From Spirochaetia bacterium (lineage in GTDB: Bacteria; Spirochaetota; Spirochaetia; WTKD01; G963693115): a stretch of DNA of 64,000 nucleotides. Position 1 is the stretch's first letter; each line of letters begins with the position of its first letter. Shown here piece by piece: positions 1 to 64,000 of this stretch. The position numbers and the translations under genes are program-made. The notes beneath the pieces are model-generated. The model did no database searches, had not been told where the DNA came from, and worked only from the letters and a program-made list of their open reading frames with translations. The stretch is from NCBI GenBank assembly GCA_965226055.1, contig CBDDCA010000006.1, positions 192,001 through 256,000 of the forward strand, written 5' to 3'.

Positions 1-1296
1 ATTGGCAGTATGAAATCCTACATTTATAGGAGCAAGAGCAATGGGAATATAACGATATACACAAGCAAACACTAAGGCATATATGCCTCTACTTACAAAT
101 AATGTAAATACTGCTACAGAAGGAAAAAGAGTATCTATCCAATGGATAATACTGAGTATAAGTATAACAATAACAACACTTGGTACTGCATATCCTATCG
201 ATATAAGAGAAAAACTCGTTTTATATATACCTTTTCTCGTAAGTCTACTGGCATAACTTAAAAGCACACTAAGAGGTATTTGTATACACACCACTAGTAT
301 ACACAGCAGTACAGTATTTAATAAAGGAGGGACTACTTTTGCTATTATAAAGGGAGAAAAGAGTACTGGGGCTGCCCACACAAAAAGCTGAATAACAGGA
401 ATTACAAATCCTAGCATTACTGGTACTAAACAACATACCATAACAAAGATTCCTGTAGTAACAGGTAGCTGAGTAACACGTACTTGCATTGCTTTCATAG
501 TATGAAACGCATGTTGCTTCTTTTCAATATAATTCTTGCATAATAGAAGAAATATCATACATACTACCACAATCAATGACAGTATTTTAGCTATACTCAT
601 ATTTTGATAAAACAGGAGTACCCTTACTATTCCTGTTGATATAATCTCATACCCTAAGTATTGATAGGTCCACTGTTCATTTATAAGCTCCATAGCTACG
701 AGCAAAGAAACACTCATAATACTTGTAAAAGAAAGGGGTATTCCAAGGGTAATAAATAGATTACTCCGTTTCTTATTCATAATTTTTGCACTATCAATTA
801 AAGATTGTGGAAATTTAGTAAAAAAAATGTATTGTACAAGAAAAATAAACGGGTATACATTACAGGCAAGAACAAAGATAAGCACTACAAAAGAAGGCAA
901 CGATGCCATTGTTTTTCCTAGTAAGGTGGTAGCACCAAATACATGAGTCATAAACCCATCATAAGAAAACGCATTGCGCCATGTTATCGCTCCAATATAG
1001 GAAGGCACAAGCAACGGAAATACCTGCAAAAAAATGATACATGTACGTGCAGGAAAACGATACATAGCACAGAGCCATGCTATTACGCTGCCTAAAAAAA
1101 TTACGCTACTTAACACTAATACAAGTATAAACAGAGTATTACGAAAATAGCGAGGAAATACTTGTTTCCTTAGAAACGAGAATAGCTGTATATCAAAATC
1201 ACGGGTATCAATGAAAACAACTAATACAGGGATAAGCACTAAACAGGCTACTGAAAAAAGTAATAGTTTCCAAACAACATATGAATTACCTTTCAT
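1..1296 (-). CDS. Fe3+ ABC transporter permease (FbpB/FutB-like), runs off window start
   Basis: Manually read ORF from ATG at 1296 (MKGNSYVVWKLLLF...AWLCAMYRFPAR...PLLVPSYIGAITW); multi-TM; downstream of an iron-binding protein gene. Confidence 0.85.
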   Translation of the reverse strand, partial: MKGNSYVVWKLLLFSVACLVLIPVLVVFIDTRDFDIQLFSFLRKQVFPRYFRNTLFILVLVLSSVIFLGSVIAWLCAMYRFPARTCIIFLQVFPLLVPSYIGAITWRNAFSYDGFMTHVFGATTLLGKTMASLPSFVVLIFVLACNVYPFIFLVQYIFFTKFPQSLIDSAKIMNKKRSNLFITLGIPLSFTSIMSVSLLVAMELINEQWTYQYLGYEIISTGIVRVLLFYQNMSIAKILSLIVVVCMIFLLLCKNYIEKKQHAFHTMKAMQVRVTQLPVTTGIFVMVCCLVPVMLGFVIPVIQLFVWAAPVLFSPFIIAKVVPPLLNTVLLCILVVCIQIPLSVLLSYASRLTRKGIYKTSFSLISIGYAVPSVVIVILILSIIHWIDTLFPSVAVFTLFVSRGIYALVFACVYRYIPIALAPINVGFHTAN

Positions 1297-1353
1297 ATAT
1301 TATATAGTATAATCATTTTACTATTGCATAGTACACTATATGCATAATAACAA

Positions 1354-1385
1354 ATGTGCTACTAATACCTATATTAGTAGCACAT
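1354..1385. terminator. 14-bp perfect stem-loop between binding-protein and permease genes
   Basis: atgtgctactaata-ccta-tattagtagcacat. Confidence 0.6.
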
Positions 1386-1417
1386 ATATTACCATATATT
1401 ATAATAGACAGAAAAGA

Positions 1418-2485
1418 CTAATTCCATCCATTAGCATCTGCAATTTTTGCAGCTTCTCCAGAAAAGTCTTGGTATACATTCAAATCTGTCAACTGTGGAG
1501 AGAGTTTTAAGTCACCCCAAGAGCGTAATAGCTCAGATGCTTCTACATCATTTACCGCAGGATATTCCCCATTTTCATTTGTCAACTTACTTTGTGAGTT
1601 TTGTGCTAAATAATGACTAATAAATGCTTCTGCTGCTTCTCTATTTTTAGAGTATTTACCTATTGCCATTGCTGAAACATTTACATGAGTATTGTCAGGA
1701 AGAATTATCCCTATTCTTTCTCCTACTTTCCTATCTGCTTCTACATCTGATTGTAATAATAAGTGTACATAGTAGGTATTTACTAATGCTATTTCTCCTT
1801 CTCCTGCTATAATAGCACGCATTTGATCTCTGTCATTTCCCTGTGGCGTACGTGCTAAATGCTCTGAAAAGCCTCTTACCCATGTTGCTGCTTGCTGTTC
1901 TCCCAACATACTTATCATGTATGCAATAAATGCATTATTATAAGGATGTGTCGCACTTCGTGTCAATACAGAAGGAGCATCAGGCTGTGCTAACTCATTA
2001 TATGTTTGCAGCGGTGTATTACCAACTTTAGGCATCGAATTTTGCTTATCATATGCGATAGCTCTTGCTCGTACAGTAACAGCGACCCAATGAGAATCTC
2101 TATACAGAGGATCTACTCTATCCGCAATCATGTTACTTTCAGTAAAGCTGGAAATGTCAGCAAGCAAACCGCTATTTTTTGCTTGTGATACCTTTGTTAT
2201 TTCAGGGAGAAAGAGGATATCCATATCAGTATCCTGCCCTTCCTGTTCTAAACGAAGTACTAGCTCGTTTGCTTTCCCATCAATAACATTCACTTTGATG
2301 TTCGTTTTACTTGTAAACTCATCAAACAAAACATAATCTATATCATAATGTCTGCTAGTATAGACATTTACCACTTTTTGTGTGTCTGAATTTTTATCGG
2401 CATTTGAACTAGAATCGCTAGAACCTCCTGCCCATGCAAACACCACACTAGAAAATAAAAGAACAAAAAATACGAAATTTCGCAT
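1418..2485 (-). CDS. Fe3+ ABC transporter substrate-binding protein (FutA/FbpA family)
   Basis: VNVYTSRHY, GNDRDQ, VNTYY, HVNVS motifs; signal peptide. Confidence 0.9.
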   Translation of the reverse strand: MRNFVFFVLLFSSVVFAWAGGSSDSSSNADKNSDTQKVVNVYTSRHYDIDYVLFDEFTSKTNIKVNVIDGKANELVLRLEQEGQDTDMDILFLPEITKVSQAKNSGLLADISSFTESNMIADRVDPLYRDSHWVAVTVRARAIAYDKQNSMPKVGNTPLQTYNELAQPDAPSVLTRSATHPYNNAFIAYMISMLGEQQAATWVRGFSEHLARTPQGNDRDQMRAIIAGEGEIALVNTYYVHLLLQSDVEADRKVGERIGIILPDNTHVNVSAMAIGKYSKNREAAEAFISHYLAQNSQSKLTNENGEYPAVNDVEASELLRSWGDLKLSPQLTDLNVYQDFSGEAAKIADANGWN

Positions 2486-2877
2486 ATTAACCTCTCTTTT
2501 TTATTGTATTTTATCTTTATATTATATCAATTTTTATTAAGTGTCAATAAAAAATAAGCAAAAATTAAAAAAAAGTAAAATATTGCATATATAATTAGCA
2601 TTATTAGTGTTATTAAAGGAATACTACTTACATATACTACTATAAAGTTAATAAATAAACTAAAATATGTATTAAAATAATAATTTTAAGCATACCATGC
2701 ACGACTCTAAAAATCAATACGAGTAATGCAATCTTATGGATCCAAGAGACAATATTTCTATTGCTTTTTTATCTGTGCATTCAAGTATTACTGCAACAAA
2801 AGAGAAAAAAGAACAAAAAATACTACGCATAAGAACAGTTTGCCTCCCTTCTTATGCGTTTTTATGTACTGCGAATC

Positions 2878-3285
2878 TTATTTAGTCTTTTTGTATTCTC
2901 TAGAGAATCCATCTTTAAGCAGTACATTTTCTGTTATTGTATTATTCTGAGTTTTTGAAAATCGGACATTGAGTTTTTCATTTTTACATGTTCCTCTGAC
3001 TTCATATTTTGATAGGGTGCTGCTATCATCTGATATTTCAGTACAATCTTGCAACATATTTACTATAACTGCCTTATTGGGAACATCCGCAATCACATTG
3101 TCGTTTTTAAATTGTATGCGTATTGTTATTCTCTTAGTGCTATCATAGTGTTCCCATATTCCTTGTATCCATGTTGGCGGGCTGATCCCTTCTTTGGTAT
3201 TATTGGTACTTGCAGTACTGGTACTTGTTTGTTCACACCCTACTATAAATAACAGTAATGTAAAGAATAGATATACATATTTCAT
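2878..3285 (-). CDS. Small lipoprotein, unknown function
   Basis: Lipobox IVGC; PPTWIQGIW; GGAGG RBS. Confidence 0.75.
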   Translation of the reverse strand: MKYVYLFFTLLLFIVGCEQTSTSTASTNNTKEGISPPTWIQGIWEHYDSTKRITIRIQFKNDNVIADVPNKAVIVNMLQDCTEISDDSSTLSKYEVRGTCKNEKLNVRFSKTQNNTITENVLLKDGFSREYKKTK

Positions 3286-3310
3286 ATAATGCCTCCTTTT
3301 ATTTACTATG

Positions 3311-6300
3311 TTACTTATTTTTGAATAATATATCTACCTCTACTGACCTATCTGCTACTACTACGATAGTTGCATTATCTCCAAGTATTTTAGGATAAGT
3401 AACAGCACTGTGATTTTCAATAATATCCCTAATGAAATTATTCATATTTTTCCCTCCACTTATTTTTTGAGTTGGATGAACAGTAGGAATAGAATAGATA
3501 TTCTCTTTTGACAATCCATTTCTTTGGACAAGACAAAAAGGTGGAGAGGTGTAGGTATCCAATCCTAAATCAAATATGTAGGCATACGAATACCAAATAA
3601 CATTTCCTGAATAATCAAAACGCATGTTAGAATACTTATTTCTAAATTTCTGATAGAGATTTTTCTGGATAGTATGTTGTACATTGGTGCGATTTACTGT
3701 ATATTTTGCTTGATACTGTATGGCGTCATTGTCGCTATCATCGTCATCAGCATAGCATAGCGAAATAAGTTTCAATCTTGTAAAGACTTCCTGATGGATA
3801 TACATATCACTCATATTTTGAGTAGTATTGATCAAAGCAGTATCAGTATACGATTGAATGTCCTGTAATGCGGTAATAGTTACTGTAGCAGTTCGTTCAT
3901 CAGTAACAGAATCTGTTGAATAGTGTACTGATGAAACAAAAGTATCCTGTAGCATATCAGTATAATCTGCATCACGAAGATAATTACGAAACGGATCTTC
4001 TCCTGCACTATAGATTGTCGTTCCCCAAAATTTCCAAGACTTCATCAGTCTTACTAAATGAGAAACATATATATCAAACTGTATGGTATATCCATTGTTT
4101 TGTATAGCAAGCGTACCAAGTTTTACAGTGCTAGTGTTTTCTGTGGTAGTATGAAAATCATTATAGTCGACAGCTATATTTAACATATCGCCACTACGGG
4201 TTGCAGTAAATGTAGAGGGTCGTGTAGCCTCTTTTGTGAAAGTATAACTTTCTATGGCATCAGTATCAAAGTAAAGCTTAAGATCAGTGCTTTGTACAAA
4301 TGCTCGAAAGGTATCAGATTCTCGATACTGTGTTACGAGCACATAGGTATCAATACGTTTTCTTTCTATATCATAGGCAGGGATGTACTTACAACCCCCT
4401 TTTACGCGTTTTTTATATTTAGCAGTATACCCTGAAGGAAGAGTACCATCGTCATATATATCAAGACATATTTTGTTTGGCATGGGTAACTTTTTAGGAG
4501 TTACTGTTACTTGATTTGTTCCTATAGAATCTTTTGAACGTACGGTAAAGGTATGCGGAATAGTAGCATACTTATGTGCATTATCAACACTTCCTTCAGC
4601 AATAGTTTCAAAAGTAAACCGCAGAGGCTTTGCTATAAAATACTTATATTCTGCAGGTAAAAGATACAGCTCATAATTGTTTGTATCTTTTTTTTTTATT
4701 ATTTTATTAAAATGCGAGACATCTATACTGCTACTAAGAGATGTAGGCTTGAAATGACTAAAATACAATGATTTTATTTTTGCAATAGAATCATATGTCG
4801 TGGTTACTGTTACGGTATATGTTTTTGTATAAGTCCCGCTTTCGCTGGTTACGGTATACTGTATATCCTTTGACACATCAATAGGAGTTACTGCAATAGG
4901 AGTAACACTTGCTCCATCACTGAGCGTAATAGTGGGAATAAATATCGTACTTGCTTGATATGTATTATAGCGAACTGCAAAGGTAATGATCCCTTTTGTA
5001 TGATCAACGATTCCTTGTACATCACTTACTTCTTCTTTCATATGACTATTTTTTGTTTTTTCCAATACAAACGATTGTATTTGAGCTTCATTTGATTTTA
5101 TCAATGTTATTTGCACAGTATAGGTTTTGGTATTTCCATCAAAATCAGTTATGATGATTTGTTGACTCTGGTTCTCATCTAATGTAAGTCCTTTTGTAAG
5201 ATCAGGAACAAGTGTTTTATAATTTCCAAGCAAAGTAGGAATAAGTGCTAATTCCTTTTTTGTACTGTCATAAACTTTATTGTATATACTTGTAGGAAGA
5301 GCTATGGTGATAGTGTTGGTTTTTTGATCTACTACTCCCTTGTAGGCAAGAGGAAGCACAGGATTTTTTGCTACTTCAAATTCAAATGTTTGTATAACAG
5401 TACTATCTATACTGCTTGGGATATCCTCAGCAATACGAGTGCTTACTTTATAACTTTGACTGTAATCTCCTTTTTTTAAAGTATAAAAAATAGGCTTTCC
5501 AAAATCACGTTTTAGTCCAGTATCAGGAGTGAGTGTTCCTCCATGTACAGTAGTGATAGTAGGAACAAATTCTTTTGAAGTGCTTACTGTAGCTTGTTTT
5601 ACTAAGAGTACTATTTCGTTAGTGATGCTGTTGATAATACCCTCTATATCCTCACTTTCTACAATATGAGCATTGTTCTTTTTTTCAAAGATAAATGAAT
5701 TTATATAGGGTTGCTTAGCAGTGACAGAACGAGATTGTATAACTACTTGTACCTCATATATATGATCTACTCCATTTTTTGTGAGTGTATAGAATACAGG
5801 ATGTGTAAAATCTTTTGCTGTTCCACTTGCTATATTTGATGTTACTCCTTTTGGAAGCGTAAAGGTAGGCGTAAACACAGGGCTTGTGGCAAAGGTATCA
5901 GATTGAACTATCAGCGTTACTTTTTTTCTCGTGGTATCAACGATACCTATAGCATCACTGAGTTCTTGTTCTCCCATATGAACATTGTTTTTCTTTAAGA
6001 AACGAAATGTTTCAAAGGTAGCTATATTACTTCTCACAACAGAAGGAGCACTAATGACTACTTCGACACTGTATGCTACACTATTATTATTTTGTGTAAG
6101 TGTGTACAACACAGGCTGTGAAAAATTTTGTGGAGTATTATTTTTTTTATTTGATACCATATTTGATGGTAATACAAAGGTGGGAGTAAACACACTATTT
6201 GCATCAAAAGTGACTTGGCTTACTATGAGGAGTATTTTTTTATTAGTCGTATCAATAATGCCTTCTATATCGGTGGCTTCTGTAATATGAGCATTTTTGC

Positions 6301-7078
6301 TTTTTTCAAATGTAAAGCGAGTAAAAGAAATAATTGACTTATCCTGTATCTTAGGGATACTATCTTTTATGACTACGATGTCAGTGGTATAACTTATACT
6401 GTCATTTTCTTTTGATAAGTTATAGGTAATAGGAACCTTAAAATCTTGCAACACTTTTACTTTTGGCGTCACTTCTACTCCTTTTGGTACAGTAAAAGCA
6501 GGAACAAGCTGTGTTGTTTTTGTGAGAACACTGTGAGGTACTGGCAAAACAATACGATGCTGTGCAGTATCTATAATGCCAGTAATATCTTTTGTAAGCA
6601 CAGGATTATCTTTGCGAAAAAAAGCAAACGATGTAAATTGTAAGCCATCCTTGTGCAACAACAAGCCTTCTGATTGTATGACATATTCTACTGTATACAC
6701 TACCGTTTCACCATCACGGGTAAGAATAAATTTTTCATCTGTTATATCTATTTTTGTATTATTTTGAGGAACAACAATAACATCATTACCCACAGTAAAT
6801 TGCACTATATATTCGGTAGTTTTGCGTACTGATTCATGATCCATAATAAGCAAAATGCGCTTCTTATCTATATCAATAAGCCCTTTCACTGCTTTCTGTA
6901 ATGTACTGTTCTGCTCTTGAGGCAGCACAAAACTTTGAAATGCAAGAGGAGCAAGCTCAGGAACATCAGAGCCTGTACTTGATGAGCTTTCTGTATCTTC
7001 AAACATCTCAGAACAATCTAATGAGATGAAAGATACAAAAAGAACGCATGGAAATAGTAAAAAAAATATATGTTTCAT
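3311..7078 (-). CDS. Large surface protein/lipoprotein with about 7 tandem Ig-like (DUF5018-like) repeats
   Basis: Repeated ~100-aa unit SF.F.K..N...GIID..K.I.L.V...FTPT...DF..P..Y.L...Y.V; N-terminal hydrophobic signal with Cys. Confidence 0.75.
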   Translation of the reverse strand: MKHIFFLLFPCVLFVSFISLDCSEMFEDTESSSSTGSDVPELAPLAFQSFVLPQEQNSTLQKAVKGLIDIDKKRILLIMDHESVRKTTEYIVQFTVGNDVIVVPQNNTKIDITDEKFILTRDGETVVYTVEYVIQSEGLLLHKDGLQFTSFAFFRKDNPVLTKDITGIIDTAQHRIVLPVPHSVLTKTTQLVPAFTVPKGVEVTPKVKVLQDFKVPITYNLSKENDSISYTTDIVVIKDSIPKIQDKSIISFTRFTFEKSKNAHITEATDIEGIIDTTNKKILLIVSQVTFDANSVFTPTFVLPSNMVSNKKNNTPQNFSQPVLYTLTQNNNSVAYSVEVVISAPSVVRSNIATFETFRFLKKNNVHMGEQELSDAIGIVDTTRKKVTLIVQSDTFATSPVFTPTFTLPKGVTSNIASGTAKDFTHPVFYTLTKNGVDHIYEVQVVIQSRSVTAKQPYINSFIFEKKNNAHIVESEDIEGIINSITNEIVLLVKQATVSTSKEFVPTITTVHGGTLTPDTGLKRDFGKPIFYTLKKGDYSQSYKVSTRIAEDIPSSIDSTVIQTFEFEVAKNPVLPLAYKGVVDQKTNTITIALPTSIYNKVYDSTKKELALIPTLLGNYKTLVPDLTKGLTLDENQSQQIIITDFDGNTKTYTVQITLIKSNEAQIQSFVLEKTKNSHMKEEVSDVQGIVDHTKGIITFAVRYNTYQASTIFIPTITLSDGASVTPIAVTPIDVSKDIQYTVTSESGTYTKTYTVTVTTTYDSIAKIKSLYFSHFKPTSLSSSIDVSHFNKIIKKKDTNNYELYLLPAEYKYFIAKPLRFTFETIAEGSVDNAHKYATIPHTFTVRSKDSIGTNQVTVTPKKLPMPNKICLDIYDDGTLPSGYTAKYKKRVKGGCKYIPAYDIERKRIDTYVLVTQYRESDTFRAFVQSTDLKLYFDTDAIESYTFTKEATRPSTFTATRSGDMLNIAVDYNDFHTTTENTSTVKLGTLAIQNNGYTIQFDIYVSHLVRLMKSWKFWGTTIYSAGEDPFRNYLRDADYTDMLQDTFVSSVHYSTDSVTDERTATVTITALQDIQSYTDTALINTTQNMSDMYIHQEVFTRLKLISLCYADDDDSDNDAIQYQAKYTVNRTNVQHTIQKNLYQKFRNKYSNMRFDYSGNVIWYSYAYIFDLGLDTYTSPPFCLVQRNGLSKENIYSIPTVHPTQKISGGKNMNNFIRDIIENHSAVTYPKILGDNATIVVVADRSVEVDILFKNK

Positions 7079-7237
7079 TATGACCTCCGTATATATTATG
7101 CCTCTAAAGACTCAATACATTTCATATTGATTGAACAAAATAGCACATGTTTCATATTATCTTTTGTGATATACTATAAGAGTATTCAATAACAAGAATA
7201 TGGTATTTGTTATACTATACAGATAGGAGGATACATA

Positions 7238-7930
7238 ATGAAATTAAAAAACATATTTTTTGTACTTATGAGTACATCATTGTTTTTGTATTCGTGTTCA
7301 GTAGGAGACGCAAGCTCCTCTGTTACAAAAGACTGCATATCAACCCCTACAGTAGGAAGAGCCGAATATTCCATAACATTTAATGCTACATGGAGTAAAG
7401 CAAGCCATCCTAGAGAATTTCCATCAAATCCACATTTTTCTCCCATTGTAGGAATGGTGCATAATGATTCCACTTCTTTATTTGAGACAGGCACAAAAGC
7501 CAGTGCAGGAATAAAAAGCATGGCAGAAACAGGAAACGCATCTGCCCTTGTAGAAGAAATAAGCAAAAAAATAAAAGCAAAAACTGCCCAAGAATCTTTT
7601 ATAGGAAAAGGAATACCATCATCACCGGGAACAACGAGTATCATATGTTCAGTGCAACCCTCCTTTCCTCTTGTCAGTATAGCATCTATGATAGCCCCCA
7701 GTCCTGATTGGTTTGTAAGCGTAAGAAATGTAAATCTTTTTGAAAATGGAGCATGGGTAGACAGGAAAGAAGTGCATGTAAGAGTCTATGATGCAGGAAC
7801 CGAAGCAGGAAATACCTTTAAGTTTGATAATCCTTCTGAAGATGGAACTATACATAGAATTACTACAGCGCCATTAGCAACAAACGGAGTAATACCTTCT
7901 ATGGGAACATTTACCTTTGTCAAAAGATAA
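7238..7930 (+). CDS. Spondin_N domain lipoprotein
   Basis: HFSPIVG.VH, G..SMAETG, SMIAPSPDWFV, YDAGTE motifs; lipobox. Confidence 0.85.
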   Translation: MKLKNIFFVLMSTSLFLYSCSVGDASSSVTKDCISTPTVGRAEYSITFNATWSKASHPREFPSNPHFSPIVGMVHNDSTSLFETGTKASAGIKSMAETGNASALVEEISKKIKAKTAQESFIGKGIPSSPGTTSIICSVQPSFPLVSIASMIAPSPDWFVSVRNVNLFENGAWVDRKEVHVRVYDAGTEAGNTFKFDNPSEDGTIHRITTAPLATNGVIPSMGTFTFVKR

Positions 7931-8021
7931 GTACCCAAAAAAGATGAAATTTCAAGCAGGACAAAGGAGTAAAAAAGAGCAAAAAAAATAACAACAAACA
8001 TATTTATTTGTAGGAGGTAAT

Positions 8022-9029
8022 ATGAAAAAAATTAGTATACTTTTTTTATACACAATAACAGTATGCACTGTGGTATTTGCTGGGGGACAAGATGAGGGAA
8101 GCCCTACTGTATTCAAAATAGCTGCAGGACTCCCTGACACACATTTTGAAATTGCAGCACTTCGTCTCTTTGAACAATACATTGAAGAGAAAACAGAAAA
8201 TGCAATAGATGTACAGATCTTTCCTAACAATCAATTAGGAGATGACAAAGAGGCAATAGAACTTATACAGCAAGGGGTAGTGCAAATGAATCCTACAGGT
8301 ACTTCTGCACTCTCTAATTTTGAAAAAAGCTTTAATTTATTGTCCACTCCCTATCTTTTTAAGGGACAACAAGATGTTGACAGACTACTGGAAGGAAAAT
8401 TTGGACAAGAACTATTAAAAACACTAGAAGCATCAAATCTTATTGGCTTAGGTTTCGGAGTATTAGGATTCACCAATATTTCTAACAGCAGAGCCCCTAT
8501 TAACACAGTGGAAGACATAAAAGGACTAAAATTAAGAACCGTTCAGAATGCTTTTTTACTAGATTTTTTCAAAGCAGTCGGAGCTAACCCAGTCCCTATG
8601 TCATTTACAGAGCTATTTTCAGCTATGCAACAAGGAGTGGTAGATGGGCAGTTTAATCCCCTTACTACTATTCTCACTAATAACTTTCAAGAAGTACAAC
8701 CATATATTTCTCTTACAACTGATATAGCAGCACTCGTAGTGTTCACTATGAGTAAAAGTTATTTTGAAAGCCTTAGTACAGAATACCAACAATTTATACG
8801 TGAAGGTGTTGCTATTGCATCCGAACACATGAAAGAGCAATGGCAAAATCAAGAGCAAAATTCCTATGAAAAGTTAGTTGCAAGTGGAAAAACAAGTATA
8901 AACGAAGTATCAGATAACACAAAACAAGCGTTATTTCTAAAAGGATATGATGTGATAGAGAACTATGGAAATAAGAGCAATCCACAATTATTTTCATTGT
9001 TAAAAGAAGAAATGGGAATACAAGAGTAA
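8022..9029 (+). CDS. dctP: TRAP transporter substrate-binding protein DctP
   Basis: FPNNQLG, DIKGLKLRT, PMSFTELFSAMQQGVVDGQ.NP. Confidence 0.92.
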   Translation: MKKISILFLYTITVCTVVFAGGQDEGSPTVFKIAAGLPDTHFEIAALRLFEQYIEEKTENAIDVQIFPNNQLGDDKEAIELIQQGVVQMNPTGTSALSNFEKSFNLLSTPYLFKGQQDVDRLLEGKFGQELLKTLEASNLIGLGFGVLGFTNISNSRAPINTVEDIKGLKLRTVQNAFLLDFFKAVGANPVPMSFTELFSAMQQGVVDGQFNPLTTILTNNFQEVQPYISLTTDIAALVVFTMSKSYFESLSTEYQQFIREGVAIASEHMKEQWQNQEQNSYEKLVASGKTSINEVSDNTKQALFLKGYDVIENYGNKSNPQLFSLLKEEMGIQE

Positions 9030-9047
9030 TAGTTACTATATATTTAC

Positions 9048-9521
9048 ATGACAATAAAAAAGATAGATGATGTACTAGTAGTAATACTGCTTATCAATTT
9101 AACAGTTATCACTTTCTTGCAGGTTCTCTTCCGATTTGTATTTCAAGCGCCTCTTGATTGGTCAGAAGAAGTGTCTCGCTTTACTTTTATCTTTTTAGTA
9201 TATCTCGCTTCTACTATCACTATACGAGATAAAGTAACGATACGTATTGAGTTTATTGATACTTTCTTACAAAAGAGAAAACAGCTAGCATACATACATA
9301 ATATTTTTATCAATGGTATCTGTACCTTGTTTTTATTCTTTATGGCTTATCTGTGTATATCTTTAGTAAAGAACGCTTTTTTTGTAAAACAAGTATCTCC
9401 TGCATTAGGGCTTCCTATGTGGATACTCTATTTTCTCCAAGGAAGTTTGTTTGCATTAAGCGGAATACAGTATAGTATTATTCTTATGTCCACATTACAA
9501 AAAAAATCTACAAAGGCATAA
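9048..9521 (+). CDS. dctQ: TRAP small permease DctQ
   Basis: QVLFRF...WSEEVSRF; 4 TM. Confidence 0.9.
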   Translation: MTIKKIDDVLVVILLINLTVITFLQVLFRFVFQAPLDWSEEVSRFTFIFLVYLASTITIRDKVTIRIEFIDTFLQKRKQLAYIHNIFINGICTLFLFFMAYLCISLVKNAFFVKQVSPALGLPMWILYFLQGSLFALSGIQYSIILMSTLQKKSTKA

Positions 9522-9522
9522 T

Positions 9523-10806
9523 ATGATTCCGCTTATTATACTATTTTTGTTTATCATACTTACTATCATTGGGTTTCCTCTTGTATACGCATTGGGAATA
9601 GCAACAGTGATATATACTTTCATTGAAGGCATACCTCTTTCCATTGTAGTACAGACTGCTTTCACCAGCTTAGATAACTTTTCTTATGTAGCTGTGCCGT
9701 TATTTATATTTGTCGGTAACCTTATGGATACAGGCGGTCTCTCTAGGCGTTTGATACGATTTTCTACCAGCATACTCTTAAAGATACCAGGAAGTGTGGG
9801 AGCAATAACAGTACTTTCATGCACATTTTTTGGCGCTATCAGTGGTTCAGCAAGTGCTACTACCGCTGCTATAGGGGGAATGATGATTCCCGAAATGAAT
9901 AAAAAACAGTACCCTCCCGGATATTCAGGAGCATTAGCTGCCACAGCAGGAACTCTCGGAGCAATGATTCCTCCCTCTATTGTTATGATTATCTATGCAG
10001 TAGTTGCCGAAGTGTCTGTTACCGATATGTTTATAGCAGGATTTATCCCTGGAATTTTGATTGCTATTGCTTTAATAGTATTCAACATATTGTATGCTCT
10101 TATAAAAAAAATAGATATACCCCACACAAAAGAAAAGTTCTCTATAAAAAATATTACAAGTGCATTTTGGGATGCAAAGTGGGCTCTGTTATCTCCTGTC
10201 ATAATTCTTGGAGGCATCTACTCAGGAGTGTTTACTGCTACAGAAGCAGCGGTTATTGCTACTATATATTCAATACTCGTAGGAATGTTTATTCACAAAG
10301 AAATTACCATACACGATTGTAAGCACATACTCATCAAAACATGTAAAACTATAGGAAAGGTTATTATTATTGTACCATTTGCATCCACTCTTGCAAGACT
10401 GTTGACACTCAATCAAGTTCCTCAACAAATAGGAAATATGGTATTATCCATAACACAAAACCCGAGTATAATATTACTCATTGTAGTATTGCTGGTATTC
10501 CTATCAGGCATGTTTTTAGATGCTACACCAATTATTTTGATATACACTCCTTTATTTCTTCCTGTTCTCAAAAATATGGGAGTATCTCCTATTCATTTTG
10601 GTATAATTATAACTATGGGAGCAATGATAGGTGCAGTAACACCGCCAGTAGGAATAAATCTCTTTGTAGCACAAGGTATCGCAAAAGTGAGTTCATTAGA
10701 TATTATGAAACATGCAGTATTATTTATAGTAGTGTTCATACTACTGTATATTGTTATCACGTTAATCCCTTGGTTTTCTCTTGTATTATTATCATTTATG
10801 CGATAA
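9523..10806 (+). CDS. dctM: TRAP large permease DctM
   Basis: FGAISGS, MIPPS, TATEAA, TPPVG motifs. Confidence 0.93.
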   Translation: MIPLIILFLFIILTIIGFPLVYALGIATVIYTFIEGIPLSIVVQTAFTSLDNFSYVAVPLFIFVGNLMDTGGLSRRLIRFSTSILLKIPGSVGAITVLSCTFFGAISGSASATTAAIGGMMIPEMNKKQYPPGYSGALAATAGTLGAMIPPSIVMIIYAVVAEVSVTDMFIAGFIPGILIAIALIVFNILYALIKKIDIPHTKEKFSIKNITSAFWDAKWALLSPVIILGGIYSGVFTATEAAVIATIYSILVGMFIHKEITIHDCKHILIKTCKTIGKVIIIVPFASTLARLLTLNQVPQQIGNMVLSITQNPSIILLIVVLLVFLSGMFLDATPIILIYTPLFLPVLKNMGVSPIHFGIIITMGAMIGAVTPPVGINLFVAQGIAKVSSLDIMKHAVLFIVVFILLYIVITLIPWFSLVLLSFMR

Positions 10807-10821
10807 TACAAAAAGGAGCAT

Positions 10822-12057
10822 ATGAAACAATATTATTTACTTTTGAAGAATGGACATTGTATAGATCCATTCAACAACATAGATTCTGCTATGGACATTG
10901 CTATAGCAGACGGAAAAATAGCAGCAGTAGCCCCTCATATAGCAGAGGAAGAAGCTGAGAAACACATTGATATGTCAGGCTTATTAGTGAGTCCAGGACT
11001 TATTGATGCACATACCCATTGCTATCACAGTAGTGGCCTGCCTAAAGTGTGGGCAGGAGATTATAGCGTACAGCCTGATTACTATAGCTTTCGTAGTGGG
11101 GTTACCACTATGGTAGACACTGGGAGTGCAGGAAGCTATAATTTCGGACATTTCAAAACGACTGTCATTGACAGGGCAAAAACAAGAATACTTGCCTATC
11201 TTAATATTGCTGATTATGGAATGACAACATTGATGGTAGAACAGTACCCAGACACAAATGATAGTGAATCATTTATTAGTACTTGTAATGCATATCCACA
11301 GGACATAGTTGGCATAAAAATAGCTCATTATTGGAAAAAAGACTGGAAAGATGTTGAGTATGCACAAAAGGTGCAAAAAGAGGTACGCCTGCCTATTATG
11401 GTCGATTTTGGGGTGTTTAAGAAAGAGCGTCCTTACTACACACTTGTGAGTGATGTATTAAATCCTGGAGATATAAGCACTCACTGCTTTAGAGCTCCTG
11501 TACCTGTAGTGGATGAAAACAATACAGTATATCCTTTTTTATGGAAAGCAAAAAAGCGAGGCATAAAATTTGATCTTGGACATGGAGCAGGAAGTTTCGT
11601 TTTCAGAAATGCTATACCAGCAATGGAACAAGGGTTTCTCCCCGATTCTCTTTCTACTGATATACACGGACTTTGTATAAACGGAAATGTGTATGATCAA
11701 ACAAACCTTTTGTCAAAAATACATGCTTGTGGTTCACTCTCATGGTATGATATTTTTCGATTATCAACATCATCCCCTGCTGCCTATTTGAACAGAACTG
11801 ACATAGGAAATATGAGTATAGGAGCTGAGGCAGATATTGCAGTATGGTCTCTCCGAAAAGGAGCATTTAGATTTCAAGATATTGCAGGAGCATACATTGA
11901 AGGCGATGAAAAACTGGAATGTGAAATGACATTTCGAAAAGGAGAAGTTATGTGGGACATCAATGCACGTATGGCAACTCATTATAAGCATATGCCAAAA
12001 TTATATGGCTTAGAAACATGGCGAGAAGAATTGGTGCGACCACCAAACAATACATAA
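10822..12057 (+). CDS. Amidohydrolase/deacetylase (dihydroorotase-like, EF_0837 type)
   Basis: PGLIDAHTH, GVTTMVDTGSAG, DLGHGAGSF, STDIH. Confidence 0.85.
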   Translation: MKQYYLLLKNGHCIDPFNNIDSAMDIAIADGKIAAVAPHIAEEEAEKHIDMSGLLVSPGLIDAHTHCYHSSGLPKVWAGDYSVQPDYYSFRSGVTTMVDTGSAGSYNFGHFKTTVIDRAKTRILAYLNIADYGMTTLMVEQYPDTNDSESFISTCNAYPQDIVGIKIAHYWKKDWKDVEYAQKVQKEVRLPIMVDFGVFKKERPYYTLVSDVLNPGDISTHCFRAPVPVVDENNTVYPFLWKAKKRGIKFDLGHGAGSFVFRNAIPAMEQGFLPDSLSTDIHGLCINGNVYDQTNLLSKIHACGSLSWYDIFRLSTSSPAAYLNRTDIGNMSIGAEADIAVWSLRKGAFRFQDIAGAYIEGDEKLECEMTFRKGEVMWDINARMATHYKHMPKLYGLETWREELVRPPNNT

Positions 12058-12061
12058 GAAT

Positions 12062-13198
12062 ATGACTATCTATGAAGAATTAGGGATAACACCATGTATT
12101 AACGCGGCTGGCACTTATACTGTGATTGGAGGATCACGTATGAGTGAGAAAACGCTAAAGCATATATGCGAAGCTGCACAACAGCATGTGTCTATTGAAG
12201 AATTACTAGAAATAGTACAAAATAAAATCGCACATATGACACACAATCAAGCAGCGGTAGTGTGTAATGGAGCTGCGTCAGGATTGTATCTTACTGCACT
12301 TGCCTGTGTTTCATTGAAATTAAGGAAAGCTACTAAGTATATTAGTATTTCTGAACTTCAACAATATGAAATTCTCGCAATGAATGCCCACCATATACCC
12401 TATGATTTTGCAGTCACGCAAACAGGCATACAACAACGTTGGGTGGGATGTTCTAGTATAGCAGGAAGCATGAGCAAGGAAGATTTAGAGCAGGCTATTC
12501 ATGAACGAACGGTGGCATTGTTTTATTATGTCTCTTCTCCTGATGGACTTGATGCAGCAGGTGCACTCTCATTAGAAGAGACTATTGCAGTAGGAAAGAA
12601 GCACAATGTGCCTGTTATTGTTGATGCAGCAGCACAACTTCCTCCTGTAGAAAACCTCTGGAATTTCACTGCAATGGGAGCTACAGCAGCGCTCTTTAGT
12701 GGAGGCAAAGATCTATGTGGTCCGCAATCAAGCGGTCTCATTGTAGGACAGAAAACACTGTTGACTATTATTCAGCAGACAAATTTTCCTCATTACGGAT
12801 ACGGAAGAATGCTAAAAGTAGGGAGAGAAGAAATAGTAGGCTTATACAGTGCAGTAAAGCAGTACTTAGAAAAAGATCATACGCATAGAAATACATGGGT
12901 TGAAACAATGGTATCTGATATACTAAACGCATTTACTGACAGTGAGGTATACACAATGGAACGTGCTTTTCCTAACGAGGCACAACAGCCCCTCGCCTAT
13001 GTAAGAATAGCATTAAAAAACAATAGGAGCATCCATGTGCTAGAACAAGATCTTAGAAAAGAAGCTATTTCTATTTTTGTAAAGTCCGAGAAAAATGTAC
13101 TGTACATAAACCCTATGACATTACAAGAAAACGAAATATCCCTTGTTATCAAAAAACTAAAAATAATTGAAGACAACTACATAAGGAGTAAGCAATGA
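12062..13198 (+). CDS. SelA-like PLP enzyme (DgaE/EF_0838 family)
   Basis: INAAGTYT.IGGS, IVDAAAQLP, FSGGK, KVGREEIVGL. Confidence 0.85.
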   Translation: MTIYEELGITPCINAAGTYTVIGGSRMSEKTLKHICEAAQQHVSIEELLEIVQNKIAHMTHNQAAVVCNGAASGLYLTALACVSLKLRKATKYISISELQQYEILAMNAHHIPYDFAVTQTGIQQRWVGCSSIAGSMSKEDLEQAIHERTVALFYYVSSPDGLDAAGALSLEETIAVGKKHNVPVIVDAAAQLPPVENLWNFTAMGATAALFSGGKDLCGPQSSGLIVGQKTLLTIIQQTNFPHYGYGRMLKVGREEIVGLYSAVKQYLEKDHTHRNTWVETMVSDILNAFTDSEVYTMERAFPNEAQQPLAYVRIALKNNRSIHVLEQDLRKEAISIFVKSEKNVLYINPMTLQENEISLVIKKLKIIEDNYIRSKQ

Positions 13199-13590
13199 TA
13201 AAAAGAATACCTAACAATGCCATCCAGCATAGTACTGCAGGCCCCTATTCGCCTGTGTTAGAAGTAGCGTTTGATACATTAGTATTGATATCAGGACAAG
13301 CCCCCATAGATATGGATGGCACTGTTGTAGGAGCTAGCATAGAAGAACAAACAAGGTTTACTATGGATAACTGCATAAAACAACTCAAAAATGCTCAGTG
13401 TACATTAGACAATGTATTTAAGGTAAACGTGTATCTTACAGATCTTGATCTATGGCCACGTTTTAATGAAGTATACAAAACATACTTCTCTCTTCCATAC
13501 CCCTGTCGTACGGCAGTGCAAGTAGGCTTACTCTACACATTCTTAGTAGAAATAGAAATGTGGGCAGCAAAGAACAATACCAGCACATAA
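13195..13590 (+). CDS. RidA/YjgF family enamine deaminase
   Basis: GPYS, ISGQ, FNEVY..YF, P.RTAV, VEIE. Confidence 0.9.
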   Translation: MIKRIPNNAIQHSTAGPYSPVLEVAFDTLVLISGQAPIDMDGTVVGASIEEQTRFTMDNCIKQLKNAQCTLDNVFKVNVYLTDLDLWPRFNEVYKTYFSLPYPCRTAVQVGLLYTFLVEIEMWAAKNNTST

Positions 13591-14476
13591 AACAATAGAG
13601 CGTGTTTTTCCTTCCTCTCTCTACTTTTTCTGACAATATAAAAGACACATTATCTACTACGTGAAAATCTCCGAAAAGACGATACCACATGGTATATGAG
13701 AGTAAAATTTATTACATCCATAAAAAGCTCAAGGAGGAGAATATAACTTTCAGCATTTTTTATAGTAGAAAGAGGAACTATGAGCTTAACAAATATGGTG
13801 AGCAACTGTGGATTTACACACATTAAAAATAGTGCATACCCTATAAAACATATGGACACTATATGTTTTAATAGTTTTAATTTCTTTATAATACATATAA
13901 ATTGAATAAAACAAATAATAAGAATATCAATAAGTATAGATAAATAGGAATATTGACATGGAAAATGGAATATATATGAAGATAAACCCGATCTTGCTAG
14001 TTTAATAGTACTTAGGGGAAAAACAGGAAGCGTAGCAACAAATAAATTCAATATAACAATCCAGAATAACCCTAGCAACCAATCTTTACCGTGTTCACTA
14101 ACATAATATGAAAAGAACAAACTAAATTTATCTAATGGATTTTTTTCTTTTTTACGATGTTTCTCTAATTCTTTTACATAGTACTGATGTGCTTCTATGC
14201 TATTGCTTTGCTTATAAAACTCATTTTTAATAACACGATATGTCTCTTTATCATCTACTGTTTCTACCTCAGCTCCAAGAAAAAATAAATTTCTTTCTAT
14301 ATGCACTCCATACAGATCTATTTTTTTAAATTTTCTATTCATAAAATAACCATGTTTCTCAAAGCTACAATATGAAAAATCAGCCTTAAGTTCCTCTTCT
14401 TCTTTTTTCTCTTTTTTATCAAAGTACACAACACCCTCAAAAGTAGTATTTTTAAAAATTATCTTATCGTTAAACA

Positions 14477-15557
14477 CACGAGTTCAAGGATTAAATGCGA
14501 CAAAGGAGCAAAAAAAGTAAGAAAAAATAAAAAAAGGAGACACTCTATAATTGTATAAACGAAACAAATTAGGAGGTCTCCTTTATGAGTATACCAAAAA
14601 ACTCATTTCGTCATCTGACAGACAAAGATCGTACTATTATCGCTACGCTCCGTCATGCAAAGTACAGTATCAATGCTATAGCCAAACGCCTCAGTGTCCA
14701 TCGCAGCACTGTCTATCGTGAAATACAACGCAATGGAGGCAAACATGTCTATAATGAAGTCATTGCTCACAGACAGGCAAGAAAACGATGGGATAAGAGC
14801 CATAAAAAACTCTCTATTCCTTCTCATACTATTCGTACCTATATCGTTTTTCACCTTATATTCGATGGCTGGTCGCCTGAACAAATAGCAGGAAGGCTCA
14901 GTATTGATATGCCTCAGTATACTATCAGTCATGAGACAATATATCACTTTATTTATCGTTTTGCTCCTCATTTGACACAGTATCTGCGAAAACAGCACCA
15001 AACACGCAAAAAAAGAAGAGTATCTCGTTCTTTTTCTGTTTCTCGTATCCCTCATCGTGTCTCAGTACACGAACGAGGCGATGTTTCTAATGAATATGGC
15101 CACTGGGAAGTAGATCTTGTTGGCTCTTCTTCAAAAGCTACTGTGCTTGCTTTAGTGGAAAAACATACCCGTTATGTTCTTTTTCATAAGATACCTGACA
15201 AAACTGCTCATACCGTACAGTATGGCATGCTCTTTGCTCTAAGGAACATACCACGCCATTTATGTAACAGTTTCACTTATGATAATGGGAGTGAATTTAT
15301 GCTCCATACTGAAATAAATACACGCCTGAATGCTCGTTCTTATTTTTGTACTCCTTACTGTGCTTGGGAAAAAGGATTAGTCGAACATTCTATTGGATTA
15401 TTACGTCAGTACTTTCCTAAGAAGACTTTGTTTCATAGAGTCAAGCAAAGTGATATACTACAAGTACAAACGCTTATCAATCATAGACCACGAAAATGTC
15501 TTCATTTTTTGACCCCTGCTGAAGCCTTTTCTGTCGCATTTAGTCCTTGAATCCGCA
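14477..15557 (+). mobile_element. IS30-family insertion sequence
   Basis: IRs cgagttcaaggattaaatgcgaca (14479-14502) and tgtcgcatttagtccttgaatccg (15532-15555); ACA (or AACA) target duplication; ends uncertain by 1 bp. Confidence 0.92.
14585..15550 (+). CDS. IS30 family DDE transposase
   Basis: HTH (IAKRLSVHRSTVYREI), WSPEQIAG, GHWEVD, TYDNGSEF, WEKGLVE, NHRPRK. Confidence 0.95.
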   Translation: MSIPKNSFRHLTDKDRTIIATLRHAKYSINAIAKRLSVHRSTVYREIQRNGGKHVYNEVIAHRQARKRWDKSHKKLSIPSHTIRTYIVFHLIFDGWSPEQIAGRLSIDMPQYTISHETIYHFIYRFAPHLTQYLRKQHQTRKKRRVSRSFSVSRIPHRVSVHERGDVSNEYGHWEVDLVGSSSKATVLALVEKHTRYVLFHKIPDKTAHTVQYGMLFALRNIPRHLCNSFTYDNGSEFMLHTEINTRLNARSYFCTPYCAWEKGLVEHSIGLLRQYFPKKTLFHRVKQSDILQVQTLINHRPRKCLHFLTPAEAFSVAFSP

Positions 15558-15899
15558 ACATAGCATATCTAAAATTTGATATTTTTTTAAAAATAACATG
15601 ATCAAAATCAGCATCTTGTTTAAATTTTGACTTTCTAAAAATAGCATTTTCTGCAAAAGAAACACACCGAAAATATACTTTTTCTTTAAAAGTAGCTGCA
15701 GAAAAATCAACAAATCCTTTAAAGGATACCTTTTTATCCCAATTTAAACCAAATTTAGTTTCTTTTTCAAATATAGCTTTACGAAAAACTACCTCTACAA
15801 ATAATTCAACAGCACAAAAATCTACTTCTTTCTTAAAATTAACTTCACTAAAGTCTACTTTTTTCTCAAAAGTAGCTCCATTAAAATTCACTTCCTCTT

Positions 15900-17380
15900 C
15901 AAATTTAGCACTACAAAATTTTGCTTCCTCCCCAAATTTAGCACTACTAAAATCTGCTTTCTCCCCAAAGGTAGTATCACTAAATTTTGCTTCCTTTTTA
16001 AATGTAATATTCCAAAAATTTGCTTTCTCTCCAAAGGTAGTACTACTAAAATCTGCTTCCTTTCCAAATTTAACTTCCCAAAAATTTGCTTCCTTAAAAT
16101 TAGCATTATTAAAACTTACTTTCTTTTTAAATCTAGCAGCTCTAAAATCTGTTTCGTCTCCAAAGGTAACATCACTAAAATCTGTTTCATCTCCAAAGGT
16201 AACATCACTAAAATCTGCTCTCTCCCCAAAGGTAGTATCACTAAATTTTGCTTCCTTTCCAAATCTAGCATTACTAAAATCTGCTTCCTCTCCAAATTCA
16301 GCACTACTAAAATCTACTTCCTCTCCAAAGGTAACACTCCAAAACCTTGCTTCCTTTTCAAATCTAGCATTACTAAAATCTGCTTCCTCTCCAAAGGTAA
16401 CACTCCAAAACCTTGCTTCCTTTTCAAATCTAGCATTACTAAAATCTGCTTCCTCTCCAAAGGTAACACCCCAAAACTTTGCTTCCTTTTCAAATCTAGC
16501 ATTACTAAAATCTGCTTCCTCTCCAAATTCAGCACTACTAAAATCTGCTTCCTCTCCAAAGGTAACACCCCAAAACTTTGCTTCCTTTTCAAATCTAGCA
16601 TTACTAAAATCTGCTTCCTCTCCAAATTCAGCACTACTAAAATCTACTTCCTCTCCAAAGGTAACACTCCAAAACTTTGTTTCCTTTTTAAACTCAGCAC
16701 TACTAAAATCTGCTTCCTCTCCAAATTCAGCACTACTAAAATCTACTTCCTCTCCAAAGGTAACACTCCAAAACTTTGTTTCCTTTTTAAACTCAGCACT
16801 ACTAAAATCTGCTTCCTCTCCAAATTCAGCACTACTAAAATCTACTTCCTCTCCAAAGGTAACACTCCAAAACTTTGTTTCCTTTTTAAACTCAGCACTA
16901 CTAAAATCTGCTTCCTCTCCAAATTCAGCACTACTAAAATCTACTTCCTCTCCAAAGGTAACACTCCAAAACTTTGTTTCCTTTTTAAACTCAGCACTAC
17001 TAAAATCTGCTTCCTCTCCAAATTCAGCACTACTAAAATCTGCTTCCTCTCCAAAGGTAACACCCCAAAACTTTGCTTCCTTTTCAAATCTAGCATTACT
17101 AAAATCTGCTTCCTCTCCAAATTCAGCACTACTAAAATCTACTTCCTCTCCAAAGGTAACACCCCAAAACTTTGCTTCCTTTTCAAATCTAGCATTACTA
17201 AAATCTGCTTCCTCTCCAAAGGTAACACTCCAAAACCTTGCTTCCTTTTCAAATCTAGCATTACTAAAATCTGCTTCCTCTCCAAAGGTAACACTCCAAA
17301 ACTTTGCTTCCTTTTCAAACTCAGCACTACTAAAATTTACTTCCTTTTCAAATCTAGGACTACTAAAATCTGCTTCTCCT
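15900..17380 (-). repeat. Intragenic tandem 30-bp repeats (10-aa units) with higher-order 90-bp blocks
   Basis: Units such as FGEEADFSSA, FEKEAKFWSV, FGEEVDFSSA; identical 90-bp blocks at about 16650-17010; boundaries approximate. Confidence 0.9.
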
Positions 17381-17644
17381 AAAAAATCACAATATGAGAA
17401 ATTATATATTTTTTCTTCTTTCTTATATAATTCACATAGTTCCGTAATGGCATTTGTATGTATATTATTGAGTACTTTTGCCCTTAGATCACCTTTTTCT
17501 GTTTCATACCACTGTATACATTTTCGAATATGCGGATATTTTTTCCATATATCCTTAAGTTCCTCGTTGTTGGATAGCTCTGCAAGTTCTTCTTGTGTTT
17601 TTTCTTCCATCACATAATTATTATAGTTAATATATAAATATTTT

Positions 17645-17684
17645 GTTGTAGGTGAGCTGAAATTCTTTCTTTATATGATTTGAC
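17645..17684 (+). repeat. Degenerate orphan CRISPR repeat R1
   Basis: GTTGTAGGTGAGCTGAAATTCTTT[CTTT]ATATGATTTGAC; 30/36 to the array repeat plus a 4-nt insertion. Confidence 0.85.
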
Positions 17685-17745
17685 TTAACTTTAATATCAA
17701 GTAATGTAAAAAGCTACATAAAATATATATAGCACATAAGAATAT

Positions 17746-18228
17746 TTATGGATAATTACATATATCTATATTATGATATGTAAAAAAATCGGAAACAACA
17801 GTAGTAGAAGAATCATTATCAAAAAAATCATCCAATTCAGCTATTTTTTCATTATTCAACTTTTTAATCGCTTCTCGTTCATCAATTACAGCAAGTTTTT
17901 CCTCTAACCTTTGATTATGATAATCAGTTATATCATGTGTATCTTCTGCTTTCTTTCTCAAGTATTTAATCTCAATTTCCTCAAGTTTTTTATTTTTCTG
18001 TTCTCTTATTTTTCTTTGTTCAGAAAACCACAAAGAAAGAAAACTATAAAGGGCATCCTCTTTCAATTCCTCTAATGCGTAATTTTCAGTTTCTAAATAA
18101 TCATCTAATAAATATCGAACAGTAACACAATCTTGTAAATATCTATCAAAAAAAGATTCTTGAGATTCAATATTTTGCAAGAAAAATAATAATATACATA
18201 ATTGTATCAATGCAACTTTTCTTATCAT
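17746..18228 (-). CDS. Hypothetical secreted helical protein
   Basis: Signal peptide, charged coiled-coil, AGGAG RBS. Confidence 0.7.
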   Translation of the reverse strand: MIRKVALIQLCILLFFLQNIESQESFFDRYLQDCVTVRYLLDDYLETENYALEELKEDALYSFLSLWFSEQRKIREQKNKKLEEIEIKYLRKKAEDTHDITDYHNQRLEEKLAVIDEREAIKKLNNEKIAELDDFFDNDSSTTVVSDFFTYHNIDICNYP

Positions 18229-18267
18229 ACCTACTCCTACTTTCTAATATAGCACTTATTGGTTTTT

Positions 18268-18303
18268 GTTATAGATAAACTGAAGTTCTTTATATGATAT
18301 AAT
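18268..18303 (+). repeat. Degenerate orphan CRISPR repeat R2
   Basis: GTTATAGATAAACTGAAGTTCTTTATATGATATAAT; 30/36, all differences A/G transitions. Confidence 0.9.
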
Positions 18304-18392
18304 CAATTATGATGACGAGTGAATAAAGCTACTTAAAATATTTACAGCTACTTTTTAGCAGTCATAATTAAATAGAGAACAGGAGAATTTTT

Positions 18393-19208
18393 ATGGACTA
18401 TACGCTATTTTTAAGTAAAAATGATACTGATCGTACATTACATGAGTTTGAGGGATTAGTGAAAGGTATTCTATTAGATAATGAACTAAATGAAAAGGAA
18501 GTGATAGCACTGAGAACATGGATTGATAACAATACACACTTTCTTTCTAAGAGTAATAAGGGTGTAACAAAAAACATTTTTACTGATTTATACTCCGCTT
18601 TTTATAGTAAATCAGGTGAGATTTTAATTGATGATATATTTATGTGTTTGCGTAATATCTCCTTCAAATCAATCTACTATAAAGAAGATACTACTAATAT
18701 ACAAATTTTAATAGGTTTGCTACGTGGTATTGTTGCCGATAGAGTTATAAATCAAAAAGAAATAAATAATCTTATTGTATGGTTAAAAGATCATTCTAGT
18801 TTACAGTCTATGTATCCATATAACCTATTAGTGAAGTTACTCCAAATAGGAACAGTTGATGAAGGAATTATTACAGATAATGAAGGTAAGTTGATGGAGC
18901 TTTGTATTGGTTTTGAAAGTGATTATGCTAATCAATCTGTTGTTAATAATGACATAGAAGTAATTTTTGCAAACAAACATTTTTGCTTTAGTGGCTATTC
19001 TGACAGTTATTCCAAGAAAGAAGTGCAAGAAAAAATAGAGAGTTTGAGTGGCTTTTATCATAAGAGTATGTGCAAAAAAGTTGACTATCTCATTTTAGGA
19101 GATAAAAAAAGTGAAGGCTGGGCTTATGGGAGCTATGGAAGAAAAGTAGAAAGCGCTCTAAATAATGGTATTCCCGTAGTTTCAGAATCTGTGTTATCAG
19201 TAACATAA
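18393..19208 (+). CDS. BRCT-domain protein with N-terminal TerB-like helical repeats
   Basis: Two G..KGI..D...N..E...L..W units; C-terminal FCFSG...VDYLILG...W....YGRKVE.A BRCT signature. Confidence 0.8.
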   Translation: MDYTLFLSKNDTDRTLHEFEGLVKGILLDNELNEKEVIALRTWIDNNTHFLSKSNKGVTKNIFTDLYSAFYSKSGEILIDDIFMCLRNISFKSIYYKEDTTNIQILIGLLRGIVADRVINQKEINNLIVWLKDHSSLQSMYPYNLLVKLLQIGTVDEGIITDNEGKLMELCIGFESDYANQSVVNNDIEVIFANKHFCFSGYSDSYSKKEVQEKIESLSGFYHKSMCKKVDYLILGDKKSEGWAYGSYGRKVESALNNGIPVVSESVLSVT

Positions 19209-19233
19209 GAATTACACACAAATATGTAATAAT

Positions 19234-19273
19234 ATTATAGATAAGCTAAAACTCTTTCTTTACATGATATAAT
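19234..19273 (+). repeat. Degenerate orphan CRISPR repeat R3
   Basis: ATTATAGATAAGCTAAAACTCTTT[CTTT]ACATGATATAAT; 28/36 plus the same 4-nt insertion as R1. Confidence 0.8.
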
Positions 19274-19313
19274 TGATTGTATCTCTAGTAATGGGTAAAT
19301 ACCCAATCAATAA

Positions 19314-20132
19314 TTAGAATTTTTCAACAAAATAAGACACCGTATTCTCTATTAAAGTTTGAGAGTGCGTCTTATCATCAGTTAATACATTGAATATATG
19401 ATCTGCATCTTCCATTTGTATAAATGATGTGCTTTTTGCTTTACTAGCATGAGATAAAAAGTCAGAGTCATCATACTGTAAAAAATCGTTAGTTCCACGA
19501 ATAACAAGTAAGTCGCCATCATATGTATCTATCACTGAGTATGAGTTCCATCCAATTAGTCCATATATAAATTGTCGCGATATTCTTTGTTCTGACCATG
19601 TAACCTCGTCATAAAAATCATTATTTGATAAAGAACGCAGATTAACATTGTCGTCATAATTTTTTGAAATTAGCCTAAATGAGCCATCATATGTTGGAGA
19701 CCAAAGTACAGTGACATCTACTTTTAGTGTAGTAATTACATAGGACGCTGTTAGTCCTCCTAAGGAAAATCCAATAACACCAATTTTCTTTGTTGGATAT
19801 TCTTTTTTTACTTTATTATATGCTTCCACTGACTCCTGTAGTCTACTTTCCATTGTTGATGTTACATAGTATTTGTTTCGTTCACCTTCGCCACTAAAAT
19901 TAAATCGATACGATGCTATATTTTTCTCCAAAAGTTCATTGGCAGTATCCTTAAATAAGTTTCCGACTTCATCATAATGACTTTGAAATCCATGAAGCAT
20001 AATTACAATAGAGTCAAATGTATCAGGACGAACAAACACTCCATTCTTATTGTCTTCTTTATTATCCTCTGTTCTTGAAGCACACGAAATTAACACTATG
20101 CTTATGCACATACATATAAATAATTTTTTCAT
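19314..20132 (-). CDS. Alpha/beta hydrolase lipoprotein
   Basis: Lipobox LISC; HGF, GFSLGG nucleophile elbow, GTND, ADHIF. Confidence 0.88.
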   Translation of the reverse strand: MKKLFICMCISIVLISCASRTEDNKEDNKNGVFVRPDTFDSIVIMLHGFQSHYDEVGNLFKDTANELLEKNIASYRFNFSGEGERNKYYVTSTMESRLQESVEAYNKVKKEYPTKKIGVIGFSLGGLTASYVITTLKVDVTVLWSPTYDGSFRLISKNYDDNVNLRSLSNNDFYDEVTWSEQRISRQFIYGLIGWNSYSVIDTYDGDLLVIRGTNDFLQYDDSDFLSHASKAKSTSFIQMEDADHIFNVLTDDKTHSQTLIENTVSYFVEKF

Positions 20133-20328
20133 AAAAATCTCCTCATTGTAATAATGGTTTTGGCATTGATAAAAAAGAACAGATAAATAAAATGGACTAA
20201 ACCTGCCTCCTTTATTTAATTATACAAACTTTATACATGTTTCGCTTTGCTTCCTAGTATTTCTTTCTAAAGTATCTTTTTTTAGTTATCTATGCCCACC
20301 CCTAAAAATTACTACAGGAGTTTTATAT

Positions 20329-21291
20329 TTGTACGATATAAAGTATATGCCTAATGTTGTCATAGAAGTACAGCATGATAACAATCATATCTCTCATAGA
20401 CGTGGTTTTTTAGAAATTGCTCATAATCGTACTACTGTAAAAGCAGTTGCTTATGATGAGATTGCTGCTCTTATTATGAGTTCTCATGCATCTACTATTT
20501 CCAATAGGGTATTACAGACATTAGCAGAACAAGGGATTCCTGTTATTATAGCAGGGAAAAATTTTCAACCGCTTTCTATAGCATTACCGCTCATTGGCAA
20601 TCATGATATTAGTACTCGCTTACGATATCAAATACAGGCAAGTGAACCTCTAAAGAAACAGGTATGGGCAAATATTGTACGTCAAAAGATTAAGAATCAG
20701 GCCACTGCACTTGCATACTTACAGAAAGATGAAGTTGCTATAAAACAAATACAAAGGTTAGCAACAAAGGTACTCAGTGGCGATACCACAAATATAGAGG
20801 CACAAGCTGCGAGAAAGTATTTTTCTGTATTATTTGGCAAAGAGTTTAAGCGAGATAGAAACTTGAATGATATTAATGGCATGCTTAATTATGGGTATAT
20901 GGTAATACGCAGTGCCGTAGCACGTGCTATCACAGGCTGTGGATTGCATCCAAGCTTAGGAATACACCATAAATCATGGACTGATACGATGCAGTTAGCA
21001 GATGATTTTATAGAGCCTTTTAGACCTATTATTGATGTATTGGTGGCATTGCTGATAAAAAAACATCATATAAAAGAGGTCACTCCTCAAGTGAAACGGG
21101 TACTATGTGCAAGCATAGATCTCCCAGTACAAGCCCCTCGAGGTGTTACTACAATTACTAAAAGCATACAGTATTTTTTACAATCTTTTGCTACAATACT
21201 GACACATAAAGGGGGTAGCCTTTTTAAGACAACATTTCCTTTACTAAAAGATATACAAAAATATGCCATACAGCAGTATACAGAGAAGTAG
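20329..21291 (+). CDS. cas1: Type II CRISPR integrase Cas1
   Basis: EAQAARKYF, NGMLNYGY, LGIHH, LADDFIEPFRP; AGGAG 8 nt before TTG (alternative ATG at 20347). Confidence 0.96.
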   Translation: MYDIKYMPNVVIEVQHDNNHISHRRGFLEIAHNRTTVKAVAYDEIAALIMSSHASTISNRVLQTLAEQGIPVIIAGKNFQPLSIALPLIGNHDISTRLRYQIQASEPLKKQVWANIVRQKIKNQATALAYLQKDEVAIKQIQRLATKVLSGDTTNIEAQAARKYFSVLFGKEFKRDRNLNDINGMLNYGYMVIRSAVARAITGCGLHPSLGIHHKSWTDTMQLADDFIEPFRPIIDVLVALLIKKHHIKEVTPQVKRVLCASIDLPVQAPRGVTTITKSIQYFLQSFATILTHKGGSLFKTTFPLLKDIQKYAIQQYTEK

Positions 21292-21292
21292 T

Positions 21293-21619
21293 ATGCACAG
21301 CAAATATAAGATTATGTGGATCTATGTAATGTTTGATTTACCAGTTATTACCAAAAAGGAAAAAAAAGAGGCTGCTCAGTTTAAGAATGCCTTACTTGAT
21401 TTAAGTTTTGAAATGGTGCAGTACTCAGTATATACACGCATATGTGGAAGTACAAGAAAAGTAGAAGTCGTGAGTAAGAAAATAGAGCATATATTTCCTC
21501 ATCAGGGGAAAGTAGATATTTTAGCAATAACAGATAAACAACATTCTGATATTATCTGTTTACGAGGAGAGGATAAAGAACCTCTACCACAAAAAAATCA
21601 GCAATTTTTACTATTTTAA
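21293..21619 (+). CDS. cas2: Cas2
   Basis: MWIYVMFDLP, F.MVQYSVY.R, ITDKQ. Confidence 0.95.
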   Translation: MHSKYKIMWIYVMFDLPVITKKEKKEAAQFKNALLDLSFEMVQYSVYTRICGSTRKVEVVSKKIEHIFPHQGKVDILAITDKQHSDIICLRGEDKEPLPQKNQQFLLF

Positions 21620-21644
21620 GTGATTTTGTATTTTTGCTTTCTTT

Positions 21645-21683
21645 AAAAAAAGCCCCAAATTCCTATACAATAAGAATTTGGGG
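21645..21683 (-). terminator. Intrinsic terminator in the leader, facing the minus-strand pre-crRNA
   Basis: ccccaaattc...gaatttgggg stem with A-tract at 21645-21651 (U-tract on minus). Confidence 0.75.
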
Positions 21684-21689
21684 GAAGAT

Positions 21690-24600
21690 ATTATATCATA
21701 TAAAGAATTTCAGCCCATCCACAACTGAATTATCATTTTCAAAAACTGTTTTTAAATTATATCATATAAAGAATTTCAGCCCATCCACAACAGCCAATGA
21801 TTACAGATAATAAAAGAAAAGATTATATCATATAAAGAATTTCAGCCCATCCACAACTAGAAGATACTAGTATTTCTTGTAGAAAATTATTATATCATAT
21901 AAAGAATTTCAGCCCATCCACAACTAAATCAACTCTAAATCATATACTCTATTAATTATATCATATAAAGAATTTCAGCCCATCCACAACAAAAGAAATA
22001 TTAAAAAAAAAACATAAAAAATTATATCATATAAAGAATTTCAGCCCATCCACAACAAAAATTTTACTAAAAGAAGTCATTGTAGGATTATATCATATAA
22101 AGAATTTCAGCCCATCCACAACAACCCATATGAACGGCTAGGAATTATACGCATTATATCATATAAAGAATTTCAGCCCATCCACAACCACTTTGGAGTC
22201 TCACCATCAGACGCACGAATTATATCATATAAAGAATTTCAGCCCATCCACAACAAATATGAAGTTTCATTGCAATACATAGAAATTATATCATATAAAG
22301 AATTTCAGCCCATCCACAACTGGCGACGATTACTTAGATGAAAAAGTCTATTATATCATATAAAGAATTTCAGCCCATCCACAACAATGATGGATTATAA
22401 ATATAGCATTGAAATTATATCATATAAAGAATTTCAGCCCATCCACAACCCCGAGAGTGTTCTTGTTAATAGCACGATGATTATATCATATAAAGAATTT
22501 CAGCCCATCCACAACAAAAAGCTAGTTCTTTTATTTCAGCGTTCGATTATATCATATAAAGAATTTCAGCCCATCCACAACATGGTTTCGAGCCTATAAC
22601 ATGATATACAAATTATATCATATAAAGAATTTCAGCCCATCCACAACACTTGCAGCAACGCAACGCGAAGTTAGACGATTATATCATATAAAGAATTTCA
22701 GCCCATCCACAACGATACGAAGATCAGACATACGAGGATGCACATTATATCATATAAAGAATTTCAGCCCATCCACAACTAACTAGTCCAGATCAAGTTA
22801 ATTTATCTAATTATATCATATAAAGAATTTCAGCCCATCCACAACTATAATGTGCATGGCATCGATCATGCCAGAATTATATCATATAAAGAATTTCAGC
22901 CCATCCACAACTGCCTCAAGTAGCAAACCCCGAAGGAGTGTATTATATCATATAAAGAATTTCAGCCCATCCACAACGAAGTAATCTTTATGCCAGTTAC
23001 GACGGAGATTATATCATATAAAGAATTTCAGCCCATCCACAACGTATAAAAGCAGCATTTAATAATCAATTTAATTATATCATATAAAGAATTTCAGCCC
23101 ATCCACAACTATAAGGCTAGTTGGTGACAGATTTAGGATATTATATCATATAAAGAATTTCAGCCCATCCACAACTACCAGGTATAGAAGGAAAATAATA
23201 TGGTCATTATATCATATAAAGAATTTCAGCCCATCCACAACAAAAGGCACAAGTGCCACAGTACTGAGCGAATTATATCATATAAAGAATTTCAGCCCAT
23301 CCACAACAAGAAAGCGTTCATTGTGTACTCTTCCGATATTATATCATATAAAGAATTTCAGCCCATCCACAACTATTCCCATTTATCGCCTTTTTTTACA
23401 ATCATTATATCATATAAAGAATTTCAGCCCATCCACAACTAAAAACGCGGGAGTTAACCCGTTAATGTTATTATATCATATAAAGAATTTCAGCCCATCC
23501 ACAACCTCCCGGCTTATGGCATACCACAATTATAATTATATCATATAAAGAATTTCAGCCCATCCACAACGACAGCAACAACAGACCGCCTACCTGTGAA
23601 TTATATCATATAAAGAATTTCAGCCCATCCACAACGTGCTTGACACATCAGATGAAGTGGAAGTAATTATATCATATAAAGAATTTCAGCCCATCCACAA
23701 CGTCAGCCGACAGCAATTACATCGGTAAATAATTATATCATATAAAGAATTTCAGCCCATCCACAACATATTTGATCAGTGGACACAATTTATTACAATT
23801 ATATCATATAAAGAATTTCAGCCCATCCACAACAAGGATAGACACATGTACGAAATGGAGCAAATTATATCATATAAAGAATTTCAGCCCATCCACAACT
23901 AGTAAGAACTCAGCCACTCGTAAAGCCAGATTATATCATATAAAGAATTTCAGCCCATCCACAACGAAAAAGTGCCAACTGATAAAGCATTAGATATTAT
24001 ATCATATAAAGAATTTCAGCCCATCCACAACGATCGCGGTTGGCTTAGAAAAACTAAAGAAATTATATCATATAAAGAATTTCAGCCCATCCACAACATA
24101 ACGAAAAGTTAGTTACAAAGAGATACGATTATATCATATAAAGAATTTCAGCCCATCCACAACAGAGTATATCGATTGCGATCATTCGGATCTATTATAT
24201 CATATAAAGAATTTCAGCCCATCCACAACTACAAAAGCAGATATTCAAGCGAGAAGACAATTATATCATATAAAGAATTTCAGCCCATCCACAACTGCGA
24301 TAGGGGAAGACCATACATCGTACGTATTATATCATATAAAGAATTTCAGCCCATCCACAACCATGATGGCAGGGGCTTTTGGCTTTGAGGGATTATATCA
24401 TATAAAGAATTTCAGCCCATCCACAACTACAAGATAGGCTAACGCTTTCTCTGTTTTATTATATCATATAAAGAATTTCAGCCCATCCACAACACAGGAG
24501 TTATTAAAGAGGCAGATCGCATTATTATATCATATAAAGAATTTCAGCCCATCCACAACAATTTTTGGCATATGGCGCGCACATTCAACATTATATCATA

Positions 24601-26735
24601 TAAAGAATTTCAGCCCATCCACAACACGTTATATCGAATACCTCAATGCCTCTTTATTATATCATATAAAGAATTTCAGCCCATCCACAACAACATTCCA
24701 ACCGCAGACAAACGAGCAGTAATTATATCATATAAAGAATTTCAGCCCATCCACAACTGGATAGCTGAAGTCCATATATGATATACTATTATATCATATA
24801 AAGAATTTCAGCCCATCCACAACATGTGGTTTCAGGGTAAGAAAATCAATCCAATTATATCATATAAAGAATTTCAGCCCATCCACAACACAACATGCAA
24901 AATTTGTACAAGCCCTAGCATTATATCATATAAAGAATTTCAGCCCATCCACAACATCTGAACAGCCAGTTATGAAGTCAGAACTATTATATCATATAAA
25001 GAATTTCAGCCCATCCACAACATTTTTGAGCAGTGGACGCAATTCATTACAATTATATCATATAAAGAATTTCAGCCCATCCACAACTATAGTTTGCAAC
25101 GGAAAGCAAGTACTAGAATTATATCATATAAAGAATTTCAGCCCATCCACAACCGTATCGGTATCTCTGTAGAAGTCATTAAAATTATATCATATAAAGA
25201 ATTTCAGCCCATCCACAACTAACATTGATTACGCACAGAAAAATTACATATTATATCATATAAAGAATTTCAGCCCATCCACAACAAGCTGTCCAATTTC
25301 TTCGTCAAACATGCCATTATATCATATAAAGAATTTCAGCCCATCCACAACCAAATTCTGAAGATTCTACAGGACTTCAGAATTATATCATATAAAGAAT
25401 TTCAGCCCATCCACAACCTAAGTTCATTATTTTTTATTGAATCATTTATTATATCATATAAAGAATTTCAGCCCATCCACAACAACTCATAGGAGAGGGC
25501 GATAATATTACAGATTATATCATATAAAGAATTTCAGCCCATCCACAACATTGGGACAAACCCATACCAGATATAAATATTATATCATATAAAGAATTTC
25601 AGCCCATCCACAACAAAGACATATTGTGGAATTATTTCGGCTTGATTATATCATATAAAGAATTTCAGCCCATCCACAACATGCCACAGGTGGCAAACCC
25701 TGAAGGAGTTATTATATCATATAAAGAATTTCAGCCCATCCACAACATTTTTTGTTTCGATATTATAGCTCCGTAAATTATATCATATAAAGAATTTCAG
25801 CCCATCCACAACCTGCTTACGGAGTACCAAAGTTATAGGAGTATTATATCATATAAAGAATTTCAGCCCATCCACAACCGCCTAATGTTTTCCCATATTT
25901 TATGGGTTATTATATCATATAAAGAATTTCAGCCCATCCACAACATTAAAAGTTATTTTATTATCTTGTATAGTATTATATCATATAAAGAATTTCAGCC
26001 CATCCACAACATAGTCCATGTAGGCAACAAAGTCAGAGCAATTATATCATATAAAGAATTTCAGCCCATCCACAACAGAGGCAATGGCAGACATATAAAA
26101 AGAGAATTATATCATATAAAGAATTTCAGCCCATCCACAACTAATATTTATTATTTTATTAAAGTCAGTGAATTATATCATATAAAGAATTTCAGCCCAT
26201 CCACAACATCACATGCAAAGTTTGTCCAAGCCCTCGCATTATATCATATAAAGAATTTCAGCCCATCCACAACTGGTTGGTTTCGCAAAACCAAGGAAGA
26301 TTAATTATATCATATAAAGAATTTCAGCCCATCCACAACAGGTATGCTTATACCTGTTGGAATCTGGGAATTATATCATATAAAGAATTTCAGCCCATCC
26401 ACAACTATAATCTTATTTATCATTGGAGCAATCCGATTATATCATATAAAGAATTTCAGCCCATCCACAACCAGCTTTCATACACACATACTTTGTACCT
26501 TATTATATCATATAAAGAATTTCAGCCCATCCACAACTAATACTAAACTTATTTGCTGCAAAGTCGTATTATATCATATAAAGAATTTCAGCCCATCCAC
26601 AACTACCATGTAATAGGTGTCGATTTTGCAGAAATTATATCATATAAAGAATTTCAGCCCATCCATAACTTAATGACTGCCAGAAATGACGAGATCGCAA
26701 TTATATCATATAAAGAATTTCAATCTATCCACAAC
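21690..26735 (-). CRISPR. Type II-C CRISPR array, 77 repeats / 76 spacers (28-31 bp, mostly 30)
   Basis: 36-bp repeat GTTGTGGATGGGCTGAAATTCTTTATATGATATAAT on minus; last two repeats next to cas9 are degenerate; strand inferred from tracr complementarity, embedded TGnTATAAT and the leader terminator. Confidence 0.98.
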
Positions 26736-26740
26736 GACAA

Positions 26741-29700
26741 TTACTTTTTTGCAAAGGAAATTATGCCAGTAGGACTCATATGTACTTTTTGTAATTTATA
26801 CCCCTGTAATTTAGCGAGAGAAGTATATCGTTCCCTTACTCTTACTTTTTGATCATCTTTTTTTTCTTCTTTTATTTCTTTTGCACGTGCAGCATCATTG
26901 GCTTCATGCAACTCTGCAAGATCCAGATCTATACTCCCTGACATCTTACACACTCGATATAGCTTTCCTTCGGGAGCATGAGGAGGGTAGAGCATGACAG
27001 TATCATTATTGTGTAAGCGCATAAGCATTTTTTGAGTAGGGTATTTCTTTTTCCACTGAGGCACATAGTTTTTTTTATTTGCATGATATCTCGTTATCAT
27101 TTCTCCTTGCCATTTTCCTTCTTCATCTTCGTATATTTCATATGCCCAGTTTCCTGCTGAAATATACCCTTTATATGCTTTTCCTTGTTTGTCTTTTTGA
27201 ATGCCTATTACTGTCTCTTTTGTAATGATTTTTACTTTTCTTATCCCAGTTTCTTGAAAGCATTGCTCTAGGGCTTCTTTTATATTTCCATTATGCCTAT
27301 TACAATAATCTTGTAGCAATTTTCTTGTTTTAGGGCTTGCTATTTTCTTAATCATTGGTACAGTTAAATCCAAAATATTCTTGTGAATTCCCACATACCG
27401 AGCTTTCTTTGTATCCTGTGTACTCGTATCAGATCCTGGTACGCGGAAGCTATAGGCTTGCTCCTCAAGTAACTGCCCTGTCTTTCCTCTGTCACTTTTA
27501 TGTGATACTATTATTTTCTGCATACTCCGTTCAACATCTTCACGAAATCCTTCCCATGGAGCAGGAATAGCCTCTCTATGCTTTTGACTAAACAAATGTA
27601 TATCTGCATATTCTGCAGCACTTGCCCATTGCGATACTTTATTCAGTATTCCTCTCTCAATACATCCTACCACAACAGCATCCACTGCATGATGTCTATG
27701 ATCGTCTCTATTCTTTTTGCCATCATCCCCTAGCACTTTATTTAGTCCCCACATATGTCGTAACCAAGCACTGAGTTTTCCTGGTGAAACCCATATATCC
27801 ACAGGATGAGATTTTTCTTTCAAGCTCTCAAGATAATATTGAGCTACCTTTGCAAAATACTGAGATGAATGTAATTGATGTGCTAAAAATCCTTCTTCTT
27901 GTTCAAAACGTTTCATAGCATCACTTTTAAAACGCCAGCTTTTATTAGAAGGAAGCAGATTTGCATTGTTGTCTATGCTTTTCCATTTGTTAGTAGTTCC
28001 CCATGCTTCATGGGGAGTTTTGTTCATCTTTTCCTTATTTGCTCCTGATTTACAGAGTACTTTATTAGCAAAGCTATTATCAAGGGTACGAGAAAAAGGC
28101 AAAATATGATCGATATGCGTAGCATGAGAAAATACATCATCTTTTGTTATCTTCTCATTTGAATAAGGGCAACGTCTATCATTAGGATTATCTGATAATT
28201 CTTTCCATAATCTATATTTTTCTCTATCACTACGAGAAGGAGATACTATGCCATAGTCATCTTCTAATTCTTTGTTTATTTTTTCATTTTTCGCTTGGTT
28301 ATCTCTTAGTTTTTTATCATAATCACTTTTGGTTTGTTTTCCCATAGAAAAATCACGCAATAATTCTAGCACTATTTGTTGGGGCTTGTCATATCTGCGT
28401 ATAAGCTCATTTACTACTTTTTGTAGCTGATTAAGTCCTACATGTACGGTTGGATTTGTTATCTTACCATATTGAGCTTCCTGTCTTTTTCGTCCTTTTA
28501 TTTTCTCATCAATGTCTTTTGCTTCTTTCTTGCCTATGCAGTATCGAGAGAGTATTTCCCCATAGTATGGCAACACACTATATCCCTTAGCACGTGTTCC
28601 TCGATGATCTCCGTAGCCAGCTTGCTTTACTGCCTCATCATAGGTGATAATATCTTTTTGTAGACACGCTACTATCTTGGTGAGTGCTGTCTTTGATAAG
28701 TTACAGTACCCTTTTGGCAACTTCACAATCTTAGATATGCATTCATCTGCTGTTTCTTTGTCAAGATTCCACTCACTAACACACAATACTTCTCGTAATT
28801 TTTCATCCGAATTTTCAGTATCTAAAAGGAGTGCTATAAAATTATTTTTTCTCTCCATATCCCAGTCTTGCCATATTTTTTTCCCTATAATTTTTGATAC
28901 CACTGCAGTAGTTCCATTATGCTTAAAATTTTTAGTGTCTACTCGTTCAAAATTGATAGATACTGTCCCTTCTAAATGATACTCTTTCTTTATATAGGTA
29001 GAAACATCCTTTGGCTTAGCACTGCTTGATTTATTCTCCAGATAGTTTTTTAGCTTATCTCGTAATAGTATATCTACAGGAAACTCTTCTCTATTATGAA
29101 ATATGCGTATATTGTGTATATCTTGTAGTATTCTAAATTCTTGTGCAATAGGCATTGCCCATGCACAACGATGCTCATCTTCAAAAATACACAGGCCTGG
29201 TGTTTGAGGCTTTAGTTTACGCTGATAAAATATTACCTCTTTTATTTTCTCGTATGCTTCATTGGAGAACAACTGGTGGGTATGAGATAGCTCCTTTTGT
29301 TGCTTCCATATCGTATCAAATTCTTTCTCATACATCTCACGTGAAAAATACAGCTCATAGTCAGTTTTTCCGGGAGTTAGCGATTTTGCCCTCACTGCCT
29401 TTTTCTGCTTAAAGCGACTGTAGAGATATTCCCCTAATGTTCGCATATTATTTTTATGCAGCTCTTTTTCTAACTCTTTTATGACAGGCTTGATTTTCCC
29501 TGTTTCATCATCTCCATCAGATAGTCTATTACTCTTAAAGCCTCTCCGCTGATTTATATGAAATATCGCTCGCCCAAATTCATGTGCAGAAATAGCTTCA
29601 TCCAATGCCTTTGCTCGTAGCTCATAGGGGTTTTTCTGCTGTAGTGCAAGACGCTCCTCCTTATCTGCAGGGAAAAACCCAAAATGAGTGAGCTGAGAGA

Positions 29701-29920
29701 GAATATGCTCCCGTCTTTGTAAGTATCTGTCTCTCCGTCTTCTTGCTGAACGGGCAGTTTGCCGTTCCTGATTGAGTGGTGCATAGGTCTTATCTGCTCT
29801 GCTATTTGAAAAAATACGCACTCCTGTGCCTTTTAGAGCAACTGGCGATCCTTCTTGTACTTCAAGGACTGCCCATCCTATCGAATTAGTGCCTAGATCA
29901 AAACTAAAACGAATACTCAT
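26741..29920 (-). CDS. cas9: Compact type II-C Cas9 (about 1059 aa from ATG 29920)
   Basis: RuvC-I FDLGTNSIGW, bridge helix RRRRDR, RRGFKSNR, NPTV, HNH IDHILP..NKVL, RuvC-III HHAVDA; GGAGGT RBS. Confidence 0.97.
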   Translation of the reverse strand: MSIRFSFDLGTNSIGWAVLEVQEGSPVALKGTGVRIFSNSRADKTYAPLNQERQTARSARRRRDRYLQRREHILSQLTHFGFFPADKEERLALQQKNPYELRAKALDEAISAHEFGRAIFHINQRRGFKSNRLSDGDDETGKIKPVIKELEKELHKNNMRTLGEYLYSRFKQKKAVRAKSLTPGKTDYELYFSREMYEKEFDTIWKQQKELSHTHQLFSNEAYEKIKEVIFYQRKLKPQTPGLCIFEDEHRCAWAMPIAQEFRILQDIHNIRIFHNREEFPVDILLRDKLKNYLENKSSSAKPKDVSTYIKKEYHLEGTVSINFERVDTKNFKHNGTTAVVSKIIGKKIWQDWDMERKNNFIALLLDTENSDEKLREVLCVSEWNLDKETADECISKIVKLPKGYCNLSKTALTKIVACLQKDIITYDEAVKQAGYGDHRGTRAKGYSVLPYYGEILSRYCIGKKEAKDIDEKIKGRKRQEAQYGKITNPTVHVGLNQLQKVVNELIRRYDKPQQIVLELLRDFSMGKQTKSDYDKKLRDNQAKNEKINKELEDDYGIVSPSRSDREKYRLWKELSDNPNDRRCPYSNEKITKDDVFSHATHIDHILPFSRTLDNSFANKVLCKSGANKEKMNKTPHEAWGTTNKWKSIDNNANLLPSNKSWRFKSDAMKRFEQEEGFLAHQLHSSQYFAKVAQYYLESLKEKSHPVDIWVSPGKLSAWLRHMWGLNKVLGDDGKKNRDDHRHHAVDAVVVGCIERGILNKVSQWASAAEYADIHLFSQKHREAIPAPWEGFREDVERSMQKIIVSHKSDRGKTGQLLEEQAYSFRVPGSDTSTQDTKKARYVGIHKNILDLTVPMIKKIASPKTRKLLQDYCNRHNGNIKEALEQCFQETGIRKVKIITKETVIGIQKDKQGKAYKGYISAGNWAYEIYEDEEGKWQGEMITRYHANKKNYVPQWKKKYPTQKMLMRLHNNDTVMLYPPHAPEGKLYRVCKMSGSIDLDLAELHEANDAARAKEIKEEKKDDQKVRVRERYTSLAKLQGYKLQKVHMSPTGIISFAKK

Positions 29921-29937
29921 AAATACCTCCAATGGAC

Positions 29938-29966
29938 TTGACATATATGTATATATCCTATATTAT
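29938..29966 (+). promoter_or_regulatory. Putative tracrRNA sigma70 promoter
   Basis: TTGACA-N17-TATTAT. Confidence 0.65.
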
Positions 29967-29987
29967 TTAAGTATAGGATTTAATTCT

Positions 29988-30082
29988 ATTATATCATATA
30001 AAGGATTTCAGCAAAAAATCCATTAACAAGTGCCTTCGGGTGCACTAATCAGCCCATCACTTCGGTGATGGGTTTTGTTTTT
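29988..30082 (+). ncRNA. tracrRNA
   Basis: Anti-repeat attatatcatataaaggatttcagc (24/25) plus atccattaac; hairpins agtgccttcgggtgcact and cccatcacttcggtgatggg followed by a T-tract. Confidence 0.92.
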
Positions 30083-31054
30083 CTAAGAGGAAGTGTTGTT
30101 TTTCATCTTTGCGATATGCTTTTGCATCTTTTCCTTTGAGAAGATCTCATCATATACAGAATGATAAATTTTTCCATTTTTATATGCATTTGATACATCT
30201 CCTATAAAAGAACTAAAGTCTTCATTCTTTAAACATAACTTATTCATTGTTTCCCAATCAAGACGATCCTTATTTCTTGCAGGAAACAATACTCTCGAAG
30301 CATCAATGTCTTCTATGCTAAGCTCTATTATGCCTATGCCAAAAAAATTACTTAAGCGTGATAATTCTCCATGCACATCTTCATCTTTTTTTATATTAGA
30401 GGCCACTAGATAGCCCTCATGAGCCCACGATGAATTAGAGAGAGCTTGAAAAAAACTTTCCCTATAATTACTTCTATCTATCTTTATTTTTAATTCAAAA
30501 GAGAATAACTGAAGAGCATTCATATCAGATAATGTATTAAACTCAAGTATAGTCTTATCCCAATATTCCAAAGGTAAATAAAAACCTACTATATCGGGGT
30601 GTAACCATTCACCTGGATCATTCTTTTTCGATTTCTCATGGAATATTGTTTTCGTATATACCTTTTTTCTTCTGTTAAATTTTTTATTGTTATAGACGAA
30701 ATAAGATAATAATGGGTGCAAATCACGTTCTGAATATGATGAAACACTACTACTCTCTTGCTTAGGAGTGGTATCTACACTGTTTATAGGCAATTCTTCA
30801 TCTGCGAATTTAAGCTCATGTTTCCTTGATTTTAGAAAAAATTTCTGAGGATTTTTTCCTATTGAAAAAAATTTTGAAGATGAAATCTTTACATTTGTAT
30901 ATAAATGTGCCCCTAACGTCGCATAAGGAGTTTTTCCTTCACTTGTAAGCTCCTTGTTTAATCCTAAATCTACTCCTTTGTCCCAAATTTCTTGACTACT
31001 CAGAGGAGCATTAGCTCCCTTCAGTACCTCTTCTGCAAAATCTAAATATGTCAT
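30083..31054 (-). CDS. HrgA/COG2958-like protein (N-terminal HARE-type HTH plus restriction-endonuclease-like domain)
   Basis: GKTPYATLGA.LY; ERDLHPLL; WLHPDIVG; SFELK; FFQA.SNSSWAHEGYLVA. Confidence 0.8.
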   Translation of the reverse strand: MTYLDFAEEVLKGANAPLSSQEIWDKGVDLGLNKELTSEGKTPYATLGAHLYTNVKISSSKFFSIGKNPQKFFLKSRKHELKFADEELPINSVDTTPKQESSSVSSYSERDLHPLLSYFVYNNKKFNRRKKVYTKTIFHEKSKKNDPGEWLHPDIVGFYLPLEYWDKTILEFNTLSDMNALQLFSFELKIKIDRSNYRESFFQALSNSSWAHEGYLVASNIKKDEDVHGELSRLSNFFGIGIIELSIEDIDASRVLFPARNKDRLDWETMNKLCLKNEDFSSFIGDVSNAYKNGKIYHSVYDEIFSKEKMQKHIAKMKNNTSS

Positions 31055-31124
31055 TTATATACCACCTGTAGTAACAGTATACTATATCTTTTAGAATAGC
31101 GTTACTCTCAAGCTATTTTTACGT

Positions 31125-31226
31125 GTTACATAGCATGTTCCATGTACCTTGTGCTATAAGACTATCCCCACCTCAAAAGCAACAGCCCCTGTTACATAGC
31201 ATGTTCCATGTACCTTGTGCTATAAG
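31125..31226 (+). repeat. 36-bp direct duplication flanking a 30-bp insert (66-bp period)
   Basis: gttacatagcatgttccatgtaccttgtgctataag at 31125-31160 and 31191-31226. Confidence 0.92.
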
Positions 31227-32054
31227 AGTGGCTACTTCACTGCGTAGGGTGTGTTGTCCTATGTGTACAAAATCTATACGAAGTGCTGCTAATAGTGTTG
31301 TTTCTGCATTGCTATACTGTCGTTCGGGTCCGATGAAATAGACAAAATGAAGTACATGCTCAACACTGTTGTTAGTATCGTTTTCATGCTCCATACAAGA
31401 CGTTTGCTCTTTATTGAATGCGGAAGTGGATGCTTGATGGGAGAATGTACGATGCAACAGTTCACAGAGTGAAGTTGCTGCGTTTTGTTGCACTATCACG
31501 GACAGAAATCTTGTAGAGGCATGTTCTTTTTGCTTGCATGTGTCAAGCAACGACAGTGCATTTTCTATTCCCACACATGTGTACACGGAGGGAACACAGC
31601 ACTCCTTGCCTTGCATAGCTCCCAACAATAACAACTCATCTGCTGTATTCCAAAACGATGCGTTTAGATAGCTTTTCTCTCCTAGTTCGGGAACATAGCA
31701 TATAATATTGCCCACTCCCATTGTACTGAGATCCCGCAGTAGTCGTGCCATTACAGGAGGACGCGGATGAGCAAGCACTATGGTAGATCTATAGCGTTTC
31801 GGAACAAACGGGATCTCTACACGAAAATGCATGTCTATGCCATCACTGTGTAGGGCTAGTATTCTTGCTGTGCCAAACCCTCTCTCAATAATGCCTGCTT
31901 CAAGCTCTGTCCCTTCTTTTGATTGCGATAATATGGTAGTAATATGTTTTGTTCGTATATCATGTGCAGAAAGATGCACACGATATGTTTGTACATCAGC
32001 ATGTGCTTCTGAGTCTGCGGTGCATTCATGTGCATAAAATAAAATGCAGTTCAT
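31173..32054 (-). CDS. rsmE: 16S rRNA m3U1498 methyltransferase RsmE
   Basis: PRP....RLLRDL..MGV, EKSY, FIGPER, LRSEVA SPOUT motifs. Confidence 0.8.
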   Translation of the reverse strand: MNCILFYAHECTADSEAHADVQTYRVHLSAHDIRTKHITTILSQSKEGTELEAGIIERGFGTARILALHSDGIDMHFRVEIPFVPKRYRSTIVLAHPRPPVMARLLRDLSTMGVGNIICYVPELGEKSYLNASFWNTADELLLLGAMQGKECCVPSVYTCVGIENALSLLDTCKQKEHASTRFLSVIVQQNAATSLCELLHRTFSHQASTSAFNKEQTSCMEHENDTNNSVEHVLHFVYFIGPERQYSNAETTLLAALRIDFVHIGQHTLRSEVATLIAQGTWNMLCNRGCCF

Positions 32055-32144
32055 CTCCTTACTGTAGAGTACAACAGGTAGGTGTTAGCATGAAACACTT
32101 GTGCTGTTACTATACCTATACTATACCTACTATCCTAATAGCCA

Positions 32145-32495
32145 CTATCCCGGAGGCCAGTGGAGTTGTCGACCAGCAAGTATATGAGCGTGCAAATAAA
32201 ATACTGTTTGTGCTGCTGAAGCACCATTGTTTATCACTACTCGATACCCGTCTTTTTCCAGTTTCAAAGCCCGTGCAGTCAAAGCTACTCCCTGAAGAAA
32301 ATGCCCCATATATGTAGCATCATGTTCGGGACATTCACTTATAAAAGCGAGTTTCTTTTTCGGTATCACTAGCACATGCACTGGTGCTTGTGGTTGAATG
32401 TCAGTAAAGGCAAGGACATATTCATTTTCAAATACTACATCAGCAGAGATTTCCTTGTTGAGTATTTTCTCAAACAGAGTTGGTTGTGTTTCCAT
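32145..32495 (-). CDS. HIT family nucleotide-binding protein (HinT)
   Basis: FTDIQPQAPVHVLVIP; QTVFYLHAHILAGR (first triad His replaced by Tyr). Confidence 0.92.
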   Translation of the reverse strand: METQPTLFEKILNKEISADVVFENEYVLAFTDIQPQAPVHVLVIPKKKLAFISECPEHDATYMGHFLQGVALTARALKLEKDGYRVVINNGASAAQTVFYLHAHILAGRQLHWPPG

Positions 32496-32500
32496 ATGCT

Positions 32501-33082
32501 CTACGCTAAATCACAGGCTTCTGGTGGCATCCAATGTGCATCTTGTCCATCCCACTTTACATTACATCCTATAGGATTGGTAACTTCAATGCGTGGTTTT
32601 TTTCCTGCTACAATATCTTCTAGTACCATATCAAGCGTATGCTCAGTAATTTTATCTACTTCTCTTGGGCTGTCCACTGCTCTGCCAGTATAGACAAGCT
32701 CTCTTTGTGTATTAAACACATAAAAATGAGGCGTTCGTAACGCTCCATATTTTTTTGCAATCTCCTGTGTTTCATCTCTCAAGTAGATCCATGGAAAATG
32801 CTGAGCTTGCATTCTTTCTTTCATCTTTTCAAAACTATCCTCAGGCTTTGTCTTTGCACTGTTAGAGTTAATACCGACAAACACCACTCCCTTGTCTTGG
32901 TATGTTTCTACTGTCTTGCGTGTCAACTCATCAGAATTGATAACAAAGGGACAATGATTACAGGTAAAAAAGAGAACAAGAGTATTTGCATCTGCAAAAT
33001 CTGCCATACTGTATTCTTTTCCATCGGTAGCAGGTAATGAAAAATCAATAGCTTTTTCCCCTATTTGTAATGTAAACGCCAT
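32501..33082 (-). CDS. Thioredoxin-family (AhpC/TSA-like) protein
   Basis: CNHCPF, RTPHF, IGCNVKW. Confidence 0.9.
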
Positions 33083-33285
33083 AAAGCCTCCTTATTGATA
33101 AAAGTATTATACTCTTATCATATTATTTTCTGTTTATTTTTTCGTGTTATTTTTTTGCTTTCTACACTATCTTTAGTATAATAGATGTAAGAGGAAATTG
33201 CAATTATATCACCTCAGCAAACTTAGGGTATCACAGCAATGTAGCAAGCCAATACAACAACAATAAATAGCACTATAGTTGTAAG

Positions 33286-33681
33286 CTACTCAAGAGAAGA
33301 TTCTTGAATGAAGCTATCGTACTCTGCTTGTGTCATACAGGTTTGTTGCAATAATTCTAGTGAGGGGAGTACTCCTTTTACAAACCAGCCTTTCGTCATA
33401 GGGTCTGAGTTTACTATACTCGGTTGTTCTTGTAATAGTTCATTTACTGCTTGTAAGGTGCAGTCACAGGGATAGTATATATCTGAGGCAATTTTAGAGG
33501 ATTCAATAACTGCTAATACCTCTCCTGTTACATATTCTATCTTGCTTTGCATAATATCTGCAAACACTAACTCACCAAAACTCTCTTGTCCATAGTCACT
33601 TATCCCAATACATACTGTCTTTGTTGCTACATCATCTATGCGTATCCATAAGTGTTCTTTTGTAAAATACAGTGTTTCCAT
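33286..33681 (-). CDS. gcvH: Glycine cleavage H / lipoyl carrier protein
   Basis: FTKEHLW, IGISDY, IESSK (lipoyl Lys), NSDP...GW. Confidence 0.85.
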   Translation of the reverse strand: METLYFTKEHLWIRIDDVATKTVCIGISDYGQESFGELVFADIMQSKIEYVTGEVLAVIESSKIASDIYYPCDCTLQAVNELLQEQPSIVNSDPMTKGWFVKGVLPSLELLQQTCMTQAEYDSFIQESSLE

Positions 33682-33713
33682 AATACTCCTTTGCCTTATT
33701 TTTTATAATGGCA

Positions 33714-36533
33714 TCACTTTGTTATCATAGTACGAAGTTCTTGCTCTATATGTATACTATTCTGTAATTGTTTTTCAATATCCTGTACTTCGCGAATAAT
33801 ACTCTCTCTATATTCTGGCTTTGCTTTTGATAGAAACTGCTCGCTTTCAAGCATCTTTTTCTTTGGAGCTAATGTGTTTTGTAGCTTTTTTTGTTTCCGT
33901 GCAATATTTATAAGCTCTTCTTGAATATCAATATGTTCTGCTATAAACACTGTACAGACAAACCCGCGTCCTGCAATGCCTATCCCTTGCTGCGAAGCGC
34001 TTTCTGATTCTATGCTCGTCTCATCAGCTCCACATAGATGATGTATAATGTGCCTTTGTTCTTGTATATACTGCAGTTGTTCTGCACTCTCTACTTGTAC
34101 ATGAAAACCAATACGCAGCTTAGGAGAAAGATTAAATTCACTACGAAGAGTACGCACTCCTCGCACTAGCTCTTGCAACAAAGCAAAATTTCTAGCATTT
34201 ATTTCTAAGGCTTTTTGTTTAGCTGCAGAGATACCAGACAGATCATCCGAAGTATATGATAGACTACATTGTTTTTCTGATATACTATCAAGTAGAGAAT
34301 CATGCACCAGCTTCCCCGATAAGAGAGCAGATTGTGTTGGATGTATTGTTTTTAATTGTTGATAAATTTCCTCTGTAATAAACGGCATAAACGGATGGAG
34401 TAAGGCTATATTCTCTTCAAGTATCCATACCAAAAAACTTGCTACTCTGTCTTTTTCCGCAATAGTCTCAATAGTATGCTTAGTATGCTTGCTATTGTCC
34501 AGTGATTCATCTGTAGTGTTGCTTGCCGTGTCCTGTTTCTGTTGCAAGCCTATTTTACTTATTTCAATGTACCAGTCACAAAAATCCCACCAAAAATACT
34601 CATACGCAATATGAGCAGCGTCATCAATACGATATTGTTTCATAGCTCGCTGTATATTATGTTGTGCCTGATGCAATTTATATACTATCCATTGTTCTGC
34701 ACTGCGAAACGATATATGCTTACAATCATGTATGGTACAGTCTTTCACATTCATAAGAAGATACCGTGATGCATTCCATACTTTGTTAGCAAAACGACTT
34801 CCAAGCTGAAAACTATCCTTATTGAGTGGAAGATCGCCTCCTAGTTTGCATAAAAACGCAAGCGTAAATTTTAGTGAATCTGCTCCAAATTCACTGATAA
34901 TCTCAAGAGGGTCAATACCGTTCCCCAGTGATTTACTCATCTTTCTTCCTTTATCATCACGTACAATACCATGAATAAAAATATGCTTAAAAGGAACAGT
35001 GTGAGTAAACTCCAGTCCTGCCATCACCATGCGTGCTACCCAAAAGAAAATAATATCATAGGCAGTTACCAATGTTGTAGTAGGATAAAAATGAGCAAGT
35101 TCATCTGTTTTCTGTGGCCATCCAAGTACTGTAAAAGGCCAGAGCCATGAAGAAAACCATGTGTCAAGTACATCCGTATCTTGTCGCAAATTACGCCCTT
35201 GATTTTCGGGCAATGTAGTAGGATCTTCTCGTGATACAAGCATTTCACCAGAATCATCGTCATACCATACAGGAATACGATGTCCCCACCATAATTGACG
35301 AGAAATACACCAATCACGAATATGTTTCATCCAATGTATGTAGGTATTTTCCCAATGTTTCGGATAAAAGTGTATATCTCCATTGTACAGTGCATCCAAT
35401 GCTTTTTTTGCCAAAGTCTTCATACGAACAAACCATTGTGTAGAAAGCAATGGTTCTATAGGTACGCCTGTACGATAACAATGTCCTACCTGATGCACAT
35501 GTTCCTGTGTTTTTTGTAAAAACCCTTGTTCTGCGAGATCTTGTGCTACTATATTTCGTGCCTTATGTACTGAGATACCTTGGTATTTTTCTGGTACCTC
35601 TTCATTTAAGCTCCCATCAAGATTAAGAATATTCACGCATTCTATAGTATGTCTCTTAGATATTTCATAATCGTCCATAGAATGCCCAGGAGTAACTTTT
35701 AATGCTCCTGTACCAAATTCGGCATCTACATGCTCATCAGCAATGATAGGAATTTTTTTATCAGTGAGAGGAAGATATACCTGTTTTCCCACCATAGCAG
35801 CATAGCGTGTATCAGCAGGATGTACCGCTATAGCGGTATCACCAAACATTGTTTCAGGACGAGTGGTAGCAACAGTAATACCTCCCTCTCCTTCAACATA
35901 TGGGTATGTTATCCAATAGAGCTTTCCTTGTACTTCTTTGTATTCCACTTCGTCATCACTTAACGCTGTTCCTGCACCTACTGACCAGTTTACAAGATAA
36001 CTACTCCTATAGATAAGCCCTTTCTCGTATAATTGTACAAATACCTCACGTACTGCTGTTGATAATGAATCATCTAAGGTAAAACATTCACGACTCCAAT
36101 CGCAAGAAATACCAAGACTCCGTAATTGCTGTATAATTTTTTTCTTATTTGTATGGGCTACCTTCCAAGTACGCTCTATAAATGCTTCTCTGCCTATATC
36201 GTTACGATGTTTGCCTTCCTTTGCAAGCTGTCGTTCAACGACTTGCTGTGTAGCAATTCCAGCATGGTCGCTGCCTGGCACCCACAAAGCACGGTGTCCT
36301 TGCATACGATAATAGCGCAGCAGTATATCTTGGATGCTATTGTTAAGTGCATGCCCCATATGCAACACTCCCGTAACATTTGGAGGAGGCATAACTACTA
36401 CAAAAGGAGGCTTTTGTTCCTGTAACGGAGAGTGTGCATCCTTATCATGATATTCAGGACGAAATACCTGTGCATCATCCCACAAGGCATGAATTTTTTC
36501 TTCAAAATCCCTAAAATTATATGTTTTTTCCAT
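33714..36533 (-). CDS. valS: Valine--tRNA ligase
   Basis: PPPNVTGVLHMGH, DWCISRQLWWGHRIP, KMSKS. Confidence 0.98.
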   Translation of the reverse strand: MEKTYNFRDFEEKIHALWDDAQVFRPEYHDKDAHSPLQEQKPPFVVVMPPPNVTGVLHMGHALNNSIQDILLRYYRMQGHRALWVPGSDHAGIATQQVVERQLAKEGKHRNDIGREAFIERTWKVAHTNKKKIIQQLRSLGISCDWSRECFTLDDSLSTAVREVFVQLYEKGLIYRSSYLVNWSVGAGTALSDDEVEYKEVQGKLYWITYPYVEGEGGITVATTRPETMFGDTAIAVHPADTRYAAMVGKQVYLPLTDKKIPIIADEHVDAEFGTGALKVTPGHSMDDYEISKRHTIECVNILNLDGSLNEEVPEKYQGISVHKARNIVAQDLAEQGFLQKTQEHVHQVGHCYRTGVPIEPLLSTQWFVRMKTLAKKALDALYNGDIHFYPKHWENTYIHWMKHIRDWCISRQLWWGHRIPVWYDDDSGEMLVSREDPTTLPENQGRNLRQDTDVLDTWFSSWLWPFTVLGWPQKTDELAHFYPTTTLVTAYDIIFFWVARMVMAGLEFTHTVPFKHIFIHGIVRDDKGRKMSKSLGNGIDPLEIISEFGADSLKFTLAFLCKLGGDLPLNKDSFQLGSRFANKVWNASRYLLMNVKDCTIHDCKHISFRSAEQWIVYKLHQAQHNIQRAMKQYRIDDAAHIAYEYFWWDFCDWYIEISKIGLQQKQDTASNTTDESLDNSKHTKHTIETIAEKDRVASFLVWILEENIALLHPFMPFITEEIYQQLKTIHPTQSALLSGKLVHDSLLDSISEKQCSLSYTSDDLSGISAAKQKALEINARNFALLQELVRGVRTLRSEFNLSPKLRIGFHVQVESAEQLQYIQEQRHIIHHLCGADETSIESESASQQGIGIAGRGFVCTVFIAEHIDIQEELINIARKQKKLQNTLAPKKKMLESEQFLSKAKPEYRESIIREVQDIEKQLQNSIHIEQELRTMITK

Positions 36534-36722
36534 AATATATTACTATTCTCAGTATTGCTTACTATTTACTGTAGCATGTATACTTATTATAACAGGTTTT
36601 TGTTCTATAGATGGTATTGTTATAGTAGGAGAATACATTATACTTTCCACACTCTCTTTTACTGTGTATGTCTGATACATCCCCTTTGTAAATACTACAA
36701 TAATCAAAAAAAACTTGTATTT

Positions 36723-37935
36723 GGAGTTTTACTATTTCGTATGAACCCTTTTGATAAAATCAGTATACCGTAAAATTTCTATTATGCCAAGTGTGTAAAG
36801 TTCGTGTTGTAAGGAAAGTATCAACAATAAGAGGGCGCAGAGTAAGTACACAAGGATCCAGAGAGGGACTTTTTTCTTTGAGTAATACAGCAGGAGAGCC
36901 GTGTTTATAAGAGTTATAGCGTTGATGATTAAAGCTATATTGATACTCACTACTTAAGTGTAAAAAAGTACTGAGAGTAGGATTCTGCATTTTTGCATAG
37001 CATTCAGTTTCAATAAGTTTATGAGAAGCCTCGACATCAGAATTGTAAGTAGGAGAAGCATATGGGATAGTAGTATGGCGTGCCTCGTATGCCGCAAGAG
37101 AAGCAACAAAAGCAGACTGTTTTGTACTAAAAGCCCCTGAGATAAACTCAGAGCCATTATCAGTTTGAATAGTAATAGAGGAAGTATCAACGTGAAAAGA
37201 AGCAAGATGAGTAAGCAGATATTCAATAAACAAAGCGGTATGAGAAGAGCTTTTTTGAGTGGCAAAGCATATCCATAAAGCCCCCGTAGCGACATCACGT
37301 GCGGTGATTTGATACTTTGGGAGACAAAACTTGCGTAATGAGAAGTATAATTCGGGGATATCAGTAAGATATTTAATGTCTACTTGTATTTTGTGACAAA
37401 ATTGAAGTAGTGTTTTCCATAGGCGTACTTCTTGGTTTCTTTGTGCTTTTTGCTTTTTACTTGTCTTATAATACCCCATCTTTCTTAGATACTTAATAAT
37501 AGTTTTTATGGAATAAGGAATGGTATACTCTCGTTTTATATGAGAGGCAATACATCGTTGATGATAGTGCTGTAATGTTTCGCATATCTCTTTGAGTTTT
37601 AACTGATAGTAAAGTATCATAGTATCTGGATGCTCTACTGAAGCAGGACGTCTATCATAGAGCATAGCTTTAGGCTTCTCTTTGTATCTTTGCAACCACT
37701 TGCGTACGGTATTAGGAGATACATGAAAGATACGAGCAGTACTTTTGATACCGTGTTCTTTCGCAGAAAGTGCTATAGCTAAGCGTACCTTATGCAGTTC
37801 TTTTTGATTTCTTGTATTATAAAGTGTAGAGTATATCATGTACTCACCCCCTTTTTTTTGTTTTTGTTTATTATTTCCATGATAGTATAATTACTATCAT
37901 GGATTTTGGGGGTTCACACAAGATGGTAAAAGTAC
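36723..37935 (-). mobile_element. IS481/IS1202-like insertion sequence with 14-16 bp target duplication
   Basis: 26-bp IRs (20/26 identical); direct repeat aaaaaaacttgtattt at 36707-36722 and 37936-37951. Confidence 0.88.
36760..37839 (-). CDS. DDE (rve/integrase core) transposase with N-terminal HTH
   Basis: VSPNTVRKWLQRY; QVDIKY; QTDNGSEF; NSDVEASH. Confidence 0.9.
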   Translation of the reverse strand: MIYSTLYNTRNQKELHKVRLAIALSAKEHGIKSTARIFHVSPNTVRKWLQRYKEKPKAMLYDRRPASVEHPDTMILYYQLKLKEICETLQHYHQRCIASHIKREYTIPYSIKTIIKYLRKMGYYKTSKKQKAQRNQEVRLWKTLLQFCHKIQVDIKYLTDIPELYFSLRKFCLPKYQITARDVATGALWICFATQKSSSHTALFIEYLLTHLASFHVDTSSITIQTDNGSEFISGAFSTKQSAFVASLAAYEARHTTIPYASPTYNSDVEASHKLIETECYAKMQNPTLSTFLHLSSEYQYSFNHQRYNSYKHGSPAVLLKEKSPSLDPCVLTLRPLIVDTFLTTRTLHTWHNRNFTVY

Positions 37936-37954
37936 AAAAAAACTTGTATTTCTA

Positions 37955-38047
37955 TTGACAAACAAAGGATGAAAAGAATACAATAAACAAAGCAATACCC
38001 CCCTATATGTAGTGTATAAGCCTAGCACATAACACTATATGTATGGT
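37955..38047 (+). promoter_or_regulatory. nrdAB promoter with tandem NrdR boxes
   Basis: TTGACA-N18-TACAAT; cccctatatgtagtgt (38000-38015) and acactatatgtatggt (38032-38047), 32 bp apart. Confidence 0.8.
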
Positions 38048-38096
38048 CACGGTGCAATAACACAATTTTTATATTTAAGCAAGGGAGGAGGCCATA

Positions 38097-41000
38097 ATGC
38101 TTTTAGAAAATAACACACCAAAACACCCCCCTACGATACAGAAAGAAAGTTCATCATTGTTTACTCATGTTATAAAACGAACAGGAGAACCCCAACCATA
38201 TAACAATCAGCATATTAGTACTGCTATTCACAAAGCGTTTGTTGCCAACAATGTTCAAATTTCTCATAAAGATATTGAAGGACTTACCCACGAAGTAGAG
38301 CAAACACTTGCTACATTCCATAAAGATACAGTGCATATAGAAAAAATACAAGATACTATTGAAGAAATACTCATGAAGCACCATTTCTTTCAAGTGGCAA
38401 AACGCTTTATTATCTATCGACAAAAACATGCCGAAGAACGTCTCAATCAATCGCTTAAGAATCAAAAAAAAATACATACTCTTTCGGTAAAAAAAAGAGA
38501 TGGAACAAATGTATCGTTTGATAGTAATAAAATTATCAACACATTAAAACGAGTAAGTAAGGATATTGATATAGACACAGTATCTTTATCTGTTATTACC
38601 CATGAACTAGAACGAAATATATTTGATGGTATACACACATCAGAGTTAGAAGAAGCCCTTATTTTATCATGTGTTGCATTTATAGAACGAAACCCCAGTT
38701 ATGATACTATTGCAAAACGCTTACTCTTACAAAAAGTATATAAGAAAGTCATACCTACCATATCTCAAAAACAGAGAACAGAAGCTATACAAGCATCATT
38801 TATCACACAAATAAAAAAAGGGGTAGAGTATGGATACTTTACAAAACAATTATTAGAGTTTGATTTAGAAACTATTGCAAACGCAATAGACCCAAAACGA
38901 GATGAAGAATTTAAGTATTTAGGATTACAGACATTATGCGACCGATACTTTGTATCGCACAATAGAACATACATAGAAACCCCTCAAGCATTTTGGATGA
39001 GGGTAGCCATGGGGCTTGCTTTACATGAAGAACAAAAAGAAGAGCAAGCTATAAAATTTTATAATCTCATTTCTCAGTTATACTACATCCCTTCCACTCC
39101 AACCTTATTTCATTCGGGGATGGCACACCCACAGCTTAGCTCCTGTTATATTAGTACTATATCTGATAATCTTCAGAACATATTTAAGTGTATTGGAGAC
39201 AATGCACAGATGGCTAAGTGGTCAGGAGGAATTGGAAACGACTGGACACCCATACGTGCCACTAATGCTCTTATTAAAAGCACAAATGTAGAAAGTCAAG
39301 GAGTCATCCCGTTCTTAAAGATTGCAAACGATACTACTCTTGCAATAAATCGTAGTGGAAAAAGACGCGGTGCTACCTGTGCGTATCTTGAGACATGGCA
39401 TTTAGATATTGAAGATTTTCTTGATCTACGAAGAAATACTGGAGATGAACGTAGAAGAACACACGATATGAATACTGCGGTATGGATTCCTGATTTATTT
39501 ATGAAACGAGTATTGGAAGAAAAAGAATGGACATTGTTTTCACCAGATGATGTACCTGATCTTCATGATAGTTATGGAAAAGATTTTGAATACAAATATG
39601 CTCATTATGAAGAAAAAACACGTACAGGTGAACTCCCCCATTGTAAGAAAGTACCAGCACTTACGCTTTGGCGAAAAATTCTTTCTCGTCTTTTTGAAAC
39701 TGGGCATCCTTGGATAACATTTAAGGATCCCTGTAACATACGCAGCCCTCAAGATCATGTAGGAGTAGTACATAGCAGTAACCTTTGTACAGAAATTACC
39801 CTTAACAACTCAGAAGAAGAAACTGCAGTATGTAATTTAGGATCGATAAACCTTAAAAAGCACTGTGATGTAGATGGTATAAACCAGTATCTCTTATCAG
39901 AGACAATAAAAACGGCCATACGGATGCTTGATAATGTCATAGATATTAATTTTTATCCTACAAAAGAGGCAAAAAACAGTAATCTTAAACATAGACCTAT
40001 AGGGTTGGGACTTATGGGGATACAGGACGCATTGTTTACTCTGCGCATCCCTTTTGATTCTCCTAAAGCATTGGATTTTGTCGATTCTACAATGGAATAT
40101 ATATCATATAATGCTATACTTTCCTCTTCTGAGCTTGCAAAAGAAAGAGGAGCATATGAAACTTTTAAGGGATCAAAGTGGGATAGAGGCTTACTTCCTC
40201 ATGATACCGTAGCATTACTAGAAGAAGAACGTGGAATGCCCATAGAGGTAAATCGTAATTCATATCTCAACTGGGAACCAGTACGAGCGAGTATTACACA
40301 ATATGGAATGAGAAACAGTAATACTATGGCTATTGCTCCTACTGCCACTATATCTAATATTGCAGGATGCTTTCCTTGTATTGAGCCTATTTATAAAAAT
40401 ATATATGTAAAATCAAATATGAGTGGTGAATTTACCATACTTAATAGTTATCTCGTACAAGATATTCAACAAAGAGGATTATGGTCCCAAACCATGCTTG
40501 ACAAAATAAAATATTATGATGGAAATATTGATTTTATTGATGAAATTCCACAGGAATTAAAATCTCTCTACAAAGAAGTATTTGATATAGACCCCTTAAC
40601 ACTGCTAAAACTTACTGCGACACGAAGTAAATGGATAGATCAAAGTCAATCTCATAATGTATTTATCAAAGGAGTATCAGGAAAACGCCTTCATGACACG
40701 TATATAGCAGCATGGAAAATGGGATTAAAAACTACCTATTATTTGCGTTCTTTAGCAGCGACACAAATAGAAAAATCGACTCTTGATGCAAAAGAATATG
40801 GATATACGCAAAAAAGAAAATATATTACTACAGCCGATACTTCAACTGAAACAGCACCCTCTTCGCCCTCTCCTACTGCAACGCAAGACAGTACAGAAAT
40901 ACATACACAGGACACTGTTACGGCAAAAAATAATACTACAAGCAACGATATGGTACAGCGCATTATACAACAAGCAAATCAATCATCACAGCATACTATA

Positions 41001-41135
41001 CCATCTCAAACAGAAACTAAACAAGAAGAAAATAACCAATGGTTACCGAAAGAACAGCAAATTAACAGTAGTTCAATGATTTCACCAAATGCTATCTGCA
41101 GTCTTTTAGATCCTTCCTGTGAATCATGCCAATAA
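38097..41135 (+). CDS. nrdA: Ribonucleotide reductase class I alpha subunit, two ATP-cones
   Basis: VIKRTG / VKKRDG cones; SSC, SNLCTEI, APTAT, KTTYY, C-terminal CESCQ. Confidence 0.96.
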   Translation: MLLENNTPKHPPTIQKESSSLFTHVIKRTGEPQPYNNQHISTAIHKAFVANNVQISHKDIEGLTHEVEQTLATFHKDTVHIEKIQDTIEEILMKHHFFQVAKRFIIYRQKHAEERLNQSLKNQKKIHTLSVKKRDGTNVSFDSNKIINTLKRVSKDIDIDTVSLSVITHELERNIFDGIHTSELEEALILSCVAFIERNPSYDTIAKRLLLQKVYKKVIPTISQKQRTEAIQASFITQIKKGVEYGYFTKQLLEFDLETIANAIDPKRDEEFKYLGLQTLCDRYFVSHNRTYIETPQAFWMRVAMGLALHEEQKEEQAIKFYNLISQLYYIPSTPTLFHSGMAHPQLSSCYISTISDNLQNIFKCIGDNAQMAKWSGGIGNDWTPIRATNALIKSTNVESQGVIPFLKIANDTTLAINRSGKRRGATCAYLETWHLDIEDFLDLRRNTGDERRRTHDMNTAVWIPDLFMKRVLEEKEWTLFSPDDVPDLHDSYGKDFEYKYAHYEEKTRTGELPHCKKVPALTLWRKILSRLFETGHPWITFKDPCNIRSPQDHVGVVHSSNLCTEITLNNSEEETAVCNLGSINLKKHCDVDGINQYLLSETIKTAIRMLDNVIDINFYPTKEAKNSNLKHRPIGLGLMGIQDALFTLRIPFDSPKALDFVDSTMEYISYNAILSSSELAKERGAYETFKGSKWDRGLLPHDTVALLEEERGMPIEVNRNSYLNWEPVRASITQYGMRNSNTMAIAPTATISNIAGCFPCIEPIYKNIYVKSNMSGEFTILNSYLVQDIQQRGLWSQTMLDKIKYYDGNIDFIDEIPQELKSLYKEVFDIDPLTLLKLTATRSKWIDQSQSHNVFIKGVSGKRLHDTYIAAWKMGLKTTYYLRSLAATQIEKSTLDAKEYGYTQKRKYITTADTSTETAPSSPSPTATQDSTEIHTQDTVTAKNNTTSNDMVQRIIQQANQSSQHTIPSQTETKQEENNQWLPKEQQINSSSMISPNAICSLLDPSCESCQ

Positions 41136-41166
41136 AAAATAGAAAAAAATAAAAAAAGGAGCATAT

Positions 41167-42165
41167 ATGCCTATTATCAATAATAATAAAACTGACCCTA
41201 ATAAAATTCTCCCTATGACCTATCATTGGGCAAGAGAACACTATAAAGAAGGAGTAGCCAATAATTGGACTCCTGAAGAAATTCCTATGCAACAAGATAT
41301 TGAACAATGGAAATCTTCAAATGTATTAAGCGATACCGAACGCAGATTGATATTATGGAACATAGGCTTTTTTTCAACAGCAGAATCCCTTACTGCAAAC
41401 AATATTGTATTAGCAATGTACACTCATATAACGAATCCTGAATGTCGTCAATATATGCTACGCCAAGCATACGAAGAAGCAATACATACTGATACTTTCA
41501 TTTATTGCTGTGATTCACTTGGACTTGACCCTGATACTATTTTTGGTATGTATGAAACAATACCTTCCATAAAAGAGAAGGATGATTTTGTTGTAGAACT
41601 CACAAAAAACGTATTTTCTCCTAACTTTACTACTGTAGGAGATGAAAACATACAACGCTTTGTACACGATCTTATAGGATATTATATTATTATGGAAGGC
41701 ATTTATTTTTATGCTGGATTTGCTATGATGTTAGCATTAAAACGCCAAAATAAAATGATAGGGGTAGGAGAACAGTTTGAGTATATTATGAGAGACGAAA
41801 GTATACACCTTGCATTTGGAGCAAATCTTATCAATACAATTGTTGCAGAAAACCCACAGATATGGACAGAACCATTTAAGCAAGAAATACTCTCTCTTAT
41901 TTCACAAGCAGTAGTACTTGAAAAACAATATGCTGTTGACGCCTGTCCTGAAGGAATACTCGGAATAAATGCTGATCAGTTTTGCAATTATGTTGAACAT
42001 ATTGCAGATAGACGCCTCGAAAGAATACATCTTCCTACACTATACAACAAAGAAAATCCATTTCCATGGATGAGCCAATCTACTGATTTATCAAAAGAGA
42101 AAAATTTCTTTGAAACTCGCGTAACAGAATATCAAGTGGGACAAAAACTAGAATGGGATGAATAA
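41167..42165 (+). CDS. nrdB: Ribonucleotide reductase beta subunit, class Ic-type
   Basis: FFSTAESL, EEAIHTDTF, MEG.YF, RDESIH, NFFETRV.EY. Confidence 0.95.
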   Translation: MPIINNNKTDPNKILPMTYHWAREHYKEGVANNWTPEEIPMQQDIEQWKSSNVLSDTERRLILWNIGFFSTAESLTANNIVLAMYTHITNPECRQYMLRQAYEEAIHTDTFIYCCDSLGLDPDTIFGMYETIPSIKEKDDFVVELTKNVFSPNFTTVGDENIQRFVHDLIGYYIIMEGIYFYAGFAMMLALKRQNKMIGVGEQFEYIMRDESIHLAFGANLINTIVAENPQIWTEPFKQEILSLISQAVVLEKQYAVDACPEGILGINADQFCNYVEHIADRRLERIHLPTLYNKENPFPWMSQSTDLSKEKNFFETRVTEYQVGQKLEWDE

Positions 42166-42174
42166 TACATAGCA

Positions 42175-43263
42175 CTACCCTACAGTGTTCTTGTACCACT
42201 CATAGGTAGCACTAATCCCTTCTTCAATACTTGTGGTAGGTGTCCATCCAAAAGTTTGCATTCTTTCTATATCTGATAGTTTGACAAGAGTACCATCAGG
42301 TTTCGATATATCGTACCTAAACTCACCAGTATACCCTACCTGCTCTTTTATACATTCTGCTAACTCTGTAATACTATAATCAGTCCCTGAGCCAATATTA
42401 AGATGCGTGTTGCGAATCTCTGTTGTATTGTCTTTCGTATTGATTTTTGTATTGGGATGGCCTCTCTTATGTACTATCATCGAAAAATCAATATGCTTCA
42501 TAATATGAAGACATGCCTGTGCCATGTCCTCAATATAGAGTAAATCACGACGCGGTTTTCCACTACCCCATATTTCTACTGTATCTTTATGTACCCCTAT
42601 GGAGCTAAGTATTTCCTGTGCTTGCTCTTTCTTTATAGCCCCTACATTGTTTTGTATAGCATCCCACTTATTGTGTTGCAATAAATATGCTAAATATATT
42701 TTGCGTAACAAAGCAGGCAATACATGTGATGTCTTAAAATCAAAATTATCGTGTGGACCATACAGATTAGTGGGCATAGCAGTAACAAAATTAGTACCAT
42801 ACTGTATGTTATAGCTTTCACACATTTTTATACCAGCAATTTTTGCTATAGCATAGGGTTCATTTGTATACTCTAAGGGGGCCGTAAGTAAATATTCTTC
42901 CTTAATTGGTTGTAAGGTCTGTTTTGGATAAATACAGGTACTGCCTAAGAGCAGTAATTTTTTCACTCCTACTGCATAACATTGTTCAATAACATTACTT
43001 TGAATCATAATGTTTTTATAGATAAAATCAGCTCGATATATGTTGTTTGCTAAAATGCCTCCCACCTTTGCTGCAGCAAGAAAGACATACTCAGGCTTTT
43101 CTTTTTCAAAGAATTTCCGTGTTGCTTGCTGATTACATAAATCAAGCTCTTGGTGTGTTTTTACAATAATGTTTGTATACCCCTGCTGTTGCAAAGCAAT
43201 ATACAAAGCACTTCCCACTAATCCTCTGTGTCCTGCTATATAAATTTTACTTGTCTTTTCCAT
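42175..43263 (-). CDS. fcl: GDP-L-fucose synthase
   Basis: AGHRGLVGSA, AAAKVGGI, YAIAK, PTNLYG, KPDG. Confidence 0.95.
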   Translation of the reverse strand: MEKTSKIYIAGHRGLVGSALYIALQQQGYTNIIVKTHQELDLCNQQATRKFFEKEKPEYVFLAAAKVGGILANNIYRADFIYKNIMIQSNVIEQCYAVGVKKLLLLGSTCIYPKQTLQPIKEEYLLTAPLEYTNEPYAIAKIAGIKMCESYNIQYGTNFVTAMPTNLYGPHDNFDFKTSHVLPALLRKIYLAYLLQHNKWDAIQNNVGAIKKEQAQEILSSIGVHKDTVEIWGSGKPRRDLLYIEDMAQACLHIMKHIDFSMIVHKRGHPNTKINTKDNTTEIRNTHLNIGSGTDYSITELAECIKEQVGYTGEFRYDISKPDGTLVKLSDIERMQTFGWTPTTSIEEGISATYEWYKNTVG

Positions 43264-43344
43264 GCTATTCTACTATCTACATGTATGTATTTTTATGATA
43301 CCTATACATAGCCATTGTATTTCTCTTACTCATAATCATATATA

Positions 43345-44484
43345 TCATTCATAAAAATTACGAATAGAATACCCTCCATCTTTAATAAAGAGTTCTTTTT
43401 TCATAAGATTTATATCATACTCCATCATTTCATTGATTAAATCTTGCATATTGTACTCTGGATACCATCCAAGCTCATTATTTGCTTTTGAAGGATCTCC
43501 TAACAACAACTCTACTTCGGTTGGACGATAATATCGCTTATCGACTTTAATGACTACATCCCCTCTTGCAAGCTGAAACTCGGACTGAAGAGTAAGCTCG
43601 TCTACTCTCTGCGTATCTATATGAGCTACTACCGCAGTTTCTTCCTCTCCTTTTCCTTCAAAGGCAAGTTCTACTCCTACATATGCAAAAGCAAGTTTCA
43701 AAAAATCGCGTACCGAACATGTTTTTCCTGTGGCAACAACCCAATCATCAGGAGATGAATGCTGCATCATCATCCACATAGCACGAACATAATCTTTTGC
43801 ATGCCCCCAATCTCTTTTTGCATCAAGGTTTCCTAAATAACAGCATTTTTGCAATCCTAATATGATACGTGCTATTGCTCGTGTTATTTTTCGTGTAACA
43901 AATACCTCACCTCGCCTAGGACTCTCATGATTAAAGAGTATTCCATTACAAGCAAACATATTGTACGCTTCACGATAGTTTACGGTAATCCAATAGGCAT
44001 ATAGCTTTGCAACTCCGTAGGGAGATCGCGGATAAAATGGAGTACTTTCTTTCTGTGGCACTTCTTGTACCAGACCATACAACTCACTTGTACTTGCTTG
44101 ATAAAACTTACTTTGCAGACCTAACGATCGTATAGCTTCCAACATACGCAAAGTACCTAAAGCGTCCGCATTTGCAGTATATTCTGGTGTTTCAAAACTA
44201 ACCTTCACATGGCTTTGAGCAGCAAGATTATATATTTCATCGGGCTGTACTTGCTGTAAGATGTTAGTGATATTAAGGCTATCAGTCATATCTCCATAAT
44301 GGAGTATAAATCTTCTATTATCGACATGAGGATCTTTATATAAATAATCTATTCTCTCTGTATTGATTTGCGAAGATCGTCTCTTTATTCCATGAACAAC
44401 ATACTCTTTTTTCAACAAAAAATCTGCAAGATAGGACCCGTCTTGTCCTGTAATTCCAGTGATGATAGCAATTTTTTTACTCAC
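43345..44484 (-). CDS. gmd: GDP-mannose 4,6-dehydratase
   Basis: [35 protein letters not shown]. Confidence 0.97.
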
Positions 44485-44546
44485 CTTATTAGTGTACTAT
44501 ATGCTATATTTAAGAGCAATATGTGTGTTTCCACATCATAAGATAA

Positions 44547-45059
44547 CTATTTATTTTGTAATCCCAGACGATAAATCATTGCTTTTTTAGAAACTTCAAA
44601 TGTATCAGCTAGATAAGGAATTACAATATCTTGATTTTGTATGAGCTCTAATTTCAGATTTTTTATTTTCTCTAAATATTCATGTATTTTATGTGTAGGC
44701 ATAATAATATTACTTGCTAATCTATTAGCTTCTAATTCTATTTCATTAGAAAGCCCACTCCTATATAAAGCATTTTCATTTATTCCATCTCCAATTTCTT
44801 TTCTATGTAAGAAATAATGAGCTAACTCATGAGCTAGAGTAAACCGCTGTCTTGTATGTGGGTGTAATACACTAACAATTATCTCATAGTCGTTGTCTTC
44901 TCTTCTTATAATTTTTCCTGACAAGCTATCTATATACTTATAGAAAACTTTTATTCCATAATAATCTGCTATTTCTTCTAAATTTACTGGAGTAGAATCT
45001 AATAATGAATCTTTTTTTAACAGTTCTAATATTTCTCTCATTTCTTTTATTTTATTCAT
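44547..45059 (-). CDS. ImmA/IrrE family zinc metallopeptidase
   Basis: RQRFTLAHELAH, E.EAN.LA..I.MP, LA..F.VS..A..YRL. Confidence 0.9.
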   Translation of the reverse strand: MNKIKEMREILELLKKDSLLDSTPVNLEEIADYYGIKVFYKYIDSLSGKIIRREDNDYEIIVSVLHPHTRQRFTLAHELAHYFLHRKEIGDGINENALYRSGLSNEIELEANRLASNIIMPTHKIHEYLEKIKNLKLELIQNQDIVIPYLADTFEVSKKAMIYRLGLQNK

Positions 45060-45111
45060 TGAAGTAAACCTCCTAAATAATTATATATCAGAATTCATCA
45101 TCATTGCAGTT

Positions 45112-45552
45112 CTATATATCCCCAAAACCTTCATATACGCTGGCATTTATTTTTTCTCTTTGGTTATATTTTTTTTCTATTTTATTGTTTAGATCTTTTT
45201 CAATTCTTTTTCGCATTTCTTCTGTATCTTTTGCAATTCTTTTTTGCATTTCTCCTAATACTTTCATGCTTACTGATGTTTCTATTCTGTTATGTATTTC
45301 TTTCCATCCTATAATACCAAGTGCACCTATGCCTAAAGCAAAAGAACCTATAAGTATTTGTAATAAGGTTATTTGTAAACTTATTGCATCAACACTATTA
45401 AAATCATCATAATTACTATTATCAAAATGATCATATGCAGTTTTTATAGTGAAATAGAACATTCCTACCAAACTTAAGAAAAGTATTATTATCGCTATAC
45501 TAACAATAAAAGAAATTCCATTTTGTTTTTCATCTTTATTTTCTATACTCAT
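45112..45552 (-). CDS. Two-TM membrane protein with C-terminal coiled coil
   Basis: Two hydrophobic segments, charged tail. Confidence 0.7.
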   Translation of the reverse strand: MSIENKDEKQNGISFIVSIAIIILFLSLVGMFYFTIKTAYDHFDNSNYDDFNSVDAISLQITLLQILIGSFALGIGALGIIGWKEIHNRIETSVSMKVLGEMQKRIAKDTEEMRKRIEKDLNNKIEKKYNQREKINASVYEGFGDI

Positions 45553-45924
45553 ATTATATTTATTCTCCCGTTATCTCTAAATCACAAAAAACCAAGTAAA
45601 TAAGTAAATAACATAATATTCTCTCATTCTATATTAATATTGTAACATAGTTGTAAGTAAAATGTAATTAAAAATCTTATTTTTTTTGTATCAACACAGA
45701 GAGATAGCTTAAGATTTTAATTATATACTTAGGTTTATCCGTATAAAGAATACTTGAATTTGCATAACTTTGATTGCATATTTGTGCTGAACATAATAGA
45801 TTTTTTATAAATTACTCTAGTCTGCTTTTATACATAATTCCTGTATTTATAAAGTTGGAGTATTACTCTCTTGTATACTCTATCAAAAATGCCTTAGAAA
45901 CACTTTTTTACTACTCTTGAGGTT

Positions 45925-45960
45925 CTATAGCAAGAAAGGAGCTATCCTTTCTTGCTATAG
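45925..45960. terminator. 16-bp perfect stem-loop downstream of the large lipoprotein gene
   Basis: ctatagcaagaaagga-gcta-tcctttcttgctatag. Confidence 0.7.
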
Positions 45961-45979
45961 GTTGTATTGCTACACTATG

Positions 45980-48900
45980 CTATGATGTACATGCTGGATC
46001 ATTTTTACCAGCTAATGCCTGCGGGTACTGGCTTGTTTTGCCTGCCATAGCTGAACCTTGGAAATCAATGGCAAATAATTTTCCTATTTTACATAATTCC
46101 CATGATGATAAATCTTGATCAAATGCACTAGCGTTACCAAACATAGCACCCACAGAAGTAACATTCTTTACATTCCAGTTGCTTATGTCTTGATTAAAAG
46201 CAGTAGCATTACCAAACATAACAGTCATAAATGCAACTTTGCTCACATTCCAGTTTCCTATATCTTTATTAAAGGTACTTGCATTCAAAAACATATTACT
46301 CATAGTAGTAACACTACTTACATCCCAGTTTCCTATGTCTTGATTAAAAGCAGCAGCTTTGAAAAACATAGTATCCATACTCGTTACGCTACTTGTATTC
46401 CACTGTGTTATGTCTCCATTAAAAGTACTATCACTATCAAATAATTGAATCATATCAGTAATGGCACTCGTATCTATCATGTTGAGGTTGGGGCTAGGGT
46501 TACTGTTTCCTCCTGAACCTTGCCTTGTCTTTTCTTCACTGATAATAGTTTGTAGTGCTGATTTTGTTGTTGGTCTGTAATAGGCTTCTGCTTTTCCTGA
46601 TGGTGCTGTTCTTAGCTCTGTCTGTATAACGATAGTTGCTGGTACTTTTTTCTTTGAAGCAGTAAGGGTACACTGTGCTACATCATAGCTATACTCAGTA
46701 ATATTAGGATCACGTATATTGGATTTGTTTGCTATGCCTGTTATGGTAACTGTTTTGCTGTTCTGATCAAACGATACTGTAAGGCCTGTTTCTTGTTTGA
46801 TTTTCTTTGCATCTGCCTCTAGTATGTTTGCATCACAGGTAAAAGCATTGCCACTGGGTGTGCTTGCCAGTACTCTTGTAGTATTTGATGCTAGTGCTGT
46901 GCCTACTTCTGCTGATACTATGCTAGTGTTTCCTATAGATATTCCTCTTGCTTCAAACTCGTGGCGTTCTCCTGTTGATACTTTTGTGTCATCAGTGCTG
47001 TTTACTGCTTGTACTACTATTTCGTAGGTCGTTCCGTTTGTCAAGTTTGTCAGGGTAGTGTTTGTTGTTCCTGCTGCTATATTTTTTGTTGCTGTATTAG
47101 CATTTGCTTTTATCTGTGCTACGCTTCTCGTTGTATCACCACTTTTGGCAATGCTATATACCTTATACGATACCTGTGCTGCTGTTAGGGTAGCTCCTTT
47201 ATTTGTTTTGTGACTTGCACTGAGGCTGGGAGCTGTCCACGATACTCTCATACCTGTTTGGGCTACTCTCGTCTGTATGCTTGTTACTTCTGCAGGGGCA
47301 GTTGCCTGCGATGCGGTTGTTACGCTTGCTACTGTTGAGGAGGCCACTTTTTTGCTTGGGTCTGTTTTTACTGCTACTTCTACCACAAAGTAGTACTTTG
47401 TCGCTCCTTTTATTGCTACTACTGGTGCTGTGTCTGATGACAAGCCTAAACTGGCAAGGGCTGGTACTGTGTACACTCCACTTGTTGCACTGCCTAGGTT
47501 TACTTTTCTGCCTGCAAGTACTTCTGCTACGGTAGCTGTGCCGTCTTTCTGTAAGCCATATACTGTGTATACTAGCTTATCATTTGCTGTTATGCTTGTA
47601 CCATCGTAGTCTTTTGCTCCTGTAAATGTATTTAGCTCGGTAAGTACCAGCTTTATTGTTCCTGCTGTGTTTGTTGACGGTGATACTACTAGCTTTCCTG
47701 TCAGTAATGACTGATTTGGTGCCACTGCTTTGGAAGTATAGATTTCCTTTATTTCTGTTACATCGGTGTAAAAGCCTGCAGGAAAGAGCTTGTCGCTATT
47801 TGTTGCATCGTAATTGGGTGATGTTGTGTTGACTATCCTTACCCCTATGTAGTAATCCTTTGCTGTTTCTATGGGCGTTACTCCTGCATTGCTTCCACTG
47901 GTGCTGTCTACTATTGCTATGGATATTGTGTCTTGAGTTGTTCCTGTTGCTTTTGTGTATTTTGCTACCTTTACACTGCTTTTCTCTATCGCCCACAGAG
48001 CTGATACGCTGGCAGGCTTTCCTGTGGTATCTTCTTTCTTGAGGTATAGCACATAGTACGCAAGGTCTGTCGCTGCAAGAGGAGTACTATCCGCTTTGCT
48101 CACTCCTGCTATAGCTGAGGCGTTTACTTGCACTGTTATGACTTTTTTCCCTCTATTGCTTCCTGTTGTAGGTACTGCAAATACCACTGCATTATTTGTA
48201 GTATAGGTTGTTACTTTTGGTGTGCTTGGGGGAGCAGTAAGTGTTGCTTTCTTTATTGTTACTGATGCTCCTATACTATAGGCGGGATTGAGGCTGTTTA
48301 TTGCTTCTACTCCTGCAGTGTATGTTGCAGCTTTCTTTCCTATAAATCTTACTTGTAAGGTACTGTCTCCTGCTATATTCTGTGTTTGTACTCCTGCAAG
48401 GCCTTTTATTGCCTCTAGTGTTTTTGTGCTGTGGTCTCCTTCTGCTATGTATACTTTGTACTGTATTTGTGCCTGTGTAAGTTTGCTTCCACTGGGTGCT
48501 TTGTTAGTATCAGTAATGTCTCCTGCACTAAATGTATAGACTGCTGTTGCTGTTACTTGTGTTACTGATTCTACAGAGAGCTTTGCATCTTTTGCAGCGG
48601 GCGGTGCTGTTGAGGTACTATCGTATACTGCCACAGTATCGGAAAGAGTAGTTACAGGACTTACTATGTTATTTGCTATTGTCAAAAAGGTAAAGCGATA
48701 ATTCTTGGCATTTGCTTGTACCTTAGGTACTTCTAAGCCATCTGCTATCCCAAAAGTAATGGCTGTTACACTTCCTGTTATGCTTTTTTCTGCTACCAGT
48801 GTAGCTCCATCGTACATACGCAAGGTATAGTATCGTCCTATGCCTGGAGCTTGCTTAAAGGTTGCTTTTATTTGTATTGCTCCTGTTGTGTCTAAGCTAG

Positions 48901-50695
48901 GCTTGTTTTGAAAAAGATCTTCTGACGGAGCTGTGGGTTGCGGAGTAGTTATGTCTTTTGTTGCTTGTGTGCTTTTGTTTCCTGCATAGTCTATTGCTTG
49001 TATTGTTATGGTGTATGTTTTTCCTTGTGTGAGTTCTTCTACAGAGAGCGATGTTATGGGATAGGGTATTTTCTTCTCGCTCAGTACTGTGGTGCTTGTG
49101 CCTTTTTCTGCTATGCTCACGCTGTATTCTTTTATGTCTTTGTTATTGGCTTTTGTTGTATCGGGGGCTGTCCATGTTATCTGTGTGCCTATCTTTGTGG
49201 GTGATACAAAAGGATAGCTTGCTTGTATGCTTGTTACTGCATCGGGGGCGGTGCCATCATCTACTGTGGTGGTGGTTGCTGTTATTTTTGCTCCTTTGTT
49301 GCCTGTGTAATCTTGTGACTGTACTGCTATGCTGTATTCAGTGGTAGCTTTTAGTCCTGTTATCTGCGTGTTTCTTAGTGTTCTCTCTGTTATTGTTACT
49401 GTCTTTGCTGTTGTTGTTGTGCTGTCTTTTTCTGTTACTGTTATAGTCACTCCTGCATAGTCTCTTACATCGGGGGCTTGCCAGCCTACTACTATGCTTG
49501 TTGCTCCTCCTACTGCACTCACATTGCTTACAGGCTCTGTGCTTTTGTCTGTTGTTGCTTGTTCTTTTGACACTGCAGTGGAGTACTTTCCATTTTTAGA
49601 AACATACACTTCTACTTTGTAAGTAAGCGTGCCGTAGAGTTTTGTGAGGGCTATGCCATCTTTTGCTACATACACAGTGGCGTACTCTTGGTTGTCTGCA
49701 CTTGCAGAGCTGAGTTTGGCTGTACTGCTATTGCTCACTGTTTCGTATGCTATGAGAGTATTTGTTGCTGTTGCTATCACGCGTACTTGCAGACTTTTGT
49801 CTGTAAAGGTAAAGCTCCCCCACTGAATAAGCAGGCTTTCATCGGCTGGGCTATTGCTTTTATCGTTTGCTGTTACTGTAAGGTCTGATGCGGAAAGTGG
49901 CGTTACTGTCTGTGAGAGTGCTGATGGCACTATGCCTCTGAGTGCTTGCTTTGCCGTGCTTTCGTTGCCATTGCTATCTCTGTATACTACCACTACATCA
50001 TAGCTTATGCCGTCTATAGTAGGGACAGCAATAGTTACTTCTCCTTGTGTTACATCTTGTACTGTTACTTCTTTTTTTACATTAGTGGTGCTTTCTATCA
50101 CCTGTACTATGGCTTCGGCTATGTCTGTTTTGCCTGACGAGAGCAGTGCTTTGTCCCATGTTATCTTTATGCCATTTGTTGCTTTCGTCACTGCTACCTT
50201 GTTGAAGGTATCTTGAGGTTTCGTTGTATCTGTCAATGTTGTCACAGAGCGGGTTGTTTTTGGTGATACTTCTGTATCTGACTTCTGGGCTTCTATCTCT
50301 ACAGTATAATCGGTAGTGGCATGCAAGCCTCTGAGTACATAGGGTCTGTTTTGTTGAAACAATGTACGATATTCTATTGCAGGAACACGCACCTGTATAG
50401 ATTGTGCTGGTGTTGTTGATGTAGCTTTTACAACTACATGCGTAGCATCGCTGGGAGCTTCCCAGCGTAACGAGAGCGTCCCATCGTTGCCTGCTGCTTG
50501 TATCTGCACATTGGACACTGATGCAAGTGTCGGGGTTATTGGTGTCCCCCCTCCGCCTGAGGAACTACTGCTACTCTCTGCACATCCTACGAGTACGAGG
50601 GTAGTTATTGCTAGCACTAAAAATAGTGCAACAACTATAAATATGTTCAGCTTACTATTTATCTGATAGTTTAGTTTTTCATTACTTTTTTTCAT
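45980..50695 (-). CDS. Large surface lipoprotein: fibronectin-III repeats plus C-terminal DUF285/BspA-like repeats
   Basis: Lipobox LVGC; W.AP...L...T.Y...V.A FN3 motifs; FNQDIGNWDVSSVTTM..MF 25-aa repeats. Confidence 0.88.
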   Translation of the reverse strand: MKKSNEKLNYQINSKLNIFIVVALFLVLAITTLVLVGCAESSSSSSGGGGTPITPTLASVSNVQIQAAGNDGTLSLRWEAPSDATHVVVKATSTTPAQSIQVRVPAIEYRTLFQQNRPYVLRGLHATTDYTVEIEAQKSDTEVSPKTTRSVTTLTDTTKPQDTFNKVAVTKATNGIKITWDKALLSSGKTDIAEAIVQVIESTTNVKKEVTVQDVTQGEVTIAVPTIDGISYDVVVVYRDSNGNESTAKQALRGIVPSALSQTVTPLSASDLTVTANDKSNSPADESLLIQWGSFTFTDKSLQVRVIATATNTLIAYETVSNSSTAKLSSASADNQEYATVYVAKDGIALTKLYGTLTYKVEVYVSKNGKYSTAVSKEQATTDKSTEPVSNVSAVGGATSIVVGWQAPDVRDYAGVTITVTEKDSTTTTAKTVTITERTLRNTQITGLKATTEYSIAVQSQDYTGNKGAKITATTTTVDDGTAPDAVTSIQASYPFVSPTKIGTQITWTAPDTTKANNKDIKEYSVSIAEKGTSTTVLSEKKIPYPITSLSVEELTQGKTYTITIQAIDYAGNKSTQATKDITTPQPTAPSEDLFQNKPSLDTTGAIQIKATFKQAPGIGRYYTLRMYDGATLVAEKSITGSVTAITFGIADGLEVPKVQANAKNYRFTFLTIANNIVSPVTTLSDTVAVYDSTSTAPPAAKDAKLSVESVTQVTATAVYTFSAGDITDTNKAPSGSKLTQAQIQYKVYIAEGDHSTKTLEAIKGLAGVQTQNIAGDSTLQVRFIGKKAATYTAGVEAINSLNPAYSIGASVTIKKATLTAPPSTPKVTTYTTNNAVVFAVPTTGSNRGKKVITVQVNASAIAGVSKADSTPLAATDLAYYVLYLKKEDTTGKPASVSALWAIEKSSVKVAKYTKATGTTQDTISIAIVDSTSGSNAGVTPIETAKDYYIGVRIVNTTSPNYDATNSDKLFPAGFYTDVTEIKEIYTSKAVAPNQSLLTGKLVVSPSTNTAGTIKLVLTELNTFTGAKDYDGTSITANDKLVYTVYGLQKDGTATVAEVLAGRKVNLGSATSGVYTVPALASLGLSSDTAPVVAIKGATKYYFVVEVAVKTDPSKKVASSTVASVTTASQATAPAEVTSIQTRVAQTGMRVSWTAPSLSASHKTNKGATLTAAQVSYKVYSIAKSGDTTRSVAQIKANANTATKNIAAGTTNTTLTNLTNGTTYEIVVQAVNSTDDTKVSTGERHEFEARGISIGNTSIVSAEVGTALASNTTRVLASTPSGNAFTCDANILEADAKKIKQETGLTVSFDQNSKTVTITGIANKSNIRDPNITEYSYDVAQCTLTASKKKVPATIVIQTELRTAPSGKAEAYYRPTTKSALQTIISEEKTRQGSGGNSNPSPNLNMIDTSAITDMIQLFDSDSTFNGDITQWNTSSVTSMDTMFFKAAAFNQDIGNWDVSSVTTMSNMFLNASTFNKDIGNWNVSKVAFMTVMFGNATAFNQDISNWNVKNVTSVGAMFGNASAFDQDLSSWELCKIGKLFAIDFQGSAMAGKTSQYPQALAGKNDPACTS

Positions 50696-50903
50696 AATGT
50701 TCTCCTTATAATTATCTATTTATTGTATAATTGCCATTATACACAGTACACAAGTATCATTATAGCAAAAATACTATTTTTTGTGTTATGTCTGAAAATT
50801 AAAAAAAAAAAAAATACACTGGATTACACAAAAATGCATAGCAAAAAGTGATAATAATGCTACAATAGAGATGCTATGAACAAAAAGGAAAGCACACAAA
50901 CTG

Positions 50904-50960
50904 CACGAATTCAAGGAACAAAAAAGAGCAAGGAAAATAAAAATTAGTCCTTGAATCTGC
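50904..50960 (+). mobile_element. Miniature IS30 deletion derivative (MITE-like)
   Basis: cacgaattcaagga...ttagtccttgaatctgc matches both ends of the IS30 at 14477-15557. Confidence 0.7.
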
Positions 50961-50976
50961 GGGATATGGTATCTGT

Positions 50977-52774
50977 TCAAAAAGATCGTTTTTCTTCTTC
51001 TGTTAATTTTGAAAATTCAATATTAAAATACTTTCCTTTTTGAGGTTTTGCTTGAAAGAAGCATATTTTATCTTTATTTCCATTTTCGGTATTTAAAAGT
51101 TTACAAAGTAACTTTTTATCTTTAGATGATGTTTTTAGTCCAAAAATAATTTTTGTCACAGATAACAATCCTTCTTTAAACTTCCCGTTACTATCCTGGG
51201 GCTTATTTTTACTAAAAAGTATAAAACGTCCTTCATTTTCATATTTCCATTGTTTGTCTTTAATAGCAAAAATGTCTTCTAGTTTGTTATCTATCTTATC
51301 ATTACTATACTTTACAGGAGCATATAAGATATAGTCTTTTTCTTTTCCTTCTTCTGATAATACTTTATCAATTTTATCTTTATCAATCATCATTTCATAC
51401 TCTATACATATTCCTCTATGATTATCAGCATAGTGGCTAAACAGTAATGTATTATTTACTATCTCATCTGGCTTATATTCAAATTCTTTTGTTTGCTTTG
51501 AAACTGTAAATGAAAGTATGTATGGCGTAAAAGATTTATCTTCAAATATAGACTCATACATAGGACATTCCAATGGATCATTAAGTGATGCAATATCACT
51601 AAAATATACTTGCTTATTGACAAGCATCTCTATTGTATTTTTATTGATAGGTCTAAATTTATAATATCTTGCTTTTCCATATCCATCTTTGATATTCTTA
51701 CATTTTGTTTTTATCGCTTTTTCATAATCTTCTTTCGCCTCTGCTTTTGCTTCTTCATATTGCCCAAAAAAATACTTTACTTGTCCTCTGTTATAGTATG
51801 CTTCTGCATACTCTCTATCAATTTCTATCGCTTCATCATAATCCTTTATCGCTTCTTCATATCGCTCCAAAGCATACTTTGCTCGCCCTCTGTTATAATA
51901 TGCTTCTGCATACTGTTTATCACATTTTATCGCCTCATCATAATCTTTTATCGCTTCTTCATATCGCTCCAAAGCATACTTTGCTCGCCCTCTGTTATAA
52001 TATGCTTCTGCATACTGTTTATCACATTTTATCGCCTCATCATAATCTTTTATCGCTTCTTCATATTGCCCCAAAGCATACTTTGCTTGCCCTATATCAT
52101 AATATGCTTCTGCTTGCTGTACATTATCCTTGTATCGCTTCATCATAATCCTTTATCGCTTCTTCATATCGCTCCAAAGCATACTTTGCTCGCCCTCTGT
52201 TATGATATGCTTCTACATACTCTTCATCATATTTTATCGCCTTGTCATAATCTTTTATCGCTTCTTCATATTGCTCCAAAGCATACTTTGCTCGCCCTCT
52301 GTTATAATATGCTTCTACATACTCTTCATCATATTTTATCGCCTCATCATAATCTTTTATCGCTTCTTCATATCGCTCCAAAGCATACTTTACTCGCCCT
52401 CTGCCATAATATGCTTTTGCATACTGTCTATTCAGTTTTATCGCTTCACCATAATCTTTTATCGCTTCTTCATATTGCTCCAAATCATACTTTTCTTGCC
52501 CTTTATTATAATATGCTTTTGCATACTGTTTATTCAGTTTTATCGCTTCACCATAATCTTTTATCGCTTCTTCATAATCTTCTTCTGCGTTATTTAAGTC
52601 TATCTTCTTTGCTTCGTCATAATCTTTCTTTGCTTCTTCTAATTTACCTAAAGACTCTAATAATAATGCTCTTTTAATATATGCATCTTTTTTACTCCCT
52701 TTCGTTACGTTATGTTGCTCAATAACATTAGTATAAAAAGATATATATTGATCGTACTCTTTTTGTTCTGACAT
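50977..52774 (-). pseudogene. TPR-repeat plus DUF2971 protein split by a 1-nt frameshift
   Basis: 34-aa TPR units (102 bp) continue across ORFs 52124..52774 and 50977..52146; C-terminal LNDPLE, SHYADNHRGICIEY, WKYENEGR. Confidence 0.8.
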
Positions 52775-53039
52775 ACATTAACTCCTATAATCATTTAATA
52801 TTATATCACCTCTAAAGAGATTATGTTACAATAAATATGGTTAATTTATGAACTCAAGTAATAAACACAACAAGGGAAAAGCAATACAAAAAAAGAAAAT
52901 ATCTTCGTAGCCCATTATTGATAAAAATCTGAATTTTCATCTGCCTATTCATAAATTTTGAAAAATTAGTATAATTATATTGTTAGTATGTATAATAAAT
53001 TATTATACATACTAAGCCTAAGTTAAGGAGAAAACTATA

Positions 53040-53393
53040 ATGGAAGAAGAAACACAAGAAATAACTCCATTGGAAACTAATCTACCAAGTAATAATAGCA
53101 ATACATTGAGTGATACACTATTGGGGGTAACTGGTGTGCTAATGAATGCATGGGTGCAACACAACATCGCAAAAGAACAGTTATACATTTGGAAACAATT
53201 CCAACAAGAACAACTTCTAAAAGAGCAAGAATTTAAGGAAAGATTACGACAAGAAAAATTAAGACTAAAACAAACCAGAGAGGAAAATAAGCATAAGCAA
53301 AAACAACTGGACACTATAGTAGATGCTATCAAATCACTAGAAGACGAAGAAGTTAAAAAAATACTCATAGAAAAAATTATGAAAGATATGTAG
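53040..53393 (+). CDS. Hypothetical coiled-coil protein
   Basis: AAGGAG RBS; Q/E/K-rich helix. Confidence 0.65.
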   Translation: MEEETQEITPLETNLPSNNSNTLSDTLLGVTGVLMNAWVQHNIAKEQLYIWKQFQQEQLLKEQEFKERLRQEKLRLKQTREENKHKQKQLDTIVDAIKSLEDEEVKKILIEKIMKDM

Positions 53394-53561
53394 CTCAATG
53401 ATCGATTATAACACCAAAGATTTCAGCAATATTCAAAAAAATGAAGGTATTTTCTTAGACTATTGTTATTAATCATTTATGGTTGTAGTTTATATGATAT
53501 AATTATACTTGTACATATACCTAGATATAGATTACAAAACTATATAAGGAGCATAACAGTC

Positions 53562-54173
53562 ATGAGTAAAATAGATTATAAAAAAGAGTGGTCTCACCTG
53601 TACCGACCGTCTACAAAAGAGGCGAGTATAGTCAATGTCCCTGCTATGAACTATTTAATGATCGACGGTGAAGGAAATCCGAACATAGTGCAGTCTTTTC
53701 AAGATGCAGTGAATGTGTTGTTTCCACTTTCGTACACGCTAAAATTTATGGCAAAGAACGGAACGCTTGGCAAGGACTATGCAGTGATGCCGTTAGAAGG
53801 ACTGTGGTGGTCTGAGGATATATCTTCATTTAGTATGGAAAACAAAGGTGATTGGAAATGGACTTTGATGATTATGCAGCCGCCATTTATTAGCTTGAAA
53901 ATGATTGAAGAAGCAAAAGAGCAAATTCAAATAAAAAAGAATCCTAGTGCCTTACCTTTGGTGTATTTTGAATCCTTAGAAGAAGGCAAAGCCGCACAGA
54001 TAATGCACTTAGGCCCCTTTTCTACAGAAGGATCAACGGTGGCAAAACTCCATGATTTTATTGAACATAGCGGACATCAAAGACGAGATAAGCACCATGA
54101 AATATATCTAAAGGATATGAGAAAATCTGTGCCAGAAAACTGGACAACCATTATCCGTCATCCGATAGTATAG
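53562..54173 (+). CDS. GyrI-like small-molecule-binding domain protein
   Basis: IDGEGNP, VMPLEGLWW, W.WTLMIMQP, HLGPF, HHEIYL; AAGGAG RBS before ATG 53562. Confidence 0.88.
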   Translation: MSKIDYKKEWSHLYRPSTKEASIVNVPAMNYLMIDGEGNPNIVQSFQDAVNVLFPLSYTLKFMAKNGTLGKDYAVMPLEGLWWSEDISSFSMENKGDWKWTLMIMQPPFISLKMIEEAKEQIQIKKNPSALPLVYFESLEEGKAAQIMHLGPFSTEGSTVAKLHDFIEHSGHQRRDKHHEIYLKDMRKSVPENWTTIIRHPIV

Positions 54174-54398
54174 TACTGATTCAAGCATTACATATGACAA
54201 AGGAGAAAAAGAACAGAAAAATAAAAAACTAAAAATAAGTATAATTATTCTATGAAACGCTACATAATAGGTACTATACTTTTTTTTATGACATTTATAC
54301 TGTTTTATTATGCTAATAAGCTAGTTATGGGATTACTCATAGAGTAAATACTCAAACTATGTCAATACATTTCTCTCTTATAGTTATAATATAATTAT

Positions 54399-55490
54399 AT
54401 GAAAACATTAAAAAATTCTATTGATACAAAAATACTAGAAACACGTAACAAAGAACGCTTAAAAGACAAAAATGATCCTCGTGGGATGTATTTTAGAGAT
54501 GCCACTGCTATTATTCATAGCACCCCTTTTCGAAGATTAAAGAAAAAAACACAAGTTTTTTTTGCTCCTAGTAATGACCACATTTGCACTCGATTAGAAC
54601 ATGTGTTACATGTTGCTACTATTGCTGTATCTATCTGTAAAGGACTTCACTTAAATAGTGACTTAGCGTGGGCAATAGGATTAGGACATGATCTAGGACA
54701 TACCCCTTTTGGACATCTCGGAGAATCAATACTGAACGATTTTAGCACCCACTCTTTTTGTCATGAACTTCATTCTTTACGGGTAGTTGACACATTATAC
54801 GCACTAAATCTCTGTTATGCAGTTCGTGATGGTATAGTAAGTCATTGCGGAGAAAAATTTGAACAAAAAATCAACCCTACGCATCAAGCAAACGATATAG
54901 CAGCGTATCAAGACAGAAGTCATTATCCTGCAACCTACGAAGGATGTATAGTACGCATGGCAGATAAAATAGCGTACCTTGGAAGAGATTATGAAGATGC
55001 AATAAAACTCGGCATCATCCCATCAAATACACTCCCTGTTAATGTTACCCGCATTTTTGATCATGAAAATAACTCCAATATTATCAATACTTTCGCAAAA
55101 GATCTTATACAATACACACGTCAAACTGGAGAAGTAGGATTTTCCAACGAAGTATTTGAAGCACTTGTTTCCTTTAAGGAATTTAATTACACACGCATCT
55201 ATAAAAGTGACTATATTCTTGAACAACGAGAAAAAGTCACTCACCTTCTAAAAGTTATACTTGCATTTCTTATTGAAGAAGTCACAAAAAATACCTCCAA
55301 CGAATCTGCGTACCTTAACTCAAAATTGCATATCATAAAAGGACTAGGAAACCATCTTATAAAGTATGGAAATCTCTATAACCTCGACAATACAGAAGAG
55401 CAAAAAATTTTTATTATTGATTATGTAGCAAGTATGACTGATGATTATGTAATAAAAACAAGTAAAGAAGTACTATACCCTCTTACCTAA
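54399..55490 (+). CDS. dgt: dGTP triphosphohydrolase-like HD phosphohydrolase
   Basis: FRRLKKKTQV, TRLEH, HDLGHTPFGH.GE, ADKIAY, DYVASMTD. Confidence 0.9.
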   Translation: MKTLKNSIDTKILETRNKERLKDKNDPRGMYFRDATAIIHSTPFRRLKKKTQVFFAPSNDHICTRLEHVLHVATIAVSICKGLHLNSDLAWAIGLGHDLGHTPFGHLGESILNDFSTHSFCHELHSLRVVDTLYALNLCYAVRDGIVSHCGEKFEQKINPTHQANDIAAYQDRSHYPATYEGCIVRMADKIAYLGRDYEDAIKLGIIPSNTLPVNVTRIFDHENNSNIINTFAKDLIQYTRQTGEVGFSNEVFEALVSFKEFNYTRIYKSDYILEQREKVTHLLKVILAFLIEEVTKNTSNESAYLNSKLHIIKGLGNHLIKYGNLYNLDNTEEQKIFIIDYVASMTDDYVIKTSKEVLYPLT

Positions 55491-56501
55491 ATGTAAAAAA
55501 CGCTTATACTGTCTCCTCTTTAGTACATGCAACTGATAGAGATTATATAAAAATAAGCTCAATAAAAATTCACTTGATATAGCAAAAGATTCTCGTATCT
55601 CTGCCTCACAATTTACAGCAAGCACAAATATATCTTGCATTATTTGCAAACTCATATCTTCAAGAAACAGCTTAAATGGTTCTTGACGTGATATACCTCG
55701 TATATTTAGTGAATCACAGGCTTGCTTAAACCCTATTCCTTGTTCCTTTTTGAGCATAATTTGTAAAGCATTTTTTAGCTGATATAAAATTCCTCCAAAT
55801 ATACTCTGACTTTTTTCTCCTGCTTCAATCATGGTTTTTATATCATTACATGCATTATTATAATCTCGTTTTGCTATAGCATGAAATAAAGTAAAAGCAT
55901 TTTCTTTCTTATAATGAGTAAACCAAGATTCAATATGAGTAGAACGAATAGGATTAGTAGGATGTTGTTGTACAAAATTATAAATTTGCTGTAAAAAATT
56001 ATCCAGTTCAGCAAGATTTTCAGCAACAAAATATTGCAGTACATCAATAGCATCGCGTGTAAAATGTAACCCTTTATCTTGAATGTTTTTTATCAGATAC
56101 CGAAAATACTCATCATCACGTAAAGGCCAAAAAATTTTCTTTTGCGTTGTATCAACAATATCTAAATCACGATGAATCTTTACTTCATCTGAGATCATTA
56201 TAATAAAACAATCTACACTTTTTTGTAAATGCTGGCCTAGTATGCGAGCATCATTGACAGAAAGCTCATTTATTTGCTTTATCACTATCCCTCGTTCACT
56301 TTCAAACAAAGAGGGAGTGGAGATATAATCACATATCTGTTCAATAGTATCAAAGCCACAAATAAATAGCTTAAAGCGATCTATATTCTTATTTTTTCTT
56401 ATAATCAGAGATTTTAAGTTTTGAAAAAATTCATTTTTTTTCCCTAGTTCTGGCCCTAACAGCAACCAAATATTATTCTTCATTTGCAAATTTATTATCA
56501 A
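55473..56501 (-). CDS. holA: DNA polymerase III delta subunit
   Basis: WLLLGPE.G, TPSLF, NAFTLF; start may be MKNNIW. Confidence 0.75.
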   Translation of the reverse strand: MIINLQMKNNIWLLLGPELGKKNEFFQNLKSLIIRKNKNIDRFKLFICGFDTIEQICDYISTPSLFESERGIVIKQINELSVNDARILGQHLQKSVDCFIIMISDEVKIHRDLDIVDTTQKKIFWPLRDDEYFRYLIKNIQDKGLHFTRDAIDVLQYFVAENLAELDNFLQQIYNFVQQHPTNPIRSTHIESWFTHYKKENAFTLFHAIAKRDYNNACNDIKTMIEAGEKSQSIFGGILYQLKNALQIMLKKEQGIGFKQACDSLNIRGISRQEPFKLFLEDMSLQIMQDIFVLAVNCEAEIRESFAISSEFLLSLFLYNLYQLHVLKRRQYKRFLHLGKRV

Positions 56502-56742
56502 ATAATAACGCTAGCTTTTCTGTTACCTGTGCTTCATCTTCTCCTACCGCTTGAATAATAAGCTCTGTGCCAAAACCAGCTCCTAATGTGAGTACTCCCA
56601 TAATTGATTTTGCATTTATCAAATTACCTTCTCTTCCGATATACACTTCAGAGTTGTATATTGCACATGTCTTCACAATGAGAGAAGATGGTCTCGCATG
56701 AAGCCCTGCTTTATTTTTAACTGTAACTGTTATTTTTACCAT
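56473..56742 (-). CDS. ptsH: HPr phosphocarrier
   Basis: GLHARP, NAKSIMG. Confidence 0.95.
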   Translation of the reverse strand: MVKITVTVKNKAGLHARPSSLIVKTCAIYNSEVYIGREGNLINAKSIMGVLTLGAGFGTELIIQAVGEDEAQVTEKLALLFDNKFANEE

Positions 56743-57707
56743 AAAAATGGATCCTCTTTTCCATGATACCCCATTAGGCGTATTCTGTGTTGTAAAGTAG
56801 CAACTTCTATAAGCATAGAAATATTACGACCAGGTTTTACTATCATTTCTATATTCGGTAGCGAAATCCCTAAAATATCAACAGTCTTATTTTCTCCCAA
56901 CCTATCAACTTTTTTTTCATAACTAAAACCTACACTTTGATCAAGCAATGTTATAACCAAACTCAGTACCTTTTTATCAATAGTTGAGCTTATACCAAAA
57001 ATCTGTGCAATATTTATGATACCTATCCCTCGTATTTCAATATGATGTTTATACTGGCTTGAAGTTTTAATAGCTTGTCCTTGTATATAATTTCCTTCAA
57101 TCTTCTGTAACTCCACCACATCATCTGCAACTAACCGATGCGAATCTTTTTCAAGCAATTCCAATGCTACTTCACTTTTTCCAACACCACTTTTCCCTTG
57201 AATAAGTACTCCTATATCAAACACTTCAAGAAAAGTACCATGCACATGTTTTTTTTCAGAAAAAAGAATAGTAAGAATTCTAAATAACACAACATTTAGC
57301 TCATATGTCAATAAATCACTTAGTAGAAGGGGACAATTATGTTCTTCACAAATATCTATAAAGGTCTGTGGTATAGATACATTCTTAGCATTTGGCACAA
57401 TACAACAAGGAATAGTATGCTGAAACAATGCATCAAGCACCTTGCGTATCATTCCTTTGCTCTCCATATCTCGCAAATATGCAATTTCTCCCCTTCCAAA
57501 CAGTTGTATTCTCTGCTCTCCAAACTCATAGAAATTCTGAGTTAACGAAAGGCCAGGACGATTGATTGCATTTACTACTTCGTTATGCAACCCTTTATGA
57601 CCAGATATACAAATAAGAGACAAATTAAACTCTTTTTTCGGAGCTTCTCGTAAAATATCAATAACTCTTGGATTAGTCATTTTGTAATAATTTCCTGTAT
57701 TTTGCAA
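56736..57707 (-). CDS. hprK: HPr(Ser) kinase/phosphatase
   Basis: NRPGL, GKSGVGKSE, LVADD, EIRGIGII, PGRN. Confidence 0.95.
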   Translation of the reverse strand: MQNTGNYYKMTNPRVIDILREAPKKEFNLSLICISGHKGLHNEVVNAINRPGLSLTQNFYEFGEQRIQLFGRGEIAYLRDMESKGMIRKVLDALFQHTIPCCIVPNAKNVSIPQTFIDICEEHNCPLLLSDLLTYELNVVLFRILTILFSEKKHVHGTFLEVFDIGVLIQGKSGVGKSEVALELLEKDSHRLVADDVVELQKIEGNYIQGQAIKTSSQYKHHIEIRGIGIINIAQIFGISSTIDKKVLSLVITLLDQSVGFSYEKKVDRLGENKTVDILGISLPNIEMIVKPGRNISMLIEVATLQHRIRLMGYHGKEDPFLW

Positions 57708-58986
57708 CTGTTCTTCTTGCTACAACAAGACCTTGTTTTTCTAACTGTTCACTTATCATCCTATCAGATAAATGTTTTTTTCCTTTATATTGTGCTACTA
57801 TATTCGCAATACTTTCAATAACTTTAGAAGAAAATACTTTTTGTACTTCATCTCGCTGTGTAAAAAACTTTTGCAAAGGAAGCAATCCTTGTGGAGTTTC
57901 AACAAATTTACGCCCCACTATACGAGACACAGTAGATATATGTACCTGCAATATCTCTGCAACCTCCTTTTGAGAAAGTGGGAGTAAATCTTTTGTTTTA
58001 GAAAGCAAAAAATCTTTTTGCATATTTACTACATATATTACTACTTTTTCAAAAATATATTCTCTATACCGCAACCCTTCTATAAATTGTTCGGCATTTC
58101 TTATCATTTCTTCTGCTGCTTTTTTGGTTTCTTTATCCTCTTTTGTTGTCAATCTACTGATATCTTCACTCACAGTGAGGACTGGAATAATATCATTGTT
58201 TACTTCTACTCGGAGAGTTTCTCCTTCTACCCTCACAACTGCATCTGGTACAATAGCATCATGTATTTTATACGATTGATGCATATAAATATATCCAGGA
58301 TAAGGAGTTACATAATGAAGTACTTGTTGAAGTATCTTATCATTTTGAAATTTCTGTACAAAATCTTGCTCTATGGAAGGATTCATATTTTGATGATATA
58401 ACAAAGCACAATACTCTTCTAATTTCTGTTTTTCTTCATCACTAAGAGATAACTGCTCTGCTTGTAATAAAATACTTTCACTTTCGTTCCAGACAGCACA
58501 ACCAACAGGGCTTAACAGCTGAACAATTTTCTGCACCTTAGTAATATTAGTTTCATTCGCTCCATCAATCACCCGACACAGAAACAATGGATCATCACAC
58601 AAAAAACCACGATCGTCTAAATTATCAATGATCATCTCACCTATCTCTATGGCAGTATCATCTAAATTTTCCATATGCAGCTGCCATTTTAAGTGTTCTG
58701 CAAGCGTTTTAGGGGCTTCCAGTAAGTTCTCAAGTTCAATGGTAAATGAATTTCCCGTTGTCGAAATTATTGTTGGGCCATTAAATTTTTCACTTTCAAG
58801 ATATTCAAGACTTGTATACTGAGGTTCTAGCTCTATATCAAGTGCAGGATTGTTCTGAACCTCTTTTAAGATTTCTTCTCGTAATTGTAAAACAGGGTAA
58901 GTAAGCAAAGACAATTTTTGAAGCATCACCGAAGACATTACCATGCCCTGTGATAATTTCTGTGATTGCTGTAATGTATGTTCCAT
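57673..58986 (-). CDS. rpoN: RNA polymerase sigma-54
   Basis: H.STVSR HTH; RpoN box ARRTVAKYR. Confidence 0.95.
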   Translation of the reverse strand: MEHTLQQSQKLSQGMVMSSVMLQKLSLLTYPVLQLREEILKEVQNNPALDIELEPQYTSLEYLESEKFNGPTIISTTGNSFTIELENLLEAPKTLAEHLKWQLHMENLDDTAIEIGEMIIDNLDDRGFLCDDPLFLCRVIDGANETNITKVQKIVQLLSPVGCAVWNESESILLQAEQLSLSDEEKQKLEEYCALLYHQNMNPSIEQDFVQKFQNDKILQQVLHYVTPYPGYIYMHQSYKIHDAIVPDAVVRVEGETLRVEVNNDIIPVLTVSEDISRLTTKEDKETKKAAEEMIRNAEQFIEGLRYREYIFEKVVIYVVNMQKDFLLSKTKDLLPLSQKEVAEILQVHISTVSRIVGRKFVETPQGLLPLQKFFTQRDEVQKVFSSKVIESIANIVAQYKGKKHLSDRMISEQLEKQGLVVARRTVAKYRKLLQND

Positions 58987-59017
58987 TAATGTTTCCTATA
59001 ATGCTTATATTTCAAAA

Positions 59018-60103
59018 CTACTGCAACGACGCTTCTCCAGTCATATACCATGTTACTTGATCCTTAAACGATTCCTGTGTCGGACGAAACTTAATTCCTA
59101 AAGTTTCTTGTATTTTACTTGAATTTACCCGTAAACAACTTCGCAATACTTTCACTGATCCTGTCGTAAATATAGGATGTCCTCCAAAGCACATTGACCA
59201 AAACTCAAATACAATACCTATTCCATACATAATCCATAAAGGTATCTTAAAAAACGGCTTCGGTATATTGCTTACTTCTTGTAATGTTTTCATCATAGTA
59301 TGCACAGAAACATACTCCCCTGCCGCTATATAATAATTACTATCTTCTCGTTTATTTACTAACATAATTGTAGCATTCGCAACATCCCTAACATCAACAA
59401 AACAAAATCCTCCTTTCGCTGGATATGCTCCTAACCTTCTTTTAAGATACATTTTTACCATATTCCCTATATCCGATGTTCCTTCATCAAAAGGACCTAT
59501 AATCCCTCCAGGACTAACAATGCTGACAGAACATTCATGCTCTTGTTTATACAATGCACCAAAAGAATATACCATTTGTGATGCAATAGCCTTACTTTTT
59601 CCATAAGGAATAAGTGCACACTCAGGATGAAATCCCTCCATTTCATCATGCACTCCTTCGTGTACCTTTCCCATAGCTTCTACTGAGCTAATATAGACTA
59701 ACTTTTTTATCCCCAACTTTTTACACACAGTAAGGACATTCTTCGTGCCTTCTATATTTACTTTAGCCAACTGCTTTTTTTGATAATTTACAATAGAAAC
59801 AAATGATGCCGCATGTATTATTCCATCAACTCCCTCACATAAACGCTCTACATCTTCAATCACACTAACATCACCATCAACAATACTGATATATTTATCA
59901 GCTTGAAACAACTCTCTATTTCTAGAAGAATGACGTAGAAGACGCACATAATAATTTTGTTCCCTCAGCTTTCTTACAATTACCGAACCTAAAAAACCAA
60001 AGCCTCCTGTTACTGCAATACACTTTTTTTTATTTTTTGTTGCTGATTTTTTTGTAGTATGTGTGCTACTCGTTTTAGCATTTTTTATTTCTTTTGTTCT
60101 CAT
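59018..60103 (-). CDS. NAD-dependent epimerase / 3-beta-HSD-like extended SDR
   Basis: TGGFGFLG, HAAS, YISS, YGKSK, VDVRDVA. Confidence 0.85.
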   Translation of the reverse strand: MRTKEIKNAKTSSTHTTKKSATKNKKKCIAVTGGFGFLGSVIVRKLREQNYYVRLLRHSSRNRELFQADKYISIVDGDVSVIEDVERLCEGVDGIIHAASFVSIVNYQKKQLAKVNIEGTKNVLTVCKKLGIKKLVYISSVEAMGKVHEGVHDEMEGFHPECALIPYGKSKAIASQMVYSFGALYKQEHECSVSIVSPGGIIGPFDEGTSDIGNMVKMYLKRRLGAYPAKGGFCFVDVRDVANATIMLVNKREDSNYYIAAGEYVSVHTMMKTLQEVSNIPKPFFKIPLWIMYGIGIVFEFWSMCFGGHPIFTTGSVKVLRSCLRVNSSKIQETLGIKFRPTQESFKDQVTWYMTGEASLQ

Positions 60104-60143
60104 ATGTATGAAAATACCTCTTTACTTTCATTGTACACCATAA

Positions 60144-61025
60144 CTACATAATAAATGGAATAATTGCTTTTCGATTTTTTGGATAATCAGAAAAAGTATT
60201 GCGATACCATGTAAGATTAGCAAAAGCACGTGGCACTAAATTTGCCATAGTAAACAGTGCAAAAGCTACTCCAGCAATAGACCATGTCAATAAAGCCCAT
60301 CCCCACCATTGTAGTATCTCACCAAAATAATTTGGTGAAGCTACATATGTATGTAAAAATCGTTGTGGAATTCCATACCCATTATGTGAAACTTTTTTCA
60401 TCCGTCTCAGTTCTCTATCACTTTGTACATGTATATAAAATCCAATAAAAAACAACACTATTCCCACGATCGATGTAGGAGAAACAAGAAAAGAATATAT
60501 GAGGTTTGCATCCACAAGAAACTGAGGGCTTTGAGATGATCTCTGAAAAAACAGAAACCATCCATTTATGTACCCATTTATTATATTAAACAATAATCCC
60601 ATAAAAGGAACATAGAATCTAAATTCATTTTTTTTATTATCAAACAAATATGTGAAAATAAAAGTCCTATAGAGATAATGAAATTCCCAAATAAAAATAA
60701 AAATAGCAAAGCCTAAAAATACAAGCATATCAACACGCCCAGTAACAAGCCCAATAATACCTACATCACTTATACACCACAAAATAAAAATAGTAAGTAC
60801 AGCAGGAATTTCCATAATAAGCCATCCTGTCCTTTTCGATAACAATGGAAATGAGAGTTTTTTTGACATACTCTTTTGTACCTGTGCTTTCCCTCCCTTT
60901 AAGGGCAGTGTATGTACATGCCTTCCGTACGGAGCGGTTATAAAAAACAATGAAATAAAAATAACAGGAGAAAGAATAAACATACTATGTAACAATACAG
61001 AGGCAATTACATCAAACATACTCAT
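60144..61025 (-). CDS. Steroid 5-alpha-reductase-like membrane protein
   Basis: APYGR, GWLIMEIP, HY.YR, SD..LR, PNYFGEILQW.GWA, NLVPRA. Confidence 0.88.
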   Translation of the reverse strand: MSMFDVIASVLLHSMFILSPVIFISLFFITAPYGRHVHTLPLKGGKAQVQKSMSKKLSFPLLSKRTGWLIMEIPAVLTIFILWCISDVGIIGLVTGRVDMLVFLGFAIFIFIWEFHYLYRTFIFTYLFDNKKNEFRFYVPFMGLLFNIINGYINGWFLFFQRSSQSPQFLVDANLIYSFLVSPTSIVGIVLFFIGFYIHVQSDRELRRMKKVSHNGYGIPQRFLHTYVASPNYFGEILQWWGWALLTWSIAGVAFALFTMANLVPRAFANLTWYRNTFSDYPKNRKAIIPFIM

Positions 61026-61033
61026 ACTACAAT

Positions 61034-62215
61034 TTACAAAACTTCTTCATTTATATACGATAAATACTGTGTATTAGACTTAAAAAAAGTATCTCTTAAC
61101 TCTTTTGCTTTTCTTAATGATACATTACTTCTTTGTAGATACAACATTTCTTCTTCTATCTTTTGCATACGATTTTCACTTACCGATTGTTTTATTAGAT
61201 CTTGAGCATATTCTTCTTGTAAACATAACAGCAAAGCAATATCACTGTCAGTATATGCTTGAAATATCGTTTGAAGAATACTGCTTGGCAACTTAAACAG
61301 TAGCTTCCAGTTCATAATTTTTTCTTCAATACCCATCTTTAATTCTTTGTCTTGTATAGTATCTATAAGCTGTTTTTGTTGTGAAAAAGGCATATGCGAT
61401 AAAATTTCCATCAACGCATCCACTCCACCTGTACTGACAGTGGTCTTCTTATGTTCTTCATTTTTCTTTAGTTTATCCTTTAGTACATTTCGAATAGTTT
61501 GACAGGCTTGAATATTAGGGAGCTTTCGTTTCGCAATATAGAGTATTACTTCACCCCTCTGCTCTTCGGACAGCATAGTCAAAAGAGCTGCAGATTTTGA
61601 TGATTCCATAACTTCCATTACAAAACTGATAATAGGGACGCTTTCAGTATTGATAACCGCATAAATTTCTTTTGTTGTGTACCTGTGCAAAAAAGAAAAA
61701 TCATCAGATAACTGTGAATGAACAAGCTTACGCATAAGATATGCTGCTTTTTTATCACCATATGCAGTACGATAGAGCGCTTTGATAACCTCAAGACTTG
61801 AATGATCATCAGCTATAATACGCAAAAAAGACTCCGATTCCATTTTTTCTGATGAAGGATTTAGTGATACAGTATCAGTACCCAAACCATGCAGTAGAGT
61901 GTCAGTGTGCATATCTTTCTGCTTCTGTACACGAGAAAGAATCTGTGGCGAAGCATGAGGATGTGATTGCTTATATGCATCAATAAAACGAGATATATCT
62001 TTTTCAGTAACAGTAGTATCATTATTTTTTTGAGATACCGACAGATCTTTTTTAAGTATCTGAGACAAATTAAAACGTATATGCCCATACTGACATAATG
62101 CTTCTCCTACTTTTAATGCTTGATACTCATTAAGATGTTTCAATACCTCTGCTGCTTTCATAGGTGATAGAGAAAGAAATGTTGCTGCTATTTTCTGTTT
62201 CGTAAGCGTATCCAT
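61034..62215 (-). CDS. FliG-like flagellar switch paralogue (divergent)
   Basis: QKIAA.FL....AAEVLKHL, ES..IIS, GGVDAL.EIL, SENR...IEEE. Confidence 0.7.
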   Translation of the reverse strand: MDTLTKQKIAATFLSLSPMKAAEVLKHLNEYQALKVGEALCQYGHIRFNLSQILKKDLSVSQKNNDTTVTEKDISRFIDAYKQSHPHASPQILSRVQKQKDMHTDTLLHGLGTDTVSLNPSSEKMESESFLRIIADDHSSLEVIKALYRTAYGDKKAAYLMRKLVHSQLSDDFSFLHRYTTKEIYAVINTESVPIISFVMEVMESSKSAALLTMLSEEQRGEVILYIAKRKLPNIQACQTIRNVLKDKLKKNEEHKKTTVSTGGVDALMEILSHMPFSQQKQLIDTIQDKELKMGIEEKIMNWKLLFKLPSSILQTIFQAYTDSDIALLLCLQEEYAQDLIKQSVSENRMQKIEEEMLYLQRSNVSLRKAKELRDTFFKSNTQYLSYINEEVL

Positions 62216-62268
62216 GGTAGTGTTATAATTAGTATAACAAAATTATTTATTTGAAGTATACTAAACAT

Positions 62269-63609
62269 ATGAAAAAGATAACCATTAGTATGATAGGAGC
62301 AGGATCCACTATCTTTATGAAAAATGTCTTAGGAGATATATTGCTCACGCAAGATATAGGAGCAGTTCATTTTAAGTTACAAGACATAGATACTACTCGG
62401 CTAGAAGAATCTGCATTTGTATTACAAAAAATGCTTGATACCCTTAACAGAAACGATAGCTCTTTTGAAACAACAACAGATCAGAAAAAAGCCATTGAAA
62501 ATGCACAGTATGTTATCGTTTGTTTTCAAATTGGAGGATATCACCCTTCTACTATTATAGATTTTGAAATACCAAAAAAATATGGACTACGTCAAACAAT
62601 AGCCGATACCTTAGGAATAGGAGGAATAATGCGTGCAGTGCGTACCATTCCTCATTTACTCAGTATTTGTAACGATATAGAAACTATAAGCCCTCACGCA
62701 CTCATGCTTAACTATGTAAACCCTATGTGCATGAACACATGGGCAATGTATACATTAGCACCAAAAGTACAGCAAGTAGGATTATGTCATTCAGTACAAG
62801 GAACACATGAATTACTTGCAAAAGAAATGGGAATCAGTCCAGATAGAGTACGATTTCTCTCTGCTGGCATCAATCATATGAGTTTTTTCCTGCATTTTGA
62901 AGAAATATGTAATGACGGTAGCTACAAAAACCTCTATCCTGCATTAAGAGAAAAATATCTTTCGGGCAAAGCTCCAGAATTTATGGATATGTGTCCAAAC
63001 TACACCCGATTTGAATTATTTAAGCACTTTGGATATTTTGTAACCGAATCATCAGAACATCTTAGTGAATATGTTCCTTGGTTTATAAAAACTGGACGTC
63101 AAGATTTAATCAACACATTTGAAATTCCTCTTGATGAATATATACACAGATGTGAAAATCAAATACAAGAATGGAACAGTCGTGTACAAGATCTTAAACA
63201 ATCAAATACCATAGAGATTACTAAATCTCATGAATACGCTAGTACCATTATCAAAAGCAAAGAAACAGGACAAGCAAATGTTGTATACTGTAACGTAAAA
63301 AACAATGCTCTTATAAACAATCTTCCACAAGATGCTTGCGTTGAAGTTCCTTGTGTTGTCGATGCAAATGGAGTACAAGCTACCGCTGTAGGAACTATTC
63401 CTGAACATCTTGCTGCACTTATGCGAACTAACATCAATGTACAATCACTGGTAGTAGAAGCTATCAAACACGAAAATAAAGAACATCTCTATCACGCAGC
63501 TATGCTAGACCCACATACTGCAGCAGAGCTTGATTTAGAACAAATTCATAATTTGGTAGATGATCTTATTACTGCACATGGTGATATGCTTCCTCAGTGG
63601 ACCCATTAG
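62269..63609 (+). CDS. melA: GH4 alpha-galactosidase
   Basis: IGAGSTIF, QTIADTLGIGG, NYVNPM, GLCHSV, GINHM, TESSEH. Confidence 0.93.
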   Translation: MKKITISMIGAGSTIFMKNVLGDILLTQDIGAVHFKLQDIDTTRLEESAFVLQKMLDTLNRNDSSFETTTDQKKAIENAQYVIVCFQIGGYHPSTIIDFEIPKKYGLRQTIADTLGIGGIMRAVRTIPHLLSICNDIETISPHALMLNYVNPMCMNTWAMYTLAPKVQQVGLCHSVQGTHELLAKEMGISPDRVRFLSAGINHMSFFLHFEEICNDGSYKNLYPALREKYLSGKAPEFMDMCPNYTRFELFKHFGYFVTESSEHLSEYVPWFIKTGRQDLINTFEIPLDEYIHRCENQIQEWNSRVQDLKQSNTIEITKSHEYASTIIKSKETGQANVVYCNVKNNALINNLPQDACVEVPCVVDANGVQATAVGTIPEHLAALMRTNINVQSLVVEAIKHENKEHLYHAAMLDPHTAAELDLEQIHNLVDDLITAHGDMLPQWTH

Positions 63610-63643
63610 CATACATATCTATACATACACTATAAAAATAATC

Positions 63644-64000
63644 ATGTCACTATTAGTAATTGATATTGGAAACTCAACCATAGCAGTAAGCGTGTGTACA
63701 AAAGAGGAAGTTCCAAGTACTTACAACACAAAAATTCATACACAGCATGCACATGGTTCAAAACAAACATGGCTTCCTATACAAACATTTTCCACTCAAA
63801 AAGCACTCTCAGAACACACTTCTCTACAAGATATAGAAACCTTGTTATTCTATGATTCTCTCAATATCACCTGTATTGCAATAAGCTCAGTAGTCCCGCA
63901 TCTCACCTCTCGTATTGAAACAGTAGCAAAAAAACACTACTCATGTCCTGTATATACTATACAAACAACTATGCCTTCCCCGTTACAAGCACCTATTGTG
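63644..64000 (+). CDS. coaX: Type III pantothenate kinase, runs off window end
   Basis: Manually read MSLLVIDIGNSTI... and ISSVVP. Confidence 0.8.
   Translation, partial: MSLLVIDIGNSTIAVSVCTKEEVPSTYNTKIHTQHAHGSKQTWLPIQTFSTQKALSEHTSLQDIETLLFYDSLNITCIAISSVVPHLTSRIETVAKKHYSCPVYTIQTTMPSPLQAPIV

What the first reader, a model, noticed from the sequence alone, without database searches (positions are those of the whole stretch)
17645..20132. Gene-sized 'spacers': degenerate CRISPR repeats punctuate a gene cassette row next to cas1
Seen: three diverged copies of the 36-bp repeat, R1 17645-17684, R2 18268-18303 and R3 19234-19273. All share one orientation, opposite to the main array, and there is exactly one per intergenic gap. 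Between them lie 583 bp carrying a secreted hypothetical gene and 930 bp carrying a BRCT-domain gene; a hydrolase lipoprotein follows before cas1. R1 and R3 share a CTTT insertion and R2 and R3 share TTATAGATAA, so they form their own lineage rather than chance matches. Inference: an integron-like array in which CRISPR repeats delimit whole genes, captured by Cas1-Cas2 or by repeat-targeted recombination. Alternatives are scaRNA/CreR-like regulatory RNAs for Cas9, or a decayed array end later invaded by genes.
Basis: partly seen in the sequence, partly recalled or inferred. Interest (0 to 1): 0.9.

Follow-up and report, generated by a model that had tools for sequence, protein, structure and literature searches.

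The report
Decayed CRISPR repeats bracket variable genes
Three worn-out copies of this bacterium's CRISPR repeat sit between ordinary-looking genes next to cas1; they look like leftovers of the old end of the CRISPR array, and related strains have lost the two genes lying between the outer copies by recombination within those copies.

Summary
R1 (17645-17684), R2 (18268-18303) and R3 (19234-19273) are diverged copies of the 36-bp type II-C repeat. With the tracrRNA anti-repeat they are the four best non-array matches in the 2.25-Mb genome.

A same-family relative, G005, has the usual order cas9-cas1-cas2-array. This genome and its sister species G001 differ by one inversion of the cas1-cas2-array block, and an IS1595 remnant sits at the junction next to cas1. 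Undoing the inversion puts R1-R3 beyond the old, degenerate end of the array, in the array's orientation.

Contigs of two related strains (runs X7, X8) lack the 1589-bp segment orf160-R2-BRCT. Their joints lie inside R1/R3, at different positions. So gene content does vary at the repeats, but the pattern fits ordinary homologous recombination between direct repeats.

The copies drift about as fast as the surrounding intergenic DNA. I found no guide-like targets, and no RNA data are available.

Best reading (0.6): relic solitary repeats that act as recombination substrates. Integron-like or Cas1-Cas2 capture is not shown (0.12). This is a new variant of a known kind, of moderate interest.

The parts
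17645..17684 (+). R1, a decayed CRISPR repeat copy: 6 mismatches, a 4-nt insertion, and a diverged 3' end. It lies 31 nt upstream of the pentapeptide gene's start on the other strand.
   Evidence: 1 of 40 positions differs in G001
17710..17733 (+). 24-nt motif shared with the R2 flank (21 of 24 identical)
   Evidence: only these two sites in the genome at up to 3 mismatches; 0 of 500 shuffles reach the score
17746..18228 (-). orf160: 160 aa with a signal-peptide-like N-terminus followed by a charged, probably helical stretch. No family; 25.5% GC.
   Evidence: pN/pS 0.11 against G001; absent from X7 and X8 contigs
18268..18303 (+). R2, the best-preserved orphan copy (30 of 36). It keeps the repeat's 3' TGATATAAT (extended -10-like) pointing towards the BRCT gene.
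   Evidence: predicted duplex with the tracrRNA -29.4 kcal/mol against -40.6 for the true repeat
18325..18348 (+). Second copy of the 24-nt flank motif. It overlaps a predicted -35 (TTTACA at 18341) for the BRCT gene.
18393..19208 (+). BRCT-domain protein, 271 aa. It belongs to a widespread family whose longer members carry a DEDDh exonuclease domain, and it matches phrog_3989.
   Evidence: phrog_3989 4.9e-42; 723 representatives at E<=1e-10; absent from X7 and X8 contigs
19234..19273 (+). R3, a decayed repeat copy: 7 mismatches and the same 4-nt insertion as R1, with the 3' TGATATAAT kept
17680..19268 (.). 1589-bp segment (equally 17645-19233) that is present in G000 and G001 and absent in the X7 and X8 strains. 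It is bounded by R1 and R3.
   Evidence: tables 5, 5c and 8
19314..20132 (-). alpha/beta-hydrolase with a lipoprotein-type signal (..LISC), present in all four strain forms
20157..20305 (-). Internally deleted remnant of an IS1595-family element: both ends are present with degenerate terminal inverted repeats. It lies at the proposed inversion junction next to cas1.
20329..21291 (+). cas1 (type II, NMENI class)
21263..21619 (+). cas2
21620..21689 (.). Leader-side flank of the array, with 1 of 70 positions differing from G001
21690..26735 (-). CRISPR array: 77 repeats and 76 spacers of 28-31 bp. The crRNA sense is on the - strand, and the degenerate repeats are at the cas9 end (26634-, 26700-).
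26741..29944 (-). cas9 (1067 aa). Its stop codon lies 5 nt from the last repeat.
29988..30082 (+). tracrRNA candidate: an anti-repeat (24 of 25, then a 7-nt bulge and further pairing), two hairpins and a U run
   Evidence: z -3.7; -40.6 kcal/mol with the repeat

Best explanation
R1-R3 are solitary, decaying copies of the type II-C CRISPR repeat that descend from the old (trailer) end of the array.

An inversion of the cas1-cas2-array block, probably between inverted IS1595 copies, moved the living array away from them and flipped it. They now lie upstream of cas1 in the opposite orientation. Three low-GC accessory genes (orf160, a BRCT protein, a lipoprotein hydrolase) sit between or beside them. 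How those genes got there is not known.

Today the copies have no demonstrated RNA function. What they demonstrably do is serve as direct repeats for homologous recombination, the process that deletes spacers inside arrays. In related strains this has removed the 1589-bp orf160-R2-BRCT segment.

Shown: the identity of the copies, the rearrangement relative to a relative, and the strain polymorphism with joints inside the copies. Inferred: the trailer-end origin, the role of the IS, and that the polymorphism is a loss rather than a gain.
For: 1. The copies derive from the repeat and are unique to this locus.

2. G005 (same family; Cas9 about 44-47% identical, Cas1 43%, Cas2 53%) has tracr / cas9-cas1-cas2 / array in the canonical order, and no other repeat match below E 0.1 on its 33-kb contig apart from the tracrRNA anti-repeat. 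13 of 14 other class II-C loci with a detected array have the anti-repeat upstream of cas9, as here. One inversion of cas1-cas2-array converts that order into the one seen in G000 and G001. It places R1-R3 beyond the degenerate end of the array in the array's orientation.

3. The junction next to cas1 is an IS1595 remnant. In G001 the other junction (array end / cas9 stop) carries an end of the same IS family in the opposite orientation.

4. As in the degenerate terminal repeats of both arrays, the changes in R1-R3 cluster in the trailer-side part of the repeat, positions 1-12.

5. Between G000 and G001 the copies differ at 9 of 116 positions, against 30 of 285 for the rest of the three intergenic gaps. 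There is no extra constraint.

6. X7 and X8 contigs lack the segment, with joints at repeat position about 35 (X7) and about 1-3 (X8). Different crossover points fit homologous recombination.

7. A rough three-way count in 20486-21689 gives branch lengths of 17 (G000), 12 (X8) and 30 (G001). Under a clock G001 is the outgroup and the three-copy form is ancestral.

8. A second spirochaete II-C locus (G208) has degenerate trailer repeats interrupted by a 529-bp insertion.
Against: - Undoing the inversion gives three consecutive inter-repeat intervals that each hold exactly one gene. Independent random insertions would rarely produce that.
- R1 and R2 share about 50 nt of right-hand flank, including a genome-unique 24-nt motif. 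A decayed array with unrelated spacers does not predict this.
- R2 and R3 keep a perfect TGnTATAAT in both species.
- Synonymous divergence between G000 and G001 is lower in orf160 and BRCT (12.5 of 248 sites) than in hydrolase plus cas1 (45.5 of 381). This could mean the segment has a separate, younger history.
- No outgroup carries the site, so loss versus gain rests on a clock assumption and on a truncated difference table.
- X8's repeat sequence was not seen directly. Only 5 of its 14 differences in 19235-19619 were listed.
- G000 has no IS at the cas9 junction, so the G001 copy there may be a later insertion.
Confidence: 0.6

Rival explanations
1. Repeat-directed gene capture. The CRISPR repeat acts as an attachment-like site at which single-gene cassettes, each carrying one repeat copy, are inserted and excised. 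The agent would be Cas1-Cas2, another site-specific activity, or Campbell-type recombination of repeat-bearing circles.
For: - There is one gene per inter-repeat interval, and three in a row once the inversion is undone.
- A presence/absence polymorphism is bounded by the copies.
- R1 and R2, the left junctions of the two variable genes, share a right-hand flank motif that R3 lacks. Two related cassettes integrated one after the other would look like this.
- The cargo genes have low GC, 25.5-32% against 35% for the genome.
- The cargo genes have lower synonymous divergence than their neighbours.
Against: - The joints in X7 and X8 lie at opposite ends of the repeat.
- R1 and R3 differ at 10 of 40 positions, while the strains differ by 2-4%.
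- The gene directions are mixed.
- None of the 10 neighbouring proteins scanned is a tyrosine or serine recombinase; the only transposase is IS30-like.
- All 76 + 191 real spacers are 28-31 bp.
- The site is on the trailer side, not at the leader where Cas1-Cas2 integrates.
- The intergenic parts inside the segment are not less diverged than those outside.
- No alternative cassette was seen in the 4 strain forms.
Confidence: 0.12
2. Functional solitary repeat RNAs or promoters. Transcripts carrying R1-R3 would pair with the tracrRNA and load Cas9 as crRNA-like regulators of the neighbouring genes (like scaRNA, tracr-L, or the crlRNAs of CRISPR-supervised cargo), or they would titrate Cas9. Alternatively, the repeat's built-in -10 element drives the BRCT gene.
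For: - R2 and R3 keep TGnTATAAT in both species, and R2 points at the BRCT gene 90 nt downstream.
- The predicted duplex of R2 with the tracrRNA is -29.4 kcal/mol against -6.9 for shuffles; R1 gives -23.5 and R3 -16.2.
- Solitary repeats paired with variable cargo genes are known in type I-C and I-D loci.
Against: - The copies show no extra conservation: 9 of 116 against 30 of 285 positions differ.
- No second repeat lies at spacer distance.
- The 12-16-nt seeds taken upstream and downstream of each copy gave only 11-of-12 AT-rich matches in 13000-31500, and none at 14 or 16 nt.
- There is no Rfam hit.
- X7 and X8 do without R2 and the two genes.
- The PAM is unknown, so target prediction is weak.
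Confidence: 0.15
3. Remnant of a mobile element that carried solitary repeat units (viral mini-array or RNA anti-CRISPR type) and recombined with the array.
For: The BRCT protein matches a phage protein family (phrog_3989). The cargo has low GC. Phage solitary repeats are known (search listing and start of abstract only).
Against: There are no phage structural or integrase genes in 13000-32000. Neither the repeat core nor the flank motif occurs in the viral contig collection (0 and 0 matches). The copies lie in the chromosome of two species at the same place.
Confidence: 0.05

Closest known systems
Standalone repeat-like sequences (SRUs) in CRISPR-cas loci (Shmakov et al. 2023, bioRxiv 10.1101/2023.03.03.530964; abstract and passages read)
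   Same: Degraded repeat copies lie outside the array within a CRISPR-cas locus and are conserved in a close relative. The paper says that in type II most SRUs seem to come from spurious repeat duplication, and that SRUs may contribute to recombination. It also describes cargo regions next to mini-arrays as hot spots of gene shuffling, with loci that keep the mini-array but lack the cargo.
   Different: Here there are three copies in a type II-C locus, each separated by one whole gene, together with a documented strain-level deletion whose joints lie inside the copies. The paper's cargo examples are type I-D mini-arrays with predicted promoter targets. Its supplementary files could not be opened, so a similar type II case may be listed there.
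CRISPR-supervised cargo (CRISIS; crlRNA) in type I-C loci (Shu et al. 2024, bioRxiv 10.1101/2024.12.27.630466; abstract and section 5 read)
   Same: Non-cas genes lie inside or beside a cas locus, each accompanied by a solitary repeat unit.
   Different: In that system the SRU has a guide part that matches the cargo promoter next to a PAM, and it represses that promoter. I found no such match here. The effector here is Cas9, and the cargo matched no defence family in PADLOC.
Spacer loss by recombination between CRISPR repeats (general knowledge, recalled)
   Same: A deletion of everything between two direct repeat copies, leaving one hybrid copy. This is what the X7 and X8 contigs show.
   Different: The deleted unit is 1589 bp with two genes and an inner copy, not 66 bp, and the recombining copies are only 30 of 40 identical.
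Integron cassette arrays
   Same: A row of single genes is separated by a recurring short site, with presence/absence variation at the sites.
   Different: There is no integrase. The genes are not co-oriented. The joints are not at a fixed point. The recurring site is a CRISPR repeat.
Tn7-like transposons that target CRISPR repeats (Mob DNA 2025, PMC11837452; search listing and start of abstract only)
   Same: Foreign genes come to lie within CRISPR arrays at the repeats.
   Different: There are no Tn7 genes or ends here, and the inserted units are single genes.

Membership tests
Standalone CRISPR repeat unit (SRU) | [quoted passage not shown] | tested here: met
   R2 matches 30 of 36. R1 and R3 align over the full length with a 4-nt insertion. 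With the tracrRNA anti-repeat they are the top non-array hits in the genome.
Standalone CRISPR repeat unit (SRU) | Present at the same place in closely related loci | tested here: met
   All three are present in G001 and in the X5 contig. X7 and X8 keep one copy.
Regulatory mini-array / crRNA-like RNA (scaRNA, CreR, crlRNA) | Repeat-like sequence(s) flanking a spacer-length guide | tested here: not met
   No second repeat-like match lies within spacer distance of any copy. The profile search lists only R1-R3 and the tracr anti-repeat in 13000-32000 above 7 bits.
Regulatory mini-array / crRNA-like RNA (scaRNA, CreR, crlRNA) | Guide partly complementary to a promoter in or near the locus, next to a PAM | tested here: inconclusive
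   Seeds of 12 nt gave only 11-of-12 AT-rich matches, and seeds of 14 and 16 nt gave none, in 13000-31500. The PAM could not be derived.
Regulatory mini-array / crRNA-like RNA (scaRNA, CreR, crlRNA) | Expressed as a small RNA bound by the effector | not testable with these tools
   It needs small-RNA sequencing and Cas9 co-precipitation.
tracrRNA | Anti-repeat followed by 3' hairpins and a terminator | tested here: not met
   Read on the - strand, R1 and R2 run straight into start codons 31 and 39 nt away, and R3 runs into the end of the BRCT gene. The true candidate is at 29988-30082. R1-R3 also lack its 7-nt bulge.
Integron | Adjacent integron integrase (tyrosine recombinase) | tested here: not met
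   Pfam scan of 10 proteins in 13650-31054 found none. The only transposase is an IS30-like DDE enzyme.
Integron | Co-oriented cassettes, each ending in a recombination site, with crossover at a fixed point | tested here: not met
   The gene directions are -, +, -. The joints fall at repeat position about 35 in X7 and about 1-3 in X8.
Product of Cas1-Cas2 spacer integration | An insert of ruler-defined length between two identical repeats at the leader end | tested here: not met
   The inserts are 583 and 930 bp, against 28-31 bp for 267 real spacers. R1 and R3 differ at 10 of 40 positions. The location is on the trailer side, away from the leader.
Type II-C CRISPR-Cas locus (the host system) | cas9, cas1 and cas2 only, a tracrRNA, and a 36-bp repeat read against the cas1-cas2 direction | tested here: met
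   No csn2 or cas4 was found among the ORFs scanned. That the -10-like TGATATAAT in the repeat acts as a promoter, as in Neisseria II-C, is recalled knowledge and was not tested.

The most novel reading that the evidence does not exclude
CRISPR repeats at the old end of a type II-C array act as portable attachment-like sites. Single-gene cassettes, each carrying one repeat copy plus a short shared flank, are gained, exchanged between lineages and lost there. The trailer of an array would then work as a small gene-cassette platform. The one-gene-per-interval layout, the R1/R2 shared flank motif, the repeat-bounded strain polymorphism and the lower synonymous divergence of the cargo are all compatible with this.
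Probability: 0.15. Interest if true: 0.8.

Novelty: new variant of a known kind. Interest (0 to 1): 0.45.

Why it matters
Solitary repeat copies in CRISPR loci are usually dismissed in type II systems as debris. Here they can be tied to two concrete genome events. One is an inversion that split off the array's old end. The other is a two-gene deletion in related strains whose joints lie inside the copies.

This gives a natural example of CRISPR repeats shaping gene content around a cas locus by plain recombination. It also gives a defined site at which the bolder idea, gene cassettes moving in and out at CRISPR repeats, can be tested by sampling more strains.

Tried and rejected
**Chance matches:** rejected.

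**Extra tracrRNAs:** rejected. The copies have no hairpin or terminator tail and lack the tracr-specific 7-nt bulge. The real candidate is at 29988-30082.

**Further, weaker copies or mini-array partners:** none found in the genome, in the 36 kb of G001, or on the G005 contig.

**A very decayed repeat at 18333-18368, one period after R2:** not detectable by the profile, so dropped.

**Rfam on 13000-33000 at E<=1:** 0 matches.

**Guide-target search:** nothing beyond AT-rich near-matches.

**PAM:** spacers matched only own-genome repeats, with no consistent flank.

**Relatives of Cas1:** apart from G001, only 35-39% identical hits in genome contigs (3 loci) and metagenome contigs (1 locus). No further carriers of the locus could be compared.

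**Viral contigs:** 0 matches to the repeat core and 0 to the flank motif.

**Cargo function:**
- orf160 has no family. Word-based protein search found only the G001 copy, and the atlas gave low scores.
- PADLOC found nothing for the cargo.
- The BRCT protein's 60%-identical homologue was not found among the 61 relatives searched.

**Toxin-antitoxin guess for the small ORFs in the G208 insertion:** no family support, so dropped.

**Recent transfer of the whole segment between G000 and G001:** synonymous divergence of the two genes is low, but the intergenic parts inside the segment are not, and the best low-divergence tract (18614-19184) does not end at the repeats. Left unexplained.

**Expression:** no RNA holder was listed among the 15 runs returned.

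**Parts without contig cover in X3, X7 and X8:** not used as evidence. Only joints carried by contigs were used.

**Not done:** no structure prediction and no complex prediction.

**Literature:** searches for genes between CRISPR repeats, long or gene-sized spacers, orphan or solitary repeats turned up no description of this arrangement in type II.
Full report
**Observation.** The window carries a complete type II-C CRISPR-Cas locus:
- cas1 at 20329-21291 (+) and cas2 at 21263-21619 (+);
- an array of 77 repeats and 76 spacers at 21690-26735;
- cas9 at 26741-29944 (-);
- upstream of cas9 and divergent from it, a tracrRNA candidate at 29988-30082 (+), made of an anti-repeat, two hairpins and a U run (fold z-score -3.7).

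The repeat in crRNA sense reads GTTGTGGATGGGCTGAAATTCTTTATATGATATAAT and lies on the - strand. It ends in TGATATAAT, an extended -10-like word. That such words drive crRNA transcription in Neisseria-type II-C arrays is recalled knowledge, not tested here. The degenerate repeats sit at the cas9 end of the array, so the end next to cas2 is the young end.

A search of the whole 2.25-Mb genome with the consensus ranked R2, the tracr anti-repeat, R1 and R3 as the four best of 6860 non-array rows. Chance is excluded. No further copy exists in the genome (that profile included R1-R3).

**Neighbours.** From left to right:
- an IS30-like transposase gene;
- a pentapeptide-repeat gene (-);
- R1;
- orf160 (-), signal-peptide-like, with no family;
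- R2;
- a BRCT-domain gene (+);
- R3;
- a lipoprotein alpha/beta-hydrolase (-);
- a 196-bp gap, then cas1.

The BRCT protein belongs to a large family (723 representatives at E<=1e-10). Six of the eight longer members I scanned carry a DEDDh exonuclease domain, and the protein matches phrog_3989. The three genes have 25.5-32% GC against 35% for the genome. orf160 and BRCT are under purifying selection between the two species, with pN/pS of 0.11 and 0.13.

**Why the orientation is opposite.**
- The sister species G001, whose record title calls it a Spirochaetia MAG, has the same layout at 96% identity.
- The same-family genome G005 has a related system (Cas9 about 44-47% identical, Cas1 43%, Cas2 53%) in the canonical order. 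The anti-repeat lies upstream of cas9, then come cas9-cas1-cas2, then the array read against the cas genes. Apart from the anti-repeat, no repeat match outside its array has E below 0.1.
- I fetched 20 further class II-C loci, of which 14 had a detectable array. 13 of those 14 have the anti-repeat upstream of cas9.
- One inversion of the cas1-cas2-array block turns the canonical order into the one seen here. Undoing it places R1-R3 (and the hydrolase) beyond the old, degenerate end of the array, in the array's own orientation.
- The gap next to cas1 (20157-20305) is an internally deleted IS1595-family element. A full 700-bp copy with a 209-aa DDE_Tnp_IS1595 ORF lies elsewhere on contig C6.
- In G001 the other junction, between the array's last repeat and the cas9 stop, carries an end of the same IS family in the opposite orientation. 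That is what recombination between inverted IS copies would leave.
- G000 has only 5 nt at that junction, so the IS link is suggestive, not proven.

**Strain variation.** Contigs of four public runs were laid on 17380-21689.
- X3 equals G000.
- X5 is G001-like and has all three copies.
- X7 (a 31-kb contig) and X8 are close to each other and lack the segment between R1 and R3.
- X8 joins 17645 to 19235, skipping 1589 bp.
- X7 joins 17679 to 19306 with 36 letters between. By eye, 29 of those 36 match 19269-19304, which is the end of R3 plus its flank.

Several points bear on the mechanism.
- The joints lie at opposite ends of the repeat: X7's single copy is R1-like up to position 35, while X8's aligns as R3 from position 2. 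This argues for homologous recombination at variable points, possibly twice independently, rather than a site-specific reaction.
- R1 and R3 differ at 10 of 40 positions, whereas the strains differ by 2-4%. The copies are therefore not a recent target duplication.
- A rough three-way count in 20486-21689 has 47 differences between G000 and G001, 29 between G000 and X8, and 17 listed as shared (truncated table). This gives branches of 17, 30 and 12. Under a clock G001 is the outgroup and the three-copy form is ancestral, which makes the polymorphism a loss.

**Tests for function.**
- Between G000 and G001 the copies differ at 9 of 116 positions, against 30 of 285 for the rest of the three gaps. 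There is no extra constraint, although R2 and R3 keep TGnTATAAT in both species.
- If transcribed, R2 could still pair well with the tracrRNA: -29.4 kcal/mol against -40.6 for the true repeat, -23.5 for R1 and -16.2 for R3.
- No promoter-directed guide could be found.
- No second repeat lies at spacer distance, and there is no Rfam family.

**What plain decay does not explain.**
- After undoing the inversion, three consecutive inter-repeat intervals hold one gene each.
- R1 and R2 share about 50 nt of right-hand flank, with a 24-nt motif found nowhere else in the genome. R3, whose right flank is kept in the strains that lack the segment, does not have it.
- Synonymous divergence of the two variable genes is 12.5 of 248 sites, against 45.5 of 381 for hydrolase plus cas1. 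However, the intergenic parts inside the segment are not less diverged.

These points fit cassettes that carry a repeat copy and integrate by recombination with a chromosomal copy, and they keep that reading alive at low probability.

A partial parallel exists in G208. Six degenerate trailer-end repeats there are interrupted by a 529-bp insertion, which is flanked by duplicated repeat-plus-spacer units. None of the other 14 loci compared (13 class loci with arrays plus G005) shows repeat copies separated by whole genes.

**Comparison with what is known.** Shmakov et al. [quoted passage not shown] They note that in type II most seem to be spurious duplications, that such units may promote recombination, and that cargo regions next to mini-arrays in type I-D are hot spots of gene shuffling. 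Shu et al. 2024 (abstract and section 5 read) show solitary repeat units that repress adjacent cargo defence genes in type I-C. The present case is the same kind of object in a type II-C locus. It has an unusual one-gene-per-interval layout and direct evidence that the copies mediate a gene-content change. It fails the tests for integron, tracrRNA, mini-array and Cas1-Cas2 product. My four literature searches found no description of this arrangement.

**Verdict.** Most likely (0.6) these are relic trailer-end repeats, stranded by an inversion, that now act only as recombination substrates. Regulatory use (0.15) and repeat-directed cassette capture (0.12) remain open. This is a new variant of a known kind; interest 0.45.

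Noticed in passing
window 23242-23271 (spacer 24); window 49077-49106; G000:C4:929-958: One spacer of the array matches about 30 places in the organism's own genome, one of them perfectly. The copy in the window lies inside a 1571-aa DUF285 + fibronectin-III surface-protein gene (45980-50695, -). A spacer of the sister species (spacer 104 in G001's array) hits the same gene family about 1.2 kb away. This is a possible self-targeting spacer against a multi-copy surface-protein family, or against a phage that carries a homologue.
   Followed up: partly
window 20157-20305: The gap between the hydrolase gene and cas1 is a miniature, internally deleted IS1595-family element. Full copies of about 700 bp with a 209-aa transposase ORF occur elsewhere, for example G000:C6:375060-375760. 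There are 11 terminal-repeat matches in the genome at up to 2 mismatches.
   Followed up: yes
G001 (L011+L012 joined, positions 26275-28704): In the sister species, 2.4 kb lie between the last repeat and cas9. This stretch holds a 359-aa transposase gene, 94% identical to window 36721-37940, and the right end of an IS1595-family copy. The terminal repeat of that copy supplies the last codons and the stop of cas9.
   Followed up: partly
window 21690-26735 and the G001 array: The two sister species share the repeat but none of their spacers (76 and 191 spacers, 0 shared at up to 4 mismatches). The arrays have turned over completely since the species split and are very long, which suggests active acquisition.
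   Followed up: yes
L052 (G208) 8659-9522: Another spirochaete II-C locus has six degenerate repeats beyond its trailer end, with repeated short spacers and a 529-bp insertion (8879-9406). The insertion is flanked by duplicated repeat-plus-spacer units. The small ORFs inside it match no family.
   Followed up: partly
window 17746-19208 against G001: Synonymous divergence of orf160 (0.046) and BRCT (0.053) is less than half that of the genes around them (0.107-0.181). The intergenic DNA between them is not less diverged. This is unexplained.
   Followed up: partly
window 15813-17376: The pentapeptide-repeat gene holds a 33/66/99-bp tandem repeat of about 1.5 kb. Its 5' end is only 86% identical to G001, and X7 and X8 replace 9 bp near 17518-17528 with 81 other letters. 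It is a fast-changing repeat protein next to R1.
   Followed up: no

Follow-up and report, generated by a model that had tools for sequence, protein, structure and literature searches.

The question raised by the 3′ end of the rsmE gene of this Spirochaetia bacterium is how a single X-Y-X structure with the dimensions of a CRISPR unit came to be located in a protein-coding gene. The structure lies within the window, the whole stretch of 64,000 nucleotides of DNA that was analysed, and a sequence-only reading of the window had interpreted it as a spacer integrated off target by Cas1-Cas2, suggestive of a promiscuous integrase. Experiments with over-expressed Cas1-Cas2 and in vitro assays have demonstrated off-target integration, whereas natural cases have been circumstantial only. 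We conclude that the 66-bp structure in rsmE most probably originated by full-site integration, by the single type II-C Cas1-Cas2 of this organism, at a non-CRISPR site. Strong support for the off-target reading comes from the intact cas1, cas2 and cas9 genes, from the geometry and its recurrence at other sites, and from the identified donor and empty allele; the agency of Cas1-Cas2, a ruler mechanism and the neutrality of the event are what we infer. The features involved are collected in Table 1.

Table 1. Location of the rsmE structure, the type II-C locus and further events of the same kind. Positions without prefix are those of the window; G000 is the genome that contains the window and G001 is that of the sister species.
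Feature	Position	Strand	Remarks
cas1 (type II), presumed integrase subunit	20329..21291	+	TIGR03639, 245.6 bits
cas2	21263..21619	+	TIGR01573, 61.5 bits; PF09827
Type II-C CRISPR array	21690..26735	- (crRNA sense)	77 repeats of 36 nt, 76 spacers
Array spacer 24	23242..23271	-	30/30 to G000:C4:929-958, donor lipoprotein family
cas9	26741..29944	-	1067 aa, type II-C size; TIGR01865, 599 bits, aa 12-1060
Putative tracrRNA	29970..30085	+	upstream of cas9; ends approximate
HARE-HTH domain protein gene	30083..31054	-	directly downstream of rsmE; Pfam
Left, gene-distal target copy, 36 bp	31125..31160		retains original rsmE end ..MLCNT
Spacer-like insert, 30 nt	31161..31190		identical to internal segment of FN3/PARCEL-type lipoprotein family
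Right, gene-proximal target copy, 36 bp	31191..31226		present end of rsmE frame
RsmE-family 16S rRNA methyltransferase gene (rsmE)	31173..32054	-	293 aa; PF04452, 51.2 bits, aa 87-281
Further event	G000:C3:2883		36-nt copies, 1 mismatch, 30-nt insert; 22 codons in frame in 1018-aa Cas13b-like protein
Further event	G000:C2:50051		~36-nt copies, 3 mismatches (or 34 nt, 2 mismatches), insert of 30-32 nt; inside 434-aa ORF
Further event	G001:235344		35-nt exact copies, period 65; 35+30, or 36+29 if one base has changed
Further event	G001:828637		36-nt copies, 2 mismatches, 30-nt insert; in frame in 356-aa putative lipoprotein

A repeat search shows that positions 31124-31161 of the window are identical to positions 31190-31227, an exact match of 38 nt with a start-to-start distance of 66, and the only pair of this length and period between positions 30000 and 32500. 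The perfect direct repeat with the period of the array unit that had been noticed from the letters is borne out, the dominant unit of the array being 66 bp as well. The match to the donor family, described below, spans exactly 30 nt, and beyond it the flanks of the donor family differ from those of rsmE on both sides. Because the donor match ends at both borders of the insert, the duplication is exactly 36 bp and the insert exactly 30 nt, so that the division into 36+30, originally proposed from the repeat, is fixed independently by the donor; the two surplus identical bases of the 38-nt repeat result from chance agreement of flank and insert end, 1 nt per junction. The target-site duplication is as long as the 36-nt repeat of the type II-C array, and the insert has the modal length of the spacers in that array (69 of the 76). 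Local tandem duplication or slippage was rejected as the origin of the structure because the 30-nt middle is missing from the empty allele and derives from a distant gene family. A functional CRISPR array was rejected, too, because there is a single unit and the pseudo-repeat agrees with the true repeat at 15 of 36 positions.

The type II-C locus lies ~4.4 kb from the rsmE structure. Its cas1 and cas2 genes are uninterrupted ORFs whose products score above the NCBIfam cut-offs, and cas9, which encodes a protein with the Pfam domains RuvC_III, HNH_4 and Cas9_a, is convergent with cas1-cas2, with the array located in between. The spacers of this array are predominantly of 30 nt (69), with five of 29 nt and one each of 31 and 28 nt, and two degenerate repeats sit at its cas9 end. 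On the minus strand, the repeat begins with GTTGTGG and ends with the extended -10-like TGATATAAT. The putative tracrRNA is preceded by a promoter-like TTGACA-17-TATTAT (29938-29966) and contains a 31-nt repeat-like match (29982-30012), with the anti-repeat at 29988-30012, followed by two hairpins, the last of which is a terminator (30051-30074) with a T run; to judge from the orientation of the tracrRNA, the crRNA is read from the minus strand. The syntenic II-C array of the sister species consists of 192 repeats and 191 spacers (180 of 30 nt, 10 of 29 nt and one of 31 nt), and the II-C arrays of the two genomes have no spacers in common.

The donor of the insert was located in the host genome itself, where the sequence-only reading had proposed to look for it alongside phage sequences. 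A search of the entire genome with the 30-mer, with up to 4 mismatches allowed, finds it at 14 places, including 11 exact copies (the one in rsmE among them), one with 1 mismatch and two with 2 mismatches. Each of the 13 other copies lies within a paralogue of ~4.4-4.7 kb, these paralogues sharing 89.6-93.8% identity, and ~30 further, more diverged paralogues lack the 30-nt segment. One of the copies resides within an open frame of 1533 codons, a 1009-aa part of which contains Pfam fn3 (fibronectin type III) domains. The donor is a multicopy surface-lipoprotein gene family, that is, self DNA and neither phage nor plasmid. Given that the best matches in the sister species are just 27 nt long, the donor is the version of this family that belongs to the present genome.

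A self-derived insert is in character for this CRISPR system, because spacer 24 of the array is itself identical to a segment of the donor lipoprotein family and 3 of the 191 II-C spacers of the sister species match their own chromosome at 100%. A comparison of the whole II-C array with a phage collection yields weak, chance-level matches, none near-identical at spacer length, and comparisons of the array with 6 genomes of the family, as well as of all spacers of both II-C arrays with the two genomes, detect self-targets only. The 3′ flanks of the self-target protospacers have no consensus. A TT..T. pattern that four protospacers share on their 5′ side was considered as a PAM and discarded, being on the wrong side for type II.

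The dispersal of the 30-mer calls for an assessment of the possibility that the structure is the footprint of an insertion sequence, a MITE, a prophage att site or another dispersed mobile repeat, for which the 14 places in this genome and the many near-matches in the sister species might speak. The sequence-only reading had named an insert that is part of a dispersed repeat as an observation against its own interpretation; taken literally, the insert is just that, but it is an internal excerpt of coding paralogues and not a mobile-element terminus. Because the donor is a protein-coding family that has also given rise to a genuine array spacer, this dispersal does not refute integration. All other copies of the 30-mer lie inside long conserved coding sequences with homologous flanks, no inverted repeat was found at the rsmE site, and neither an integrase nor a tRNA is present among the annotated neighbours. 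Target duplications as known from transposases are far shorter than 36 bp. A mobile footprint is, on this evidence, highly improbable.

The empty allele, for which a comparison with relatives had been proposed, was found. Among 41 genomes, two match the rsmE region at the DNA level, namely, the present genome and that of the same-genus sister species, and the species collection contains one related rsmE locus. In the sister species, the 36-mer occurs once, differing at one of its 36 positions, the insert is missing, and RsmE ends in ...MLCNT*. A contig of 18,410 nt from sequencing run X5, which comes from a different study under another organism label and is 90-95% alike, is empty as well, omitting exactly these 66 bp. 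These comparisons bear directly on another account, in which the structure is a two-repeat mini-CRISPR that has decayed or was acquired horizontally, and not an insertion into a pre-existing gene. The geometry of the array unit would fit such an origin, and the genome does contain a degenerate mini-array elsewhere; yet what would be the ‘repeat’ is a conserved gene end, that of rsmE, and the sister species has it as a single copy in the same setting, so that we give this account very little credence.

An assembly artefact, in the form of a mis-join or a collapsed repeat, could be suspected because the genome is in 6 contigs with 89% completeness and the insert is multicopy. Against this, an 88-nt unitig in Logan that covers positions 31132-31219, and hence crosses both junctions, is present at flank depth in runs X1, X2 and X4, which represent two samples of one study and possibly include the source of the assembly; of all accounts weighed here, an artefact is the hardest to believe. 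In the same three runs, the 38-mer unitig has ~2 times the flank depth and the 30-mer unitig ~6-10 times. Judging by these depths, the filled allele would be near fixation in the three runs, where contigs are built from 31-mers and a minor empty allele would escape detection.

With respect to polarity, the 36/36 identity of the target copies and the 30/30 identity of insert and donor argue for a recent gain at rsmE, in a comparison that involves two species and is unrooted. Even a loss in one of the species would have had to follow a gain of this very shape.

The identity of the interrupted gene follows from the Pfam match in Table 1, and NCBIfam RsmE models also match its product, with scores under their cut-offs. 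The frame now terminates at a TGA within the insert, which replaces the terminal T with RGCCF, and the original stop is found at 31120-31122 on the minus strand, beyond the left target copy. Translation agrees with the earlier description of a gene that now ends in ...MLCNRGCCF*, with ...MLCNT* kept in the distal copy. The further statement that the C-terminus of a protein had been rewritten is true, but the change is minor, from one residue to five, and lies past the Pfam domain. Only the last residue is exchanged because the insertion lies in the very last codons of the gene, and, because the change falls outside the conserved domain, a functional consequence of the new end for RsmE is unlikely. 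The start codon of the HARE-HTH gene lies ~70 nt past the original rsmE stop.

The rsmE structure is one of several in the two genomes. The genome was scanned, with arrays excluded, for direct repeats with periods of 36-130 and copies of 28-42 nt that are at least 15 nt apart, which yielded 8 pairs at period 66, 32 at 72, 34 at 75, and 1-2 each at 81, 99, 102, 120 and 123. The classes with periods 72 and 75, as well as five of the eight pairs at 66, are coding tandem or leucine-rich repeat arrays; the three isolated events with period 66 are those in rsmE, at C3:2883 and at C2:50051. The same scan of the sister genome, again with arrays excluded, identified two isolated events, so that the scan proposed in the sequence-only reading has added two cases in each genome. 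Like the event at C3:2883, the one at C2:50051 has added 22 codons in frame to its ORF, and alignments show one copy in the sister species at both sites. Both sites of the events in the sister species are present as a single copy in the genome under study, within flanks that are 92-98% identical. The event at G001:235344 occurred where the tail of a 934-aa ORF overlaps the beginning of a 199-aa ORF, and the duplication now parts the two; their sequence motifs suggest a putative DNA polymerase I and a putative dephospho-CoA kinase as the products. A pair at G000:C6:574160 (period 66, ~29-nt copies) was not counted because it is present in both species and so is older or unrelated.

A strict automated isolation filter applied to periods 36-130 retains, in G000, two events at 66 and one each at 72 and 123, and, in G001, two at 120 and single ones at 45, 65, 66, 72 and 111; the event at C2:50051 fails this filter, its matched segment being truncated at 30 nt. 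The background amounts to ~0.02-0.05 isolated events per period per genome vs 2-3 in G000 and 2 in G001 at the array period, an excess that has, by a hand Poisson estimate, a probability of ~1e-3 per genome. Isolated two-copy events cluster at 65-66 in both genomes, which is the enrichment in period predicted by the integration hypothesis. For the other four inserts, no donor was found in G000 or G001, a search among relatives found none in 5 genomes with up to 3 mismatches, and IMG/VR contains no exact matches for two of the four.

These events are of particular relevance for an explanation that dispenses with Cas proteins altogether, namely, template switching or break repair (MMBIR, filler DNA), in the course of which 30 nt would have been copied from a paralogue, after which 36 nt would have been copied again. 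Such repair favours multicopy self donors, as found here, and at each junction of the rsmE structure, flank and insert share 1 nt. However, template switching gives no reason for exactly 36+30, and this geometry recurs at four unrelated sites with inserts that have no local donor; furthermore, microhomology of the TACAT type between donor flank and target is present, yet unused by the junction. We therefore consider this explanation improbable, and retain integration by Cas1-Cas2 as the preferred one.

How the target might have been chosen is less clear-cut. Aligned in register with the II-C repeat, the rsmE site shares its first three letters, GTT, and, over positions 28-35, TG.TATAA. At 12 chosen end positions, there are 10 matches (1-3 and 7 of the last 9), a level that is reached by 905 of the 4,497,908 36-mers of the genome (2e-4), under a criterion that was chosen post hoc. 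Over its entire length, the site matches the repeat at 15 of 36 positions, with p ~0.05 in an ungapped comparison in one orientation and p ~0.2 in a gapped one for which the better of both orientations was taken. Mimicry of the repeat ends, as claimed in the sequence-only reading, accordingly holds with regard to the match of the ends in register, but the overall likeness is not significant. By the same gapped test, the target at C3 has no likeness to the repeat (p=0.57) and that at C2 falls short of significance (p=0.095); in the sister species, 22 of 35 aligned bases at G001:235344 are identical to the repeat (p=0.0005) and G001:828637 has p=0.041. Read by eye and in one orientation, four of the five targets are bordered by a G on one side and by a TATA-like stretch on the opposite side; for three of these four, this orientation is also the best-scoring one against the II-C repeat, and for C2 the orientation was picked by eye. 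No leader-like sequence was seen, by eye, beside the rsmE site. Taken at the level of sequence, targeting looks loosely sequence-guided.

The sequence of events that we envisage would start with a 30-nt prespacer cut from the multicopy lipoprotein genes of the host. Two staggered transesterification attacks would then have occurred in the last codons of rsmE, 36 bp apart, a distance set by the ruler of the integrase and equal to the length of the repeat, and gap repair would have copied the 36-bp target to either side of the insert. The same process would have left at least four more scars in the two genomes. The self-derived spacer is probably harmless because a pseudo-repeat that matches the true repeat at 15 of 36 positions would be unable to pair with the tracrRNA.

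Nivala, Shipman and Church (2018, Nat Microbiol 3:310) are said to have reported off-target integration by the type I-E system of Escherichia coli and the formation of ‘neo-CRISPRs’. A text that cites their work (10.1101/148544) credits it with off-target integration in E. coli together with ‘circumstantial evidence’ in two other species. Going by such citations, the rsmE event resembles the E. coli I-E neo-CRISPRs in that a spacer-sized fragment was inserted at a non-CRISPR chromosomal site and a target of repeat length was duplicated. Unlike those, the events described here are natural and not the result of over-expression, and are of type II-C dimensions (36/30); moreover, a donor, an empty allele and independent read support are available for the rsmE event, and four more events are fixed in the two sister species, several of them as 22-codon in-frame insertions in coding genes.

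In vitro work on the Streptococcus thermophilus type II-A system (PMC6895254) and on Pyrococcus furiosus (PMC6698737) indicates that off-target sites are similar to the repeat or to the leader-repeat junction, that guanine is preferred at the attacked position and that a ruler at repeat length sets the second attack. The G border in four of the five targets and the significant similarity of two of them to the repeat are in line with these findings, whereas the lack of an evident leader-like flank differs from off-target sites that resemble the leader-repeat junction. Another difference is that these studies concern plasmid assays, with mostly half-site products in S. thermophilus, whereas the insertions reported here are chromosomal and have been completed, repaired and inherited. 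The term ‘ectopic spacer acquisition’ is used, in a study of S. thermophilus (PMC7999890), for acquisition of a spacer elsewhere than at the leader-proximal repeat. There, ‘ectopic’ refers to an internal repeat of a true array; the target here is not a CRISPR repeat, and ‘off-array’ is the more apt term.

In the open-access literature, we found no description of natural off-array integration by a type II-C system or of an event with both donor and empty allele. The rsmE event is a new and unusually clean natural case of known off-target integration, with a record that is unusually complete, comprising donor, target, empty allele, intact integrase and four sibling events. It offers a handle on the fidelity of the type II-C integrase and bears on the mutational burden of adaptation, in the form of 22-residue in-frame insertions and altered gene ends, as well as on the proposed birth of CRISPR arrays de novo; the five natural targets provide material for the derivation of targeting rules.

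The suggested promiscuity of the integrase can be considered in the context of the complement of arrays. A search with PF01867 gives one match in G000, and there is likewise one cas1 in G001. In addition to the degenerate mini-array, the former genome contains three arrays, all with 36-nt repeats and 30-nt spacers but unrelated in repeat sequence, and the latter has five array loci, one of them split in two blocks. The 1018-aa protein encoded beside the C3 array contains RNxxxH motifs at aa 83 and 962 and has no match in Pfam, NCBIfam or PDB sequences; with these two motifs and its gene context, it can be described as Cas13b-like. A study of Flavobacterium columnare (PMC8092290) reports that a type VI-B array uses the adaptation genes of a type II-C system in trans. 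The situation here is similar in gene content, with one II-C cas1-cas2 and several arrays, one of which lies beside the Cas13b-like gene, and this content suggests that the II-C adaptation genes are used in trans by the other arrays. An integrase that has several repeat sequences to serve may be less selective, and in that sense ‘promiscuous’, so that use in trans and off-array integration could be tied to each other.

A broader scenario can be envisaged, in which off-array integration is a recurrent heritable mutation that produces 22-codon in-frame insertions, including the one in the Cas13b-like effector, and seeds new arrays, such that the 4-6 arrays with unrelated repeats per single cas1 and the mini-array would be neo-CRISPRs, later captured by effectors. 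We consider this scenario rather unlikely. The degenerate mini-array is located at G000:C1:29383-29550, and homology with the sister genome breaks off just before it.

Both type II-C arrays, that of the source genome and its syntenic counterpart in the sister species of the same genus, contain spacers identical (100%) to sequences in their own chromosomes. There is one such spacer among the 76 in the source genome (window 23242-23271) and three among the 191 in the sister (spacers 103, 104 and 163). The presence of self-matching spacers in both arrays points to PAMs being missing, to weak interference by Cas9 or to an inhibitor. In addition, spacer 29 of the sister II-C array matches, at 27 of 30 positions, a spacer of another array in the same genome (245581-246079) that has a different repeat.

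The II-C locus itself (window 20329-30085) shows an unusual gene arrangement, in which cas1-cas2 from one side and cas9 from the other converge on the array, and the putative tracrRNA is divergent from cas9. Every repeat of this array closes with the extended -10-like sequence TGATATAAT; the repeats of Neisseria-type II-C arrays likewise end in an extended -10-like sequence.

Coordinates of the repeats, arrays and genes discussed here (G000, source genome; C, contig; L, locus cut from a contig)
Feature	Position	Description
1018-aa protein gene	L001:2291-5347 (G000:C3)	adjoins the array at G000:C3:31-2043
Array	G000:C3:31-2043	30 repeats of 36 nt; neighbour of the 1018-aa protein gene
Third array	G000:C1:13496-14191 (L002)	11 repeats, 30-nt spacers
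Degenerate mini-array	G000:C1:29383-29550 (L003)	36-nt GTTGTGGATCAGCC... repeat, period 66
Direct duplication	G000:C6:574160-574254 (L005 4161-4255)	~29-nt copies, period 66; small lipoprotein gene
Giant lipoprotein paralogue	window 45923-50629	among ~45 paralogues (~80% class); family that donated the rsmE insert
Leucine-rich-type repeats	window 46113-46425	75-bp unit, within the preceding gene
Long coding tandem repeat	window 15891-17376	33/66/99-bp unit
Long coding tandem repeat	window 51749-52576	102-bp unit, 8 copies

The 1018-aa protein carries RNxxxH motifs at residues 83 and 962 and, judged by these motifs and its place beside an array, resembles a divergent Cas13b-like effector of small size; Pfam, NCBIfam and PDB sequence searches returned no match to it. 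Residues 198-232 of this protein represent one of the 36+30 insertions, that is, off-array 36-bp target duplications around spacer-like inserts of about 30 nt. The period-66 duplication on C6, which comprises the lipobox region (LCTNAFSNEL) of the small lipoprotein, is retained in both species; it may have arisen in the same way at a far earlier time, or it may be unrelated. The 33-bp-based tandem repeat in the window shares the 66-nt period because 66 is a multiple of 33, and had to be left out of the period scan for 36+30 events. The giant lipoprotein family, with about 45 paralogues, is estimated to account for roughly 9% of the genome.

The third array is flanked by type I restriction S-subunit genes and by ORFs of 278 and 597 aa, for which no family match was found. 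The 3' end of a minus-strand ORF of 523 codons extends into the mini-array, which has two full and one truncated repeat copies; homology with the sister genome stops just short of this mini-array.
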